From Candidatus Methylomirabilota bacterium (lineage in GTDB: Bacteria > Methylomirabilota > Methylomirabilia > Rokubacteriales > CSP1-6): a stretch of DNA of 64,000 nt. Both the position numbers and the translations under genes were made by a program. The number at the start of each line of letters is the position of its first letter. The first letter of the stretch is position 1. The stretch spans positions 34,052 through 98,051 of the forward strand of contig JBKPCO010000021.1 in the NCBI GenBank assembly GCA_046727415.1. Reading direction: 5' to 3'. Shown here piece by piece: positions 1-64,000 of this stretch. The notes beneath the pieces are model-generated. The model was given only the letters and a program-made list of their open reading frames with translations. It searched no databases and was not told where the DNA came from.

Positions 1-23
1 GCGTCAGCGCCGTCTGGTGCGGG

Positions 24-362
24 TCACCGCGCGACGCGGAACGAGAAGCGCCCGCTGACGACGTGACCGTCGGTGGAGAGCACCCGCCACTCGACGCGCC
101 AGGCGCCGGGGTCGAGAGACGGCACCGCGGCGGTGAGGCGATCCGCGGGCCCGTCCGCCAGCATCGTGACAGGCCGCGCACCGCCGCGCTCGTCGACCAG
201 GCGGATCGTGGAGAGCTTTTTCTCGATGCGGTTGTTGAAGCGCAGGGAGATTTCCGACGGCGGAGCGGCGAGCTGCGCGTCGGCCGCGGGCGTCGATTCC
301 AGGAGCAGCGAGTGCGCGCGGGCGCTAGGGGCGAGCGTCAGCAGGAGGATGCCGGCGGCCAT
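24..362 (-). CDS. copC: CopC-family copper resistance protein. Only the C-terminal 112 codons of ORF 24..1202 are real.
   Basis: The C-terminal 112 aa of the ORF carries a signal peptide (MAAGILLLTLAPSARA) and CopC-like motifs (HSLLLESTP, LRFNNRIE, WRVLSTDGHVVSGRFSFRV). An ATG lies at 362. The upstream 280 aa of the ORF is Arg/Gly-rich off-frame junk. Confidence 0.65.
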   Translation of the reverse strand: MAAGILLLTLAPSARAHSLLLESTPAADAQLAAPPSEISLRFNNRIEKKLSTIRLVDERGGARPVTMLADGPADRLTAAVPSLDPGAWRVEWRVLSTDGHVVSGRFSFRVAR

Positions 363-376
363 GACGACGGCCCGCT

Positions 377-1357
377 TCAACGCCAGTCGTCGAGGACGAG
401 ATCGTCGGGATCCTCGTAGTCCTCCTGCTTGCCCCGCTGCATCCGGATCATCGTGAAGTCGATCTGGTATCCGCATTGGACGAGGATGTTGTACGCCGTC
501 CAGTAGCGAGCATACACGGGCAGGATCACTCGCTGCACCCCGAGCTCCTGCCCGAGGCTCTCGAGGGCGCTGACGAACTGCTCGAGGTGCTCCGGCTTGC
601 GGTGCGGCGGGTCGATCGCCAGGAACTTCACGTAGAGGGCGCCGGTCGGCGCCTCGCTCACACCCGGCGCGTGGCAGATCGCGAAGCCGATGAGATCGCG
701 GCCGCGCTCCAGCAGGACCGTGTCGCCCAGGGCGAGGCCGTCGACGATCTCGATCTCTTTCGCGAGGTCCATCCCCCGGCAGACCGCGTTGGTGATGCGA
801 TGTATCCGCGCCAGCGCCGCCTTCTTCTTGGCCTCCTCGAGCGTCGAGAACCGGCGCGTCGCCAGCGGCGCCTTGCCGGGCTTGGGCGCAGCCGGCGCGC
901 GGGCCGCCCCGCGATCGATCGTCCGGCTCATGATGGCGGTCAGCTGCTTGGGCCGGTAGCCGAACTTGTGGTAGAGGTACAGGTGCTTGGGGCTCGTCGG
1001 GTACGTGACGCAGCCGTGCAGCGTCGCCTTGTTCTCGTCGAAGAACTCCTGGGCCGCCCGGATGAGCTGCTGGCCGATCGTCTGGTTGTGATAGTTCGTC
1101 AGCACCGCCACCGGTCCCAGCACGCCGACCGTGCCCCACGTTACCGCCAGCGCGGCGCCCACGATCTTCGCGCCGTCCTCCTCGGCCACGAAGCAGCCCC
1201 ACGGCTCCATGAGCCAGCGGTGGTGCACGTACTGCGCGCCGCCGAAGGCCTGCCGAGGTCGCGTGCCGAGCTGGCGCTCCAGGAAGTCGCCGAAGGTCTG
1301 CTCCATCACGTCGCGGATCTTCGACAGGTCGCCCTTGCGGACGCGACGAATCTGAAC
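377..1357 (-). CDS. GNAT-family N-acetyltransferase with tandem GNAT domains.
   Basis: ORF 377..1648 has two acetyltransferase-like halves (LIGFAICH, RVILPVYARYWTAYNIL, and others). The N-terminal 100 aa is Arg-rich junk. The likely start is the GTG at about 1357 or the ATG at 1306 (MEQTFGDF). Confidence 0.55.
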   Translation of the reverse strand, partial: VQIRRVRKGDLSKIRDVMEQTFGDFLERQLGTRPRQAFGGAQYVHHRWLMEPWGCFVAEEDGAKIVGAALAVTWGTVGVLGPVAVLTNYHNQTIGQQLIRAAQEFFDENKATLHGCVTYPTSPKHLYLYHKFGYRPKQLTAIMSRTIDRGAARAPAAPKPGKAPLATRRFSTLEEAKKKAALARIHRITNAVCRGMDLAKEIEIVDGLALGDTVLLERGRDLIGFAICHAPGVSEAPTGALYVKFLAIDPPHRKPEHLEQFVSALESLGQELGVQRVILPVYARYWTAYNILVQCGYQIDFTMIRMQRGKQEDYEDPDDLVLDDWR

Positions 1358-1407
1358 TTTGGGTAGTCGCCCCTGCGGATCGAGGCCCGCGCGATCGACG
1401 GTGGCCC

Positions 1408-2292
1408 TCACCGGGAGAGGCCCGCGATGTCTTCCAGCAGCGTGATCACTCCAGAGTGATCGAGGCCTCCGCGCCCCTTCACCCGCAGGGCGCTGAACAG
1501 CTCCTGGACCACCGCGGTCGTGGGCAGCGGCACGCCGAGGGCGCGCGCCGACTCCATGATGAGCCCCAGATCCTTGAAGTGCAGGTCGATCTTGAAGCCG
1601 GGATTGTAGGTGTCGGCGAGGTAGTTCGGCTTCTTCTGATCGAGGCACTTCGAGCCGGCCAGGCCGCCGGCGAGCGCGGTCAGCGTCAGGTCGCGATCGA
1701 GTCCCGCCTTCTTCGCGAGCGTCAAGGCCTCGGCGAGCGCCGTCAGGTTCACGGCGACGATGATCTGATTCGCGAGCTTCGTGAAGCCGCCGAAGCCGAG
1801 CGGGCCGAGGTGCGTGATGGTCTTGCCCATCGCCTGGAAGATCGGCAGGACGGCGTCGAAGACAGCCTTGTCGCCGCCGACCATGATCGACAGCGCGCCG
1901 TCGATCGCGCCCTTCTCGCCGCCGGACACCGGCGCGTCGAGCATCCTCACGGATTTCGCGGCGAGCGCCTCGCCCACCTTCTTGGAGACGATCGGCGAGA
2001 TGGTCGACATATCCACGAACAGGAGGCCGGGGCGCGCGCCCTCGATGATGCCATCGCGGCCGAGCGCCACCAGCTCGACGTCCGGCGAGTTGGGCAGCAT
2101 CGTGATGAGCACGTCCGACTGCGCCGCGACGTCGCGCGGAGAGCTGCCGACCTTGGCGCCGGCGCGCACGATCTCGTCGACCGGCCCTCGACTCCTACTG
2201 TGCACAACGAGGGGGTAGCCGGCCTTCAATAGGTTCTGAGCCATCGGGCGCCCCATGATGCCGAGTCCAATAAATCCAATCACTTGCGCCAT
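1408..2292 (-). CDS. NAD-binding 3-hydroxyisobutyrate dehydrogenase / 2-hydroxy-3-oxopropionate (tartronate semialdehyde) reductase family protein.
   Basis: The N-terminus is MAQVIGFIGLGIMGRPMAQNLLKAG (Rossmann GxGxxG). The HIBADH family is signalled by DAPVSGG, and the length is about 295 aa. The ATG is at 2292. Confidence 0.85.
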   Translation of the reverse strand: MAQVIGFIGLGIMGRPMAQNLLKAGYPLVVHSRSRGPVDEIVRAGAKVGSSPRDVAAQSDVLITMLPNSPDVELVALGRDGIIEGARPGLLFVDMSTISPIVSKKVGEALAAKSVRMLDAPVSGGEKGAIDGALSIMVGGDKAVFDAVLPIFQAMGKTITHLGPLGFGGFTKLANQIIVAVNLTALAEALTLAKKAGLDRDLTLTALAGGLAGSKCLDQKKPNYLADTYNPGFKIDLHFKDLGLIMESARALGVPLPTTAVVQELFSALRVKGRGGLDHSGVITLLEDIAGLSR

Positions 2293-2397
2293 GGACCCCC
2301 CGATCTCGAGCGAGTGAGCTAAAGAGCTAATAATTAACACGGCCGCGCGGAAGGGGTCAAGGGAGCGGCGCGTACGGATGCGAGAACGGCAGGATCA

Positions 2398-2421
2398 GAT
2401 CGGGCCCTTCGGGGCCCGATC
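2398..2421 (-). terminator. Candidate intrinsic terminator hairpin downstream of the AOR gene.
   Basis: A perfect 10-bp stem GATCGGGCCC-ttcg-GGGCCCGATC lies immediately 3' of the AOR stop on the minus strand. There is no clear U-tract. Confidence 0.35.
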
Positions 2422-2432
2422 TGCTTGAAACT

Positions 2433-4382
2433 CTAAGCCTTCTTGCCCCAGAGATCCCTGGCGAGCCAGTCGAGCCCGAGGCCCTTCAGGGTCTGGGGCA
2501 AGGGCTTGCCGCTCTTCCTGTCGAAACCGACCTCGCTGTACCAGGTGTCGAGCATCTGCTCCCACTGCGCTCGGATGGCCTGCCCCTTCGCAGGACCGTC
2601 AACCGGCGTCGAGCCGTAGCGCGCCGAGGGATATTCGAGCGCGCCGGTGTGGCCGCAGCGGAGCGCGGTCGCGCGGTTGATGGCGGCGGTGCGCTTCCCG
2701 AACCGCAGCGCTTCGTCGACCGTGAAATTCCAGCCGGTCGCCGCCGAGAGGGCGCGGCAGATGTACTCGAGCCGCACGCGCGACGTGAAGATGCAGATGC
2801 CGAGCGAATCCTCGAAGCTCCGGCGTCCGCGCAGCCCGGCGACGTACTTGGCCACCTGCTCGCCGTCGAACGGGTTGATCCGCGCCGGCTGCCCGATCTC
2901 GGTGGGGTGCACAGGGTTACCCGTCTCCATCGTGGCGGTCGACGACGTGCACGTGTCGAGCATCTCTTCCCACCGCGCGCGGTGGTCGTGGCCGCGCGGC
3001 GTGGCACCCTTCTCGATGTAGACCGCGCACTCCTTGGCGGCCCCGCCGAGCTTCTCGGCGGCGCGCTTGACGCCGTCGGCGAGGAAGTCGCCGAAGCCTT
3101 CGCGGCGGCTCACCATCCAGAGGAGCCGCTGCGCGCCCTTGATGTCGCCCCACTTGAGCTCGAAGCCGAGCTGCTCGCGAGTGATGTAGCCCTTCTCCTG
3201 ACACTCCATCACCCAGCCACAGAGCCAGCCCCACTCGTTGACGTCGACGCAGGCCTTGTCGCACTCGGTGTTGAGCCAGGCGACGCCGTCGCGGTCCGCC
3301 GCGCCGATCGCCCAGCCGCAGCCGGACCAGCCCTCGTACTCGGGCTCGTCGACGATCTGCCCCTTCTGCGCGCCCTGGCGGATGACCGACATGTGGCAGT
3401 GGTGCATGCCGCAGGCGTTGCACTGATGGCCGCGGTGGTCGAAGTTCTCGCGGAGCTTCGGCGCCTCCCAGACGCTCATGTCGGCGCCTTCGACGTTCGA
3501 CGTCAGGTTGGTGGTGTAGTTCTTGATGGGCAGGGCGCCCATCTTCGAGAGGTTCACGACGCCGGGCAGCGTGCCGTACTCGTAGAGCGAGCGCGCCGAC
3601 GGGTCGGTTTGTAAATCGTGCGACATGTCCTGGGCCGCCTGCATCAGGCCGCGCGGATCGGCGGCGTGGAGCGCCTTCGTGCCCTTCACGATCGCGACCG
3701 CCTTGAGCCGCTTCTTGCCCATGACGGCGCCGCAGCCGTTCTTGGAAGCGACGTGGCCGAAGTCGCCCTGAATGGCCGCGAAGCGCACGAGGTTCTCGCC
3801 GGCCGGGCCGATCGAGTAGACCGAGAGCTGGTGGCCGGCCAGGCCGGTTTCCTTGTAGAGCGCGTTCTGAGTCTCCCACGTGTCCAGCCCGAGGAGCGAC
3901 TTGGCGTCGCGCAGCTCGACGACGTCGTCGTTGATGTAGAGATAGACCCAGTCCTTCGACTGCCCCTGGATGATGATCGCGTCGTAGCCGCAATACTTGA
4001 GGTTCGTGCCGAAGAAGCCGTTGGCCTGGGTCGAAGTGGGGCCGTTGGTGCCGGGCCCGATGGTGCAGACGGTGAGACCGCCCGTGCCCCACACCGGCAG
4101 ACCGGCCAGAGGCCCTGTTCCCAGGACGAGCCGGTTCTCGGGATGGTCCCACGCCACGTTGCCCTTACCGCCCTTCGTCGCCGTCTCGCGATAGAGGATC
4201 ATCGCGCCGACACCGACGCCGCCGAGCAATTCACGCTGGGCCTCGGGAGACCACGGCTCGGCCCGGCACGTGCGGCGCGAGAGATCGACGCGCAGCAAGT
4301 TGCCGGCGAAGCCGCCCGGGCGCGGGGTCGTCGCGGTCTTCGACTTGGGACGCTTGGGCGCGGTCGCGGTTGCGGGACTCAT
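2433..4382 (-). CDS. aor: Tungsten-containing aldehyde:ferredoxin oxidoreductase (AOR family) catalytic subunit.
   Basis: About 640 aa with AOR-family blocks: LRVDLS at the N-terminus, GNVAWDHPENRLVLGTGPLAG, the cysteine-rich C-CXXC segment HQCNACGMHHCH, and a C-terminal AOR domain. The N-terminal few codons are uncertain. Confidence 0.85.
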   Translation of the reverse strand: MSPATATAPKRPKSKTATTPRPGGFAGNLLRVDLSRRTCRAEPWSPEAQRELLGGVGVGAMILYRETATKGGKGNVAWDHPENRLVLGTGPLAGLPVWGTGGLTVCTIGPGTNGPTSTQANGFFGTNLKYCGYDAIIIQGQSKDWVYLYINDDVVELRDAKSLLGLDTWETQNALYKETGLAGHQLSVYSIGPAGENLVRFAAIQGDFGHVASKNGCGAVMGKKRLKAVAIVKGTKALHAADPRGLMQAAQDMSHDLQTDPSARSLYEYGTLPGVVNLSKMGALPIKNYTTNLTSNVEGADMSVWEAPKLRENFDHRGHQCNACGMHHCHMSVIRQGAQKGQIVDEPEYEGWSGCGWAIGAADRDGVAWLNTECDKACVDVNEWGWLCGWVMECQEKGYITREQLGFELKWGDIKGAQRLLWMVSRREGFGDFLADGVKRAAEKLGGAAKECAVYIEKGATPRGHDHRARWEEMLDTCTSSTATMETGNPVHPTEIGQPARINPFDGEQVAKYVAGLRGRRSFEDSLGICIFTSRVRLEYICRALSAATGWNFTVDEALRFGKRTAAINRATALRCGHTGALEYPSARYGSTPVDGPAKGQAIRAQWEQMLDTWYSEVGFDRKSGKPLPQTLKGLGLDWLARDLWGKKA

Positions 4383-5704
4383 ACGGCTACTGGAGTCTCC
4401 CCGGGCGCCTTCGACGGACGCCCCAGAATGGTTTCGGGCAGCAAGGCACTCGTCGTCTTGGTCGCGATGAAGGCCGGCTTGATGTCGAACGGGTTCGCCT
4501 TGAGATGCGCTTTCCAGCGTCCGAGCCCGACGCCGGACTGGACGAGGCCCTTGAGCATGCCGACGTCGTTGGTGGTCCAGATATCGCTCGAGGGGCCGAG
4601 GATGATCGCGCCGATGAGCCGCTCGCCCCGCCAGAGAAGCTTGCGATACGCGGGCCGGTCGGCCTTGACGCCCGATGCCGTCTCCGCCTTGGCGTCGTCC
4701 CAGGCGCCGAACGACGCCACGTCGAGATGGCAGACCTCGACGATGTTGATGATGAGGCTGCCTCGATACGACACGGCCTTGCCGGCCATGTTGGCGCCGA
4801 CCACGCGGCCGTGCTCCTGCGCGGTCGGCTCGATCGCGTGCACCGCGTTCGCGCCCGAGATCAGATCGCGCCCCTCGGCCACGTCACCGGCGGCGTACAC
4901 GTTCGGCACGCTCGAGCGCAGATGATCGTCGACGACGATCCCCTGATTCACCCGCACGCCCGAGTCTTTGAGCCAGTCGAGATTCGTCCGGATCCCGGTG
5001 GCCATGATCACGACGTCGGCCACCAGGTCGCCGCCGGTGGTGAAGCTGAGCTTCTGCCGGCCCTTCACGTCCGCGATCTTCGTGAGCCGCACGCCGGTGC
5101 GCACCTTGACGCCGTGCCGCGTGAGCCACGCCTCGACGAGCCCGGCGCCGGTGTCGTCGATCATCCGCGGCAGGATGCGCGGCGCCACCTCGATGATCGT
5201 CAGCGTGGCGCCAAGGGCCAGGATGGAATTCAGGATGGTGAACGCGATGAAGCCCGCGCCGACCATGACGACGTGACTGCCCGGGCGAATCTGCGCGACG
5301 ACGCCCCGGGCCTGCTCGAGGGTCCAGAAGGAGTGGACGCCCGGGCCGTCGGCGCCCGGGACCGGCGCCCGCACCGCCGAGGAGCCGGTGGCGATCAGGC
5401 AATCGTCGTACTCGACCTTGGTGCCGTCGTCCAGCGTGCACACGTTCGCCTTCGTGTCGAGCGCCGTCACGCGCTTGCCCACGTGCGCCGTCACGCCCCA
5501 GCCGGCCAGCACCTTCGGGGTCGCGGTGAATACGTGCGACTCGGCGATCGAGCGGTCGAGGTAGTACGGCAGAACCATGCGCGAGTACGGCCACTCGGCG
5601 CTCACCAGCGTGATCGTCGACCGCTCGGTCTCCTCCTCGCGGATCGTCCGGATCGCGTTCATCCCCGCGGTACCGCCGCCGATGATCAGGTGTCGGGCCG
5701 CCAT
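4379..5704 (-). CDS. FAD/NAD(P)-binding pyridine nucleotide-disulfide oxidoreductase (AorC-like electron-transfer subunit).
   Basis: The N-terminus MAARHLIIGGGTAGMNAI is a dinucleotide-binding motif, a second one is HVVMVGAGFIAF, and the length is 441 aa. There is a 4-nt overlap with the AOR gene and a 1-nt overlap with the ferredoxin gene. Confidence 0.85.
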   Translation of the reverse strand: MAARHLIIGGGTAGMNAIRTIREEETERSTITLVSAEWPYSRMVLPYYLDRSIAESHVFTATPKVLAGWGVTAHVGKRVTALDTKANVCTLDDGTKVEYDDCLIATGSSAVRAPVPGADGPGVHSFWTLEQARGVVAQIRPGSHVVMVGAGFIAFTILNSILALGATLTIIEVAPRILPRMIDDTGAGLVEAWLTRHGVKVRTGVRLTKIADVKGRQKLSFTTGGDLVADVVIMATGIRTNLDWLKDSGVRVNQGIVVDDHLRSSVPNVYAAGDVAEGRDLISGANAVHAIEPTAQEHGRVVGANMAGKAVSYRGSLIINIVEVCHLDVASFGAWDDAKAETASGVKADRPAYRKLLWRGERLIGAIILGPSSDIWTTNDVGMLKGLVQSGVGLGRWKAHLKANPFDIKPAFIATKTTSALLPETILGRPSKAPGETPVAV

Positions 5705-6174
5705 CAGCGCGCTCCGGTGAGGACCCGCACGGTCCGCTCAGCCGCGAAGTCGCCGAGCCAATCGCCGGTCGCGACGTCCTCGTAGGTGATGGCGGCCGTC
5801 GGGCACGCCTCCGCGCACGCCGGGGCGCCGCCGCACAGGTTGCACTTGAAGGCCTTGCGCGTCGACGGGTCGTAGAACATCGTTCCGTAGGGGCAGGCGA
5901 TCGTGCAGAGCTTGCAGCCGACGCAGCGGTCGTCGAGCACGTCCTTGGCGCCGACGGCGCTGATGGTGATCGCGCCGACCGGGCACGCCGTCATGCACCA
6001 CCCTTCGGCGCACTGCGTACACGTGTACGGCGCGTATGACGTATGGCCCTCGAATGGAGAGACGCGGATGACCGACTTCGCGGGCTGGTAGTCGCCCGTC
6101 TGCATGTAGGAGCACGCCAGCTCGCAGCGCAGGCACCCCGTGCACTTCTCCGGGTGAATTCTGAGAACGCTCAC
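5704..6174 (-). CDS. Ferredoxin with four [4Fe-4S] cluster motifs (AorA-like).
   Basis: 156 aa with four CxxCxxCxxxCP-type motifs (CTGCLRCELAC, CTQCAEGWCMTACP, CVGCKLCTIACP, CNLCGGAPACAEACP). Confidence 0.85.
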   Translation of the reverse strand: MSVLRIHPEKCTGCLRCELACSYMQTGDYQPAKSVIRVSPFEGHTSYAPYTCTQCAEGWCMTACPVGAITISAVGAKDVLDDRCVGCKLCTIACPYGTMFYDPSTRKAFKCNLCGGAPACAEACPTAAITYEDVATGDWLGDFAAERTVRVLTGAR

Positions 6175-6491
6175 CGCTTCTTCCTTTCGCCGCGCCGGTG
6201 CACGCCGCGCTCCAGCCGGCCGATGAACTCGTCGAGCGGGATCGCCGCCATTGTCATGCCGGCGACGCCGCCGCGCGCGCCGAGCTCGACGGACACACGC
6301 GAGATGGTGGCGTTATCCGGCGCCTCGATGATGGTGACGAAATCGTAGGGGCCCAGGACCGCGTACTGCGCGACGACGCGTGCGCCCATGCGCTGCACGT
6401 CGGCGTTGACCTTCCGGATCCATCCCGGGCGACCGCGCAACACCTTGCGTCCCGATTCGGACAGCGTGCTCAGCATCACGTACGTCGACAC
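6171..6491 (-). CDS. GYD domain-containing protein.
   Basis: 106 aa beginning MSTYVMLSTLSESGRKVL, typical of GYD. The start is a GTG at 6491 with a GGAGG Shine-Dalgarno 6 nt upstream. It overlaps the ferredoxin start by 4 nt (ATGA). Confidence 0.6.
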   Translation of the reverse strand: MSTYVMLSTLSESGRKVLRGRPGWIRKVNADVQRMGARVVAQYAVLGPYDFVTIIEAPDNATISRVSVELGARGGVAGMTMAAIPLDEFIGRLERGVHRRGERKKR

Positions 6492-6557
6492 GGCGAGCCT
6501 CCTCGGCCGTTCGCGCGCTAACTCAGCGAACGCGCCGACGCAGCGGTCGGCAGTATA

Positions 6558-7460
6558 TCAAACGGGCGCTTCGCGGTTTGATGCTCTCAGGAACATATAC
6601 ACCGACGAGAAATCCTTCCGGCCGAAACCGTGCGAGGACGCGAGCCGGAGCGCCTGCTGCGCCGCCGGCGCCACGACCACCGGCACCCGCAGCTCGCGCG
6701 CGGCGTTGACGGCGAGCCCGAGATCCTTCGCCATCAGGTCGGTCGTGAAGCCCGGCGCGTAGTCGCGGCTCGACGGGGCCTTGCCGACGAGGCCCGGGAC
6801 CGGATGCATGTGCTCCATCACCCAGGTGTTGCCCGACGACTTGGAGATGACGTCGGTCAGGACTTTCGGATCGACCCCGAAGCCCTCGGCGATCCGGAAT
6901 GCCTCACTGACCGCCACGGCGGCGACGCCGGCGATCAGGTTGTTGCAGAGCTTGGCGACCTCGCCCGATCCCACCGGGCCAACGTGGATGATGTTGGCGC
7001 CCATCGCCGCCAGCACCGGGCGGGCCTCCTCGAAGTCGCGCGCGTCGCCCCCCACCATGATGGCCAGTGTCCCGTCTTCCGCGCGCGGAACGCCGCCGGA
7101 GACCGGCGCGTCGAGGAAACGCGCGCCGCGCGCCGTCGCCGCCTCGGCGATCCGGCGCGAGACGCTCGGGTCGATCGTCGACATGTCGACGCACAGGCGG
7201 CCGCGGGCAACGCTCTCGAGGACCCCGCCGGCACCGAGGTACACCGACTCGGCGTGCGACGACGAGGGCAGGATGGTGATCACCAGCTCGGCGTCGCGGG
7301 CGGCGGCCGCCGCCGAGGCGGCGCGCGCGGCCCCGGCCCGGACGGCGCCGTCCAGCGCGGCCTCGGCCACGTCGTATGCGCTCACGGCGTGCCCCTTCTT
7401 CACGAGGTTCGCCAGCATCGGCCGCCCCATGGCTCCGGTTCCGATGAATCCGATCTTCAT
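6558..7460 (-). CDS. HIBADH-family NAD-binding dehydrogenase (second paralog).
   Basis: The N-terminus is MKIGFIGTGAMGRPMLANLVKKGH, and DAPVSGG and LCNNLIAG are present. 300 aa. Confidence 0.85.
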   Translation of the reverse strand: MKIGFIGTGAMGRPMLANLVKKGHAVSAYDVAEAALDGAVRAGAARAASAAAAARDAELVITILPSSSHAESVYLGAGGVLESVARGRLCVDMSTIDPSVSRRIAEAATARGARFLDAPVSGGVPRAEDGTLAIMVGGDARDFEEARPVLAAMGANIIHVGPVGSGEVAKLCNNLIAGVAAVAVSEAFRIAEGFGVDPKVLTDVISKSSGNTWVMEHMHPVPGLVGKAPSSRDYAPGFTTDLMAKDLGLAVNAARELRVPVVVAPAAQQALRLASSHGFGRKDFSSVYMFLRASNREAPV

Positions 7461-7497
7461 GGACGGATCCTCCTTGCTCGCGGGCTATGATCGCGGG

Positions 7498-8391
7498 GTG
7501 CCGCAAGCCCGTCAAGCGTCCTGGACCGCGGGCGGTCTCATCCTCATCGGGCTGGCCGCGATGCTGTGGGGCACGAGCGGATCGGTGATGGTCGTGCTCG
7601 GCGACCGCGCGGCAGCCAGCGCGCTCCTGGTCGGTCTCGCGCGGCTCTGGATCGCCGCCCTCCTCCTGCTGGGGGCGGCCCTGGTCACCGGCGTGTCGCT
7701 GGCTGTCGCCCCACGCGATCGCTGGCGCTGCCTCGCGATGGGCGCGTGCATGGCCGGCTATCAGGCTGCTTATTTCCCGGCGGTCACGCTCGGAGGCATC
7801 GTGATCGTGGCGCTCGTCGCGATCTGCTCGGCGCCGCTCGTCATCGCCGCGCTCGCCCCGTGGCTCCTGGGTGAGCGCCAGTCGCGACCGGTACACGCAG
7901 CGCTCGGTCTCGGGGTGCTCGGCACCGCGCTCCTGGTAGCGGCCCCGGGCGCCGTGCTGCCACCGCGCTTCGCCGGCGGCGCGCTGCTCGCTCTGGTCGC
8001 CGGTCTCGCCTACGCGCTCTATGTGCTGGCGGCCAAGGCGAGCCTCGCGCGGTCCTCGCCGCTGCCCCTGGCCGCGCTCACGTTCACGGTCGCGGCCGTT
8101 CTCCTGACGCCCGTCCTCTTCTGGATTCCCGCGCCCGGGCCGCAGCTCGCGGCGGGCTGGCCCTGGCTTCTCTATCTCGGCGGAATTGCGACGGCGGGCG
8201 CCTACGCGATGTACACCGTCGGGCTTCGCCACGTGCCGGCCTCGGTGGCCGGAGTCACGACGCTCCTCGAGCCGCTCACCGCCACGATTCTCGGCGTGGC
8301 GCTGTTCGGCGAGCGGCTGGGCGCCGGCGGCTGGCTCGGCTCCCTGCTGCTGCTCATCGCGCTCGGCCTTCTGGCCGTCTACCGGCGCTGA
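7498..8391 (+). CDS. EamA/DMT-family drug/metabolite transporter.
   Basis: Ten predicted TM segments with duplicated EamA features (LWGTSG...; ALYVLAAKA...LGERL). ORF 6781..8391 upstream of about 7459 is antisense to the preceding gene. The start is either the GTG at 7498 or the ATG at 7459. Confidence 0.75.
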   Translation: MPQARQASWTAGGLILIGLAAMLWGTSGSVMVVLGDRAAASALLVGLARLWIAALLLLGAALVTGVSLAVAPRDRWRCLAMGACMAGYQAAYFPAVTLGGIVIVALVAICSAPLVIAALAPWLLGERQSRPVHAALGLGVLGTALLVAAPGAVLPPRFAGGALLALVAGLAYALYVLAAKASLARSSPLPLAALTFTVAAVLLTPVLFWIPAPGPQLAAGWPWLLYLGGIATAGAYAMYTVGLRHVPASVAGVTTLLEPLTATILGVALFGERLGAGGWLGSLLLLIALGLLAVYRR

Positions 8392-8425
8392 TCGATGGCC
8401 GCACTCGCTCGACCGGTGCCTGCCG

Positions 8426-10051
8426 TTAGAGCGGCCGGATCGGGCGCGACACCGCTCGGCTGAAGGTACAGTTCGGGACGACCGCCGAGTGCTTGCCGGG
8501 CCCGCCGGCGACGATGACCAACACGTCCTCCGGCGATGGCACCTGCGGCAGCAGCGCGTCGTCGTCGGTGATCGCGTGCATCCAGCGCGGCCAGTCCTGG
8601 ATACCCCACATGCCGCCGAGCTTGAGCGTACGAAGCGGAAGCCGCGCGTGCTCGAAGATGAATCGCTGGATGTCCTCGCGGCCGAGCCCGTCCTTCGCGA
8701 TCGTCTGCGCGTGCTCGGGACCAAGGACGATCAGGAGCTGACTCTGCGAGAAGTACCAGCCGACATTCGAGCCGAGCGACACCGACGTGTCGGCCACCGT
8801 CGCGAGAATGCCGGCGGCGGTCGTCGACACGTGATCGTTCACGTTGTGCGGCGGCTCGCCGCCGAACACCGTCACCATGCTGTTCTCGTGCAGGGGGCCC
8901 CAGGGCGCGTCCCGACGCTCGGCGATACAGTAGGAGAACTTCGCGGGGCTTCCCTGGGTCGCCATGTCGTGCCGGCCCGGCCAGGCGCCGCCGACGTTGA
9001 GCAAGATGAGGCGGATCGCCCGGCCGATCGTCGCGTTGGCGCGGAAGCCCGGGCCGAAGCAGCCGCTGCCGCCGTGCACGCCGAGCTCGTCCGCGATCGG
9101 GCCGTGCACGATCAGGAGCGGCGCGACCGAATGCGTCGTCGCCTGGACGCCGTACAGATTGAACGCGGGATCGAGCATCGCCTCGACCGCGGCCACGACG
9201 AGCGGGAAGGCCACCGGCTCACAGCCCGCCATGACGGCGTTGACGGCGAGCTTCTCGAGCGTCACCCGTCGCCAGAGTGGAGGCATCACGCCGAGCAAAC
9301 GGTCGGGCTGGGTGCCGCCGAGCATCGCTCGCACCCGCTCCTCGGTCGGCGGGACGATCGGCAGCCCGTCGCACCACTCGCGCTCGCAGAACGCGGCGAG
9401 AATGGCTTCGGGGGTATCGGGAATTGTAATTGTTGTAGCGGGGGCCTCGAGGCCGGCTTGGATCGAGGGTGGCCTGACAAAGGCGCGTGCCGGCTCCGAC
9501 ACGCCTGGGCTGCGGGTCGCGTCGGATTTGCGCAGCAGGGCTACCAGCTGGTCGACGGCTTGGCGCGCGCGGCGCGTGACGCCTTCGCTACGTTCGCCCC
9601 CGAGCGGATGCTCGAGCACGAGAAGCGGGAGCCCGGCGACGCCGAGGGCGCCGATCTCGCTCAGCGCGAGCCCCTGGAAGACGGTGGTGGTGATGACCCC
9701 GGCGGGCGTGCCCGCCTTCGCCAGCTCGATGGCGTCGTGGAGACTCCACGACGTGCACGACCCTCAGTCGGCCGAGCCCGCGAAGACGACGTCGCAGTCC
9801 TTGGCGAGTCCGGCGACGATCTCCGGCGCGGCCGGCGTCGCCGCGTTCGCCTTGCGGCGGCGAATGATCGACTTGACGCCGTGCTCGGCGGAGAGCAGCG
9901 CGCCGATCTCGTCGGCGAGCCGATCGAAGTTCGCCTTCCTGTTGTCGAGAAAGCCGACGGTCAGGCCGGCCAGCGACGGGGGCAGCGGCGGCGCGCTCGC
10001 CGTGTCGCCGCCGGCGATGCCGACCGGGCTGAGGACGCGAATCAAAGTCAT
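8426..10051 (-). CDS. Candidate selenoprotein of the UGSC-motif type, fused in-frame to a roughly 440-aa conserved domain. The in-frame TGA at 9764..9766 would be read as Sec.
   Basis: ORF 9764..10051 (95 aa) ends at a TGA, but the same frame continues without a stop into ORF 8426..9619. The junction reads ...CDVVFAGSAD-U-GSCTSWSLHD, which is a U-G-S-C redox-like motif. A 10-bp-stem hairpin (CGTCGTGGAG-t-CTCCACGACG, 9733..9753) starts 11 nt 3' of the UGA, which is bacterial-SECIS-like geometry. Downstream translation is protein-like, not Arg-rich junk. Confidence 0.45.
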
Positions 10052-10266
10052 GAGGGTCTCCGTGTGATCCCTGTGGATCGGGCGAGGAGGCGCCCGAGGT
10101 TTTCGTGCAACTCGGCGAGGACCGAGCGCTTGATGGAGACGGACACCGACTCCACCGGCTCGCGACTACCAACGCGGTGAATCACCAGCGTGCCGTCGAA
10201 CTGCTCGGCGCGCTCGTCGGTGGCCGCCAGCCCTCTCAGTGTCAGAACTTCCCAGCTCTCCGCCAT
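10048..10266 (-). CDS. Hypothetical small protein (72 aa), possibly translationally coupled to the selenoprotein gene.
   Basis: ATG at 10266. Its stop overlaps the downstream ATG (ATGA). The composition is acceptable, but its start is only 18 bp from the divergent FGGY kinase start, so it may be spurious. Confidence 0.3.
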   Translation of the reverse strand: MAESWEVLTLRGLAATDERAEQFDGTLVIHRVGSREPVESVSVSIKRSVLAELHENLGRLLARSTGITRRPS

Positions 10267-10284
10267 GGGGGCTATCTTAGCTCA

Positions 10285-11727
10285 ATGGTCATTGCGCTCG
10301 ACGTCGGTACGTCGTCTGTCCGCGCCGGGTTCTACGACGGAGCCGGCCGGGCGATCGCGGGGCGCTCGCACCAGGTGGCCCACGCGCCGACCGTCACGCC
10401 GGATGGCGGCGTCGAGTACGATGCGACACGTCTGCTGGACGGGGTCGTCGCGTGCCTCGACGCGATTCACCCCAATCGGCCTCCCGAGGAGACCCGGGCG
10501 GTCGGCGTGGCGACATTCTGGCATGGACTCCTGGGCTTCGACGCCGGCGGACATCCGATCACACCCGTCTACATGTGGGCCGACACCCGGAGCGAGGGCG
10601 AAGCCCAGCTCCTCCGCGCCGCGCTGGACGACGAGGCGTTACACGCGCGCACCGGCTGCCATCTACACTCCTCGTACTGGCCGGCCAAGCTGCGCTGGCT
10701 CGCGCGCGAGCGCCCCGCCGAGGTCCAGCGCGTCTCACGATGGGGTTCGTTCGGCGAGTTCCTCGAGCTCTCGCTGTTCGGTGACGCCACGACGAGCGTG
10801 TCGATGGCCTCCGGTACCGGGCTCCTGGATCAGACCAGGGTTCGCTGGGATCCCGAGGCGCTGGCGGCCGCCGAGCTCGAGGATCGCCATCTCTTCCCGA
10901 TCGCCGCTCGCACCGAAGCGCGCCATGGACTGCGCGCACCATGGGCAGGTCGATGGCCGGCGCTCAGAACCGCGAGCTGGTTTCCCGCAATCGGCGACGG
11001 TGCGGCAAGCAACATCGGCTCCGACTGCGTCGATCCCGCGCGCGTAGCCCTCAACGTGGGTACGTCCGCGGCGCTCAGAGTCGTCATTCGCGACAGTCCC
11101 ACGCCGCCCCGCGGTCTCTGGCGCTACCGCGTGGACCGCAACCGGTCCGTCATCGGGGGCGCGACGTCGGAGGGCGGCAACGTTTTCGCCTGGTGCCGGC
11201 GGGTATTGCGTCTCGGCGACGACGACGAGGTCGAAGCCGCGCTCGCGACGCTGGCGCCCGACGCGCACGGCCTCACGGTGCTGCCCCATCTGGCTGGCGA
11301 GCGATCGCCCGGGTGGCGCGACGGGCGGCACGGAACGATCAGCGGGCTCCGCATCGACACAACCGCGGTCGAGATCACGCGCGCGGCCCTCGAGGCTGTG
11401 GCGCTGCGGCTGGCGGTGGTCTATGGCCTCCTGGTCCCGTTCGCGTCCGCCGATCACACCGTGGTCGCCTCCGGCGGCGCGCTGGGCCGCTCGCGGACGT
11501 GGACCCAGATCATCGCCGACGCCGTCGGCCACCCCGTGACGTGGTCGGCGGAGACGGAGGCGACGAGCCGCGGCGCCGCACTGCTCGCGCTCGAGGCGCT
11601 CGGCGTTTTGCCCGATCTCGCCGCCGCCCGGCAGACGCTGGGGGAAACGTTCACGCCCGACCGTGCTCATCACGCGCGCTTCCGCGATGCGATCGAGCGG
11701 CAGCGTCGCTTCGACGAGAGGGTATGA
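10285..11727 (+). CDS. FGGY-family carbohydrate kinase (gluconokinase/xylulokinase-like).
   Basis: The N-terminus is MVIALDVGTSSVRAGFYD, and the FGGY N- and C-domains are present (GTSAALRVV, GGATSEGGNVF, VVASGGALGRS). It sits upstream of pgl-zwf. Confidence 0.85.
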   Translation: MVIALDVGTSSVRAGFYDGAGRAIAGRSHQVAHAPTVTPDGGVEYDATRLLDGVVACLDAIHPNRPPEETRAVGVATFWHGLLGFDAGGHPITPVYMWADTRSEGEAQLLRAALDDEALHARTGCHLHSSYWPAKLRWLARERPAEVQRVSRWGSFGEFLELSLFGDATTSVSMASGTGLLDQTRVRWDPEALAAAELEDRHLFPIAARTEARHGLRAPWAGRWPALRTASWFPAIGDGAASNIGSDCVDPARVALNVGTSAALRVVIRDSPTPPRGLWRYRVDRNRSVIGGATSEGGNVFAWCRRVLRLGDDDEVEAALATLAPDAHGLTVLPHLAGERSPGWRDGRHGTISGLRIDTTAVEITRAALEAVALRLAVVYGLLVPFASADHTVVASGGALGRSRTWTQIIADAVGHPVTWSAETEATSRGAALLALEALGVLPDLAAARQTLGETFTPDRAHHARFRDAIERQRRFDERV

Positions 11728-11734
11728 TCTAACC

Positions 11735-12490
11735 ATGGCATCGGACGCCAACCTGACCGTATGCGCAGACCCAGCCACGCTTGCCGAGACAGCAGCCCAC
11801 CTGATCGTCGACGCCGCCACCGACGCGGTGAGAACGCGCGGGCGCTTCCTGTTCTGCCTGGCCGGCGGGGAAACCCCGCGCGAGACGTACAAGCACCTTG
11901 CACTCCCGGCGTTCAGCGAGCGTGTGCGCTGGGACCGGACGTGGATCTTCTTCGGTGACGAGCGCGCCGTGCCGCCGGATCATCCCGAATCGAACTACCG
12001 GATGGCCTACGAGACCTTGCTGTCGAAGGTACCCGTTCCCGAGAATCAGGTCTTTCGCATGCGCGGCGAGCAGAGCGATGCCGACGGCGCGGCCGCCGCG
12101 TACGCGGCCGAGCTCGCCGCGGCCACCGGCACGAAGCGCGGTGAGCTCCCGCGATTCGACGTCGTGCTGCTCGGCCTCGGCATCGACGGTCACACCGCGT
12201 CCTTGTTTCCGGGCTCTCCGGTGCTTCGCGAGGTCTTCCGCACCGTCGCCGCCGTTCACGTCGCCGCGGCGCAGATCCCGCAGCGGCTGACGCTCACCTT
12301 CCCGGTCCTGAACGCCGCGGCGCGCGTCGTGTTCCTCGTGACCGGCCCCGAAAAGGCAAAGATCGTGCGGACCGTTCTGTCCGATCACGGCGGGCTGCCG
12401 GCGGCGCTCGTCCGGCCGATGGACGGCGAGCTCATCTGGCTCACCGATCGCGCGGCGGCGGCGCTCCACCCGGTGAGCCAGGCGCGCTAG
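11735..12490 (+). CDS. pgl: 6-phosphogluconolactonase.
   Basis: Pgl/NagB-fold motifs are present: FLFCLAGGETPRETY, DVVLLGLGIDGHTASLFPGSP and RLTLTFPVLNAARVVFLVTG. Confidence 0.85.
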   Translation: MASDANLTVCADPATLAETAAHLIVDAATDAVRTRGRFLFCLAGGETPRETYKHLALPAFSERVRWDRTWIFFGDERAVPPDHPESNYRMAYETLLSKVPVPENQVFRMRGEQSDADGAAAAYAAELAAATGTKRGELPRFDVVLLGLGIDGHTASLFPGSPVLREVFRTVAAVHVAAAQIPQRLTLTFPVLNAAARVVFLVTGPEKAKIVRTVLSDHGGLPAALVRPMDGELIWLTDRAAAALHPVSQAR

Positions 12491-12492
12491 CG

Positions 12493-13983
12493 ATGGCGAC
12501 CTTGACCGACGAGCCCTTCACACTGGTCATCTTCGGCGCCTCGGGCGACCTGACGCGGCGCAAGCTCGTGCCCGCGCTCTGGAGCCTCTACGCCGGCCGG
12601 ACACTGCCCGAGCCGTTCACCATCATCGGCAGCGCGCGGAGCGAGGTCGGGCCGGACGAGTTTCGTGTGCGCATGCGCGACGCCGTGCGCGAGTTCGCGC
12701 GCACGAAGCCGCCTTCGGCAAACGTCTGGGACCGCTTCGCCTCGTCCTTGTCCTATGTGGCCGGCGACCCCACCGATCCGGCCCTCTACGCCCGACTCGA
12801 AGGCACCCTGAAGAGCGTGGAGGGCGCCCGGCCCGGGCCTGCGAACCGGCTCTTCTATTTCGCGACGCCACCGAGTCTGTACGACGCCATCGTCACCAAC
12901 CTCGGCGCCTCCGGGCTCGCGGATCCGCGCGGGGGCTGGACACGCATCATCGTCGAGAAGCCGTTCGGGCACGACTACGAAAGCGCCCGCGCGCTCAACA
13001 GCCATCTGGGCAGCGTGTTTCGCGAGGACCAGATCTATCGGATCGACCACTACCTCGGGAAGGAGACCGTCCAGAATCTGCTGGTGCTGCGATTCGCCAA
13101 CGAGATCTTCGAGCCCCTGTGGAACCGTAACCACGTGGCGGAGGTCCAGATCACCGTCGCCGAGTCGATCGGCGTCGAGACCCGCGGCGCGTATTACGAG
13201 GAGGCGGGCGCGCTCCGCGACATGATGCAGAATCACCTGCTCCAGCTCCTGTGCCTCATCGCGATGGAGCCGCCCGTCACCTTCGACGCCAACCCGGTGC
13301 GCGACGAGAAGAACAAGGTGATGCAGGCCATCCGCCCGATCGACGCGCGCAAGATCGACGAGGTGGCGCTCCGCGGTCAGTACGGCCCGGGCTTCGCCGG
13401 GGGCAAGCCGGTCCCGGGATACCGGCAGGAGAAGGGCGTCGCGCCCGACTCGCGGACGGAGACGTACGCGGCGCTGCGGCTCACCGTCGACAACTGGCGG
13501 TGGGCGGGCGTGCCCTTCTATCTCCGGACGGGCAAGCGCATGGCCAAGCGCGTGAGCGAGATCGCGATCCGCTTCCACCGCACGCCGCACATGATCTTCC
13601 GCGGCGATTCGCCGGGGCTCGAGCCGAACGAGCTCGTGATCCGCATCCAGCCCGACGAGGGGATGGCGCTGACGGTTGCGGCAAAGACGCCCGGGCCCGA
13701 TCTCAACCTCGGCCCGGTGGGTCTGGACTTTCGCTACGGTGAGGTGTTCGGCGCCGAGCCGCCCGAGGCGTACGAGCGGCTCCTGCTCGACGCGGTGCAC
13801 GGCGACTCGACGCTCTACGCGCGCGCCGACTGGGTCGAAAAGGCCTGGGCGCTCCTCGGTCCCGTGCTCGACGCCTGGGCGCAGTCGTCGGCGCCGCCGC
13901 ATCTCTACGAAGCGGGATCGTGGGGACCGGCCGAAGCCGACCCGTTTATTTCCCGGGACGGGGGCGCCTGGAGACAGCCATAG
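12493..13983 (+). CDS. zwf: Glucose-6-phosphate 1-dehydrogenase.
   Basis: LVIFGASGDLTRRKL at the N-terminus, the active-site peptide RIDHYLGKE, and EKPFGHD. 496 aa. Confidence 0.9.
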   Translation: MATLTDEPFTLVIFGASGDLTRRKLVPALWSLYAGRTLPEPFTIIGSARSEVGPDEFRVRMRDAVREFARTKPPSANVWDRFASSLSYVAGDPTDPALYARLEGTLKSVEGARPGPANRLFYFATPPSLYDAIVTNLGASGLADPRGGWTRIIVEKPFGHDYESARALNSHLGSVFREDQIYRIDHYLGKETVQNLLVLRFANEIFEPLWNRNHVAEVQITVAESIGVETRGAYYEEAGALRDMMQNHLLQLLCLIAMEPPVTFDANPVRDEKNKVMQAIRPIDARKIDEVALRGQYGPGFAGGKPVPGYRQEKGVAPDSRTETYAALRLTVDNWRWAGVPFYLRTGKRMAKRVSEIAIRFHRTPHMIFRGDSPGLEPNELVIRIQPDEGMALTVAAKTPGPDLNLGPVGLDFRYGEVFGAEPPEAYERLLLDAVHGDSTLYARADWVEKAWALLGPVLDAWAQSSAPPHLYEAGSWGPAEADPFISRDGGAWRQP

Positions 13984-14061
13984 TCAACAATTCGTAGGCG
14001 CGCCTCGGCCGGCGGGGCCCAGCCCCGCGACGGCCTGCGGCGCGCACATCGGCCGGGGGCC

Positions 14062-14086
14062 GGGCCCCCGGCCGGGTCCAGAGGCG
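14062..14086. terminator. GC-rich palindromic hairpin between convergent genes, a bidirectional terminator candidate.
   Basis: GGCCGGGGGCC-g-GGCCCCCGGCC has an 11-bp stem and lies between the zwf stop and the convergent lipoprotein gene stop. Confidence 0.3.
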
Positions 14087-14103
14087 CCCGAGGAGCTCGG
14101 GCG

Positions 14104-14520
14104 TTAGCGGGGTGTCGTGGTGATGGCGTGCTGCATTGCGCGGCTCGCCGTCAGCTCGACAACCGTGTACCACCAGCCGTCGATCACGCGAACCTCCAGC
14201 GAGCTGCTGGCCTTCTCGTAGATCTGCGTGACGCCATGGTCGGAGACGGCAGTACTGCTGACATGGCGCCAGCCGTTGGCCTCGAGCGTGGTCCGCATGG
14301 CCGCGCTGAGGCTGTCGACTTCCAGGCGCCCCCGATACACGAGGCGGGCCGCCTTGACCGTCGGCGACTCGATGATCGTCGACTTGTCGGGCTGGTACGA
14401 GAGCCCCTTCGGAACCGGAATGTCTTCGAACTCACTCCGCGCCTGCTTGGGTGGGGCGGAGGCGCATCCGGCGGCGAACGCGAGGACGAGAAGCGCTGTG
14501 GTGATTGATTTAATGCTCAT
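14104..14520 (-). CDS. Hypothetical lipoprotein.
   Basis: Signal peptide with a lipobox (LVLAFAAGCASAP). 138 aa. Confidence 0.55.
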   Translation of the reverse strand: MSIKSITTALLVLAFAAGCASAPPKQARSEFEDIPVPKGLSYQPDKSTIIESPTVKAARLVYRGRLEVDSLSAAMRTTLEANGWRHVSSTAVSDHGVTQIYEKASSSLEVRVIDGWWYTVVELTASRAMQHAITTTPR

Positions 14521-14589
14521 GATCGGAGCCTAGCAGGCCGGTCGCGGGGTCACAAAAGAAATTGTCGTCCACGCACGACCGGTGGGGGC

Positions 14590-15348
14590 TCAGCCCAGGA
14601 CGGAATACCCCCCGTCCACGGGGATGGCGGTGCCGGTGACGAAGTCGGAGGCAGGGCTGGCCAGGAACACCGCGACCCCCGCCATGTCCTCCATCGTGCC
14701 CCAGCGTCCGGCGGGCGTGCGTCGGAGCACGTTGTCGTGCAGGTCCGTGACCTGCCGGCGGGCGGCTCGCGTCAGGTCCGTGTCGATCCAGCCGGGGAGC
14801 ACCGCGTTGACCTGGATGTTGTCCTTTGCCCACGCCGTGGCGAGCGATTTGGTCAACTGCACCAGCCCCCCCTTGCTCGGGCCGTAGGCCGGGGAAAACG
14901 AGACGCCGAAGATGGACATCATCGAGCCGATGTTGATGATCTTGCCGCCGCCGACCGCCTTCATGGGCGCGTAGGCGGCCCGGGAGCACAGAAACGCGCT
15001 GGTGAGGTTCGTGTCGAGCACGTGGTGCCAGTCAGCGAGAGTGTAGTCCTGGGGCTGCTTGCGAACGTTGGTCCCCGCGTTGTTGACGAGGATATCGAGG
15101 CGGCCGCACCGATCCTGCGTCGAGCGGATCAGCGCATTGACCGACGCCTCGTCGGCGACGTCGACCGCGATGGCGAGCGGCTGTCCGCCGAGCTTCTCGA
15201 GCTCGCGAACAGCGGCGTCGGATTTCGCCTGATTCCGCCCCGCCACGACGACGCGCGCTCCCGCACTTGCCAGGCCTCGAGCCATGCCGAGGCCGATGCC
15301 TCCATTGCCGCCGGTCACGATCGCGACTTTGCCCGTGAGATCGAACAT
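14590..15348 (-). CDS. SDR-family oxidoreductase.
   Basis: TGGNGGIGLG (Rossmann motif), NNAG, and the catalytic YxxxK (AYGPSK). 252 aa. Confidence 0.85.
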   Translation of the reverse strand: MFDLTGKVAIVTGGNGGIGLGMARGLASAGARVVVAGRNQAKSDAAVRELEKLGGQPLAIAVDVADEASVNALIRSTQDRCGRLDILVNNAGTNVRKQPQDYTLADWHHVLDTNLTSAFLCSRAAYAPMKAVGGGKIINIGSMMSIFGVSFSPAYGPSKGGLVQLTKSLATAWAKDNIQVNAVLPGWIDTDLTRAARRQVTDLHDNVLRRTPAGRWGTMEDMAGVAVFLASPASDFVTGTAIPVDGGYSVLG

Positions 15349-15368
15349 CGTCCCTCCCGGGCTCGATC

Positions 15369-18300
15369 TTACCCGAAGTCGTGGGACGGCACGTGATGGC
15401 CGAGCGCCGGAAGACCGCGCGCCCGCGCCGCGCGCACCGAGATGACGCCGTCCTGCCGCTGCGCGATTCCTTCCACGAGGAGGTACGGCTCGGCCACGAG
15501 CGCGAGGCGATGGCGGGCGAAGATCGGCGGCGTCACGATCACGTTGGCGATTCCCGTCTCGTCCTCGAGCGAGAGGAAGACGAAGCCCTTCGCGGTGCCC
15601 GGCCGCTGGCGGACGATGACGCTGCCGGCCACCTGGACTCGGGCGCCGTCGTGCACGCCCGCGAGCTCACGCGCGCTCAGCACGCCGGCGTGGCGGAGCG
15701 CCGCCCGCCGCAGCGCCATCGGGTGGCGGCCGAGCGTGACGCTGGTCCCGGCGTAGTCGGCGGCCAGGCGCTCGACCTCCGTCATCTCGCTCAAGGGGCT
15801 GAGCTCACGCGGCGGGTCCTCGAACAGCGGACCAGCCGACGACGCCGCCACCGTCCAGAGATTGGCGCGGCGGGTCCCGCCGAAGGGCGCGAGGGCGCCG
15901 ATCGCCGCGAGGGTTTCGAGCTCGTCGCGCTCGAGTCGCGCGCGCCGGGCCAGATCATGGACGGAGTCGAACGGCCGCGCGCGCCGGGCCGCCACCAGCG
16001 CGCGGCCGGCCGCCTCGCGAAGCCCCCGGACGTACCGTAATCCCAGCCGTACCGTGAGTCCGGTGTCGTCGGGCTCGATCACACACAGCCACTCCGAGCG
16101 CGTGACGTCGATGGGGCGGATGCGCAAACCATGGCGCTGCGCGTCCTTCACGATGGTGGCCGGATGATAGAAGCCCATCGGCTGGTTGTTGAGGAGCGCG
16201 GCGTAGAACGCAGCCGGATGGTGCACGCGCAGGTACGCGCTCGCGTAGGCGAGCAGCGCGAAGCTAGAGGCGTGGGAGTTGTGGACGACGAGGTCGTTGG
16301 CGAGGAAGTTGTGGTCGCCTTCGATGTGAAGATCGTATGTTTCCCGCGTGCCGACCGGATCGATCGACAGGACACGATCCCAGTACAGATCCGATTCGGC
16401 CACCCGAGCCAGCTCGGGAGAGTCGAAGTATCGAGCGAGCCTGGCCGCAACCCAGCGGCGATATCCTCGCTTGGATTCATTCGGCGACACGAGCTCCCGG
16501 AGCGCGACGCCGGCCCCATGGCCCACGTCGGCCCAGGTGGCCCCTCGATGGTGACGCTCGCGATCGATCACGGCTTTCACCGTCACCGGAACCACGACGC
16601 GTGATGCGCGCCGCTGAACGCCCTTCGTCGCCAAGTTTCTCACCCGTTGCCACTTGTCATGATCGAGAAACCGCCGAGCAATTCGCCGATCGAACCGCCG
16701 GAGGTTCTCCTGTCCGGTGATCGTGACGACGAAACTCGTGACGTGCCGACCCCGGTACGGACGCGAACGCGAGTACACCCGCGACACGATCCCGAGACGG
16801 AGGAGGAGATGCTGGATATCTTCGGCCAAGCGGCGCGAGGCCGTGTCATAGGACGCATGCCCAGCCCCTGAAATCGAGCCGTCGCCTTCCCAGAGTCGCG
16901 CCAGGAGCAGCGCGAGATCCACAGGACAGAGCTCGAAGACCTCCTCGGGTAGCCGCTTCGCTCGCGCGTTGGCGTCCCAGATGCCGAGCCGGCGAGCCCA
17001 TTGCACGGCCCCGATCGGTTTCGATGCGTCATGACGCCGGACATGCACGCTGTAGCAGCTTCCATGCCGGGCGATGGTGGCTCGTGTGTTGTCGAATTGC
17101 TGGACGGCGTCCACGAACTCGTCTCGATGCTGTGAGCTGGTCGTATAGAAATAGAACGTCGTGGGATGACACAGATTGCCTTCGGCGATGAGATCCGCCA
17201 GCACGATCAGCTGATGCCGGTGCCAGCGCCGGCGGCCTGACGCGGGAAGCCGACGAGCCGCCGCAATGTAATCTCCAACCTGGAGACTCGCCAGGCCTCG
17301 CCAACCGTGCATCGTGAGTAGAGGATGCTCGGCGGTCGCCATAATCTCCCGGCCAAGAGCGGTGCGAAGGCGATAGACCATCCGGGGCCCGCTCGATGTC
17401 GCCGCGAGCACGCGGCGCTTGCGCAACCGCATGCTGGCGTCGGATGCCAGCGTCTTCTCGACGCGCACTCGCCCGCTTACGATGTCTTCGATCGTCACCC
17501 AGCCCCCGGTATCGGCGTCGAGCACGCGCGTCTCACCAACGACACATTCAGGAAAGCCATACAGCGCGAAGGCGGTGATCGCGTGAACGATCTCCTCGGC
17601 GGCAGCGCCGTGGATCCCCTGCCGCGCCATCCCCGCCCGCAGCTTCGTCTCGACCTCGGCCATGAGACGCTCGCTCCGCTTGAAGCCGAACGCCCGGCGG
17701 AGCTCCTCGGCCTCCGTGGCCGTGAAGCCGGCCGTCACCATCGCCATGCGTAACAATTGCTCCTGGAACAGCGGCACGCCGAGGGTCCGGCGCAGGATCG
17801 GCTCGAGACTCGGATGGGGATACGTCACGGGCTCGCGGCCGCGGCGTCGCCGGATGTAGGGATGCACCATGTCGCCCACGATCGGCCCGGGGCGAATGAT
17901 CGCGACTTGCACGACGAGGTCATAGAACCGCTCGGGCCTCACGCGCGGGAGCGTCGCCATCTGGGCGCGGCTCTCGACCTGAAACACGCCGATCGTGTCG
18001 GCCTCCTGCAGGCTCTGGTACACGGCCGGATCGTCCGGCGGGAGTCGCGCCAGGTCGACGTCGCCGCCGGTCTCCCGCACGAGCGCCAGCGAGTCCTGGA
18101 TCACGGACATCATGCCGAGCCCGAGCAGATCGACCTTGACGATGCCGAGCCCCGCGCAGTCGTCCTTGTCCCACTGGACAACGACCCGGCCCGGCATGGT
18201 CGCGGGCTCGAGCGGCACCACGTCGTCGAGCCGGCCGGCGGCGATCACCATCCCGCCGGAGTGCTGGCCCAGATGCCGCGGCAGATCCTGGATTCGAGTC

Positions 18301-19742
18301 CAGAGCATGGCGAAGCGCCGGATGCGCGGCGCTGTCGGATCGCAACCGGCCTCGGGCAGATGCTTCGTCAGGAGCTCCTGGGGATCCTGATAGCCCCAGT
18401 TCGCGACGAGCTTCGCGAGCCGGTCGCGCATGTCGCGCGGAAGCCCGAGCGCCTGCCCGACCTCGCGCGCCGCGCTGCGACCGCGATACGTGATGACGTT
18501 GGCGGTCATCCCGGCGCCGAGCCGACCGTAGCGGCGATAGACATGCTGGATGACGGCTTCGCGCCGGTCGCCGCTCGGCAGATCGAGATCGATGTCGGGC
18601 CACTCGTCGCGCGCCTCGCTCAGGAACCGCTCGAACAGGAGCTCCATGCCGACCGGATCGACCGCGGTGATCCCGAGGGCGTAGCAGACCGCGCTGTTGG
18701 CCGCCGAGCCGCGGCCTTGAACGAGGATATCGTGGGTCCGGCAATGCTCGACGATGTCCCAGACGATCAGGAAATAGCCTGCGAGGTCGAGACGGCCGAT
18801 GAGGTCGAGCTCGTGTGCGACCTGACGGCGCGCCCGGGCCGCCAGCGGCCCCATACCGTAGCGCGTTCGGACGCCGCGCTCGGTCAGCTCGCGCAGATAC
18901 CCGAGCGGCGTCTGGCCCGGTGGCAGCGGAAACTCGGGGAACCGGTAGCCGAGATCCTTCAGGGTGAACGCCAGCCGCATCGCCAGCTCACCGGTGGCGG
19001 AGATCGCGTCGGGCAGATCCCGGAACAGCTCGGTCATCTCGGCGCCGCGCTTCAGCGAGCGCTCGCCGTTCGCCAGCAGGCGGCGGCCCGCGCGATCGAG
19101 ATCGGTCTTCTCGCGAATGCATGTGAAGACGTCGGCGAGCGGGCGACCCTCGGGGCGCGCGAAGAGCGGCTGGTTGGAAGCGACGAGCGCCACGGGGACC
19201 GCGCGCGCGAGCGCCACCAGCCCCTGGAGGATTTCTTCCTGGTCGCGGAGGAAATGACGCTGGATCTCGACGAAGCAGCTCGAGCGGCCGAACATCGCCA
19301 CCAGGCGCGCCAGAACCAGCCGGGCGCCGTCGACGTCGCCACTCGCCAGGCGCCGCGCGAGCGGGCCGCGCGTGCCCCCGGTGAGACATACCAGCCCGGC
19401 GGCGTACGGCTCGAGGTCGTCGAGCGCGATCGCGGCGGCGCCCTTCGGAGCCCCGAGCTTCATCCGCGTGATCAGGCGGCACAGGTTCTGATAGCCCTCG
19501 CGGTCCTCGACGAGCAGCGGCAGGCGCGAGCCGTCGGCCAGTGTGATCTCGCTGCCGACGATCGGCTTCACGCCCGCGTTCGCGGCCGCCCGGGTGAGCC
19601 GCGCCGCGCCGTAGACGCCGTCGCGATCGACGAGGGCCACCGCCGGCATCTCGAGCCGCGCCGCCTCGGCGGCGAACGCCTCCGGGTGCTCGGCGCCCTC
19701 GAGGAACGAGAAGGCCGATTGCGCGTGGAGCTCGATGAACAC
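15369..19742 (-). CDS. dnaE2: Error-prone DNA polymerase III alpha subunit DnaE2 (ImuC), interrupted by an intein.
   Basis: The PHP domain N-terminus is ELHAQSAFSFLEGA. Pol III alpha core blocks are present (GSAANSAVCYALGITAVDP, IDLDLPSGDRREAVIQ), and there is an OB-fold C-terminus. The likely start is the GTG at 19742, 2 nt after the imuB stop. A 423-aa intein is inserted between ...ALYGFPE and SHASSFALL. Confidence 0.9.
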   Translation of the reverse strand: MFIELHAQSAFSFLEGAEHPEAFAAEAARLEMPAVALVDRDGVYGAARLTRAAANAGVKPIVGSEITLADGSRLPLLVEDREGYQNLCRLITRMKLGAPKGAAAIALDDLEPYAAGLVCLTGGTRGPLARRLASGDVDGARLVLARLVAMFGRSSCFVEIQRHFLRDQEEILQGLVALARAVPVALVASNQPLFARPEGRPLADVFTCIREKTDLDRAGRRLLANGERSLKRGAEMTELFRDLPDAISATGELAMRLAFTLKDLGYRFPEFPLPPGQTPLGYLRELTERGVRTRYGMGPLAARARRQVAHELDLIGRLDLAGYFLIVWDIVEHCRTHDILVQGRGSAANSAVCYALGITAVDPVGMELLFERFLSEARDEWPDIDLDLPSGDRREAVIQHVYRRYGRLGAGMTANVITYRGRSAAREVGQALGLPRDMRDRLAKLVANWGYQDPQELLTKHLPEAGCDPTAPRIRRFAMLWTRIQDLPRHLGQHSGGMVIAAGRLDDVVPLEPATMPGRVVVQWDKDDCAGLGIVKVDLLGLGMMSVIQDSLALVRETGGDVDLARLPPDDPAVYQSLQEADTIGVFQVESRAQMATLPRVRPERFYDLVVQVAIIRPGPIVGDMVHPYIRRRRGREPVTYPHPSLEPILRRTLGVPLFQEQLLRMAMVTAGFTATEAEELRRAFGFKRSERLMAEVETKLRAGMARQGIHGAAAEEIVHAITAFALYGFPECVVGETRVLDADTGGWVTIEDIVSGRVRVEKTLASDASMRLRKRRVLAATSSGPRMVYRLRTALGREIMATAEHPLLTMHGWRGLASLQVGDYIAAARRLPASGRRRWHRHQLIVLADLIAEGNLCHPTTFYFYTTSSQHRDEFVDAVQQFDNTRATIARHGSCYSVHVRRHDASKPIGAVQWARRLGIWDANARAKRLPEEVFELCPVDLALLLARLWEGDGSISGAGHASYDTASRRLAEDIQHLLLRLGIVSRVYSRSRPYRGRHVTSFVVTITGQENLRRFDRRIARRFLDHDKWQRVRNLATKGVQRRASRVVVPVTVKAVIDRERHHRGATWADVGHGAGVALRELVSPNESKRGYRRWVAARLARYFDSPELARVAESDLYWDRVLSIDPVGTRETYDLHIEGDHNFLANDLVVHNSHASSFALLAYASAYLRVHHPAAFYAALLNNQPMGFYHPATIVKDAQRHGLRIRPIDVTRSEWLCVIEPDDTGLTVRLGLRYVRGLREAAGRALVAARRARPFDSVHDLARRARLERDELETLAAIGALAPFGGTRRANLWTVAASSAGPLFEDPPRELSPLSEMTEVERLAADYAGTSVTLGRHPMALRRAALRHAGVLSARELAGVHDGARVQVAGSVIVRQRPGTAKGFVFLSLEDETGIANVIVTPPIFARHRLALVAEPYLLVEGIAQRQDGVISVRAARARGLPALGHHVPSHDFG
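16278..17546 (-). mobile_element. Intein (423 aa) with a LAGLIDADG homing-endonuclease domain inside dnaE2.
   Basis: It begins with Cys (CVVGETRVLD) and ends ...LANDLVVHN, followed by Ser (the +1 residue). It carries two LAGLIDADG-like motifs (LADLIAEGN, LLARLWEGDGSISG). The flanking extein sequences rejoin as a conserved Pol III motif (GFPE-SHASS). Confidence 0.85.
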
Positions 19743-19744
19743 GG

Positions 19745-21259
19745 TCAGTCGTAGACCGCGTCGAGGTACCAGTGGTCGGTCAGCCGGTCGCGCGCGATGC
19801 GGCAGAGCGCGCCATCGGACAGCACAACGTCCCACTCCTCGCGCGCCCACGCCTCGACATCCCACCACTCGCCCGACGCGCGCCACGGCCCCGCCCACGC
19901 GAGAACGCGCCGCGCGTCCACGCGCATCGGCCGCGCGCCCACCGCCTCGACGTCGACACGCCGCGCCGGCCGCATTCGGCGGACGGCGAGCCGATGGTCC
20001 CGGCTGTCGAGGCCAGGCACATCCGGCGACCGCCTGTCGAGCGGCTCGGGCTGCGAGAACCCCAGCATCGTGAACGCGTCGGAACGATACGAGTCGACGA
20101 GCGCGGGCGAGCCGACATTCTCGGTGCCGACGAGGGCGGCCAGACGCGCGAGCACGGACACGAGGTCGCGGGGCGCGGGCGCGAGCGGCTGCCAGAGTCC
20201 TCCCTGCCCGGGCTGAGTCCGGATTGGATGTGCGCTCACCGCCACGCGCGTCACGGCGGCGCCGGGGGGGTGCGCCTCGAGATCGAGGATCACCAGAGTG
20301 AGGATCGGCTTGACGTCGACCACCGGGTAGGCGAGCGACACGTCTCGCGCGTGGTGACCACCGGTGGCGAGGCCGAGTCGGACCTCGAGCGCGTCAGCGG
20401 CGAGCGCCGCCGACGCGAGCCGCTTGCAGAGACGCTCCAGCACGGTCTCGAGCACGCCCGCGAGCACGCCGAGCGAGTCGATCTCCCACTCGAGCCCCTG
20501 CGCTTCCTCCCAGAATGGCGGCGGAGTCCACGGTCGGAACGGATCGTGATCGAGGCCGAGCGCCAGATCGTGAGCGCGCAGGCCGGCGGGGCCGAGCCGC
20601 GTGGCGAGCCCCGCGCGCGGCAGTGCCGCCAGCTCGCCGAGGGTCCGCACGCCCCATCGGGCGAGGGTCTCGGCGAGATCCGGAGAGAGTGCGAGCGTCG
20701 CCAGCGCCGCGCCCGCGAGCGCCGCGCGTTCCCGCCCCTCGGGAACGACCGTCACCGGGGCTGACGCCCTCGCCGCCGTCACTCTCGCGGCGGTCCGGCT
20801 GGCCGCCAACCCGACGCGGGCCGCGAGGCCGACCGCTCGCGCCTGATGCACGAGGCGTCGCCCGATGGCGGGGGGATCGCCGATGAGACGCTCGAGACCG
20901 ACCGTGTCGACGTAGACGAGCCCCGGGCCACCGTCCTCGATCCGTGGCGAAACGGCCAGCGCCGCTTCGAGCAGGGCCTGCCGCGCGGACAGAACGGACT
21001 CCTCGGTCAACGGTCGTGTCACCAGCATCGGGCAGCGGGCCCGCGCCTCCGCCTCCGTCATCCCCGGACGCACGCTCTGCGCGCGCGCCTCGGCGTTCGC
21101 CTCCACGATCATCGCGATCTTCGGCGCCGGTGAGCCGGCGCTCAGGCGATCGACCCGGACGTTGACGACGCCCAGCGGGCGCGCGCGCAGGGCAGGCTCG
21201 CCACGCTCGACCGCGGCCGCGTCGAAATACTCGACGAGCACGCAGGCGAAGCGGTTCAC
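19745..21259 (-). CDS. imuB: ImuB, a Y-family-polymerase-like mutasome component.
   Basis: The N-terminus is VNRFACVLVEYFDAAAVER, typical of ImuB/DinB-like proteins. The GTG start at 21259 overlaps the imuA stop (GTGA). The first 120 codons of ORF 19745..21619 are Arg-rich junk. Confidence 0.8.
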   Translation of the reverse strand: MNRFACVLVEYFDAAAVERGEPALRARPLGVVNVRVDRLSAGSPAPKIAMIVEANAEARAQSVRPGMTEAEARARCPMLVTRPLTEESVLSARQALLEAALAVSPRIEDGGPGLVYVDTVGLERLIGDPPAIGRRLVHQARAVGLAARVGLAASRTAARVTAARASAPVTVVPEGRERAALAGAALATLALSPDLAETLARWGVRTLGELAALPRAGLATRLGPAGLRAHDLALGLDHDPFRPWTPPPFWEEAQGLEWEIDSLGVLAGVLETVLERLCKRLASAALAADALEVRLGLATGGHHARDVSLAYPVVDVKPILTLVILDLEAHPPGAAVTRVAVSAHPIRTQPGQGGLWQPLAPAPRDLVSVLARLAALVGTENVGSPALVDSYRSDAFTMLGFSQPEPLDRRSPDVPGLDSRDHRLAVRRMRPARRVDVEAVGARPMRVDARRVLAWAGPWRASGEWWDVEAWAREEWDVVLSDGALCRIARDRLTDHWYLDAVYD

Positions 21260-21816
21260 GCGGTCCACCAGAGCGGCGGCGAATCCTCCGACCCTTGGCC
21301 GCGAGAGCGAAGCACCCGGGTTCTCGTGCGCACGCGCGCCAGGCGTGTGGGGACCGACCCGGGGCCGGTCCACTCGATCCCTTCCCGCAAGGTCTCGAGG
21401 GCCAGCGCCGCGCTCGATCCCGTGAGCCGACGCCGCCCGACGATCAGCAGCGCCACGTCGGTCCGCCGGACCGCGAACTTCAGGCGGAAGGACAGAGCCG
21501 GCGGAAGGCGAGGCACGCGCTCGCCGAGATCGAGCGCGACCAGCGCGAACCCCGGGCAGCGAACGAGCATGTCGGCGGCGCGAAGCGCCACGCCTCGATC
21601 GCTTCCGCATCGGACCCACAGAAGCCGGCGCAGATCGATCCCCGCCCGCGCCGCCGACCGTGGGTCGAATGTCTCCTCGGCGTCGACGAGGGCCGCGGTC
21701 TCGCCCTGACTCACGACGTCGCTGAGGCAGGCCAGGAGATAGCTCGTACGACCGGAGGAGGGCTTCCCGACGATCTCGGTGATCTCGCCTCGGATCGGGG
21801 CCACGCTCTTGGCCAT
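21256..21816 (-). CDS. imuA: ImuA, a RecA/SulA-like cell-division-inhibitor homolog.
   Basis: 186 aa with a P-loop-like GKPSSGRTS, placed upstream of imuB-dnaE2 in the canonical cassette order. Confidence 0.7.
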   Translation of the reverse strand: MAKSVAPIRGEITEIVGKPSSGRTSYLLACLSDVVSQGETAALVDAEETFDPRSAARAGIDLRRLLWVRCGSDRGVALRAADMLVRCPGFALVALDLGERVPRLPPALSFRLKFAVRRTDVALLIVGRRRLTGSSAALALETLREGIEWTGPGSVPTRLARVRTRTRVLRSRGQGSEDSPPLWWTA

Positions 21817-21880
21817 AATGGAAAGCTAATCATGTGACGAGTATCAGGCAAGACGAAGATGTGGGGGAAGTGAGTGGAGG

Positions 21881-21898
21881 CCCCACTAGATAGTGGGG
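21881..21898. promoter_or_regulatory. Perfect 18-bp palindrome in the divergent imuA/SDR promoter region, a candidate operator (possible SOS box).
   Basis: CCCCACTA-GA-TAGTGGGG has 8-bp arms. It lies 65 bp upstream of the imuA start and 50 bp upstream of the ATG at 21949. Confidence 0.35.
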
Positions 21899-21948
21899 TT
21901 CAGCCCAGGAAGACGCGATCGGCTAGAATGCGTGCCGAGGAGGCTTCT

Positions 21949-22716
21949 ATGGAGCTCCGCACTGTGAAAGCCGTCGTGACCGGTGGCGCATCCGGGCTTG
22001 GACGAGCGACCGCCGAGCGGCTCGTCGACGCGGGCGCGTCGGTCACCCTGCTCGACCGCCCGGCGTCGCCGGGCGCCGAAGCCGCGAAGGCTATGGGAGA
22101 GCGCGCCATCTTCACTCCTGCCGATGTGACGCTCGCCGACGAGGTGAGCGCGGCGCTCCAGACCGCTCGCGACCGGCTGGGCGACGTCAACGTCCTTGTC
22201 AACTGCGCCGGCATCGGCACAGCCATGAAGACGTTCGGAAAGGCGGGTCCGGCCAAGCTTGAGGACTTCACCCGGGTCATTCAGGTGAACCTCGTCGGCA
22301 CCTTCAACTGCATCCGGCTCGCCGCCGCTCTCATGGCCAAGAACACGCCCAGCGCCGAGGGCGAGCGCGGAGTCGTCATCAACACCGCATCGGTCGCGGC
22401 CTTCGACGGCCAGATCGGCCAGGCGGCCTACTCGGCCTCGAAGGGCGGCATCGTCGGCATGACGCTGCCCGTCGCGCGCGACCTCGCCGAGCTGGGCATT
22501 CGCGTCATGACCATCGCGCCCGGGATCTTCGAGACGCCGATGCTCGCCACCTTGCCCGATCCCGTTCGGGTGTCGCTCGGCAAACAGGTGCCTTTCCCCC
22601 AGCGGCTCGGCCGTCCCGCGGAATTCGCAGCGCTCGCGCTCCATATCATCGAGAACGCGATGCTGAACGGAGAGACGATCCGGCTCGACGGCGCGATCCG
22701 CATGCAGCCCCGCTGA
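21949..22716 (+). CDS. SDR-family 3-hydroxyacyl-CoA dehydrogenase-like oxidoreductase.
   Basis: [23 protein letters not shown] and YSASKGG. 255 aa. A GAGGAGG Shine-Dalgarno sits 7 nt upstream of the ATG. Confidence 0.85.
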
Positions 22717-22725
22717 CGGCCGTCA

Positions 22726-23436
22726 GTGCCCGACGCCGAACGGCCACAGCGCGCGCGGCGGGCCGTCAAAAGCGTGGCCTCCCGCGTCGCCTTCAGAGGA
22801 TGGTCGCGTCTCTCGGGTCGGATTGTCGTCATCGATCAGGGCAACGAGCGGCGGCTCATGGTCCACGGCGAGATCCTCTCGATCTATCCGCTCGACGCCG
22901 ACTGGCGACCGGTCCGCCGCGAGTACTGGTGGAAGGCGCTCGAGGCCGTTCCGCTGCCGCCGAGGCCGGAGGTGCTGCTAGTCGGACTGGGCGGCGGAAC
23001 GCAGGTGCACCTCCTGTACCGGCTCTCCGACCCGCGCTCCATCACGGTGATCGAGCGCGATCCAGTCATCGTGCGGGTGGCTCGCCAGTGGTTCGGGCTC
23101 GATCGCGTCGGCAAGCTCGAGATGGTGTGCGCCGACGCGGAGACCGCGGTCGCCGGCCTCGCGCGGATGGGGCGCCGGTTCGACTACGTGATGGAGGACG
23201 TCACGTACGCGGATCCGCCGGAGGTCGCGCTGCCGAAGCTCCTGGCGATGGTGCCGCTGGTCACGCCGCTGGGATCGCTCGTCGTCAATCGCCATCGGCG
23301 AGGAGACCCGCGGCCGCTCGCCCGCACGCTGCGCCTCTACTTCAGGGAGGTCCGGCTGCGCCGAGTGCGGAAGACCGGCGAGAACACGCTGATCTGCTGC
23401 TCGCGCCCGCTGCTCAGCTCCGCGGCAGACGCTTGA
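22726..23436 (+). CDS. Spermidine-synthase-like (polyamine aminopropyltransferase family) protein.
   Basis: [31 protein letters not shown] and DYVMEDV match the spermidine synthase fold. The start is uncertain. Confidence 0.5.
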
Positions 23437-25093
23437 AGCGGAGGCGGTGGGGCCGCTCGGCGTCGGCGCCGAGTCGCCGGCGGCGGTCGGCCTCGTAGTC
23501 CGCGTAGTTCCCCTCGAACCACACCACGCGGCCCTCGTCCTCGAAGGCGAGCATGTGCGTCGCGATCCGGTCGAGGAACCACCGGTCGTGGCTGATCACG
23601 ACGGCGCAGCCGGCGAACTCCAGGAGCGCGTCCTCCAGGGCGCGGAGCGTATCGACGTCGAGGTCGTTGGTCGGCTCGTCGAGCAGCAGGAGATTGCCGC
23701 CGCTCTTGAGCATCGTCGCCAGGTGCAGGCGATTGCGCTCGCCGCCCGACAGCTCCGACACGCGCTTCTGCTGGTCGGTGCCCTTGAAGTTGAACGACGC
23801 GACGTAGCTGCGCGACTGCACGGACCTCCCGCCGAACGTCAGCGTGTCGGCACCGCCGGAGATCGCCTCCCAGACGGTGCGTTGGCCGTCGAGGGCGTCA
23901 CGGCTCTGGTCGACGTAGGCGAGCTTCACCGTCTCGCCGACGCGCAGGGCGCCAGCGTCGAGCTTCTCCTGACCGACGATCATCCGGACGAGTGTCGTCT
24001 TGCCGGCGCCGTTCGGGCCGATGACGCCGACGATCCCGCCACGCGGCAGCTTGAACGAGAGCCCCTCGATCAGCGTCCGGTCTCCGTATCCCTTGCGGAC
24101 GTCGTCCGCCTCGACGACCACGTCGCCGAGCCGCGGCCCGGGCGGGATCGCGATCTCGAGCGCGGCGGCGCGCTTCTCGAAGGATTCGTTGAGCATGGCG
24201 TCGTACGCCTGCAGCCGCGCCTTGCTCTTGGCCTGCCGGGCGCGCGGCGCCATCTGCACCCACTCGAGCTCGCGAGCCAGCGTGCGCTGGCGCGAGAGGT
24301 CGGCCTTCTCCTCCTGGGCGAGCCGTTCGCGCTTCTGCTCGAGCCAGGAGGAGTAGTTGCCTTCCCACGGAATGCCGTGCCCGCGATCGAGCTCGAGGAT
24401 CCAGCCCGCGACGTTGTCGAGGAAGTAGCGGTCGTGTGTGATCGCGACGACTGTCCCCGGGTATTCCTTCAGGTAGCGCTCGAGCCAGGCGACCGACTCG
24501 GCATCGAGGTGGTTGGTTGGCTCGTCGAGCAGCAGCATGTCCGGGCGCGAGAGGAGTAGGCGGCAGAGCGCGACGCGCCGCCGCTCGCCGCCCGAGATCT
24601 TGGTGACGTCCATGTCGCCCGGCGGCACCCGGAGCGCGTCCATCGCGAGCTCGACAGTACGGTCGAGATCCCAGGCGTTGGCGGCGTCGATGCTATCTTG
24701 TAAACGCGCCTGCTCGTCGAGCAGCTTCTCCATCTCGTCGGCGTCGATCGGCTGGCCGAGCTTCGCGCTGACCTCCTCGAAGCGCGTCAGCAGCGCGCGG
24801 GTCTCGGCCACGCCTTCCTCGACGTTGCCCAGGACGTCCTTCTTTGGATCGAGCTGCGGCTCTTGCGGCAGGTGGCCGATCTTGAGCCCGGCGGCCGGGA
24901 ACGCCTCGCCGAGGAAGTCCTTGTCGACGCCCGCCATGATACGGAGCAGCGACGACTTGCCGGCACCGTTGGCGCCGAGCACGCCGATCTTGGCGCCGTG
25001 AAAGAACGAGAGATAGATGCCGCGCAGGATCTCCCGCTTCGGGGGAACGACCTTGCGCAGGTCCTTCATGACGAACGCGTATTCGCCGGGCAT
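23414..25093 (-). CDS. ettA: ABC-F ATPase EttA (energy-dependent translational throttle).
   Basis: The N-terminus is [23 protein letters not shown]. Two ABC cassettes are present ([27 protein letters not shown], two LSGGE signatures) with an inter-domain linker. About 559 aa. Confidence 0.9.
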
Positions 25094-25095
25094 GG

Positions 25096-25554
25096 CTAGG
25101 CGCGCACTCCCTTCGCGGCGATCAGACGTCGGTGCTCGGGCATCATGCAGCGATCCTGGACGACGCGAATACCCGCCCGCGCGAGCTTCTCGGCGGCGGC
25201 GGCGTTGCGAATACCGAGCTGGAACCACACGACCTTCGGACGCCACGACAATGCCAGGATCTCCTCAGCGTGGCCGACGAGATATTCGGGCCGTCGGAAG
25301 ACCTCGATGAGGTCGGCTTCCTCTGTCAGCGCGTCGAGCCGCGCCACCGTCATCGCGTCGTGGAGGCGCTGGCTGGCGAAGCGCGGATTCACCGGCAGGA
25401 TCCGGTATCCGTGCTCGCGCAGATAGGCTGGAACGTAATGGGCGGCTTCGGACGGACCGGGCTTGGCCCCGAGCACCGCGACGGTCCGAGCCTCCTTCAG
25501 AATCGTGGTCAGGCCCGCATCGTCGTCGACGAGATTGGCACGCCAGTCGGTCAT
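25096..25554 (-). CDS. CoA-binding domain protein (YccU-like).
   Basis: 152 aa containing [34 protein letters not shown]. Confidence 0.65.
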
Positions 25555-25569
25555 GGCGAATTCACCTTC

Positions 25570-26712
25570 TCACGGAGCCGCCAGCACGGCAACGATCTCG
25601 GCGCCCATGATCTCGGCCCGCCAGCGGCGCACGCCGTCGAGCGTCGCAAGCGTCGCTGGATCGCGCGGGCCGGCGAGAGCCACGGTGGTGATCAGCCGAT
25701 TGGGCAAGAGCAGACCGGGCTCGAGGCCGAAGCGCGGCGCGGCGTCCTTGCGCCACTGGCGGAGCGCCTCGATCCGCCGCGCGACGATCCCGGGGATGCG
25801 CGGCCGTGGAAGGCGCTCGAAAGTTGGCAAGTCGGTCGCCGGCAGCGCCTGCGCCCGCACCACCGCAGCGAGAATCGCCCCGCCCCAGCGCGCGATCACC
25901 TTCGGCGTGCAGCCCGGAATTCCCTCGAGTCCCGAGAGATCGCTCGGCGGCGTCAGCGCCAGCCGCACCAGCGTCTCCTCGCCGAGGATTTTGAACGGCG
26001 GACGGTCCATGGTGCGCGCGAGGCTCTCCCGAAGCTCGTAGAGCTCCCGGAGAATCGCGAGGCCGCGGGACGGAAGATCGCGCGCGCCCTTGAGGCCCGC
26101 GAAGGCGTTGGGATCCGGGACCCGCTCGACCGCCGGCAGCGCGGCGAGGGCGGCACATTCCTCCTCGACCCAGGCGAGTCGGCCCACCCGGGCCAGCTCC
26201 TCGGTGAGCCGCTGCCTGAGCGCGAAAAGGTGCAGCACGTCGGCCTCCGCGTAGCGGCGCTGGGCTTCGGAGAGCGGCCGCCGCGACCAGTCGTCCCGCT
26301 GTTTCGAGGGCGGCAGCTCCACCCCGAGATAGGTCTGGAGCAGCACGTCGAGGCCGAGGGCCTTGGCGCCCAGGAAGCGCGCGGCGATCGAGGTGTCGAA
26401 GATCGCCGCGAAGCCGATCCCACGGCGCTTGAGCTGCACGAGATCGTTGTCGCCCGCGTGCAGCACGGTCGTCACCGAGGGCGCCGCGAACACCGACGCC
26501 AGCGGCGAGAGATCGCCGAGCGCCAGCGGATCGACCAGCCAGACGTCTTGGGACGGGACCGCGAGCTGGATGAGCGACAGGCGCTCCGGATAGTGGTGCA
26601 GGCTGTCGCCCTCGGTGTCGAGCGCGACCTCGCCGCCCGGCGCGCGCAGCCGCTGGGAGACCTCAGCGAGAGCGGGCGGCGTCTCGATCCAGCGGGACTC
26701 GGTCGTAGTGAT
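25570..26712 (-). CDS. rnd: Ribonuclease D, apparently with a non-canonical or mis-sequenced start codon.
   Basis: The DEDDy exonuclease block ALDTEGDSLHHYPERLSLIQL, an HRDC domain and an N-terminus resembling a conserved RNase D start (ITTT...) extend upstream of the first ATG/GTG/TTG, up to the codon after the upstream gene's stop. GAGGAG-agaag-ATC fits a Shine-Dalgarno/start arrangement, but ATC is not a canonical start. Confidence 0.7.
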   Translation of the reverse strand: MTTTESRWIETPPALAEVSQRLRAPGGEVALDTEGDSLHHYPERLSLIQLAVPSQDVWLVDPLALGDLSPLASVFAAPSVTTVLHAGDNDLVQLKRRGIGFAAIFDTSIAARFLGAKALGLDVLLQTYLGVELPPSKQRDDWSRRPLSEAQRRYAEADVLHLFALRQRLTEELARVGRLAWVEEECAALAALPAVERVPDPNAFAGLKGARDLPSRGLAILRELYELRESLARTMDRPPFKILGEETLVRLALTPPSDLSGLEGIPGCTPKVIARWGGAILAAVVRAQALPATDLPTFERLPRPRIPGIVARRIEALRQWRKDAAPRFGLEPGLLLPNRLITTVALAGPRDPATLATLDGVRRWRAEIMGAEIVAVLAAP

Positions 26713-26721
26713 CTTCTCTCC

Positions 26722-27096
26722 TCAATCCGGATCTCGAGCCCCGGACGCCTCGTCTCGGCCGAGGATGGGATCGAGCACCACGCGAAGCCGCTCGGAGGTG
26801 GCCGGCGCGCGCACCGACGCGGTGACGCCCAGGGCCTCGGCCCTCAAGAGGGTATCCGGGCCCATGTCGCGGGTCAACGCGATGACCCGCGCGCGCTTCG
26901 GCAGCCAGCGGCGGGCCTCCTCGACGGCGGCGAGCCCGGTCAGAACGAGCGTCACCGCCTCATCGCCGTCGACGACGCCGCTCGACGCGTCGACGCGCGT
27001 TGCGATCACGTGCGCCCGCGGAAAGAGGTCACGCAGCATGCCGGCGAGCGCCTCACGCGCCGACGCGTCGTCCTCGAGAATCAGAATCGTCGGCAC
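26722..27096 (-). CDS. Single-domain response regulator (receiver/CheY-like).
   Basis: ILILEDDASAREALAGMLRDLF carries the phospho-acceptor Asp context. The likely start is the GTG at 27096, because the longer ORF overlaps ridA. Confidence 0.55.
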   Translation of the reverse strand: MPTILILEDDASAREALAGMLRDLFPRAHVIATRVDASSGVVDGDEAVTLVLTGLAAVEEARRWLPKRARVIALTRDMGPDTLLRAEALGVTASVRAPATSERLRVVLDPILGRDEASGARDPD

Positions 27097-27169
27097 CGAT
27101 CCGAGTGTACCCGACGCGGGGGCGTCGCCGCGCCGTGGTAGGATGCGTGAGCGACGCGCGGAGGACGCG

Positions 27170-27607
27170 ATGGCCAAGGACATTTCGATCGTTCACCATG
27201 CCGACCGCCGGACCGATGTGATGATGCCGTACGCGCCCGGGATCGTCGTCCGCCGAGGGCAGCTTGTGTTCTTGTCGGGCGTCACCGCGGCCGCGGTCTA
27301 TCACAGCCACCCGCACCGCGAGGAAGAGTTCGATCTGCCGGCGACGATGCGCGAGCAGGCTGTGCTGGTAATGGAGAATCTCAAGAAGACGCTCGAGGCA
27401 GCCGGCTGTACCTTCGCCGATCTGGTCTCGGCGACGCGCTTCCTCACCGACGTCGCCGAACAGGATGATCTCAACCGCGTGTGGGCCGCGTACCTCGGCG
27501 GTCACCTGCCGACGACGACGACGGTCGAGGTCTCGCGCCTGGCGACGCACCCGCGGTGCAAGCTCGAGATCAGCGCGATCGCGGTGGCCGACGAGGCCCG
27601 GGGCTGA
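27170..27607 (+). CDS. RidA/YjgF-family (Rid) protein.
   Basis: 145 aa with the Rid-family C-terminal block PTTTTVEVSRLATHPRCKLEISAIA. A GGAGGA Shine-Dalgarno sits 5 nt upstream. Confidence 0.8.
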   Translation: MAKDISIVHHADRRTDVMMPYAPGIVVRRGQLVFLSGVTAAAVYHSHPHREEEFDLPATMREQAVLVMENLKKTLEAAGCTFADLVSATRFLTDVAEQDDLNRVWAAYLGGHLPTTTTVEVSRLATHPRCKLEISAIAVADEARG

Positions 27608-28506
27608 TGGCGACCGTCGGTTTCATCGGGCTGGGCGCGATGGGTAGCCGCATGGCCAAGCGGCTGCTCGACTCCGGCCGCGGCGTCGTGGGCTACAACC
27701 GGACGCCCGAGAAGGCCCGGACGCTCGTCGCCGCCGGCCTCACGCTCGCGAAGTCGCCCCGCGCGGTGGCCGAGGCCACCGACACGGTCTTCAGCATGGT
27801 CACCGACAACGCCGCGCTCCGCGCGATCGGCCTGGGCCCCGACGGTGTCGTCGCCGGGCTCCGGCCGGGCGCCGTGTGGGTCGAGATGAGCACGGTCAGC
27901 CCCTCCGTCACACGCGAGCTGGGCCAAGCCGTCGCCGCCCGGGGCGCTGCGCTGATCGACGCGCCGGTTTCCGGCAGCGCGGTCACGGTCGAGGCCGGCC
28001 AGCTCTCGTTCATGGTCGGCGGTGACCCGGCGGCGCTTGAGAAAGTTCGGCCGCACGTCCTGGCGATCGGGCCGACCATCACTCACGTCGGCGAGCTCGG
28101 GCTCGCGGTGGCGATGAAGATCGCCACGAACCTGAACCTCGCCGTCCAGATGCTGGCGTTCTGCGAGGCGGTAGCGCTCGCGGAGAAGGCCGGGATCGAG
28201 CGCGAGCGCGCGGTCGAAGTGCTGCTGAAGTCGGTCATCGCCTCGCCGATGGTCAAGTATCGCGGACCGTTCGTGCTGGGGATGCCCGCCGAACCCCTCT
28301 TCGACGTGAACATGAGCAAGAAGGACCTCGGTCTCGCGCTCGAGATGGGGCGCGCGCTCGGCGTGGCGCTGCCGAGCGTCGCGCTCGTCGATCAGCTGAT
28401 GACCGCCGCCGGGGGCCTTGGGCTGGCCCACTACGACTTCGCGGTCGTCTTCGACGTGATCGCGCGCATGAGCGGGCTGAGCCCCAGCGCCAAGAAGGGG
28501 TCGTAA
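27607..28506 (+). CDS. HIBADH-family NAD-binding dehydrogenase (third paralog).
   Basis: MATVGFIGLGAMGSRMAKRLL and DAPVSGS. 299 aa. The start overlaps the ridA stop (TGATG). Confidence 0.85.
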   Translation: MATVGFIGLGAMGSRMAKRLLDSGRGVVGYNRTPEKARTLVAAGLTLAKSPRAVAEATDTVFSMVTDNAALRAIGLGPDGVVAGLRPGAVWVEMSTVSPSVTRELGQAVAARGAALIDAPVSGSAVTVEAGQLSFMVGGDPAALEKVRPHVLAIGPTITHVGELGLAVAMKIATNLNLAVQMLAFCEAVALAEKAGIERERAVEVLLKSVIASPMVKYRGPFVLGMPAEPLFDVNMSKKDLGLALEMGRALGVALPSVALVDQLMTAAGGLGLAHYDFAVVFDVIARMSGLSPSAKKGS

Positions 28507-28513
28507 CCCGGGC

Positions 28514-29134
28514 TCAGCGCAGGGTGAGCGTGGCGCGGCCCGACGCCGTATCGACGCTCAGCGTGAACGCGTCGAGCACGTCGCGACCGAGTAACCCGTC
28601 GACGCCGCCCGTCGCGTCCTCGCCCGAGCCCTCGACGCGAGTCGCGCGCAAGGTCGGCGGCAGCGTGTGGGCGATCACCACCAGGGGCCCGATGCGGGCG
28701 CCGGCCACGTCCAGAATCGGGATGGTGACCAGCGTCGCGGTCGACACACCGGTGATCCCGATGACGTGAACCGTACGGCCGGTCTCGCGGCCGAGCCCGG
28801 CGCGCTCCAGCACCTCGGGCGCGATCACTGTGCGGTCGGCGCCGGTGTCCACGATCAGCGTGAGCGGCACACCGTTGAGACGGGCCTCGGCAGTGATGGG
28901 CGCTCCGGGCGTGACACGCAGTGCGGTCGGCTCGCTCGTGGCCGGCGGCGCCGGGCGGGCCTGCGGAGTGTTGATGAGCGTCGCCGCGTCGCGGAACGCC
29001 GATGGGATCGAGGCGAGGTCAGAGGTGTAGTAAACGACTCCCTCTGCGTCGGCCCATTTGTAGAGCTCGGCAAGGGCGGGCGTGGCCGCGAGGCCGCCGG
29101 CTACGAGGAGCAGCGCCAGTCCGGCGTGTCGCAT
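28514..29134 (-). CDS. Secreted retropepsin-like aspartic protease with an N-terminal DUF4124-like segment.
   Basis: Signal peptide (MRHAGLALLLVAGGLAATPALA), then LYKWADAEGVVYYTS and a DTGA active site (LIVDTGADRTVIAPE). The upstream 160 codons of the ORF are Arg-rich junk. Confidence 0.6.
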   Translation of the reverse strand: MRHAGLALLLVAGGLAATPALAELYKWADAEGVVYYTSDLASIPSAFRDAATLINTPQARPAPPATSEPTALRVTPGAPITAEARLNGVPLTLIVDTGADRTVIAPEVLERAGLGRETGRTVHVIGITGVSTATLVTIPILDVAGARIGPLVVIAHTLPPTLRATRVEGSGEDATGGVDGLLGRDVLDAFTLSVDTASGRATLTLR

Positions 29135-29148
29135 AAGAGCCTCGTGTC

Positions 29149-30348
29149 CTATCGGACGACCTTCTTCGCGCGGAGCGCGCGAATGTCCTCGGCGGAATAG
29201 CCCCACTCGGCCAGCACCTCGTCGGTGTGTTCGCCCTGCATCGGCGCCGGCCGGCGCACGCCCGGACGCATCCGTGAGTATTTCACCGGCGTGCCGATCA
29301 CCGGGATCTCGCCGAGCCGCGGGTGCGTGACGTGCTCGATCATCTGGCGCGCCGCGGTCTGCGCGTCGTTCATCACCTGGGCGACCGTGTTCACCGGCGT
29401 GGCGGGCACGCCGGCGTCCTCGAGCAGCTTCAGCAGCGGCTCGCGGTCGAACTTCCCGATCGCTGCGGCCACCGCCGCCTCCAGCTCTGCGCGGTGCCGC
29501 ACGCGGCCGAGATTCTTCGCGAAACGCTCGTCGTCCCTCATGGCGCCGAGGTCGAGCGCCGCGACCAGCCGTTGCCAGAATCGGTCGTTGGCGCCGGCGA
29601 TGAACACCCATTGGCCATCGCGGCAGCGGAAGTTCCGGTAGGGCGCGAGCGACGGATGGGAGGAGCCGAGCGCCTTCGGCTCGGCGCCGGTGAGCAGGAA
29701 ACCCTCCGCGTGGTAGTTCAAGAGCGTCACGGCCGTCTCCAGAAGGGAGCCATCCACCCGCTGGCCCTGGCCGGTCTTCGCCCGATAGAGCAAAGCGTTG
29801 ACGATACCGAAGGCGGAAAAGATCCCGGTCGTGAGATCGAGGAACGAGACGCCGGCGCGGACCGGCGGGCCGTCGGGCTCGCCGGTGATCGACATGATTC
29901 CGCTGAACGCCTGCATGAGAGCCTCGTAGCCCGCCCCGTCCTTCCGCGGACCGGTGCGCCCGAACGCAGAGATCGAGCAGTAGATGAGGCCCGGATTGAT
30001 CGCGGACAGGGTGTCGTAGCCGAGGCCGAAGCCTTCCATCGTGCCCGTCCGGAAATTCTCGATGAGCACGTCGGCACGCTTGACCAGGTTTTTCAAGATA
30101 TCGGCCCCTTCCGGGGTCTTGAGATCGAGCGTGAGGTCCCGCTTGTTGCGATTGATAACCAGGAACGCCGCTGACTCGCCCTCCTTGTGGGGCGGCCAGG
30201 TGCGGGATTCGTCCCCGGCCCCGGTGTCTTCCACTTTGATGACGTCGGCCCCCATGTCGGACAGGAGCATGCCGCAGAAGGGACCGGCGAGAACGCGCGA
30301 GAGATCGATGACCCGCACACCGTCGAGCGAAAGGGCTCCCGTGATCAT
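29149..30348 (-). CDS. CoA-transferase family III protein (CaiB/BaiF).
   Basis: LDGVRVIDLSRVLAGPFCGMLLSDMGADVIKVE is the family-III N-terminal signature. 400 aa. Confidence 0.85.
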   Translation of the reverse strand: MITGALSLDGVRVIDLSRVLAGPFCGMLLSDMGADVIKVEDTGAGDESRTWPPHKEGESAAFLVINRNKRDLTLDLKTPEGADILKNLVKRADVLIENFRTGTMEGFGLGYDTLSAINPGLIYCSISAFGRTGPRKDGAGYEALMQAFSGIMSITGEPDGPPVRAGVSFLDLTTGIFSAFGIVNALLYRAKTGQGQRVDGSLLETAVTLLNYHAEGFLLTGAEPKALGSSHPSLAPYRNFRCRDGQWVFIAGANDRFWQRLVAALDLGAMRDDERFAKNLGRVRHRAELEAAVAAAIGKFDREPLLKLLEDAGVPATPVNTVAQVMNDAQTAARQMIEHVTHPRLGEIPVIGTPVKYSRMRPGVRRPAPMQGEHTDEVLAEWGYSAEDIRALRAKKVVR

Positions 30349-30366
30349 GTGCGCTACTATAACGCT

Positions 30367-33768
<3,402 letters not shown>

Positions 33769-33793
33769 CCGGCACCCGTCCGAGAGACGCCAC

Positions 33794-33824
33794 GGGCCCG
33801 AGTCGGAAACCGGCTCGGGCCCGC
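33794..33824. terminator. Inverted repeat between convergent metH and the secreted-protein gene, a bidirectional terminator candidate.
   Basis: CGGGCCCGAG...CTCGGGCCCG is a 10-bp stem with an 11-nt loop. Confidence 0.3.
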
Positions 33825-33847
33825 GTCAGACGAGGAGGAGTCGAAGG

Positions 33848-34573
33848 TTAGTCGAAGTCGATCTCGAGCCGAACAGTCGGCATGCCGAGCGAGCGCTCGT
33901 TATTCTTCACCGGGAACGGCCCGGACTGACCGTCCAGATAGTAGGCGTCGGCCCCACGCCAGGGCTTGCCGCGCCGGCCCGACGCATCGAGCGCGAAGGG
34001 CAGGCGGAAGGTCCCGGTGAACGTGAAGGCTCCGCCGTCGTAACCGTCGATCGTGCCCACACCCTTGGTGATGAACCCGAGCGGTGCCTGGCCCGACATC
34101 GCCGGCGAAAGATCGGCATCGCCGGTGAAGGTCCCGGTGATGATCACGAACTCGGGCGCATCCACCGTGTTGTTGTCCTGCACCACCACAGCGTAACTCC
34201 CGCTCAAGGTGCCCGTACCGGTCGCGAGGCTCAGGTCGTCGGAGCCCTTCACGTTCACGGTGCAATACTCGGCCTTGGGCGCGAGCTGCTTCACCCAGAT
34301 CGGGCAGAGCGGGGTTCCGAACTTCGCAAATCCGGAAAGCTGAGCCACTGCCTGGCGGTTCATCGCCTTGCTGGAATCGCTCACGTAGCTCACGATGTTG
34401 CCGTTCGCGCTGGGGACTGTGACGGTCAGGTACATGTCCTCGGTGACTTCGTAGAGCACCGCATCGGCGTTCCTGGCCATGGCCGGCGCCGGTCCCCATG
34501 TGAGGACGCACAGCAGGGACATGAGCCCCGGGAGACTCCACGTCACTGCGCTTTTCCAACTTTTGCTCGCCAT
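33848..34573 (-). CDS. Secreted hypothetical protein.
   Basis: 241 aa with a signal peptide. It is Thr/Gly-rich and likely beta-rich, and I recognise no family. It is followed upstream by a 280-bp AT-richer intergenic region. Confidence 0.5.
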   Translation of the reverse strand: MASKSWKSAVTWSLPGLMSLLCVLTWGPAPAMARNADAVLYEVTEDMYLTVTVPSANGNIVSYVSDSSKAMNRQAVAQLSGFAKFGTPLCPIWVKQLAPKAEYCTVNVKGSDDLSLATGTGTLSGSYAVVVQDNNTVDAPEFVIITGTFTGDADLSPAMSGQAPLGFITKGVGTIDGYDGGAFTFTGTFRLPFALDASGRRGKPWRGADAYYLDGQSGPFPVKNNERSLGMPTVRLEIDFD

Positions 34574-34855
34574 CGCACGTCTCCTCGTTTCCAGTACCGA
34601 CGAAGTAGTTGCTATCGCGCTGTACGGGGTGCAAGCGAAATACCAACGCGGACCTCTCGCAAACTATCAATTTCATTGGACTTCCCGGACTTGCTCCCGG
34701 GGGACATTATCCGTAACTGGTTGATTTATTGTCGTTTTCGGTCCGGAAATCGATCTAGAGCCCAAAAAGTACTGATTTGTAGGGAGTTGAAGCCCAGAAG
34801 GCGGGGTGGCGAGAATTTGCCGATCGTGGCGAAATGGCTCGGAGTGCCTGGCCCC

Positions 34856-37546
34856 TCAGAGGTCGAGATCCGGCTCGGCGACGACGGCTCCGGGCCGAGC
34901 CGGCAGCTTGACGGTGAAGGTCGAGCCGCGACCGAGCTCGCTCTTGACCTCAATGGTGCCGCCGTGGCTCTGCACGATGCCCAGGCTCACGGAAAGCCCG
35001 AGCCCGGTGCCGCTCACGTCGGGCTTGGTCGTGAAGAAGGGCTCGAAGATCCGGTCGATGTGCTCCGGCGCGATCCCCGTCCCGGTATCGATCACCTCGA
35101 CCTGCACCATGTCGCCGCTCGCGGCCGAGCGGATGGTGAGGGAGCCGCCGCTGTCTTTCATGACGTAGACGGCATTATTGATGAGGTTGAGGAACACCTG
35201 CTTGATCCGGGGCACGTCGATCTCAACCGGGGCGAGCCCCGGCGCGTACTGCTCCTCGAGCATGATCGAGTCCAGGGCACCCTGGCGACGCAACATGCCG
35301 AGCGTCTGCTCGAGGACGACATTGAGGTCGGTGATCTGGGGAATGAACTCGCGCTGCCGGCTGAAGTGCAGCAGGTCCCGCACGATGTCGCGGGCGCGAC
35401 CGGCCTCCTCCTGGATCAGATCGAGCTCCTCGCGCATCGGCCGGCCGGGCGGGATCTGCTCGGCGAGGTACGACGCGAAGCCGAGGACGCTCGTCAGTGG
35501 ATTGTTGATCTCGTGCGCGATGTTCGCCGCCAGCTCGCCGATCGCAGCCAGTTTGGTCGACTGGATGAGCTGCGCCTGCGTGCGCTTGAGCTCGGCCATC
35601 TGTTGCTTGACGCCCTCGTAAAGACGCGAGTTCTCGCTGGCCACCGCGGCCTGCAGCGCAATGCCCTCGGCGAGTCTCAGCTCCTCGGAGGTGAAGCGGT
35701 GGTGCTCGCGGAGCCAGGCGAGCGCGAAGCCGCCGATCGTGACCCCCTTCCACCGCATCGGCAGGATGAGGACCGACCTGTGCGACAACAGACGGGCGAT
35801 CGGGTGGGTGAAGCGCGGATCGTCCTGGCTGTGGCTCGCATAGACCGGCCCCTCGATCCGCCGCCAGTCGCTCACCTGCGGATCGAGCGATTTGAGGTTG
35901 GCGCTCTCGAGCGCCCCCAGGAGCTCCTTGGGCACGTGATAGCCCACGACCGGCACGAAGCGGCTCCTGTCCTCGCTCAGCAGCCACGCGCCGCCGGTGT
36001 CGGCGCCGAGCGCACGAACCATGGCCCGCGTCGTACGCCGCAAGATCTCGGTGAGCTCCAGCGTGGAGCTAGCGTCCTGGCTCACCGCCAGGAGCGTCTC
36101 GGTGTGGCGCAGACGCTCCTCGGTCTGCTCGTGCAGGCGCGCGTTGCGGATCGCTACCGACGCCGACGTCGCGAGCGCCTCGCCGAGGGCCAGCTCTTCG
36201 GGCGTGAACACATGACGCTCTCGATAGAAGATGGAGAGGACTCCGACCAGCTCGGTCTCGAGGAAGAGCGGAAGGCCGAGGAACGAGACAAATCCTTCGC
36301 CGGCGAACCACTCGCGGCGATTGAGGCTGGGCTCCGCCAGGACATCGCCGTAGGCCAGAGGCTTACGGTGCTTGGTGATCCACCCGATGAGCCCACTGTT
36401 GTCGCCCTCGCCGGCGCCCGCGGTCTCCTTCACCGCCCGGGTCGTCCCGGCCTGCGCACTGAGGCGGAAGACTCCGGAGATGTCATCGACGATGAGAATC
36501 CGCACGACGTCCGCGCCGAAGCGGCTGCGCACAAGCTCGGCGAGCCGGCTGAGCACCTCGGAGACCTGCAGGGTACCGGTCAGCAGGCGGCCGGACTCCA
36601 CGAGGCTCTCCTGCTCGGCGGCGCGCCGCATCACCCCCTCGTAGAGGCGCGCGTTCTCGGCGGCGATCGCGACCTGGTCCGCGACGATCTTGAGGAGCTG
36701 CTCCTCGTCGGCCTTTGCGCCCGGCGGCAAGATGTGGCGCGCGACCATGGTGCCGAGCGAGCGGCCCCGGATCGTCAGCGGCAGCTTCCACTCGACCTCG
36801 GTCCAGTCCTCGGCTGGCGCCGCGCCCGAGCCGGCCAGGACGCTGCGCGGCTGCTCAACCGTGCTCTGCGGCGCGACGACGGTGATGGCCGGCGGACCGG
36901 TGAGCTCGACGCTCAAGCTGTTGGTGCCGATGGCGCCCGCCAGTCCGCCCAGGAGCTTCTCGAGCATCGGAGCGACGCCCAGCTCGGAGGTGATGTCCTG
37001 CATCGAACGGTGCAGGTCTTCGAGCTGTGAGGCCCGACGCACGAAGTGCTGATTGAGCCGCTTGAGCTCCTCGACCTGGTTGAGCAGGCGGTAGACGAGC
37101 CGCTGGTTCAGCTCGCGGAGGTACACGCCCTCGTCGCGGCTCTCCACCCTTTCCCGCTTGCCGCCGAGGAACTCGGCGACCTGCCGGGGGAACGCGTCGA
37201 CGTCGATGGGCTTCTGGATATAGCCGTCGCACCCCGCCACCAGCGTGCGTTGCCGGTCACCCTGCATCGCATAGGCGGTCAGCGCGATCACCGGAGTCGA
37301 GGCGAGATTCGGGAACGACTTCAAAATCGCGACGATCTCATAGCCGTCGACGCCGGGCAGGTTGATGTCGAGCAGGATGAGGGCCGGCTCCTCGCGGATC
37401 GCCGCTTCGATCCCGGCAAGGCCGTCCTCGGCATCGACGAGGAGGTACCCGGCCGCCTCCAGAACGGCGCGGACGAGTAACCGGTTCTCGCGGTTGTCCT
37501 CGATGTACAGGATCTTCGTCTTCTGGTCGAGTGGCCGTGCCGGCAT
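34856..37546 (-). CDS. Hybrid sensor histidine kinase: receiver domain, three GAF domains, HisKA, HATPase.
   Basis: The true start is the ATG at 37546 (MPARPLDQKTKILYIEDN). An N-terminal REC domain (LLDINLPGVDGYEIV) is followed by three GAF-like blocks, then HisKA (IAHEINNPL) and the ATP-binding G1/G2 boxes. Confidence 0.85.
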   Translation of the reverse strand: MPARPLDQKTKILYIEDNRENRLLVRAVLEAAGYLLVDAEDGLAGIEAAIREEPALILLDINLPGVDGYEIVAILKSFPNLASTPVIALTAYAMQGDRQRTLVAGCDGYIQKPIDVDAFPRQVAEFLGGKRERVESRDEGVYLRELNQRLVYRLLNQVEELKRLNQHFVRRASQLEDLHRSMQDITSELGVAPMLEKLLGGLAGAIGTNSLSVELTGPPAITVVAPQSTVEQPRSVLAGSGAAPAEDWTEVEWKLPLTIRGRSLGTMVARHILPPGAKADEEQLLKIVADQVAIAAENARLYEGVMRRAAEQESLVESGRLLTGTLQVSEVLSRLAELVRSRFGADVVRILIVDDISGVFRLSAQAGTTRAVKETAGAGEGDNSGLIGWITKHRKPLAYGDVLAEPSLNRREWFAGEGFVSFLGLPLFLETELVGVLSIFYRERHVFTPEELALGEALATSASVAIRNARLHEQTEERLRHTETLLAVSQDASSTLELTEILRRTTRAMVRALGADTGGAWLLSEDRSRFVPVVGYHVPKELLGALESANLKSLDPQVSDWRRIEGPVYASHSQDDPRFTHPIARLLSHRSVLILPMRWKGVTIGGFALAWLREHHRFTSEELRLAEGIALQAAVASENSRLYEGVKQQMAELKRTQAQLIQSTKLAAIGELAANIAHEINNPLTSVLGFASYLAEQIPPGRPMREELDLIQEEAGRARDIVRDLLHFSRQREFIPQITDLNVVLEQTLGMLRRQGALDSIMLEEQYAPGLAPVEIDVPRIKQVFLNLINNAVYVMKDSGGSLTIRSAASGDMVQVEVIDTGTGIAPEHIDRIFEPFFTTKPDVSGTGLGLSVSLGIVQSHGGTIEVKSELGRGSTFTVKLPARPGAVVAEPDLDL

Positions 37547-37560
37547 TCGACGGCGTCTCC

Positions 37561-39681
37561 TCAGGTCAAGGGCAGCGTGAAGTGGAACGTTGACCCCTGG
37601 TTCTCCCGGCTCTCCGCCCAGATGCGGCCGCCGTGCAACTCCACGAACTTCTTGCTGATGGCGAGCCCCAGTCCGGTGCCGCCGGCGCTGCGCACGACCG
37701 GGTTGTCGAGCTGCTGGAACGGCTCGAAGAGCCGGGCCAGGTCGTCCTCCCGGATCCCGATCCCGGTATCGGCGACGCTCACCCGGACGGCGTCCGGCTC
37801 GGCCACCACGCTGACGAGTACCCGGCCCTGGCCCGTGAACTTGATCGCGTTGGACAAAAGGTTCAGCAGGATTTGCTTGATCTTGGTGCGATCGCCGGAC
37901 AGCGGCGGCAGCTCGAGCGGCACGTTCTTCTCCACCTTCATCTGCTTGCCGCGGGCGAGCGGCATCGACGACTCGATGCACTCGTCGATCAGCTCGTGCA
38001 GATCGACCTCCTCGGGAATCATCTCGAGCTTGCCGGCCTCGATTCGCGAGAAGTCGAGGATCCCGTTGATGAGCTGGAGCAGATGAGCGCCGCTGTTGTG
38101 AACAGAGCGGATATACGTCTCCTGGCGCTCGGTGAGCTCGCCGTCGAAGCGGTTCAGCAGCACTTTCGAGAATCCGATGATCGAATTGAGCGGCGTCCGC
38201 AACTCGTGCGACATACTGGCCAGGAACTGGGACTTGAGCCGACTCGCCTGCATGAGCTCGGCATTGGTCTCCGAGAGCTCCTCGTACAACCGCGCGTTCT
38301 CCAGCGAGATCGCGACCTGGTTGGCCAGGACCGCCAGCACCTCGAGCTCTTGATCGACGAAGATGTCGCCGGAGAGCTTCTCGCCGACCAGCAGGATGCC
38401 GGTGAGTTTGCCCTCGATCTTCAGGGGCACGATGAGCGCCGCCTTGATGGCGTCGAGCTCGTTCTCGGCTGCCTCGAAGTACGCGGCGATCTCCGGGTTC
38501 AGCTTGGCCTCTTCCTTCACGAGGACCCGGCCGGTCTGGTTGAGCCACTGCACGATGCGGCTGTCGATCCGGATCGGCGCTACCGTGCTCCGCTCGCCCA
38601 CGCTAGCGTCCTCGCGGTAGACCACGAACGCGCTACGCTGGGCGTCGTAGATCATCAGCACGCAGTGGGTGAGCGGCACGCCGCGCACCAGCCCGTGCAC
38701 GAGCGTCTCCATCAGCCGGCCGAAGTCCAGGATGGCGCCCATTCGCTTGCTGAGGTCGAGCAGCGTCTCGTAGCAGCCGCGGCGCCGACTGAACATGACC
38801 CGCTCAATCCACTCTTCCAGCCGCTGGCCGATCGGGCTGACCAGCATGGTCATCACGAAACCGAGCGGCAGAATGATCCACAGCGGATTCACCTGGTCCA
38901 AGTCGGCGTACGATTCGGCCGCGACCAGCACCGAGGTCAGCACGCCCCACACCAGGAGGTAGACGGCGCTCTTCTTGACGGCCACGTTGACGTCGAAGAG
39001 CCGGTACCGCACGATCGACGTCCCGAGCATGAGCGCGAACACCATGTTCGCGGGAATGCCCATCGGGTAGACGAGGTCCGCCGCCGGCACGAACCGGACG
39101 AGGATGAACCGGGCGAAGTCGATGACGCCGCCGACCAGGCTCACCAGGGTGCCCAGCAGGATCAAGGTCGCGCGGTTCCGCCGGAAGCTGGAGTCGACAT
39201 CCTTATAGATCCGGATCAGGTGCGAGAGCCCGTAGATCAGGAAGAAGTTGAAGTAGAAGAAGAACGGCGTGTAGAGGATCCCGGTCGCCGGCGCCCAGCC
39301 CCAGTACGTCGACTTGACGCCATGCATGAACAGCGTCGAGCCGCTCAGGTTGATGATGCTGAAGACGAGAGCCAGCGTGTACGCCACCAGCAGGGACGTC
39401 CGGTGTCGGGTCGTGCGCTCGAGGAAGATCAGGACGAAGTGGTAGTAGAACGCCGGGAGCGCGATGACCCCCGTGTGGATGACAACTTCCCAGAAGACGG
39501 CGGTGGTCTCGTCCGGCGCACGACGTAGCATGAACACGCCGAAGTTCCACACGGCCATGCCGCCCACGAAGTACGTGAACAGCCGGTTCAGCCGGCTCTC
39601 CGGGTTGCGAAAGAGCGTGATCCCCGCGAGGAAGACGTTGAGGATCAGCGCGAGGAGCGGAAGAAAATTATGAAACGTCAC
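37561..39681 (-). CDS. Membrane sensor histidine kinase: 7TM receptor (7TMR-DISM-like) N-terminus, GAF, HisKA, HATPase.
   Basis: Seven hydrophobic segments in the first 300 aa, then a GAF domain, HisKA (SMSHELRTPLNSI) and HATPase (DTGIGI...GGTGLGL). 706 aa. Confidence 0.85.
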   Translation of the reverse strand: MTFHNFLPLLALILNVFLAGITLFRNPESRLNRLFTYFVGGMAVWNFGVFMLRRAPDETTAVFWEVVIHTGVIALPAFYYHFVLIFLERTTRHRTSLLVAYTLALVFSIINLSGSTLFMHGVKSTYWGWAPATGILYTPFFFYFNFFLIYGLSHLIRIYKDVDSSFRRNRATLILLGTLVSLVGGVIDFARFILVRFVPAADLVYPMGIPANMVFALMLGTSIVRYRLFDVNVAVKKSAVYLLVWGVLTSVLVAAESYADLDQVNPLWIILPLGFVMTMLVSPIGQRLEEWIERVMFSRRRGCYETLLDLSKRMGAILDFGRLMETLVHGLVRGVPLTHCVLMIYDAQRSAFVVYREDASVGERSTVAPIRIDSRIVQWLNQTGRVLVKEEAKLNPEIAAYFEAAENELDAIKAALIVPLKIEGKLTGILLVGEKLSGDIFVDQELEVLAVLANQVAISLENARLYEELSETNAELMQASRLKSQFLASMSHELRTPLNSIIGFSKVLLNRFDGELTERQETYIRSVHNSGAHLLQLINGILDFSRIEAGKLEMIPEEVDLHELIDECIESSMPLARGKQMKVEKNVPLELPPLSGDRTKIKQILLNLLSNAIKFTGQGRVLVSVVAEPDAVRVSVADTGIGIREDDLARLFEPFQQLDNPVVRSAGGTGLGLAISKKFVELHGGRIWAESRENQGSTFHFTLPLT

Positions 39682-40345
39682 GCGTATCCCCCTCGGCGCC
39701 CTCGAGAGGGAGGTAGACTGGGTCCTTCTTGCGGTGTTGCTCGATCTCCTGCTTCAGGATCCCGAAGACGAGCATGTCCCAACACTGTCCGTCCTGGTAG
39801 CCCGCCTGCCGGAGAATGCCTTCCTGCCGGAAGCCGTTGCGCCGCAGAGAGTTGGCGCTCAGGTGATTGTACTCGTACACCTTCGCCTCGATGCGTCGAA
39901 GTCCCAGTACGTCCACTCCATAGTAAGAGATGAGCTTGCCCGCCTCCACACCAAATCCGCGGCGGAGCGCCTTGGACGCGGTCAGCATGACCTCGAGGAA
40001 CGCATAGCCCTCGAGGAGGTGGATGTTGAACAGCCGTGCCACGCCGAGGGGGCGGCTCCACTCCGGGCTGGCCTCGATCACGAGGACGATCTGGGTCGAG
40101 TCCATCAGGCACGCCTCGTAGAACGAGGAATCCTTGTCGTACACGTGCTTGTAGCTGTTCAGGAACTCGCTGCCGACCATGCGCTCGATAAACGGGTCTT
40201 CCGCCCACTCCGAAAGGTACACGAGGTCCTCCGGCGTCAGCGTGCGGAGGTAGACTCGCAGCCCGCGCGACACGACGCCACGCCGGCGGGCGGCCCCCTC
40301 GCCCGGGCTCACCGGCACGATCGGTCTCTCGTCCACGGCGATCAT
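39668..40345 (-). CDS. GNAT-family N-acetyltransferase (RimJ/RimL-like).
   Basis: 225 aa with acetyl-CoA-binding-like blocks (LGVARLFNI, RRGFGVEA). Confidence 0.65.
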   Translation of the reverse strand: MIAVDERPIVPVSPGEGAARRRGVVSRGLRVYLRTLTPEDLVYLSEWAEDPFIERMVGSEFLNSYKHVYDKDSSFYEACLMDSTQIVLVIEASPEWSRPLGVARLFNIHLLEGYAFLEVMLTASKALRRGFGVEAGKLISYYGVDVLGLRRIEAKVYEYNHLSANSLRRNGFRQEGILRQAGYQDGQCWDMLVFGILKQEIEQHRKKDPVYLPLEGAEGDTRDVS

Positions 40346-40540
40346 TCCCTCGTCGGCTCGTTCTCCTATATGTCCCGGTCAAAGGTGATCTCGACGCGCA
40401 CCGTCGGATCGCCGAGCGCCCGCTCGTCGGGGCCGACCGGGCCGCCCGCCTCGCTCGAGCCGAGCATCGGCCCCAGCATCGAGCCGGCGGTCAGCAGCGC
40501 GATCACACCTATCGCGTGTTCATCGAAAGCTCGGTCGAAC

Positions 40541-41254
40541 TCACGTCGCCCGGCACCAGGCGAGATGGCTCAGGCCAGAGAGAAACGTCTGGCGGGACTC
40601 GAGGACCTCGAAGCCGGCGCGGCGAAGCGTCTCATGGAACTCGGGGGCGCCGAGATATCGATGCTCGCTCTCGCGAAAGAACTCGAAGGCGACCGTCGGC
40701 AGGAGCCAGCGCAGTGCCTGCACTGCCGCGCCGAGCCCCTGCGCCGCCCGCACCGTCTTGAACGTCGAGATCACCCGCGCCGGCCGATCGTAGGTCAGGA
40801 AGATCGCGTGGCCGCCCGGCTTGAGGGCCCGCCGGCAGCCATGCAAGAGCGCGTCGGGATCGGGATGCCAGTACAGCGTGTGCATGCTCACCAGGACGTC
40901 GAAGCTGCCGGCGCCGGGCAGCGCGGCGTGCGCAATGTCGAAATGCTGGAAGGAGAGGCTGGCGCCAAGGGGCCGGTCCTTCTCGCGCGCGATCTCGACC
41001 AGGTGCCGCACGCCGTCTATCCCGACCACCGTGTAGCCTTCCCGGGCGAGCCGGAGGCTCACGTTGCCGATCCCGCACGCTACGTCGAGCACGCGCATCG
41101 CGCGCGGCTTGGCCGGGTCCGGGACCGAGCGGGCGACGAGCGCGACGATCTCCTCGAGCATGCTCTCGTACGGATGGAAGTGCGTCACCACAGCGTCGTA
41201 GCTGACGCCGTAGGTGACGGCAATCATGTGCTCGAGGGCCTCCCGAAAGGGCAT
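40541..41254 (-). CDS. Class I SAM-dependent methyltransferase.
   Basis: VLDVACGIGNVSLRLAREG (motif I) and LKPGGHAIF. The start at 41254 (MPFREALEH) is chosen by alignment to the adjacent paralog. Confidence 0.75.
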   Translation of the reverse strand: MPFREALEHMIAVTYGVSYDAVVTHFHPYESMLEEIVALVARSVPDPAKPRAMRVLDVACGIGNVSLRLAREGYTVVGIDGVRHLVEIAREKDRPLGASLSFQHFDIAHAALPGAGSFDVLVSMHTLYWHPDPDALLHGCRRALKPGGHAIFLTYDRPARVISTFKTVRAAQGLGAAVQALRWLLPTVAFEFFRESEHRYLGAPEFHETLRRAGFEVLESRQTFLSGLSHLAWCRAT

Positions 41255-41334
41255 ACGATCTCCCGTCCGCTCCGGGGGCGAGGCCGGCTGGACGCCGGCC
41301 AAGGACTGAGATGGATACGGCATGCTGTCGTGAC

Positions 41335-42141
41335 TCACCTGATCTCGGCGCTCTTGCGCGCCCACACCAGGAGGCTGGCGCCGCCGAGGAAGGTTCGCCG
41401 CATGTCCAGGACCGCAAACCCGGCCTGTCCGAGCCGTGCCGAGAATGTCGCCTCGTCCCAGTAATGCGGCCCGACGCGCTCGCGGGTCGCCTCGAAGATC
41501 GAGTTGAGCAGAATCCAGAGAAGACCCTGGAACGCCGCTGCCGGTCCGCCGCGCCGCGCGATCTCCCGCAGCGTCGGCCACTGCCCGATTCGCTGCGTGT
41601 GATTCACGAACACCGCGTACCCGCCGGGCTTGAGCACCCGATGCGCTTCCCGCAGGAGCCGCTCTGGCGCCGGGTGCGCGTAGAGCGCGTGGATGCTCAC
41701 GACCTGGTCGAACGCGCCGTCGCGGAACGCGTTACCGCGAGTGAGCTCTCCCTGTCGAAAGGCCAGGTTGGCCAGGTGTCGGGCGCGGCGCTTTCCCTTG
41801 GCCGATCCCACCAGCGGACCGTACGAGTCGAGGCCCGTCACGTTGAAGCCGGCCTCGGCCAGGGCACAGGCGAAATGGCCGGGGCCGCAGCCCACGTCCA
41901 GCACGCGGACCTCACGCCGCTCGAGGCGTGGGGGCACCGCCTTCTCGACCAGGTCGCGAACCTCGGCCTGGAGCCGTTGATAGTGGCTGAATCGCGGATA
42001 GACGTAGTCGTAGACCACGCCGTAACCGACTGCGAGCACGCGATCGAGCCAGCCACGGATCCCGCCGACGTTCCAGGTCATCGCCATTCCAGCCGATTCC
42101 GCCGTCATCGTCGCGAGCGCACCCTGACGTACCCGGTGCAT
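41335..42141 (-). CDS. Class I SAM-dependent methyltransferase, a paralog of the adjacent methyltransferase.
   Basis: VLDVGCGPGHFACALAEAG and LKPGGYAVF. It is collinear with the 40541..41254 product. The start is uncertain (M1, M12 or M19). Confidence 0.75.
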   Translation of the reverse strand: MHRVRQGALATMTAESAGMAMTWNVGGIRGWLDRVLAVGYGVVYDYVYPRFSHYQRLQAEVRDLVEKAVPPRLERREVRVLDVGCGPGHFACALAEAGFNVTGLDSYGPLVGSAKGKRRARHLANLAFRQGELTRGNAFRDGAFDQVVSIHALYAHPAPERLLREAHRVLKPGGYAVFVNHTQRIGQWPTLREIARRGGPAAAFQGLLWILLNSIFEATRERVGPHYWDEATFSARLGQAGFAVLDMRRTFLGGASLLVWARKSAEIR

Positions 42142-42144
42142 CCC

Positions 42145-42522
42145 CTACGCTTTGCCCGCGAGGACTTTGTCGACCGCCCCGCGCAACTCCGAAGGGGTAA
42201 ACGGCTTCAGCAGGATGTAGTCGAACCCCAGCCGCGTCGCCTCGTTGATGATGTCGGGGGTGCCGTGGGCGGTCATGAGCATGCAGGCCATACCTGGACG
42301 GAGCTGCCGCGCCTGCGCGAGGACCTCGAATCCGTTCATCCCCGGCATTTTGTAATCCACGACGAGGAGATCGAACGGCTCACTACTGACGAGCTCGACG
42401 GCCGTCTCGCCGCGATTGGCGGCACGGATCGAGTAGCCCAGTGCCTGCAAAACGTTGACGCACAGGATGACGACCGGACCGGCGTCGTCGACGACAAGGA
42501 TCTTGTGCCGGGTCGAGCCCAT
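42145..42522 (-). CDS. Single-domain CheY-like response regulator.
   Basis: 125 aa with KILVVDDAGP...LLVVDYKMPGMNG...LLKP. Confidence 0.85.
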   Translation of the reverse strand: MGSTRHKILVVDDAGPVVILCVNVLQALGYSIRAANRGETAVELVSSEPFDLLVVDYKMPGMNGFEVLAQARQLRPGMACMLMTAHGTPDIINEATRLGFDYILLKPFTPSELRGAVDKVLAGKA

Positions 42523-44075
42523 CAGCGAGCTGCCACCAGCGGCGCGGCCGGCCCGTCGGTGATGGCCACCGACCGGAGATCGAGATGGCGGCTGATCTGC
42601 TCCAGACGCGCCAGCGGGATCGTCGAGAATGCGTCGGCGGCGAGCGGATCGAACTGCGTGCCGGCGCCCCGCACGATCTCTTCCATCGCCGTCGCCAGCG
42701 GCCGCTTGCTTCGGTACGGGCGGTCAGAGGTCATCGCGTCGAACGCGTCCGCCACCGACACGACCCGGGCGATGAGCGGAATGTCGTCGCCCTTGAGCCC
42801 GTCGGGATAGCCCTTGCCGTCGTAGCGCTCGTGATGGTGACGGACGGCCTTGGCCTCGCAGGCGAGAAAGCGCAGCGGCTTGAGGATCTTGTCGCCGACC
42901 ACCGGATGGGTGCGGATCAGCTCGAACTCCTCCTCGGTCAGCTGGCGCGGCTTGCGGAGGATGTTGTCCATGATGACCAGCTTGCCGAGGTCGTGCAGCA
43001 TGCCGGCCCGGCTCATCAGCACAACGTCGGCCGGCGGCACGCCCATGACGGTGGCGAGCTCGCCCGAGTAGAGCGACACTCGCGCCGAGTGGCCCTTGAG
43101 GTACGGGTCCTTCGACTCGAGCGCGATCACGAAGGAGGAGATCGTGTCGATCAGATTCCGCTCGAGGTGCTCGCGCAGGAGGATCTTCTGCAGCGCGACC
43201 GCCGTGGTCTGCGCGTAGCCCAGCAGGAGCGCCTTCTCGTCAGGCAGGAAGGCACCGTTCTCGGCGCTGCGCCCGACGCACAGGATGCCCATCGCGTCGC
43301 CCACGCCCGGCACCAGCGCCGCCAGGCCCTCGAAACCATGCTCGGTTTTCGCCAAGACGAACGTCTCGCGGCCACCGGTCTTGACGACCTCACCGAACGA
43401 GGCATGCAGGAGCGCCAGAATCTGGCCGACCAACGACGGCTCACCCTTGCGGCTCGCGTTGAACTGCCCGCCCTGGTCCCGCAGCAGCATCAGCGCGCCG
43501 TCGCACCGGAGGCTCTTCATGGTGTACTCGAGCACCTTCTCCGCGAAGACACTGGGCTCGAGTCCCTGCAGCGCCACCTCGCCGATGCCCGAGATAGCCT
43601 CGACGCCGGCCTGCCGCCGCGCCAGCTCCTCCGTCAGCCCTGCCGGGTAGTTGACGTTGCCGTTGCCATCCGCTCGATCCCGCCGGACCCGCTCGATGAG
43701 GTCCTTCACCTCGGTGACCGAGAACGGCTTGGGCAGGTAGTCGTACGCGCCGTGGCGCAGCCCGAAGACGGCAGAGTTGACCGACGGCACCCCGGTGATC
43801 AGCACGACGGGCGTGCTGGGCTGCTTGCCTTTGACCGCGCGGAGCAGGTCGAGACCGCTCAGCCCCGGCATCTTGATGTCGGAGACGACGAGGTCGAAGG
43901 GATCGTCGCCCAGCTGCTCGAGCGCCTGCTCGGCGGTCGACGCGGTGGTGACCTGACAGTTGTTCGACGAGAACGCCGAAGCCAGGAATCGCAGGACCGA
44001 CGCGTTGTCGTCCACGAGCAGGACGCGCAGCCGTTCGGTCTGCGCTCCGGCCGGGACCGCAGTCTGGCCTTCCAT
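42522..44075 (-). CDS. Response regulator with REC, GAF and HD-GYP domains (c-di-GMP phosphodiesterase type).
   Basis: REC (LRVLLVDDNASV...DIKMPGLSG), a central GAF-like region, and C-terminal HD-GYP motifs (GHSARVSLYS, HDLGK, HHERYDGKGYP). The start is the ATG at 44075. Confidence 0.85.
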   Translation of the reverse strand: MEGQTAVPAGAQTERLRVLLVDDNASVLRFLASAFSSNNCQVTTASTAEQALEQLGDDPFDLVVSDIKMPGLSGLDLLRAVKGKQPSTPVVLITGVPSVNSAVFGLRHGAYDYLPKPFSVTEVKDLIERVRRDRADGNGNVNYPAGLTEELARRQAGVEAISGIGEVALQGLEPSVFAEKVLEYTMKSLRCDGALMLLRDQGGQFNASRKGEPSLVGQILALLHASFGEVVKTGGRETFVLAKTEHGFEGLAALVPGVGDAMGILCVGRSAENGAFLPDEKALLLGYAQTTAVALQKILLREHLERNLIDTISSFVIALESKDPYLKGHSARVSLYSGELATVMGVPPADVVLMSRAGMLHDLGKLVIMDNILRKPRQLTEEEFELIRTHPVVGDKILKPLRFLACEAKAVRHHHERYDGKGYPDGLKGDDIPLIARVVSVADAFDAMTSDRPYRSKRPLATAMEEIVRGAGTQFDPLAADAFSTIPLARLEQISRHLDLRSVAITDGPAAPLVAAR

Positions 44076-44095
44076 TTCAGCTGACAAGGGTTCCC

Positions 44096-45562
44096 CTACT
44101 TGGTCGCGCCGAGCTGGCTCAGGAACTCCAGCCACTGGCGAGACAGACCGTCCTTCGGAAAGCTCAGCGATTCGAGCTCGGGACGGTCGTCGACTTCGAG
44201 AGCCGCCTTGGTCGGGCTGGGCTGCGCCGGCGCCGGCTGGGCGGCGACCGGAGCGGCAGCGACCGCCGGGGCAGGAGCCTCGGCCGGCGACGGGCTCTTC
44301 GTCGCCTGCGTGAAGAAGTGCGGCTTGTTGCCGTTGGGCTGGGCCTGGGCCTTCGCCCACACGGGCGGAGTCTGCGCTGAAGCCACCGGAGTCGGTACCG
44401 GGGCCGCCGGGATGACCGTGGGCTCGGCGGGCGCGAGCGATTGCGGCGCCGGCGCGCTCACGGGAGCCGCCGCCGCGACCGGTGCGCTCACCGGCTTGGC
44501 GTCCTGGATTACCGCGACAGGCGTCGGCGATTCTGTCGGGGTCACGAGGGCGGGCGTCGGTGCCGCTTGGGCCACGTGTCCGTTCGTTGCCGTGTCGGCG
44601 ACCGCGAGGGAAGCGGTCGACTGGATCGGCTCGAGCTGAAGCGCCGGCGCTGGCTTCACCGGGTCCGGGGTCGGCGGCTCAGGCGCGATAGCGGTGGGCG
44701 CCACCGACACCGCGGGAACTGGCTCGACCACGAGCTTTACGCTCTGATACTCCTGGACGGCCGGTTGCCCGGCGACGACCGGGACAGCGGGCGGCGCGAC
44801 GACAGTCGGCAGCGCCTCCGGCTCGACGGATTCGATCGCCTCGGCGACGGGCGGCTGGGCGGCTTCAACCGGCGTCGCCACTTCCTCGACAACCGGCTTC
44901 AAGGCTTCGGCCGTGATGGCCCTGATCGCCTCGGTCACCGACGGCCGGACCGGCTGTGTGACCACGACCCGCTGAGGAGCCTCGATCACCGCGGGCCGGA
45001 CCACTTCGGATCTCACCGGCTCGCTGACTGGCTCGACGTGGGCCGCAGGCGCGACGACTGGCGCCGGGGCCGGAGCCTCCGCCGGAGAATCAGCGGGGGC
45101 CTTCCGGAGCCGCTCGACGTGATCGAAGAAGACGACCGATTCGCCGTTGACCTCGAGATGACGGAACTCGAGGCAATCGATCTCAAGGAAGCTGAGCTGC
45201 TTGATCCGGCGGAGGAACGAATCAGTCAGCCGCTCCACGATGAAGAGGATCCGGGGCGGCCGGGTTGTCGAGACCTGGGCCATCGGGTAGAGACGGCGGA
45301 CCGTGTCGGGAAACTCGAGACACCAGGAATAGGCATCCATCACGCGGAGCAGCAGGCCCTCGTGGGCCGTGAAGTCGAGCGCGATCAGCGCGAGCGAGCC
45401 GCGCGAATCCAGCCCGACGAGGTCGATGGCGGCCTGGCCGAGAAGCAAGCGCGAGTCGACAACCTTCAAGCCGGGCTCGATGCCCTCGACGTTGTCGGCG
45501 ATCAGCTTCTCCAACTGGCCGATATCTTTCACTTCAAGCTTCCTGAAGGTCGGTCTCATCAT
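44096..45562 (-). CDS. Hypothetical protein with an N-terminal NucS/PD-(D/E)xK-like (degenerate) domain and a long Pro/Ala/Val-rich low-complexity region.
   Basis: The N-terminal 150 aa resemble the NucS/DUF91 fold pattern (IEPGLKVVDSRLLLGQAAIDLVGLDSRGSLALIALDF), but the catalytic acids are replaced. About 300 aa of PAPAP/PVxxA repeats follow, then a short conserved C-terminus. A sigma-54 promoter candidate lies upstream. Confidence 0.6.
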   Translation of the reverse strand: MMRPTFRKLEVKDIGQLEKLIADNVEGIEPGLKVVDSRLLLGQAAIDLVGLDSRGSLALIALDFTAHEGLLLRVMDAYSWCLEFPDTVRRLYPMAQVSTTRPPRILFIVERLTDSFLRRIKQLSFLEIDCLEFRHLEVNGESVVFFDHVERLRKAPADSPAEAPAPAPVVAPAAHVEPVSEPVRSEVVRPAVIEAPQRVVVTQPVRPSVTEAIRAITAEALKPVVEEVATPVEAAQPPVAEAIESVEPEALPTVVAPPAVPVVAGQPAVQEYQSVKLVVEPVPAVSVAPTAIAPEPPTPDPVKPAPALQLEPIQSTASLAVADTATNGHVAQAAPTPALVTPTESPTPVAVIQDAKPVSAPVAAAAPVSAPAPQSLAPAEPTVIPAAPVPTPVASAQTPPVWAKAQAQPNGNKPHFFTQATKSPSPAEAPAPAVAAAPVAAQPAPAQPSPTKAALEVDDRPELESLSFPKDGLSRQWLEFLSQLGATK

Positions 45563-45606
45563 CGTCTCCCCTGGCCGATTCGGTCGAAAACTCGCGATCT
45601 AATAAA

Positions 45607-45621
45607 GCAAACCAGGGACCA
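45607..45621 (-). promoter_or_regulatory. Candidate sigma-54 (-24/-12) promoter for the 44096..45562 gene.
   Basis: The minus strand reads TGGTCCCTGGTTTGC. The GG(-24) and GC(-12) are spaced exactly as in TGGCACG-N4-TTGC. It lies about 45 nt upstream of the ATG, with a GGGGAG Shine-Dalgarno in between, and directly downstream of an NtrC-family activator gene. Confidence 0.4.
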
Positions 45622-45828
45622 AGGGCCTGGAGATACGCAAGTAGCTGGGAAACATGACGATTCGAGATTTCCGGGTGACCCCTGGGTTGGCTGATTAGTT
45701 TCCAAGATTCGCCGGGCCTCGCGATGACCTTTCCGGAAAGAATTTAAATTCACACACTTGGAAGACTCCAGGAGCCCTGGTCCGGGTTGGCGACGAACTG
45801 ACCAGTGGCGATGGAATGAGCGTGCCGG

Positions 45829-47178
45829 TCACGCTTCCATCAGCTTCTTCCGGAGAGTTTGTCGTGAAATCCCAAGGATTTTTGCCGCTTTGCTCTTGTT
45901 GGACTCTACGCGCTGCATGATCTGGGCGATGTAGGCGCGCTCGACCTCGGCCAGCGTTCGGGGCTCGTCGCCGGTCTGCTGCGCCACGACAGGTTGGCGA
46001 ACCTGCGTGGCGAACTGCACCGGCATATGCGCGGGCTCGATGAAATCCGAACTGCCGAGGATGACGAGGCGCTCGATCAGATTCCTCAGCTCCCGGACGT
46101 TGCCCGGCCACTGGTAGCCCAGCATCAGCCGTTCGGCCTCGGGCGTGAATCCCTTGATCGATTTGTGGAAGCGCGTGTTCGCGTCCAGGACGAAATGCCG
46201 GGCCAGTGGCAGGATGTCTTCGCGGCGCTCGCGCAGCGGCGAAATGTAGATCGGGATCACGTTGAGCCGGTAGAAGAGATCTTCGCGGAACTGTCCGTCC
46301 TTCACGCGCGTCTCGAGCGGCCGATTCGTCGCGGCGATGATCCGGAGATCAACCTTGATGTCGCGCGTGCCGCCCACGCGCCGCAGAACACGCTCCTGCA
46401 AGACGCGGAGGAACTTCGCCTGGCTGTTGAGCGACATCTCGCTGACCTCGTCGAGGAACAGCGTGCCGCGATCGGCCATCTCCATCAGCCCCTTCTTCGA
46501 GGCCTTGGCGTCCGTGAAGGCGCCTTTCTCGTGGCCGAACAGCTCGCTCTCGAAGAGGGTCTCGGTGATCGCGGCGCAGTTGACCTCCATAAACGGGAAA
46601 TCGCGTCGCGAGCTCTCATAGTGCAGGCCGCGCGCCACCAACTCCTTGCCGGTGCCGCTCTCGCCGTGGATCAGGATCGTCGCCGCCTCGCTCCGCGCCA
46701 GCTTGCTGATGAGATCGCGGAGCCGGCGCGTGCCCTCGGACTCGCCGATCAGCTGGTCGACCCGATATTCCTTCTCCTGCAGCCGGTGCAGACGCTGGAT
46801 CTCGCGCCTGGCGCGGACTTCCTCGAGCGCGCGCGCGACAGCCAGCTTGAGCTTGTCGAGGTGTTCGAACGGCTTTTCGAGATAATCGGTGGCGCCGGCC
46901 TTCATCGCCTCCACGGCGCTCTGGATCTGACCGAATCCGGTGATGATGATCACCGCGATCTCGGCGTGCCGTCCCTTGAGCGCGCGCAGGACCTCGATGC
47001 CGTCCATGTCCGGGAGCCGGAGGTCGAGGAGCACCAGGTCAGGGCTCACTTCGTCGGCGGTCTGGAGGCCTTCCTTGCCCGTCCCGACCCCGTGGACTTC
47101 GACCTGGTCCCCGGCCAGCACCCGTGAGCAGAGCGTACGAATGTTCCGTTCGTCGTCGACGACCAGGATGTTGTCCAT
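45829..47178 (-). CDS. Sigma-54-dependent Fis-family response regulator (NtrC-like).
   Basis: REC domain, AAA+ sigma-54 activation domain (GESGTGKE, the GAFTGA-like loop in ESELFGHEKGAFTDA) and a C-terminal Fis HTH (AAKILGISRQTLRKKL). Confidence 0.9.
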   Translation of the reverse strand: MDNILVVDDERNIRTLCSRVLAGDQVEVHGVGTGKEGLQTADEVSPDLVLLDLRLPDMDGIEVLRALKGRHAEIAVIIITGFGQIQSAVEAMKAGATDYLEKPFEHLDKLKLAVARALEEVRARREIQRLHRLQEKEYRVDQLIGESEGTRRLRDLISKLARSEAATILIHGESGTGKELVARGLHYESSRRDFPFMEVNCAAITETLFESELFGHEKGAFTDAKASKKGLMEMADRGTLFLDEVSEMSLNSQAKFLRVLQERVLRRVGGTRDIKVDLRIIAATNRPLETRVKDGQFREDLFYRLNVIPIYISPLRERREDILPLARHFVLDANTRFHKSIKGFTPEAERLMLGYQWPGNVRELRNLIERLVILGSSDFIEPAHMPVQFATQVRQPVVAQQTGDEPRTLAEVERAYIAQIMQRVESNKSKAAKILGISRQTLRKKLMEA

Positions 47179-47311
47179 ATTGCTAAAATAGCGGGAATTT
47201 CCTGCAGGCTGCGCCCAATTTCTTACCAGCCGAGAAGCCCCTGCTCGCTGTATCTGGGCGACGTGAAGCCCCTACTGGCTGGACCGCGAGAACGAGCGCC
47301 GCGCCTTCCGA

Positions 47312-48229
47312 TTACTCCTTGATCATCTGCTGCCGGCGCCGGAGATAGGCGTTCCGGACAGCGCTGTAGAGATCGACCACGCTTTCCTCGAAGCCCTGGA
47401 ACAGCTCGAGGTTCAGGGCTCGATCGTTGACGATCTCCACGGCCTTCATGGTGATCGAGATCCAGAAGGCCGGACCGACCCAGGTGAGCGGATTCATGGC
47501 CGCATCGACGCCCCGGCCGATGCCGTCGCGGATCGTCATCGGCTCCAACAGAGGCAAGATGAGGTAGGGGCCGGCGGGAACGCCCCATACACCAAGTGTC
47601 TGCCCGAAGTCCTCACGGCTCTTCTCGATCCCCCAGTACTTCGCCGCGTCGAAGAGCCCGCCGATGCCCAGCGTGCTGTTGATCAGGAACCGTCCCAGCT
47701 CGCGTGCGGTGCCGCCCCACTTTCCCTGGAGCAAGCTGTTGGCGGCGCGCGGCACGAAGGCGATGTTGTCGAAGCCATTGGCGATCAGGATCTCGAACGG
47801 CTCGGGCACAATCACCCGGTAAATCTTCGCCACCGGTTTCAGGACGAACCGATCGAGCTGTCGGTTCACCTCGAACATCGCCTCGTTGAACTTCTCGAAG
47901 GGGTCGTATTCCTCGTCGCTCTCGGGCTCAGGCTTCTCGGCCGGCGCCGCTTCGGGCTTTTCGGCCGGCGCGCGCTCGGCCTGAGCGATCGTCGGCAAGG
48001 CCGGCGCGCCGTCGTCGCTCGCGTCCACCCCGAACGAGAGGACCGCGTCGGTGGGGTCGAGCTCGGCGTCAGTAGCGAGACGGCAGGCGGACTCGGATTC
48101 CGCGCCGGACGGCGCATCGATTGAGGGGGGCCGCGACGACTCGGCCAGCAGCGCCGAGTCCGTCCTGACCACACCCGAGAGGCTGCCGCATCCGCCGAGC
48201 ACCGCCGCGGCGATCAGGACGCGGAGAAC
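47312..48229 (-). CDS. mlaA: MlaA/VacJ-family outer-membrane lipoprotein. The start codon is uncertain.
   Basis: A lipobox (AAAVLGGCGS) and MlaA blocks (PFEKFNEAMFEVN, NSTLGIGGLFD) are present. A GGAGGG Shine-Dalgarno precedes VLRVLIAAAVLGGC, but the codon there is GTT. The nearest canonical in-frame start (GTG at 48349) adds 40 non-signal residues through AT-rich, promoter-like DNA. Confidence 0.6.
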   Translation of the reverse strand, partial: VLRVLIAAAVLGGCGSLSGVVRTDSALLAESSRPPSIDAPSGAESESACRLATDAELDPTDAVLSFGVDASDDGAPALPTIAQAERAPAEKPEAAPAEKPEPESDEEYDPFEKFNEAMFEVNRQLDRFVLKPVAKIYRVIVPEPFEILIANGFDNIAFVPRAANSLLQGKWGGTARELGRFLINSTLGIGGLFDAAKYWGIEKSREDFGQTLGVWGVPAGPYLILPLLEPMTIRDGIGRGVDAAMNPLTWVGPAFWISITMKAVEIVNDRALNLELFQGFEESVVDLYSAVRNAYLRRRQQMIKE

Positions 48230-48477
48230 GGAGAGCCCTCCCTTCGAATGACCTGCATGGATAGGTGAGGCGAGATATCGGCTATCGCGTGCTATCGATA
48301 GAGCGACTATATCTTGGAACCGGAACGTGCCAGACAGAATTCGCGTCACGGTCGGGCAGCCATCGAATTTTCGCGGTTCGTATTGTAACGACGCGGCTCC
48401 TGGCGTATGTTAGTCAAGCGCGATTCATTCGAGCATCGTCCCGATCCACACCGCGACCGTCCGAGCGAGGAGATGAC

Positions 48478-48708
48478 GTGAGCCGAAGCCGAGCGCGCGA
48501 ATTCTGGTGTAGCGTCGTGTCGGAGACCGTCCAGATCCGGCTCCGGCGCCCCGGCGGGTTCGGGCGGCCGCAGGGCTACTTCGTGCAGTGCAATCAGGCG
48601 GACTGCCAGTACGTCGACGAGAACAAGCCCCCCTGCCCGCTCACCCCAGCGATGTTCGCGGACGAGATCAAGGCTGCCGAGGAAGCCCGCGCGCAGCGAA
48701 GCGAGTAG
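48478..48708 (+). CDS. Hypothetical small Cys-containing protein (76 aa).
   Basis: A GTG start with a GAGGAG Shine-Dalgarno 5 nt upstream. Four Cys residues (WCSVV, QCNQADCQ, PPCP) suggest a small metal-binding fold. The upstream part of ORF 48265..48708 runs through a promoter-like region. Confidence 0.4.
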   Translation: MSRSRAREFWCSVVSETVQIRLRRPGGFGRPQGYFVQCNQADCQYVDENKPPCPLTPAMFADEIKAAEEARAQRSE

Positions 48709-48726
48709 CGCTTCCCGGGTCGTTCC

Positions 48727-49971
48727 TCAGCTGACCCCGTTCAGCACGTAATCGAATAGATCGAAGTTCCTCAGATCGTCGGCGTGGGCCAGGCGCTCAC
48801 GGTGCGCGTCAGCGAGCGGCCGATTGATCACAAAGGGCACCGTCTGCTCCGACACGCCGCCGTGCGAACGCAGCGGCTCCTCCAGCAGCGAGAGATCGTG
48901 CTCCTCGGCGGATTTCCCGAGAACCGTGTGCGTCTCGCCGATGACGATCAGGTCGCCGACGCGGTCGCGTGGCAGCTCGAATCGGGCCGAGCCGGTCGGG
49001 TTGTCATAGACCTCGGCGACGCCTGGCGTCACCGCGAGCCGCGCCGCCACCTCGGTCGTCCGGGTCGCATCGTCAAGGTACACCGTGGCGAACGAGCCGA
49101 GCGCGCCGTGATGGACCACGTACGGATCTGTGATCGGCAGGATGACCCGCGCGCGCCCAGGCCCGACAATGGCGTCGAGGAGCGGACGGAGATACACGAC
49201 CCGCGGCGCGCCATCAGGGCCGGACTTGGCGTTCATGCCGTGGTCCGCCGTGATACCGAGCACCGCGCCCGCGTGATCGAAGGCGTCGAAGTAGCGGTCG
49301 AGCATCGCGTAGAACTCGGTGGCGGCCGGCGCGCCGGGCGCGTGCTTGTGCTGGACGTAGTCGGTGAGCGAGAGGTACATCGCGTCGGGCCGCTCCCGCC
49401 TGAGCAGCGCGAGCCCCGCTGCCAGCACGTACTCGGACAGCTCGGCGCTGTACACCGAGGGCACTGGCATGGCCACGAGGTCCGTGGCGCGCTCGATGCC
49501 GTGTTCACCTTTGGTCGTCTGGTCGGCGCGCTCCGACGAGAAGCAAACGCCGCGCATGCCGTAGCCCAGGAGTCGCCGCAGCTTGTCCTTGGCGGTGACG
49601 ACCGCCACCCGCGACCCGGCCTGTGAGAGCGCCGCCAGAAGGGTGTCGCAGCGCAGGAACTTCGGGTCGTTCATCATGACTTCCTGACCCGTCGCGGGGT
49701 CGTAGAAGTAGTTGCCCGAGATCCCGTGGATCGCGGGCGGGACGCCGGTGACGATCGAGAGGTTGTTCGGATTGGTGAAGCTCGGCACCACGCACCGCGC
49801 GAGCCGGTACACGCCGTCGCGCCTGAAGCGGGCGAGACCGGGCGCCACGTCCCGCGCGAGCGCCTCGTCGAAGTAGGCGGGCTCAGAGCCATCGATGCAG
49901 ACGACGACCACCGGGCGGTCGGGCACGCGGTAGCGGCGTCCGTTGACGGAGACCGAGGCGACGGAGCTCAT
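48727..49971 (-). CDS. phnA: Phosphonoacetate hydrolase (alkaline phosphatase superfamily).
   Basis: About 414 aa with near-collinear PhnA-family blocks: VSVNGRRYRV, VVVVCIDGSEPAYF, CVVPSFTNPNNLSIVTG, AVVTAKDKLRRLLG, TDYVQHKHAPG, ITADHGMN, PITDPYVVHHGALGS and SHGGVSEQ. Confidence 0.85.
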   Translation of the reverse strand: MSSVASVSVNGRRYRVPDRPVVVVCIDGSEPAYFDEALARDVAPGLARFRRDGVYRLARCVVPSFTNPNNLSIVTGVPPAIHGISGNYFYDPATGQEVMMNDPKFLRCDTLLAALSQAGSRVAVVTAKDKLRRLLGYGMRGVCFSSERADQTTKGEHGIERATDLVAMPVPSVYSAELSEYVLAAGLALLRRERPDAMYLSLTDYVQHKHAPGAPAATEFYAMLDRYFDAFDHAGAVLGITADHGMNAKSGPDGAPRVVYLRPLLDAIVGPGRARVILPITDPYVVHHGALGSFATVYLDDATRTTEVAARLAVTPGVAEVYDNPTGSARFELPRDRVGDLIVIGETHTVLGKSAEEHDLSLLEEPLRSHGGVSEQTVPFVINRPLADAHRERLAHADDLRNFDLFDYVLNGVS

Positions 49972-50023
49972 GAGCGCCACCGATACTACGGCGCGACGCG
50001 CTCCGAGAAAAGCGCTTTCGGAT

Positions 50024-50662
50024 CTATGAGCCGGCCGGGGCCGAGGTCGCGGCAACGGCGCCGCGGCGTCGGACGGCACGCCGGCCCCATGTCCACCCTC
50101 GCACGCCAAGCAGCACAGCGAGCGCGGCCGCGTACCAGTACGGGTCCCTCACCCCGACCTTGGCCAGCCACAGGTAGTGGAGAACCCCGCAGACGCCGGC
50201 CACGTAGGCCAGCCGGTGCAGCCGCGTCCAGTTACGCGCGCCGAGCCGCCGGATCATCCCAGCCGTCGACGTCGCGGCAAGCGGGATCAGCGAGAGCATC
50301 GCCAGCATGCCGATCGTGATGTACGGGCGCTTGACAATGTCCGCCCACATCCTCGGCCAGTCGAAGAAGAAGTCGAGGACGATCCACACCGAAAAGTGCA
50401 GGCACACGTAGGCAAAGGCGAAGAGGCCGAGCAGCCGGCGCAGCGCGATCGGCCACGAGAGACCGAACACGACGCGGAGCGGTGTCATCGCCAATGAGGC
50501 GAGCAGGATCCGGATCGTCCAGTCACCGAGCGTGTTGGTGACGAAGCTGATGGGATTCGCGCCCAGATCGTCGGTCCACGTCCGGTAGGCCAGGGTCGCC
50601 AGCGGCACGAGACAGACGCCCCACACCGCGACCTTGAGCGCGATCCTCGCCCTATGCGACAT
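50024..50662 (-). CDS. msrQ: MsrQ, the heme-binding membrane subunit of the periplasmic methionine sulfoxide reductase.
   Basis: 212 aa with multiple TM segments, conserved His residues, and a position directly downstream of msrP. Confidence 0.85.
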   Translation of the reverse strand: MSHRARIALKVAVWGVCLVPLATLAYRTWTDDLGANPISFVTNTLGDWTIRILLASLAMTPLRVVFGLSWPIALRRLLGLFAFAYVCLHFSVWIVLDFFFDWPRMWADIVKRPYITIGMLAMLSLIPLAATSTAGMIRRLGARNWTRLHRLAYVAGVCGVLHYLWLAKVGVRDPYWYAAALAVLLGVRGWTWGRRAVRRRGAVAATSAPAGS

Positions 50663-50686
50663 CGCGCGGCAGCCGGCGGCCCGGCA

Positions 50687-51637
50687 TCAGTAGAATTTCT
50701 TCAAGTCCATCCCGGCGTACAGCGAAGCGACCTGGTCGGCGTACCCGTTGAAGGGCAGCGTTGCCCGCCGGCGGAATTCTCCGATGCGCCGCTCGTCGGC
50801 CTGGCTCCAGCGTGGATGGCTAACCGCCGGGTTGACGTTGGAGTAGAACCCGTACTCGCTGGGCGCGGCCTTCTCCCACGACGTCCTGGGCTGCTCGGTC
50901 ACCAGACGGATGCGAACGATCGACTTGGCGCTCTTGAACCCGTACTTCCACGGCACCACCATCCGCACCGGCGCGCCGTTCTGGTTGGGCAGGACCTGCC
51001 CGTACATTCCGACCGTGAGCAGCGTCAGGGGATGCAGCGCCTCGTCGAGCCGGAGGCCCTCGACGTACGGCCAGTCGAGCGATGAGAACCCGAAGAATCC
51101 CGGTTTCTGGGCCGGGAACTGGGCCGGGTCGAGCAGCGTGGTGAACTCGACGTACTTCGCCTGGCCGGTCGGCTCGACGCGCTTGAGCAGCGACGCGAGC
51201 GGAAACCCGATCCACGGGATCACCATCGACCACGCCTCGACGCAACGCAGCGAGTAGACGCGCTCCTCCAGGGGAAAGAGGCGGAGCAGCTCATCGATGT
51301 CGAACGTCTTGGGCTTGTGCACGAGCCCGTCGACCTGGACCGTCCACGGGCGCGGGCGCAGCGTGTGGCCCAGCCGCGAGGGATCGTCCTTGTTGACCCC
51401 GAACTCGTAGAAGTTGTTGTAGGTCGTGGCGTGATCGATCTTCGTGGGCGGCTCGGTCAGGCTGAAGGCGGCGTTGCGGGTCGCCGCGAGCGGCTGTCCT
51501 TTTGGGGTCGCCGCCGCGCCCGGCGATGGCATGAGCGCCAGCGCGGCCGCGCCGGCCATCAGCTCGCGGCGGCTCAGGTAGAGCTTGGGATCGGTGATCT
51601 CGCTCGCGGCGAACCGCGGCGCGCGTCGGATCAGCAT
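50687..51637 (-). CDS. msrP: MsrP, the molybdopterin-dependent periplasmic protein-methionine-sulfoxide reductase catalytic subunit.
   Basis: TAT signal ([14 protein letters not shown]) and sulfite-oxidase-fold blocks ([29 protein letters not shown]). Confidence 0.9.
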
Positions 51638-51661
51638 GGTGCTTCCTCCTGCGAGACGATC

Positions 51662-52342
51662 TTACACCGTCGCAAATTTGTATCCGTGGCCATGGAGCGT
51701 AAGGATCCAGACGGGTTGGTCGGCGTCGGCCTCGAACTTCTTGCGCAATCGCAAGATATGCGTGTCGACCGTCCGCGTCGTGGGAAATCGCTCGTAGCCC
51801 CAGACCTCGTCCAGCAGACGCTCGCGGGTGAGCACCTCGCCCCGGTGCGCCACCAGGAACACGAGCAGGTCGAATTCCTTGCGCGTGAGCCGGATTTCCT
51901 CACCCGCCTTGAAGACCTGCCGGACTCGCGGTCGAATCCGGACATCTCCGAACGTGAACTCCTCGAACCGGTTCCGCGGCCCCGGGCGGCGCAGCACCGC
52001 GCGCACGCGCGCGAGCAGCTCGCGCAAAGAGAAAGGCTTGGTGACATAGTCGTCGGCCCCCAGCTCGAGCCCGCGGACCCGGTCGACTTCCTCGCCGCGC
52101 GCGGTCAGCATGATGATCGGCGCCTCGATGCCCTTCTCGCGTAGGGCGCGGCAGACGTCCCACCCGCTCATCCGAGGCATCATGATGTCGAGCAGGATCA
52201 GGTCGGGCGCGTCGCTCTGGGCCAGGGCGAGCGCGTCCTGGCCGTTGGTGGCCGACGCGATCTGATATCCCTCGAATCGGAGGTTGTCCTCCAGACCACG
52301 AACGATCTCGGGCTCGTCGTCGACGATCAGGATCCTAGCCAT
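51662..52342 (-). CDS. OmpR-family response regulator.
   Basis: MARILIVDDEPEI followed by a winged-helix C-terminus (LTRKEFDLLVFLVAHRGEVLTRERLLDEVWG). The start is the ATG at 52342, and the upstream part of the ORF is junk. Confidence 0.9.
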   Translation of the reverse strand: MARILIVDDEPEIVRGLEDNLRFEGYQIASATNGQDALALAQSDAPDLILLDIMMPRMSGWDVCRALREKGIEAPIIMLTARGEEVDRVRGLELGADDYVTKPFSLRELLARVRAVLRRPGPRNRFEEFTFGDVRIRPRVRQVFKAGEEIRLTRKEFDLLVFLVAHRGEVLTRERLLDEVWGYERFPTTRTVDTHILRLRKKFEADADQPVWILTLHGHGYKFATV

Positions 52343-53858
52343 CACCTCGCGCCGCCAGCGGTAGCCGTAGCGTGAAGCGGCTGCCCGCCCCCAGCGCGCT
52401 CTCCACGGTGACGTCGCCTCCGTGCGCTTCGGTGATGTGGCGGACGAGCGCGAGGCCGACGCCGCTGCCGCGGCGTCCCTGTGTATCGCTCCGGCCCACG
52501 CGGTAGAACTTCTCGAAGATCTTCGCGTGCTCGTGGGGCGGGATCCCCATGCCCCGGTCCGCCACGGTGATGGCAAGACGCCCGTCCACGACCCGCGCGC
52601 TCACTGCCAGCGCCCTCTCGTCGCCCGAATACTTGATCGCGTTGTCGACGAGGTTCGCCAGCGCCTGCCCGATGGCATCCGCGTCCACCGGGATGTCCGG
52701 CAGGTCGGGCGCCACGTCCACGTCGACCTTGAAGCCGTGCTGCGCGAGCGGATAGTCGAACGCCTCGAGCACCGACCGGATCAGCGGCTCGATCGCCGTC
52801 GGCGCCATCCGATAAATCTGCCGGCCGCCCTCGATGCGCGAGAAGTCCAGCACGTTGTCGATCAAGCGCGACAGCCGCTCGCTCTCGCGCGCGATGACCC
52901 GGTAGTACTGGCGACGCCCGCCTTCGTCGGTGATCCGGCCCATGTCGAGGGTCTCGCCGAACATCCGGATCACGGAGAGCGGGGTCTTGAGATCGTGGGA
53001 CACGTTGGCGACGAAGTCCGACTTGAGCCGCGCCATCTCGGTCTCCCGGCGCGCCAGCCTCCAAGTCGCGACGATCCCCGCGATGATGACCAGCAGCAAC
53101 ACCCCGTAGGCGCCGGTGAACAGCATGACCTGACGGCGGACCGCGCGCCGCGGCGCCGCGTCCGCCGTCTGGTAGACCGCCAGCCGCCAGTCGGGCAGCG
53201 TGTCACGGAACGTCACCGACAAGATTGGCTGGGTGTCACCGACCGGCGCGCGACTGTAGACCGCGCGCCCCTCGTGATCGAGCACGGCGAAGATAGTCGG
53301 CGACTCGAGCGTGCCCAGCGCGGTCTCGAAGATCTCGCGACGCAGCGCTTCGGGGTCGCGAATGAACGCCGCGAGCACCGGCTCGCCGCCGCGTCCGGCC
53401 AGAAGCGCGACACAGACCCGGTGGCCCGCGACCACCTGGCGCTTGCCGCCTCGCTCGAGCTTGCCCTGAGTCGCCTCGGCGACGAGCGGCCCGATGACGG
53501 CGGCGTCGCCCTCCTGCCACGCCTTGGGATAGAGGAGCGCGCCGCGCCGGGTTACCAGATAGAGCCGGCGGACCAGCGGCGAACGGGCAACGATCTCGTC
53601 CACCGCCCGCGCCGACCAGCTGTCAGCCTCGAGCGCGCCCTGAAGCCGGTCCAGGAAGGTGTCTTCCTCGCGGCGGAGCATCATCTCGACCTTCGCGGCG
53701 GCCATGGACGCCATGTCGCGCGCCTGCTCGCGGTACAGGAGCTCGGAGGACACCTCCCACTGGTGGATCGAGATGTAGCCGAGGATCGCGACGATGGTCG
53801 CCGGAACGGCGATCGCCAGGAGCGCGAGCAGCGAGAACCGTGCGGATGGCGACCGCAC
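52335..53858 (-). CDS. Sensor histidine kinase (two TM segments, periplasmic domain, HisKA, HATPase).
   Basis: HisKA (VSHDLKTPL) and HATPase (DNAIKYS...DRGMGIP...GSGVGLAL) are present. It overlaps the response-regulator gene by 8 nt. Confidence 0.85.
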   Translation of the reverse strand: MRSPSARFSLLALLAIAVPATIVAILGYISIHQWEVSSELLYREQARDMASMAAAKVEMMLRREEDTFLDRLQGALEADSWSARAVDEIVARSPLVRRLYLVTRRGALLYPKAWQEGDAAVIGPLVAEATQGKLERGGKRQVVAGHRVCVALLAGRGGEPVLAAFIRDPEALRREIFETALGTLESPTIFAVLDHEGRAVYSRAPVGDTQPILSVTFRDTLPDWRLAVYQTADAAPRRAVRRQVMLFTGAYGVLLLVIIAGIVATWRLARRETEMARLKSDFVANVSHDLKTPLSVIRMFGETLDMGRITDEGGRRQYYRVIARESERLSRLIDNVLDFSRIEGGRQIYRMAPTAIEPLIRSVLEAFDYPLAQHGFKVDVDVAPDLPDIPVDADAIGQALANLVDNAIKYSGDERALAVSARVVDGRLAITVADRGMGIPPHEHAKIFEKFYRVGRSDTQGRRGSGVGLALVRHITEAHGGDVTVESALGAGSRFTLRLPLAARGDG

Positions 53859-53865
53859 CCCGGCG

Positions 53866-54402
53866 TTACCCCCGCTCGGCGAGGAGCCGCTTGATCATCG
53901 CCTCGGTGGCTTCGTAGTCGCCCTCGCCGATGTGTCGGTAGCGGACGATGCCGTTTCGATCCACCAGGAGCGTGGTCGGCCAGGCGATGACACCCCACCG
54001 TTTCCAGATCGTGAACTCGTTGTCCTGGACGACCGGGTAGTGGACGCCGAGCTTCTTCGTGGCGTCGATAACCTTGTCGTACGGCTTCTCCCACGCGAAC
54101 TCCGGACTGTGGACGCCGACGACGGTGAAGCCGTCCTTCTCGTAGCGCTCGTGCCAGTCCCGCACCTGCGGGATCACATTGCGGCAGTTGATTCAGCCGA
54201 ACGTCCAGAATTCGATGAGCACGACGCGGCCCCGCAGGCCCTGCATGGTCAAGGGACCGCTGTTGATCCAGCGGTCCCCCGACACCTCGGGCGCGGGGGC
54301 GCCAATGCGCAGGGCCTGGCCCGCCGCGGGCCCATTCATCAGGCCCACCGCCAGAAAAGCGGCCAGAACGAGCCCATGGCTCCGTCGCATGTCGTTCTTC
54401 AT
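53866..54402 (-). CDS. Candidate selenocysteine-containing periplasmic thiol:disulfide oxidoreductase (TlpA/redoxin fold) with a UxxC active site. The in-frame TGA is at 54193..54195.
   Basis: ORFs 54193..54402 and 53866..54177 are in the same frame and separated only by a TGA. The joined sequence reads ...VVLIEFWTFG-U-INCRNVIPQ..., which is the thioredoxin-fold WxxCxxC position. The N-terminus is a signal peptide (MKNDMRRSHGLVLAAFLAVGL). A SECIS-like structure lies at 54152..54186 (outer stem UGCC/GGCA, inner CCCGC-AGGU-GCGGG), about 20-35 nt 3' of the UGA. Confidence 0.55.
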
Positions 54403-54518
54403 CTTATCCTCGTCCTCACAGCGAACGTCGACCTGCTATGCGCCAGTGTGGAGGACGGGCGCGCAGCGTTCGTCACAACGGTGTCAAATCTTTCGAGGCG
54501 GCGGCCGGCCGGCGAGCC

Positions 54519-54815
54519 CTACGGTCGGTTGAACGCGCGCGAGATGATTTCGGGGAAGCTCGCCTCGATCTCCGCCGCGACCGCGTCGGCGACCTCGGTC
54601 GCGCTCCCGGGCCGCTCCCGCACGTCGCCGCGGACCCACAGCTCGAGATACGCGTCCTGGTCCTCGAGGCCGAGCCTCATCGCGACGGAATCGATGAGCT
54701 GCTGGAACCGGTCGCTCAGCGGCCGGGTGACGGTGCCTGCGTCGTCGCGCGCTTCGATCATCGACGGGACGTCCTTCCAGGCGATGATCTGGTACGTGGC
54801 CAAGGAGACCGGCAC
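54519..54815 (-). CDS. Hypothetical conserved small protein (98 aa).
   Basis: Non-junk composition (LATYQIIAWKDVPSMIE...). I cannot assign a family. Confidence 0.4.
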   Translation of the reverse strand: MPVSLATYQIIAWKDVPSMIEARDDAGTVTRPLSDRFQQLIDSVAMRLGLEDQDAYLELWVRGDVRERPGSATEVADAVAAEIEASFPEIISRAFNRP

Positions 54816-54846
54816 TCGAAGTCGGTTGACGGCGGGCCGGCTCGCG

Positions 54847-55167
54847 TCAGCTCCCGCCCATGAACTGGGCGAGCAGCGTGATCTGGTCTCCCGGCTGCAG
54901 CGGCGAGTCGAGGGTATGGTCGATGCCGAGCACCGCGTTGTTGACGAGGACCTCGATGTGCTCGCCCAGCTCGTTCCCGTGCCAGAGGGCCCGGTGAAGC
55001 TCGGGGTAGCGCGCCGAGAGCCCGGCGAGCACGCTCCTGACCGTCGCGCCGGGTGTCAGGGCCTCGTCCAGGACGCGCCGCCCCGAGCCGTCGCCGCCCA
55101 CGAACTTCGTGATCCAGGAGGCGACCTCCACGGGAATCGTCGCGGTGGTAGCGCGGGCAGCACTCAT
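54847..55167 (-). CDS. MoaD/ThiS-like ubiquitin-fold sulfur-carrier protein.
   Basis: 106 aa with a beta-grasp-like pattern and a C-terminal ...LLAQFMGGS (a Gly-Gly near the C-terminus). Confidence 0.5.
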   Translation of the reverse strand: MSAARATTATIPVEVASWITKFVGGDGSGRRVLDEALTPGATVRSVLAGLSARYPELHRALWHGNELGEHIEVLVNNAVLGIDHTLDSPLQPGDQITLLAQFMGGS

Positions 55168-55222
55168 CTAAGCCAAAATCTATCAGACGATGCGGAGCCT
55201 CGCCAGCGGCACGAGGCGGTGA

Positions 55223-55840
55223 CTACCCGGCCAAGCGGCGAGCGCGTGCCTGATCGTTGAGAAACTCGTCGCGCTTCTGCTTGAGGCGCCGCACTAGCTC
55301 TTCGTACGAGCTCGAGCGGACGATGCGATCGAACTGCGAGCGATAGTTGGCGACGAGGCTCACGTTCTCGATGAGCACGTCGTAGATCAGCCAGCGCTCA
55401 CCCCGGCGGACCATCCGCGACTCGACGGGCACCTCGATGCCCGCGCGGGTCACGATGCGGGCCCGGACCGTGGCCAGCTCACCGTCGATCGACTCGCCGA
55501 CGTACCGGATCCGCTCACCGCCGTACTCGTCCAGCCGCGCGATGTAGGTTCGCTCGAGGAGGTCAGCGAAGAGCTGCGTGAACTCGTCGCGCTCGGCCGG
55601 GGTGCGCGCCTGCCAGTGGCGGGCGAGCACGCGCCGGGCCGTCTCGGTGACGTCGAACGCCTCGTGCGCGATCTTGCGGACCGCCGCGCGGCGGTCTCCG
55701 CGCGCGAGGGCGGGATCGTCCAGGACCTTGATGACTTGATCGGTGTACTCGCGCAGCTGATCGGTGGGGCCGGCCGCCGCCGGCGCGCCGGCGAGCAGCG
55801 AGAGCGACGCAGCCGCCGCGAGCGCGACGATTCCCCCCAT
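55223..55840 (-). CDS. mlaC: MlaC/Ttg2D-family periplasmic phospholipid-binding protein.
   Basis: Signal peptide (MGGIVALAAAASLSLLAGAPAAAG) and MlaC-like blocks (FDVTETARRVLARHW, RYVGESIDGELATVRARIV). The start is the ATG at 55840. Confidence 0.7.
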   Translation of the reverse strand: MGGIVALAAAASLSLLAGAPAAAGPTDQLREYTDQVIKVLDDPALARGDRRAAVRKIAHEAFDVTETARRVLARHWQARTPAERDEFTQLFADLLERTYIARLDEYGGERIRYVGESIDGELATVRARIVTRAGIEVPVESRMVRRGERWLIYDVLIENVSLVANYRSQFDRIVRSSSYEELVRRLKQKRDEFLNDQARARRLAG

Positions 55841-55848
55841 GGTCGTGC

Positions 55849-57047
55849 TTATCGTAACAGAGCGGGCGCCGGGACGTGCATTCGGAGCTCGCGGCCGACG
55901 ATCCACGCGCCGAAGAAGGTGAGGATAGACGCGACGAGATAGACGGAGTGGACCCCGAAGGCATGGATGAGCAATCCGCCCACGAGTGGGCCCGCGATCC
56001 CGCGCACGCCGGCCAAGGTCGCGCCGATCGCGACGTATTGCGCGGTCCGGTGCGGCCCGGCGACGTCGATGATCGCCATCATCCAGACGAGCTCGAGCCG
56101 ACGGACAGAAGCGAGTCGGTGACCGAGCTCGCGACCAGGACCCACGGGCTCCAGGCGACGTAGTAGATCAGCGGCGTGGCCGCGCCGATCAGGTACATCA
56201 CTCGCAGCGCCTCGAGGCTCGACCGGCGATCGACGAGCCATCCCCAGTACGCGCTGCCGGCGAGCGTCGCCGCGGCGGCGACGGCCGCGAACACCCCAAC
56301 CTGCGATGCGCTCACGTGCAGGACGTCGACGAGCAGGAGCGGGTGCGCGGGCGTCTGGATCCAGCAGCCGAAACCGAAGAGGAACGACGCGACGAGGAGC
56401 CGCCGAAACGCGTGGTCACTCCGGACCGCCAGCCAGGCGTCGGCGAGTCTACCCGGCTCCTCGCCGGCTGATTCGAGCTCGGGGACGGCGAGCCGTCTCT
56501 GACGCAGGCTCGCGGCCATCCCGAGGAGTGCCGCGGCCACGAAGATCCACCGGTACGCGACGCGCTCGAAGAGCTGGCCGGCGGCGAGGGCGAGCCCGAT
56601 CCCGAGCATGGCGCCGGCCATCCGGACCATGCCGAGCGCCCGGCCGCGCTGCGCGCGCGGATAGACGCGCTCGACGACCGCGGCCTGCGCCGGCGCGGCG
56701 GCGGCGCCGAAGAAATCCCGCGCCACCACGATGCCGACGAACGACCACGCCGAGCTGACGAACGGGACGAGCAGGAACACGCCGCGCGCGGCGAACCCGG
56801 GCCACACCAGGTATGGCAGCGGAGGCCGGCCGTGGAACGCGCGTGCCCAGAGGAGCGAGAGCAGAAGGCATGCGCCACCGGCCGAGGACATGACCGCAAG
56901 CTGCAACGGAGTGGCGCCGAGCTCGCGCCGGAGGATCAGGCCGATGAACGGGCTGGTCAGCCCGGCGAACACGGTGAAGAGGAGCGTCGCCGAAATGTCG
57001 ACCCGGAGTGCCTGCCGTATCTCCGGGCTGAATCGCGAGCCGATCAT
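55849..57047 (-). pseudogene. MFS transporter gene split by a frameshift (pseudogene or sequencing indel).
   Basis: ORF 56079..57047 encodes about ten TM helices of an MFS fold and ends abruptly (...SVGSSSSG*). ORF 55849..56241, in another frame, continues with the last two TM helices (LELVWMMAIIDVAGP...LVASILTFFGAWIVG). The overlap at 56079..56241 implies a single-base indel near 56100-56130. Confidence 0.5.
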
Positions 57048-57149
57048 CGTTTGATTATGTCGCGTCTCCGCCCCGCGACGAACGCTTCCCGGCGGTACGG
57101 TCTAACCCTGCGCCACCACGTTGATCTAGGGTCGGCTACAATCGCCTCC

Positions 57150-58025
57150 ATGACGCCCCTGATGGCCTCCGACCCCCACCCCAGGAAGCGCGTTGCAGCG
57201 CTCGACACCGAGCTCGCATACGTCGAGTCCGGCGCGGGCGAGCCGATCGTCTTCTTGCACGGCAATCCCACGTCCTCCTACCTCTGGCGAAATGTCATCC
57301 CGCACGTCGAGCGGCTCGGCCGGTGTCTCGCCCCGGACCTAGTGGGCATGGGCGATTCAGGGAGGTCGCCGGGCGGATCTTACCGCTTCGTCGACCATGC
57401 TCGATACCTTGACGCCTGGTTCGAGGCGCTGGCGCTGTGGAATGTGACGCTCGTCGTTCACGACTGGGGCTCGGCGCTCGGCTTTCACTGGGCCCGCCGC
57501 CACCCCGAGCGCGTCCGAAGCGTGGCCTACATGGAATCGATCGTTCGACCCGTGACGTGGCAGGAGTGGCCCGAGGTGGCGCGCAAGGTCTTCCAGGGGA
57601 TGCGTGGTCCGGGCGGCGAAGAGATGGTTCTCCAGAAAAACGTGTTCGTGGAGCGCATCCTGCCGGCCAGCGTCATTCGCGGCCTGACGGCGGAGGAGAT
57701 GGCTCGTTACCGCGCCCCCTATCGCGAGCCCGGCGAGTCACGGCGGCCGACACTCACCTGGCCGCGCGAGATCCCGGTGGACGGTGAGCCGGCCGACGTC
57801 GTCCGGATCGTCGAGGCCTACGGCGAGTGGCTGGCGAAGAGCCCGTTGCCCAAGCTGTTCGTCAACGCCGATCCGGGCTCGATTCTGGTCGGCGCGCAGC
57901 GCGAGCTCTGCCGACGCTGGCCCAACCAGCAGGAGGTCACGGTCCGGGGCACGCACTTCGTGCAGGAGGATTCGCCGGACGAGATCGGGCGGGCTCTGGC
58001 GGCGTTCGTGCGGCGGCTGGGATAG
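57150..58025 (+). CDS. Haloalkane dehalogenase (alpha/beta-hydrolase fold).
   Basis: IVFLHGNPTSSYLWRNVIPHV is the haloalkane-dehalogenase signature. The nucleophile elbow is VVHDWGSALG, and the C-terminal block is GTHFVQEDSPDEIG. 291 aa. Confidence 0.9.
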   Translation: MTPLMASDPHPRKRVAALDTELAYVESGAGEPIVFLHGNPTSSYLWRNVIPHVERLGRCLAPDLVGMGDSGRSPGGSYRFVDHARYLDAWFEALALWNVTLVVHDWGSALGFHWARRHPERVRSVAYMESIVRPVTWQEWPEVARKVFQGMRGPGGEEMVLQKNVFVERILPASVIRGLTAEEMARYRAPYREPGESRRPTLTWPREIPVDGEPADVVRIVEAYGEWLAKSPLPKLFVNADPGSILVGAQRELCRRWPNQQEVTVRGTHFVQEDSPDEIGRALAAFVRRLG

Positions 58026-58080
58026 CCCCGCGCGCTCGGGCCGCCGAGCGCGCGGGGAGAGGCGAATCCGCGAGAAGCTT

Positions 58081-58755
58081 CTAGTCCTCGGCGTTGACCA
58101 TCATCTTGACGGTCACGCGGCGCTTGTCCTTGTTGGGCGTGCCCTTCTCGGCAATCGGGCCCAGGCCGATCAGGTGGATCCGGGGCAGCTCAACGCCCCT
58201 CTCGACCAGGTAGCGGCGAACCGACTCGACCCGGCGCTGGCTCAGGCCCACGTTGTAGCCGTAGGTCCCCACGGGGTCGGCATAGCCCTGGAGGTCGACC
58301 GTCAGCTTGGGATTCTCCTTCATCTCCTTCACCAGCGTGGACAGGGTGGTCTGCCCCTCGTCGCCGATGTCCCACTTATCGAAGCCGAACAGGATCTGGT
58401 AGGTCTCGGCTTCCTTGCGGTTGTTCCGGTTGGACCAGAGCCGCGTCAGCCGGCTGTTCGTCTCGTCCGCCTTGGTGTACGCGCTATCCGCACGCTCCCT
58501 GGCGCCCTTGGCGGTCGCGGTCGTCTCGGTCAGCGTCCCTTCAGCGGTCTTCAGCCGGCCGTCGACCCCGTCAACTTTCTGGTCAACCCGCTGACTTTCC
58601 GCGGCGGCCTTCTGGTCGACCGCGGCGACCTTCTGATCCATCGCGACTTCTGTCTTTCCGACGTGATCCCTCACCCAATCCCGGGTGGCGACGCAACCGC
58701 TGGCCAGCAGCATCACCGCCGGTAGGACCAACCCCAACTTCAGCGCCTGTCGCAT
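58081..58755 (-). CDS. OmpA-family lipoprotein with an N-terminal coiled-coil-like segment.
   Basis: Lipobox (LLASGC) and a C-terminal OmpA-like domain (ILFGFDKWDI...LQGYADPVGTYGYNVGLSQRR). The start is the ATG at 58755. Confidence 0.8.
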   Translation of the reverse strand: MRQALKLGLVLPAVMLLASGCVATRDWVRDHVGKTEVAMDQKVAAVDQKAAAESQRVDQKVDGVDGRLKTAEGTLTETTATAKGARERADSAYTKADETNSRLTRLWSNRNNRKEAETYQILFGFDKWDIGDEGQTTLSTLVKEMKENPKLTVDLQGYADPVGTYGYNVGLSQRRVESVRRYLVERGVELPRIHLIGLGPIAEKGTPNKDKRRVTVKMMVNAED

Positions 58756-58924
58756 AACGGCCTCCTCTTGTGCCCACACCTGTAGCGGTCGGGCTCGAGC
58801 GGGAGGCCATGCAACCCGGTCGCCAGCCGCGGCACAGCGTTTTTGGCGGGAAATTGGCCTGTTTGCGCGCCCGGGGTGTTCCTTTCGCGACAGGTGCAGT
58901 CAGCCGGCTGACGGCAACGTCAGC

Positions 58925-59410
58925 TTAGTTCAGTCGAGCGCGCAAGGAATGTAGAGCACGCCGGAGGTCGGCGTCTCCGGGGGCCAGACGCACGGCCTGC
59001 TCGAATTCCCGCAGTGCGTCCCACCACCGCCCCTGCTTCATGCGGATCCGGGCGAGGTTCATATGTGGAAACTGGCGCGGCTCGTATCGCTTCGCCTGCT
59101 TCGCGCGCTCGAGCCAGGGGATTGCCTCGTCGAGCTTTCCCTGCTGCATCAGATAGCAGCCGATGTCGTTGTAGGGGTTGCCGAAGTCGGGATCGACCTC
59201 GATAGCGCGCAGACACTCCTGGGTCGCCTCCTCCAGACGCCCCTGGAAGCTGTAAGTCCATCCCAGGAAGGTATGAGCCTCGGCAGTCGGGTGCACCTCG
59301 ATCGAGCGCTGGTAGAGCTCGATCGCGCGGTCGAGCTCCCCCCGCATTTGATGCTGGTAAGCCTCCTTCCAGATCTCGGTGGCCCGATCGAAGCCCTCGG
59401 CGGAGCTCAT
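58925..59410 (-). CDS. TPR-repeat protein.
   Basis: 161 aa with three or four TPR-like repeats (AIELYQRSIEVHP, AHTFLGWTY, AIEVDPDFGNPYNDIGCYL). Confidence 0.7.
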   Translation of the reverse strand: MSSAEGFDRATEIWKEAYQHQMRGELDRAIELYQRSIEVHPTAEAHTFLGWTYSFQGRLEEATQECLRAIEVDPDFGNPYNDIGCYLMQQGKLDEAIPWLERAKQAKRYEPRQFPHMNLARIRMKQGRWWDALREFEQAVRLAPGDADLRRALHSLRARLN

Positions 59411-59414
59411 ACCG

Positions 59415-60080
59415 TCACGAGATCGGCCAGGCCTCGCGCCGCAGGCCCATGTCCCAGAACATCCACTCGTAACGGCTGGTTACCAGGAAGTGGCCGCGCA
59501 TCGCGTCGCGCTCGAACGGCGTCAGCCGCTCGGCCACCTGGTCGGTCGCGGCCAGCACGGCCCGAACGACGGCGCCGAACTCCTCGGAGGCGTAGGTACC
59601 GATCCAGCGTTTGTACAGGGGATCGGCGGAGCCGGCGCGTTCGAGCTCTTTCCCGACCTCCCAGTAGATCCAGTAGCAGGGCAGGAGTGCGGCCATCGCC
59701 TCGTGAAACGGGGCGCCGTACGCGACCGCCAGGAGGTAGCTTGTGTAGGCAAGGTTCGTCGGCGCCAAGGGGGTCGCGGCGACGTCGGCGGGCGTCAGCC
59801 CGAAGTCGCGAAAGAATCCTTCGTGGAGCGCGCGCTCCACTTTGAGGGCGCCGGCAGCGTGCTCGTTGAACATGATGATCCAGTCATCCTCGGGCGCCCG
59901 CGCGCCGGCGAGCGACAGCGCCCGGGCGAACTCGCGCAGGTAGAGCGCGTCCTGGACCGCGTAGAACTTGAAGCTCTCGCGTGGGAGCGAGCCGTCGGTG
60001 AGCCCGCGAAGGAACGGATGCCGCAGGATCGCAGCGTAGATCGGCTCGATCGACTGCCACAGCTCGCCCGTGAACGCCAT
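59415..60080 (-). CDS. TenA/THI-4-family thiaminase II / aminopyrimidine aminohydrolase-like protein.
   Basis: FLRGLTDGSLPRESFKFYAVQDALYLREFARAL and the CYWIYWEVG block. The start is the ATG at 60080, overlapping the upstream stop. Confidence 0.8.
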   Translation of the reverse strand: MAFTGELWQSIEPIYAAILRHPFLRGLTDGSLPRESFKFYAVQDALYLREFARALSLAGARAPEDDWIIMFNEHAAGALKVERALHEGFFRDFGLTPADVAATPLAPTNLAYTSYLLAVAYGAPFHEAMAALLPCYWIYWEVGKELERAGSADPLYKRWIGTYASEEFGAVVRAVLAATDQVAERLTPFERDAMRGHFLVTSRYEWMFWDMGLRREAWPIS

Positions 60081-60874
60081 CAGCGCCCCTTGAAGACTGG
60101 CTCGCGCTTGTCGACGAAGGCCCGGGCGGCCTCCCGATGGTCCTCGGTCATCCCGCACCGGGTATGGTGCCACGCTTCGAGATCGAGCGAATCCTTGAGG
60201 GTACCGCTCTCGGCGGCGTTGAAATTCCGCTTCATGTACTGGTACGCGATGCGCGGCCCGCGGCCGAGGCGCGCGGCCAGCGCCATCGTCTCTTCCTCGA
60301 GCCGCCCGTCGGGCACCACCCGGTTGACGATGCCGAGCGCCAGCGCCGTCTGGGCATCGACGATGTCGGCGGTGTAGTAGAGCTCCCGCGCCTTGGCGCT
60401 ACCCACGAGCTGCGTCAGGTACCAGCTTCCGCCGAAGTCCCCGGAGTAACCGACACGCGCGAACGCGGTCGCGAATCGGGCGGTGTCGCTCGCGACGCGC
60501 AGATCGCACGCCAGCGCCAGCGAGAGCCCGGCGCCGGCCGCCGCGCCGCGCACCATCGCGATCGTCACCTTCGGCATCTCGTGGAGCCAGCGCGAGACCT
60601 CCATGCGCGAGCGAAGCGCCTGCGCCTTTTCCTCGAGGGTCGTGCCACCGAACTCGCGTCCCTCCGCCATGGCCTTCACGTCGCCGCCGGCGCAGAAGCC
60701 GCGGCCCGCGCCAGTGAGCACCACGACGCCGACGGTCGGATCTTCGCCGAGCCGGGGCAGCGCCTCGAGCAGCGTGTCCAGCATCGGACCCGACATGGCG
60801 TTCAGCCGATCGGGCCGGTTCAGCGTGAGCACGGCGACTCCGTCCTTGACGGTTTCCAGCACATCCTCGGCCAT
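60080..60874 (-). CDS. Enoyl-CoA hydratase/isomerase (crotonase fold).
   Basis: VAVLTLNRPDRLNAM and the oxyanion-hole region VVLTGAGRGFCAGGDVK. 265 aa, starting at the ATG at 60874. Confidence 0.85.
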   Translation of the reverse strand: MAEDVLETVKDGVAVLTLNRPDRLNAMSGPMLDTLLEALPRLGEDPTVGVVVLTGAGRGFCAGGDVKAMAEGREFGGTTLEEKAQALRSRMEVSRWLHEMPKVTIAMVRGAAAGAGLSLALACDLRVASDTARFATAFARVGYSGDFGGSWYLTQLVGSAKARELYYTADIVDAQTALALGIVNRVVPDGRLEEETMALAARLGRGPRIAYQYMKRNFNAAESGTLKDSLDLEAWHHTRCGMTEDHREAARAFVDKREPVFKGR

Positions 60875-61101
60875 GGCGATCCTCCCGGAATGACAGTGTC
60901 GCGATGGTACTCCGAGCGCACTGAAGATCAAGTACTTGCGTCGCGGTTCGTGCACTGAGATGCACTGAGCGGAACCCGCGACGCTCCCTGGCGCTCCAGC
61001 CTTATAGACGTTCATCTTTAGGGCGATCACACCGACGAACATCAGCGTGATCTTTTTTCAGGTCGCCCTCCGAAAGCACTGAGCGTTCGTTGTTATCCTA
61101 G

Positions 61102-61323
61102 GTCCCACCCCACCGCCATCTTCTTGCCGACGAGATCGTGTTCATTCACAAGGGAAGCGCCGTTGTCAGACTTGGTGAACGCGAGTTGGTGGTCCATGAG
61201 GGAGGGACCGTCTTCATCCCTTGGAACGTGCGCATCACGCTCACGCTCGATACGTATGGCCGTCATATCCAGCGCACCGGCCATGATCACGTGGTCGCGG
61301 CGCTGGACAAGCTGGTGCGATAG
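61102..61323 (+). pseudogene. Truncated cupin-domain remnant.
   Basis: Cupin motif 1 (PPHRHLLADEIVFIHKG) and motif-2-like GGTVFIPWNV are present, but the in-frame run begins right after a TAG with no room for the N-terminal strands. The only start is the GTG at 61138. Confidence 0.3.
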
Positions 61324-61640
61324 TGCTGCAGATCGAACTCGACAGGCCCGACGAGCCGCACTGGCTCTCGAAGCCGAGGCGCGTTGCTCCGGCTGGTCAT
61401 CGGCCGGGCTCGCGTGCACTCGCAGCCGACCCCGCCGTCTTTTCGCCCCCAGGCGTGGAAGGATTCGGGGCAGGCTGAAGACTTCCCGCCTCGGGCAAGG
61501 TAGAGGTAGCACCCCGCGTTACGAAATTCATCTGCGCGCCTCCTGCGAATTTCGTCAACATCACTCCTGCTCCAAGAACGATTCGTCTGTCATGCGCTCG
61601 AGAAGTCACGCTGGCCTCGCTCGGCCTCAAGGGCCAGGCG

Positions 61641-61784
61641 ATGTTCAAGACCTTCTCATTCTTCAAGGCCCCCACGGACAACCGCAACTTCCACAAGGAG
61701 GGCATCCTCCTGGTCGAGTGGAGCCGTCGGCTCGCGCCGTGGAGCGACGTGAAGCTCATGTTGGAGGCGCGCGACCAGCCTTGA
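61641..61784 (+). CDS. Possible small protein (47 aa) upstream of the sterol genes.
   Basis: ATG MFKTFSFFKAPTDNRNFHKEGILLVEWSRRLAPWSDVKLMLEARDQP. Codon usage is GC3-rich and gene-like, but it is short and I see no homology. Confidence 0.2.
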   Translation: MFKTFSFFKAPTDNRNFHKEGILLVEWSRRLAPWSDVKLMLEARDQP

Positions 61785-61817
61785 CCGGGTTCCGGCCGGA
61801 CGGTAGAACGGGAGCCA

Positions 61818-62393
61818 GTGCGGTGGCGCCCCAGAGTGGCTCCGCTGTTCCAGCCGGACATTCTCCATGCAATCGCCCGGGGCGCTGTCGGCTTGCCTCA
61901 CGGCGAGATGGTGCGGCGCGTCACCGACGAGCTCGCCCGGCTCTACCCGGGCCACATCGAGACCCGTCCGAACTGGATGATGAGCCTTGCCGGTGGCGTG
62001 ACGGGCATCATGACCGTGCTTCACGGCTCGCTCTCCGAGTATGTGCTGATCTTCGGCACGCCAGTGGGCAGCGAAGGGTTCTCCGGTCGTTACAGGATCG
62101 AGATCCACGACTTCATGCTGGCCGGCGAGATGTGGACGTACACTGAGGCGGACTTCGCTGAGCGCCGCGCCTTCCGTCCCGGCGACGCGGCTGTCCTGCG
62201 GCGCGGCGAGGCCAAGGGTGTCAGGCTCAGCGAGGACACTTGGATGCTCGAATATGGCCGCGGCGCGATTCCGTCGGCGCTGCTGTTCGCGCTTGGCGAC
62301 GCGGTGATCGCCTTCGAGCTCCGGACCATCGCCCGGACGATCTGGACGTATGGCCGGCTGACGGTTCGGGAACTCCGCCGGGGCAAGATCTGA
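61818..62393 (+). CDS. ERG2/sigma-1-receptor-family protein (sterol C-8 isomerase-like).
   Basis: Collinear with sigma-1 receptor/ERG2: HGSLSEYVLIFGTPVGSEGFSGRY, EIHDFMLAGEMW and TWMLEYGRGAIPSALLFALGDAV. There is no N-terminal TM helix. The start is probably the GTG at 61818. Confidence 0.8.
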   Translation: MRWRPRVAPLFQPDILHAIARGAVGLPHGEMVRRVTDELARLYPGHIETRPNWMMSLAGGVTGIMTVLHGSLSEYVLIFGTPVGSEGFSGRYRIEIHDFMLAGEMWTYTEADFAERRAFRPGDAAVLRRGEAKGVRLSEDTWMLEYGRGAIPSALLFALGDAVIAFELRTIARTIWTYGRLTVRELRRGKI

Positions 62394-63619
62394 TGGCAAG
62401 CCGGCGGACGCTGGGTCCTCTCGTACTGATGGGGTGCCTGCCGCCGCTCACGTACTACTTCTATCTCTGCCTACGCGACTTTGGTGGTGCGCTCGCACTG
62501 CCCCGATCGGCGGCCGACCTGCACGACCTCACCGCCCGTGTGCCAGCACCGACGCTGCAGGCGCTGGCCCTCTACGGCGGCTGGGTCGTCCTCCAGGTCC
62601 TCTTGCAGGTGTGGGCGCCCGGACAGGTCCGGCAGGGCATGCCCCTCGACGACGGCTCGCGCTTCGCCTATCGGCTCAACGGGTGGTTCTCGTTCTGGGT
62701 CACCCTCGCCTTCGTGGCCGCCGCCGTCGCCGCCGGGGTGCTGTCACCCACCGCGGCCTACGACGAGTTCGGGCCGCTCCTCACCACTGTGAACCTGGTC
62801 GCGTTCGCCCTGGCCGCCGCGCTGTACGTGCAAGGCCGCCGCGCCGGCTCGACGACCGGTGATCCGATTCGCGACTACTTCATGGGGACGACGCTGAACC
62901 CTCGCGTGGGCGGGTTCGATGTAAAGTTCTTCTGCGAGAGCCGGCCCGGCCTCATCCTCTGGGTCGTGTTCAACCTGTCGTTCGCCACCGCGCAGCACCA
63001 GCGACACGGCACGGTGACGCTCGCGATGCTGCTGGTCAACGCGTTCCAGTTCCTTTACGTCGCCGATTACTTCTTCCATGAGGAAGCGATCCTCACGACC
63101 TGGGACATCAAGTATGAGCGCTTCGGCTGGATGCTCGCCTGGGGCGATCTCGTATGGGTGCCGTTCACCTACACCCTCCAGGCCTACTACCTTGTGGATC
63201 ACGCGCCCGCGCTGTCCCCGGCGGCCACCGCCGGCATCGTGGCCCTCAATCTGGCGGGCTACGTCCTCTTCCGCGCGTCCAACATCCAGAAGCATCGATT
63301 CCGCCGTGACCCCGAGGCACCGTTGTGGGGGCGGGCTCCGGAGTATATCCGCACCACCGCCGGCTCGCTGCTCCTGACCTCCGGTTGGTGGGGCATCGCC
63401 CGCCACGTGAACTATCTCGGCGACCTGGTGATGGCGCTCGCGTGGTGCCTGCCGACCGGTTTCCGTCATCCGCTGCCCTACTTCTATGTCGTCTACATGA
63501 CGGTCCTGCTCCTTCATCGCGAGCGGCGCGACAATGCAGTCTGCCGCGAGAAGTACGGTGCGGACTGGAACGCGTATTGCCGGAAGGTCCCCTGGCGGAT
63601 CCTTCCCGGAGTCTATTGA
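62393..63619 (+). CDS. ERG4/ERG24-family sterol reductase (delta-14/delta-7/delta-24-reductase family).
   Basis: Multi-TM protein with the sterol-reductase C-terminal signature LLTSGWWGIARHVNYLGDLVMALAWCLPTGF...PYFYVVYMTVLLLHRERRDNAVCREKYGADWNAYCRKVPWRILPGVY. The ATG overlaps the upstream stop (ATGA). Confidence 0.85.
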   Translation: MASRRTLGPLVLMGCLPPLTYYFYLCLRDFGGALALPRSAADLHDLTARVPAPTLQALALYGGWVVLQVLLQVWAPGQVRQGMPLDDGSRFAYRLNGWFSFWVTLAFVAAAVAAGVLSPTAAYDEFGPLLTTVNLVAFALAAALYVQGRRAGSTTGDPIRDYFMGTTLNPRVGGFDVKFFCESRPGLILWVVFNLSFATAQHQRHGTVTLAMLLVNAFQFLYVADYFFHEEAILTTWDIKYERFGWMLAWGDLVWVPFTYTLQAYYLVDHAPALSPAATAGIVALNLAGYVLFRASNIQKHRFRRDPEAPLWGRAPEYIRTTAGSLLLTSGWWGIARHVNYLGDLVMALAWCLPTGFRHPLPYFYVVYMTVLLLHRERRDNAVCREKYGADWNAYCRKVPWRILPGVY

Positions 63620-63620
63620 C

Positions 63621-64000
63621 GTGGGGGACCCGCAGGCGTTCGACGTCATCATCGCCGGTGGCGGCATGGCCGGAGGCTCGGTGGCCGCCGCGCTGGACCG
63701 CCTCGGCCTCCGCACGCTCGTCGTCGAGCCCGGGCTCGACAGCAGCAAGCGCTTGGCCGGCGAGCTGATCCACCCGCCGGGCGCGGCCAACCTGGCCGAG
63801 CTCGGCCTCCTGGGCTCCCTGGAAGCGGCTGGCGGCGCGCCGGTGCTCGGCTTTGCCGTCGTCGGCGACGGGCAGTCCCATCGCTTGCCCTACGCATCCC
63901 TAGGCACGTTGCGCCTAACCGGATTCGCGATGGAGCACGCCGCCATCGCGTCGACCCTTCGCGCCGCCGTTGCTCGCCTCCCTCACGTCGCGGTGTGGGA
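63621..64000 (+). CDS. Squalene-monooxygenase-like FAD-dependent oxidase (5' part; it runs off the window).
   Basis: The GTG is 1 nt after the reductase stop. FDVIIAGGGMAGGSVAAALDRLGLRTLVVE is a dinucleotide-binding motif, followed by RLAGELIHPPGAANLAELGL, which closely mirrors the squalene epoxidase RIVGELLQPGG...LGL block. Confidence 0.6.
   Translation, partial: MGDPQAFDVIIAGGGMAGGSVAAALDRLGLRTLVVEPGLDSSKRLAGELIHPPGAANLAELGLLGSLEAAGGAPVLGFAVVGDGQSHRLPYASLGTLRLTGFAMEHAAIASTLRAAVARLPHVAVW

What the first reader, a model, noticed from the sequence alone, without database searches (positions are those of the whole stretch)
61818..64000. Eukaryote-like sterol-modification gene cluster: ERG2/sigma-1-like isomerase, ERG4/ERG24-family reductase, squalene-epoxidase-like oxidase
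Three consecutive, translationally coupled genes (ATGA overlap, then 1-nt spacing) encode homologs of sterol C-8 isomerase/sigma-1 receptor, a sterol double-bond reductase with the full C-terminal sterol-reductase signature, and an FAD monooxygenase whose N-terminus mirrors squalene epoxidase. Sterol biosynthesis or modification operons are rare in bacteria, and an ERG2/sigma-1-type protein is particularly unusual there. The window ends inside the third gene, so a cyclase or further tailoring genes may follow. A conserved inverted repeat and a small ORF sit upstream.
Basis: partly seen in the sequence, partly recalled or inferred. Interest (0 to 1): 0.75.

Follow-up and report, generated by a model that had tools for sequence, protein, structure and literature searches.

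The report
Bacterial sterol synthesis gene cluster (Rokuibacteriota)
The end of the window holds the first three genes of an eight-gene cluster that should let an uncultured soil or groundwater bacterium (Candidatus Rokuibacteriota) make sterols from squalene; the reading is correct, but clusters like this, including in this phylum, have already been described from genomes.

Summary
Window 61818-62393 encodes an ERG2/sigma-1-receptor-family protein (Pfam E 1e-45; model TM 0.88 to human sigma-1 receptor). Window 62393-63619 encodes an ERG4/ERG24 reductase, 58% identical to the crystallised Methylomicrobium delta-14 sterol reductase MaSR1. Window 63621-end is the N-terminus of a flavoprotein.

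A 99.96%-identical public contig (L001) extends the window by 8.1 kb. It shows that gene 3 is a squalene epoxidase. The genes that follow are a geranylgeranyl-reductase-family protein (Bsr-like C-24 reductase), a lanosterol-type oxidosqualene cyclase, SdmA, CYP51 and SdmB.

The organism is Candidatus Rokuibacteriota (Methylomirabilota).

The novelty claim is overstated:
- Sterol genes next to osc in Ca. Rokubacteria, including ERG2 and ERG4/24, were reported in 2020.
- I found ERG2-like genes in 58 bacterial species of at least nine phyla, with the C-14 reductase directly downstream in 36 of them.

The upstream inverted repeat is weak and not conserved. The small upstream ORF is a deletion scar left by the loss of a transporter module that related genomes still carry. 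No enzyme here has been tested biochemically, and the sterol product is inferred. Interest is modest.

The parts
61818..62393 (+). ERG2/sigma-1-receptor-family protein, the putative sterol C-8 (delta8 to delta7) isomerase. 191 aa; the alternative GTG start at 61836 gives 185 aa.
   Evidence: - PF04622, E 9.6e-46.
- Human sigma-1 receptor 5HK1, E 1.5e-35 over residues 7-181.
- AF2 model pLDDT 84.8; TM 0.88, rmsd 1.5 A and 42% identity to 5HK1/6DJZ.
- D98 and E145 align with S1R D126 and E172. The Glu is kept in 57/57 and the Asp in 53/57 bacterial homologues.
- No N-terminal TM helix.
62393..63619 (+). ERG4/ERG24-family sterol reductase, assigned as a C-14 (delta14) sterol reductase. 408 aa; its start overlaps the gene 1 stop by 1 nt.
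   Evidence: - PF01222, E 1.8e-124.
- Best solved structure is 4QUV MaSR1 (delta14-sterol reductase), E 7e-154, 57.9% identity over 399 aa.
- N340 and R376 match the MaSR1 NADPH-pocket residues N359 and R395.
- It lies directly downstream of the ERG2-like gene in 36 of 58 species.
63621..64000 (+). N-terminal 126 codons of squalene monooxygenase (SQMO). The full gene is 444 aa on contig L001 10326-11660. GTG start lies 1 nt after the gene 2 stop.
   Evidence: - In the window only generic FAD-binding matches appear.
- Full length on L001: PF08491 SE, E 1.1e-23, 84 bits against a cutoff of 20.
- The best solved structure is human squalene monooxygenase 6C6N at 1.5e-27; the next hit is at 3e-12.
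61641..61784 (+). 47-aa ORF. It is a deletion scar, not a working part of the pathway. It fuses the 5' end of a 440-aa unknown gene to the last codons of an RND/sterol-sensing-domain transporter gene; both sit upstream of ERG2 in related Rokuibacteriota.
   Evidence: - GC3 0.92.
- 48% aa identity (E 1e-11) to residues 36-81 of L008:5027-6349.
- The DNA from about 61764 onward matches the 3' end of the transporter gene of L007.
- The transporter is absent from the window.

Best explanation
The finding is the 5' end of an eight-gene chromosomal cluster for de novo sterol biosynthesis in a Candidatus Rokuibacteriota (Methylomirabilota) bacterium.

Organisation (shown). There are two convergent operons.
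- Operon 1 starts in the window: ERG2-like, C-14 reductase, squalene epoxidase, GGR-family (Bsr-like) reductase. Its stops and starts overlap by 1 nt, are separated by 1 nt, then overlap by 4 nt, so the genes are probably co-translated.
- Operon 2 lies beyond the window: SdmB-like, CYP51, SdmA-like, oxidosqualene cyclase.

Pathway (inferred from homology and from the known chemistry of these families):
1. SQMO epoxidises squalene.
2. The cyclase, which has Val at the human-453 position, makes lanosterol.
3. CYP51 removes the 14-alpha-methyl group, leaving a delta8,14-diene.
4. The ERG24-type reductase uses NADPH to saturate delta14.
5. SdmA/SdmB remove one or both C-4 methyl groups.
6. The ERG2-like cupin protein moves delta8 to delta7 by protonation and deprotonation, using the conserved Asp/Glu pair.
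7. The Bsr-like flavoprotein saturates delta24.

Predicted end product (inferred): a delta7, C-24-saturated sterol of the lathosterol or 4-methyl-lathosterol (lophenol) type, unless further enzymes are encoded elsewhere.

Shown: gene identities, order, synteny, and conservation of cofactor and active-site residues. Inferred: every enzymatic activity, the order of steps, and the product.
For: - Family assignments.
- Solved-structure relatives: MaSR1 7e-154; S1R 1.5e-35; human OSC 6.6e-124 with the VSDCTAE motif and V at position 453; M. capsulatus CYP51 5.9e-115; human SQLE 1.5e-27.
- OSC passes TIGR03463 (864.8 against 851). SdmA (1.6e-114) and SdmB (1.2e-95) are the best NCBIfam hits. The GGR family cutoff is passed (159.9 against 158.8).
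- The GGR-like protein has the GYGWMFP and CGSG motifs that Lee & Welander 2025 describe for Bsr.
- The extension is legitimate. L001 is 99.96% identical over 10.7 kb, and five further independent assemblies carry the same genes.
- The whole eight-gene order is kept in two other Rokuibacteriota species, at 91-95% and 70-81% aa identity (L007, L008).
- The ERG2-then-C14R pair is adjacent in 36/58 species.
- Host DNA is ordinary chromosome with the same G+C content: DnaE, MetH, G6PD and others.
- Literature: osc neighbourhoods with ERG4/24, ERG2, ERG11, Rieske and Rossmann genes in Ca. Rokubacteria (PMC7306690); Bsr (PMC12004948); a C-14 reductase plus C-8 isomerase in Methylotuvimicrobium (PMC13277303).
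Against: - No enzyme of this cluster, and to my knowledge no bacterial ERG2 homologue, has been assayed.
- Rokuibacteriota are uncultured and no sterol has been shown from them.
- SdmA and SdmB score below the NCBIfam equivalog cutoffs (382 and 321 against 600).
- The Bsr assignment rests on family membership, motifs, context, and 36% identity to a cyanobacterial gene listed as a Bsr homologue. It does not rest on a phylogeny.
- Wei et al. 2016 list only a delta8 sterol for M. alcaliphilum, an organism that carries the reductase. Where the ERG2-C14R pair exists, delta7 products have not been documented.
- No squalene synthase is present in the window or in the extension.
- The reductase was not placed in a tree with DHCR7, ERG4 and TM7SF2 references.
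Confidence: 0.85

Rival explanations
1. The ERG2-like protein is not a delta8-delta7 isomerase. Instead it is a dedicated partner of the C-14 reductase: a sterol-binding or substrate-delivery subunit, or an isomerase with another regiochemistry such as delta8 to delta8(14). The rest of the cluster is still sterol synthesis.
For: - The ERG2-like gene sits immediately upstream of the reductase in 36/58 species, including genomes where osc is not nearby, such as Methylotuvimicrobium.
- It lacks the N-terminal membrane anchor of eukaryotic family members.
- Its animal relative, the sigma-1 receptor, is a ligand-binding protein and not known as an enzyme. Sterol-like ligands are seen in its structures (one search lists progesterone and DHEA-S complexes).
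- The sterol tabulated for M. alcaliphilum is delta8.
Against: - The Asp/Glu pair is conserved.
- ERG2-like also occurs without an adjacent reductase in cholesterol-producing Minicystis rosea and in the cyanobacterial clusters, where a C-8 isomerisation step is needed.
- The specialist literature annotates it as a C-8 isomerase.
- The 8(14) bond in methanotrophs is now explained by an unrelated NTF2-family enzyme.
Confidence: 0.1
2. The genes act on sterols taken up from eukaryotes (remodelling or degradation) rather than on sterols made de novo.
For: - Some bacterial homologues of sterol enzymes occur in sterol degraders.
- No squalene synthase lies in the cluster.
- In a third Rokuibacteriota species (L009) the ERG2-C14R pair sits without SQMO or OSC within 10 kb.
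Against: - Squalene epoxidase and an oxidosqualene cyclase that passes the curated osq_cycl cutoff are in the same cluster, one translationally coupled and the other convergent.
- These two enzymes have no role other than making the sterol skeleton.
- No steroid-degradation genes (kshA/kstD type) were seen in the neighbourhood.
Confidence: 0.04
3. The stretch is eukaryotic DNA mis-binned or mis-assembled into a bacterial contig.
For: ERG2, ERG24, squalene epoxidase, OSC and CYP51 are classically eukaryotic families.
Against: - G+C is 66-68%, as in the flanking housekeeping genes.
- There are no introns. Genes overlap or sit 1 nt apart, with GTG starts.
- The bacteria-only genes SdmA/SdmB and a GGR-type reductase are interleaved.
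- The same junction with bacterial flanks was recovered in six independent assemblies.
- The cluster is syntenic in two other Rokuibacteriota species.
Confidence: 0.01

Closest known systems
osc-centred sterol gene neighbourhoods of Ca. Rokubacteria (Santana-Molina et al. 2020, Mol Biol Evol, PMC7306690)
   Same: Same phylum and same Pfam content next to osc: SQMO, ERG4/ERG24, ERG2, ERG11/CYP51, a Rieske protein and an NAD(P)-Rossmann protein. The window is very probably an instance of what that paper drew.
   Different: That work is a phylogenomic survey. It gives no per-gene analysis, does not identify the GGR-type gene as a C-24 reductase (Bsr was defined only in 2025), and has no biochemistry. 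This particular strain has lost the upstream RND transporter module.
Methylotuvimicrobium (Methylomicrobium) alcaliphilum/buryatense delta14-sterol reductase MaSR1 (PDB 4QUV) with its neighbouring C-8 isomerase gene
   Same: - The reductase is 57.9% identical, and the NADPH-pocket residues Asn and Arg are conserved.
- The ERG2-like gene lies directly upstream in M. buryatense 5G and relatives (L022, L028).
- The pair is noted in PMC13277303.
   Different: - In the methanotrophs the pair lies away from osc (different locus tags).
- It coexists there with the NTF2-type 8,14-Bsr route and a ferredoxin-fused CYP51.
- Here the pair is embedded in the full cluster and the CYP51 (455 aa) has no ferredoxin fusion.
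Cyanobacterial sterol clusters (Calothrix sp. NIES-4105; Nostoc sp. NIES-4103; Amazonocrinis), Lee et al. 2023 and Lee & Welander 2025
   Same: One cluster holds SQMO, OSC, a P450, SdmA/SdmB, an ERG2-like C-8 isomerase homologue and a GGR-type Bsr homologue (L054, L055).
   Different: - No ERG24-type reductase lies within those loci.
- Identities to the window proteins are low: ERG2 38-39%, OSC 41%, Bsr-like 36%.
- The gene order differs.
Myxococcota cholesterol pathways (Enhygromyxa salina, Sandaracinus amylolyticus, Minicystis rosea)
   Same: They use eukaryote-like SQMO, OSC, CYP51 and C-14 reductase together with bacterial SdmAB and, in some, Bsr. ERG2-like genes are present in many Myxococcota.
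   Different: - Myxobacteria also have ERG25-27, and the further desaturase and reductase steps that lead to cholesterol.
- None of these is in this cluster, so a simpler delta7 end product is predicted.
- Myxobacterial sterols have been measured; Rokuibacteriota sterols have not.
Eukaryotic ERG2 (fungal C-8 sterol isomerase) and the sigma-1 receptor
   Same: Same Pfam family and same cupin-barrel-plus-two-helix fold (TM 0.88). The Asp/Glu pair is the same.
   Different: The bacterial protein is shorter and lacks the N-terminal transmembrane helix. It is encoded in an operon with the C-14 reductase. Its activity is untested.

Membership tests
ERG2 / sigma-1 receptor family (PF04622) | Profile match above the curated Pfam threshold over the whole domain | tested here: met
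   156.2 bits against a cutoff of 21, E 9.6e-46; profile positions 23-210 of 210.
ERG2 / sigma-1 receptor family (PF04622) | Cupin-like beta-barrel closed by two C-terminal helices, as in sigma-1 receptor crystal structures | tested here: met
   AF2 model pLDDT 84.8, pTM 0.84. Foldseek top 42 hits are all sigma-1 receptors, with TM 0.88 and rmsd 1.5 A; the next fold scores TM 0.43.
ERG2 / sigma-1 receptor family (PF04622) | Conserved acidic pair in the pocket (human S1R Asp126 and Glu172; their role is from my own knowledge of S1R mutagenesis) | tested here: met
   D98 and E145 align with them. They are invariant in alignment A1. The Glu is kept in 57/57 and the Asp in 53/57 across bacterial loci.
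ERG2 / sigma-1 receptor family (PF04622) | N-terminal transmembrane anchor, as in eukaryotic members | tested here: not met
   The alignment starts at S1R residue 37, with only about 6 residues before it. There is no hydrophobic segment before residue 146. Most bacterial homologues start at the same point.
ERG2 / sigma-1 receptor family (PF04622) | Delta8-to-delta7 sterol isomerase activity | not testable with these tools
   Needs an enzyme assay or complementation of a yeast erg2 mutant.
ERG4/ERG24 sterol reductases, C-14 reductase (ERG24/TM7SF2/MaSR1) group | Profile match above the Pfam threshold | tested here: met
   416.3 bits against a cutoff of 27, E 1.8e-124.
ERG4/ERG24 sterol reductases, C-14 reductase (ERG24/TM7SF2/MaSR1) group | Closest characterised relatives are delta14-sterol reductases | tested here: met
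   4QUV MaSR1 at 7e-154, 57.9% identity over 399 aa. The second hit is a eukaryotic delta14-sterol reductase, 9L5R, at 7e-73. No DHCR7 or ERG4 structure was available for contrast.
ERG4/ERG24 sterol reductases, C-14 reductase (ERG24/TM7SF2/MaSR1) group | NADPH-pocket residues (MaSR1 N359 and R395, equivalent to LBR N547 and R583) and the C-terminal LLHRxxRDxxxCxxKYG motif | tested here: met
   N340 and R376 are conserved. The motif is at 373-389; the motif pattern itself is recalled from memory.
ERG4/ERG24 sterol reductases, C-14 reductase (ERG24/TM7SF2/MaSR1) group | Placement inside the ERG24 clade, not the DHCR7 or ERG4 clades, in a rooted phylogeny | not tested
Squalene monooxygenase (SQMO/ERG1) | Squalene-epoxidase domain (PF08491) in addition to the FAD-binding fold | tested here: met
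   - The 126 residues in the window give only generic FAD hits below cutoffs.
- Full length on the 99.96%-identical L001: SE domain 84.1 bits against 20.1.
- Best PDB hit is human SQLE at 1.5e-27.
Bacterial de novo sterol biosynthesis cluster | An oxidosqualene cyclase (not a squalene-hopene cyclase) linked to SQMO | tested here: met
   TIGR03463 osq_cycl scores 864.8 against 851, while hopene_cyclase scores 264 against 431. Human OSC at 6.6e-124 against SHC at 2.5e-50. The cyclase lies 1.1 kb from SQMO.
Bacterial de novo sterol biosynthesis cluster | CYP51 sterol 14-alpha-demethylase | tested here: met
   The top 57 PDB hits are all annotated as CYP51 or sterol 14-alpha-demethylases, apart from one generically named cytochrome P450. 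The best is M. capsulatus 6MCW at 5.9e-115.
Bacterial de novo sterol biosynthesis cluster | Bacterial C-4 demethylation pair SdmA (Rieske) and SdmB (NAD(P) SDR) | tested here: inconclusive
   They are the best NCBIfam hits by far: SdmA 1.6e-114 (382 bits) and SdmB 1.2e-95 (321 bits). Both are below the equivalog cutoffs of 600, which appear to be tuned to methanotrophs.
Bsr (GGR-family bacterial C-24 sterol reductase, Lee & Welander 2025) | GGR family membership with the YxWxFP motif and the active-site Cys | tested here: met
   TIGR02032 scores 159.9 against 158.8. MenJ is the second-best hit, consistent with the reported Bsr/MenJ sister relation. GYGWMFP and DKTCGSG are present.
Bsr (GGR-family bacterial C-24 sterol reductase, Lee & Welander 2025) | Placement in the Bsr clade with the assayed S. 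amylolyticus enzyme | tested here: inconclusive
   The evidence is only indirect: 36% identity to the Amazonocrinis and Nostoc genes listed as Bsr homologues in their Table S2, and 40% to a myxobacterial cluster gene. No tree was built.
Bacterial de novo sterol biosynthesis cluster | Sterols actually produced | not testable with these tools
   The phylum is uncultured and no lipid data exist.

The most novel reading that the evidence does not exclude
An uncultured phylum with no known sterols (Rokuibacteriota) makes a delta7, C-24-saturated sterol of the lathosterol or lophenol type from a compact eight-gene cluster.
- The cluster mixes eukaryote-type enzymes (SQMO, OSC, CYP51, ERG24, ERG2) with bacteria-only ones (SdmAB, Bsr).
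- This would extend Bsr beyond the Myxococcota and cyanobacteria where it was reported.
- The ERG2-then-ERG24 gene pair, adjacent in 36 of 58 species across phyla, would be a functionally coupled module and could supply the first assayable bacterial C-8 isomerase.
- Strain-level loss of the adjacent sterol-sensing-domain RND transporter would point to variable sterol trafficking.
Probability: 0.4. Interest if true: 0.45.

Novelty: new member of a known kind. Interest (0 to 1): 0.3.

Why it matters
Bacterial sterol pathways bear on two debates: where eukaryotic sterol synthesis came from, and how far sedimentary steranes can be read as eukaryote biomarkers.

A widespread soil and groundwater phylum with a complete lanosterol-to-delta7-sterol toolkit adds another potential non-eukaryotic sterol source. 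The cluster is also compact, so it is easy to clone for testing three activities still unproven in bacteria outside a few models:
- an ERG2-type C-8 isomerase
- an SdmAB pair of unknown methyl-removal count
- a Bsr-type C-24 reductase

The existence of such clusters in this phylum was already published from genomes, so the gain is incremental.

Tried and rejected
- I looked for a functional upstream element. The inverted-repeat scan found only a weak 16-nt pair. The promoter and terminator scans found nothing. Rfam found nothing at E<=1.
- I treated the 47-aa ORF as a possible small gene. I rejected this because it is absent from the 93%-related L007 and is explained as a deletion remnant.
- I searched the window for the RND/SSD transporter seen upstream of ERG2 in L007 and L008. 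It is absent.
- I scanned about 40 window ORFs for squalene synthase, HpnCDE or other isoprenoid genes. None was found; they are housekeeping and signalling genes.
- NCBIfam has no model for the ERG2-like protein or the reductase.
- The 440-aa unknown protein upstream in L008 has no Pfam, NCBIfam or PDB relative.
- I tried to read the MaSR1 structure paper (PMC4285568) and the Hoshino & Gaucher supplement. Neither is held.
- I considered that the reductase might make the 8(14) bond of methanotroph sterols. I rejected this because that step is done by an unrelated NTF2-family enzyme, and no such gene is in this cluster.
- I did not build a reductase phylogeny against DHCR7 and ERG4 because reference sequences were lacking.
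Full report
**What is in the window**

The last 2.2 kb of the window carries three same-strand ORFs with strong coding bias (GC3 0.84-0.89).

- **Gene 1 (61818-62393, 191 aa).** It matches Pfam ERG2_Sigma1R at E 9.6e-46 and the human sigma-1 receptor structure 5HK1 at E 1.5e-35.
  - An AlphaFold2 model built on 20 homologues (pLDDT 84.8) superposes on sigma-1 receptor crystal structures with TM 0.88, rmsd 1.5 A and 42% identity. The next-best fold reaches only TM 0.43.
  - The residues aligned with S1R Asp126 and Glu172 are D98 and E145. Both are invariant in my alignment. Across 57 sequences from other genomes the Glu is kept in 57 and the Asp in 53.
  - Unlike the eukaryotic proteins it has no N-terminal transmembrane helix. 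Its only hydrophobic stretch is the C-terminal helix pair.
- **Gene 2 (62393-63619, 408 aa).** It matches ERG4_ERG24 at E 1.8e-124.
  - It is 57.9% identical over 399 residues to MaSR1, the crystallised delta-14 sterol reductase of Methylomicrobium alcaliphilum (4QUV, E 7e-154).
  - It keeps N340 and R376, the equivalents of the MaSR1 NADPH-pocket residues N359 and R395.
  - It keeps the C-terminal LLHRERRDNAVCREKYG string.
- **Gene 3 (63621 to the window end).** It is only 126 codons of an FAD-binding fold. Within the window it cannot be told apart from UbiH-type hydroxylases.

- The first junction is cTGATGg, a 1-nt overlap rather than ATGA.
- The 1-nt spacer before gene 3 is right.

**Extending the window**

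An exact-protein look-up of the reductase found six independent assemblies.

- The longest, L001 (GCA_046723815.1, 18.8 kb), is 99.96% identical to window 53296-64000. It runs 8.1 kb further.
- On L001, gene 3 is a 444-aa protein with the squalene-epoxidase domain (PF08491, 84 bits against a cutoff of 20). Its best solved relative is human squalene monooxygenase, at 1.5e-27 against 3e-12 for the next hit.
- Gene 3 overlaps by 4 nt a 368-aa geranylgeranyl-reductase-family flavoprotein. This protein passes TIGR02032, has MenJ as second-best hit, and carries the GYGWMFP and CGSG motifs.

Four genes converge on this operon from the other strand:
- **Oxidosqualene cyclase.** TIGR03463 scores 864.8 against 851. 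Human OSC is hit at 6.6e-124. The protein has the VSDCTAE motif and Val at the human-453 position, which is the lanosterol-type rule of Wei et al. 2016.
- **An SdmA-like Rieske oxygenase** (NF052579, 1.6e-114).
- **A CYP51.** Its best hit is M. capsulatus 6MCW at 5.9e-115. It has no ferredoxin fusion.
- **An SdmB-like dehydrogenase** (NF052578, 1.2e-95).

With an epoxidase and a cyclase present, this is de novo synthesis rather than mere modification.

**Organism and surroundings**

- Close homologues are named Methylomirabilota or Candidatus Rokuibacteriota.
- In the species-representative genome collection the best match is a Ca. Rokuibacteriota MAG (L007, 93% for ERG2).
- The eight genes are syntenic in L007 (91-95% aa identity) and in a second Rokuibacteriota species, L008 (70-81%).
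- The rest of the window is ordinary chromosome of the same G+C content. It holds an intein-bearing DnaE, MetH, G6PD, kinases, regulators and MlaA/MlaC. I found no squalene synthase or other isoprenoid gene.
- The genes just upstream on the opposite strand (enoyl-CoA hydratase, TenA, TPR, OmpA) look unrelated to sterols.

**How unusual the ERG2-type gene is**

It is not very unusual.

- A pattern scan confirmed by tblastn found it in 58 species representatives. These cover Rokuibacteriota, Myxococcota (including cholesterol-producing Minicystis rosea), Planctomycetota, Acidobacteriota, Methylococcales (including Methylotuvimicrobium buryatense), Nostocales, Hydrogenedentota, Nitrospirales and Actinomycetota.
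- In 36 of these the ERG24-type reductase lies directly downstream on the same strand. In three more it is adjacent in another arrangement.
- So ERG2-then-ERG24 is a conserved two-gene module, here joined to the rest of the pathway. A neighbour-joining tree puts the Rokuibacteriota proteins together, next to Acidobacteriota.

**The upstream features**

- The only inverted repeat in the 940-bp intergenic region is 61268-61307, with 16-nt arms and 81% complementarity.
  - It lies partly inside a 43-nt stretch missing from the near-identical strain L003.
  - No promoter, terminator or Rfam family was detected there.
- The 47-aa ORF (61641-61784) has a strikingly high GC3 of 0.92, and there is a reason for that.
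  - It is 48% identical (E 1e-11) to residues 36-81 of a 440-aa protein encoded in L008.
  - From about 61764 the DNA continues into the last codons of an RND transporter gene, and then the spacer, as found immediately upstream of ERG2 in L007.
  - In L007 and L008 that transporter is an HAE3/MMPL protein with a Patched-type sterol-sensing domain and a C-terminal cyclic-nucleotide-binding domain. It is weakly HpnN- and BstA-like.
  - It is absent from the window.
  - The small ORF is therefore a scar of a roughly 4.6-kb deletion that removed a probable lipid-export module in this lineage. It is not a regulatory peptide.

**Most likely mechanism**

All the enzymology below is inferred from homology.

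1. SQMO and OSC convert squalene to lanosterol.
2. CYP51 removes the 14-alpha-methyl group, giving the delta8,14-diene.
3. The ERG24-type enzyme reduces delta14 with NADPH.
4. SdmA/SdmB remove one or both C-4 methyl groups. The number cannot be predicted, because it differs between methanotrophs, Enhygromyxa and Calothrix.
5. The ERG2-like protein shifts delta8 to delta7.
6. The GGR-type protein saturates delta24, as shown for Sandaracinus Bsr.

No C-5 desaturase, delta7 reductase or methyltransferase is in the cluster. The predicted product is therefore a lathosterol- or lophenol-type sterol, unless other genes lie elsewhere in the genome.

Caveats:
- No bacterial ERG2 homologue has been assayed, as far as I could find.
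- The SdmA and SdmB scores are below the NCBIfam equivalog cutoffs.
- Bsr clade membership is only indirect: 36% identity to the Amazonocrinis gene listed as a Bsr homologue.
- The sterol tabulated for M. alcaliphilum, which carries the reductase, is delta8.
- The reductase was not placed in a tree with DHCR7 and ERG4.
- The 8(14) chemistry of methanotrophs is due to an unrelated NTF2-family enzyme that is absent here.

**Comparison with what is known, and novelty**

- Santana-Molina et al. 2020 reported previously unidentified sterol genes in Ca. Rokubacteria. They noted ERG4/ERG24, ERG2, ERG11, Rieske and Rossmann genes beside osc in that phylum.
- Hoshino & Gaucher 2021 discuss bacterial ERG2 and ERG24 in the origin of eukaryotic sterols.
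- Lee et al. 2023 describe a cyanobacterial cluster with a C-8 isomerisation homologue.
- Lee et al. 2026 note a C-14 reductase plus C-8 isomerase in Methylotuvimicrobium.

The locus is thus a new, uncharacterised member of a known kind of system, in a phylum where its presence is already published.

What this analysis adds beyond those papers:
- A gene-by-gene reading of the Rokuibacteriota cluster.
- A Bsr-like gene outside the Myxococcota and cyanobacteria named in the 2025 paper.
- A count of the ERG2-ERG24 linkage across species.
- The transporter deletion scar.

**Verdict**

The rarity claim and the upstream elements are not supported. Interest is modest (0.3).

Noticed in passing
window 61641-61784 (+); L007:686-3436; L008:5027-6349 and about 7157-9898: The 47-aa ORF upstream of the cluster is a deletion scar. 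Related Rokuibacteriota carry a 440-aa protein of unknown family between this point and ERG2, plus an HAE3/MMPL RND transporter with a Patched-like sterol-sensing domain and a C-terminal cyclic-nucleotide-binding domain. The window strain has lost both.
   Followed up: yes
window 15369-19898 (-): The DNA polymerase III alpha subunit (DnaE) gene is interrupted in frame by an intein with a LAGLIDADG homing-endonuclease domain. Intein_splicing and LAGLIDADG_3 fall between the finger and HHH domains.
   Followed up: no
L009:10001-16000: In a third Rokuibacteriota species the ERG2-C14R pair is followed by a divergent Rieske protein (48% to SdmA, no VanA_C match) and a luciferase-like monooxygenase, not by SQMO, Bsr and OSC. 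This suggests a different or split pathway layout.
   Followed up: partly
window 60875-61640, including ORF 61138-61323 (+): This unusually long intergenic region (about 940 bp) varies by indels among near-identical strains: L003 lacks about 43 nt at 61255-61297 and L005 lacks 61493-61659. The 61-aa ORF here has lower GC3 (0.73) and no family match, so it may be another gene fragment.
   Followed up: partly
L002:10741-11316 (+); L008:19658-20428 (+): A TPR-repeat protein gene follows SdmB at the far end of the cluster in two species. Whether it belongs to the pathway is unknown.
   Followed up: no
window 47312-48349 (-) and 55223-55906 (-): MlaA and MlaC lipid-trafficking genes lie 6-14 kb upstream of the sterol cluster. 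No link to sterols was tested.
   Followed up: no
L010-L058 (table): The ERG2-like and C-14 reductase genes form a conserved adjacent pair in 36 of 58 species across at least five phyla, often with no other sterol gene within 10 kb. Examples are the Methylococcales and many Myxococcota.
   Followed up: yes
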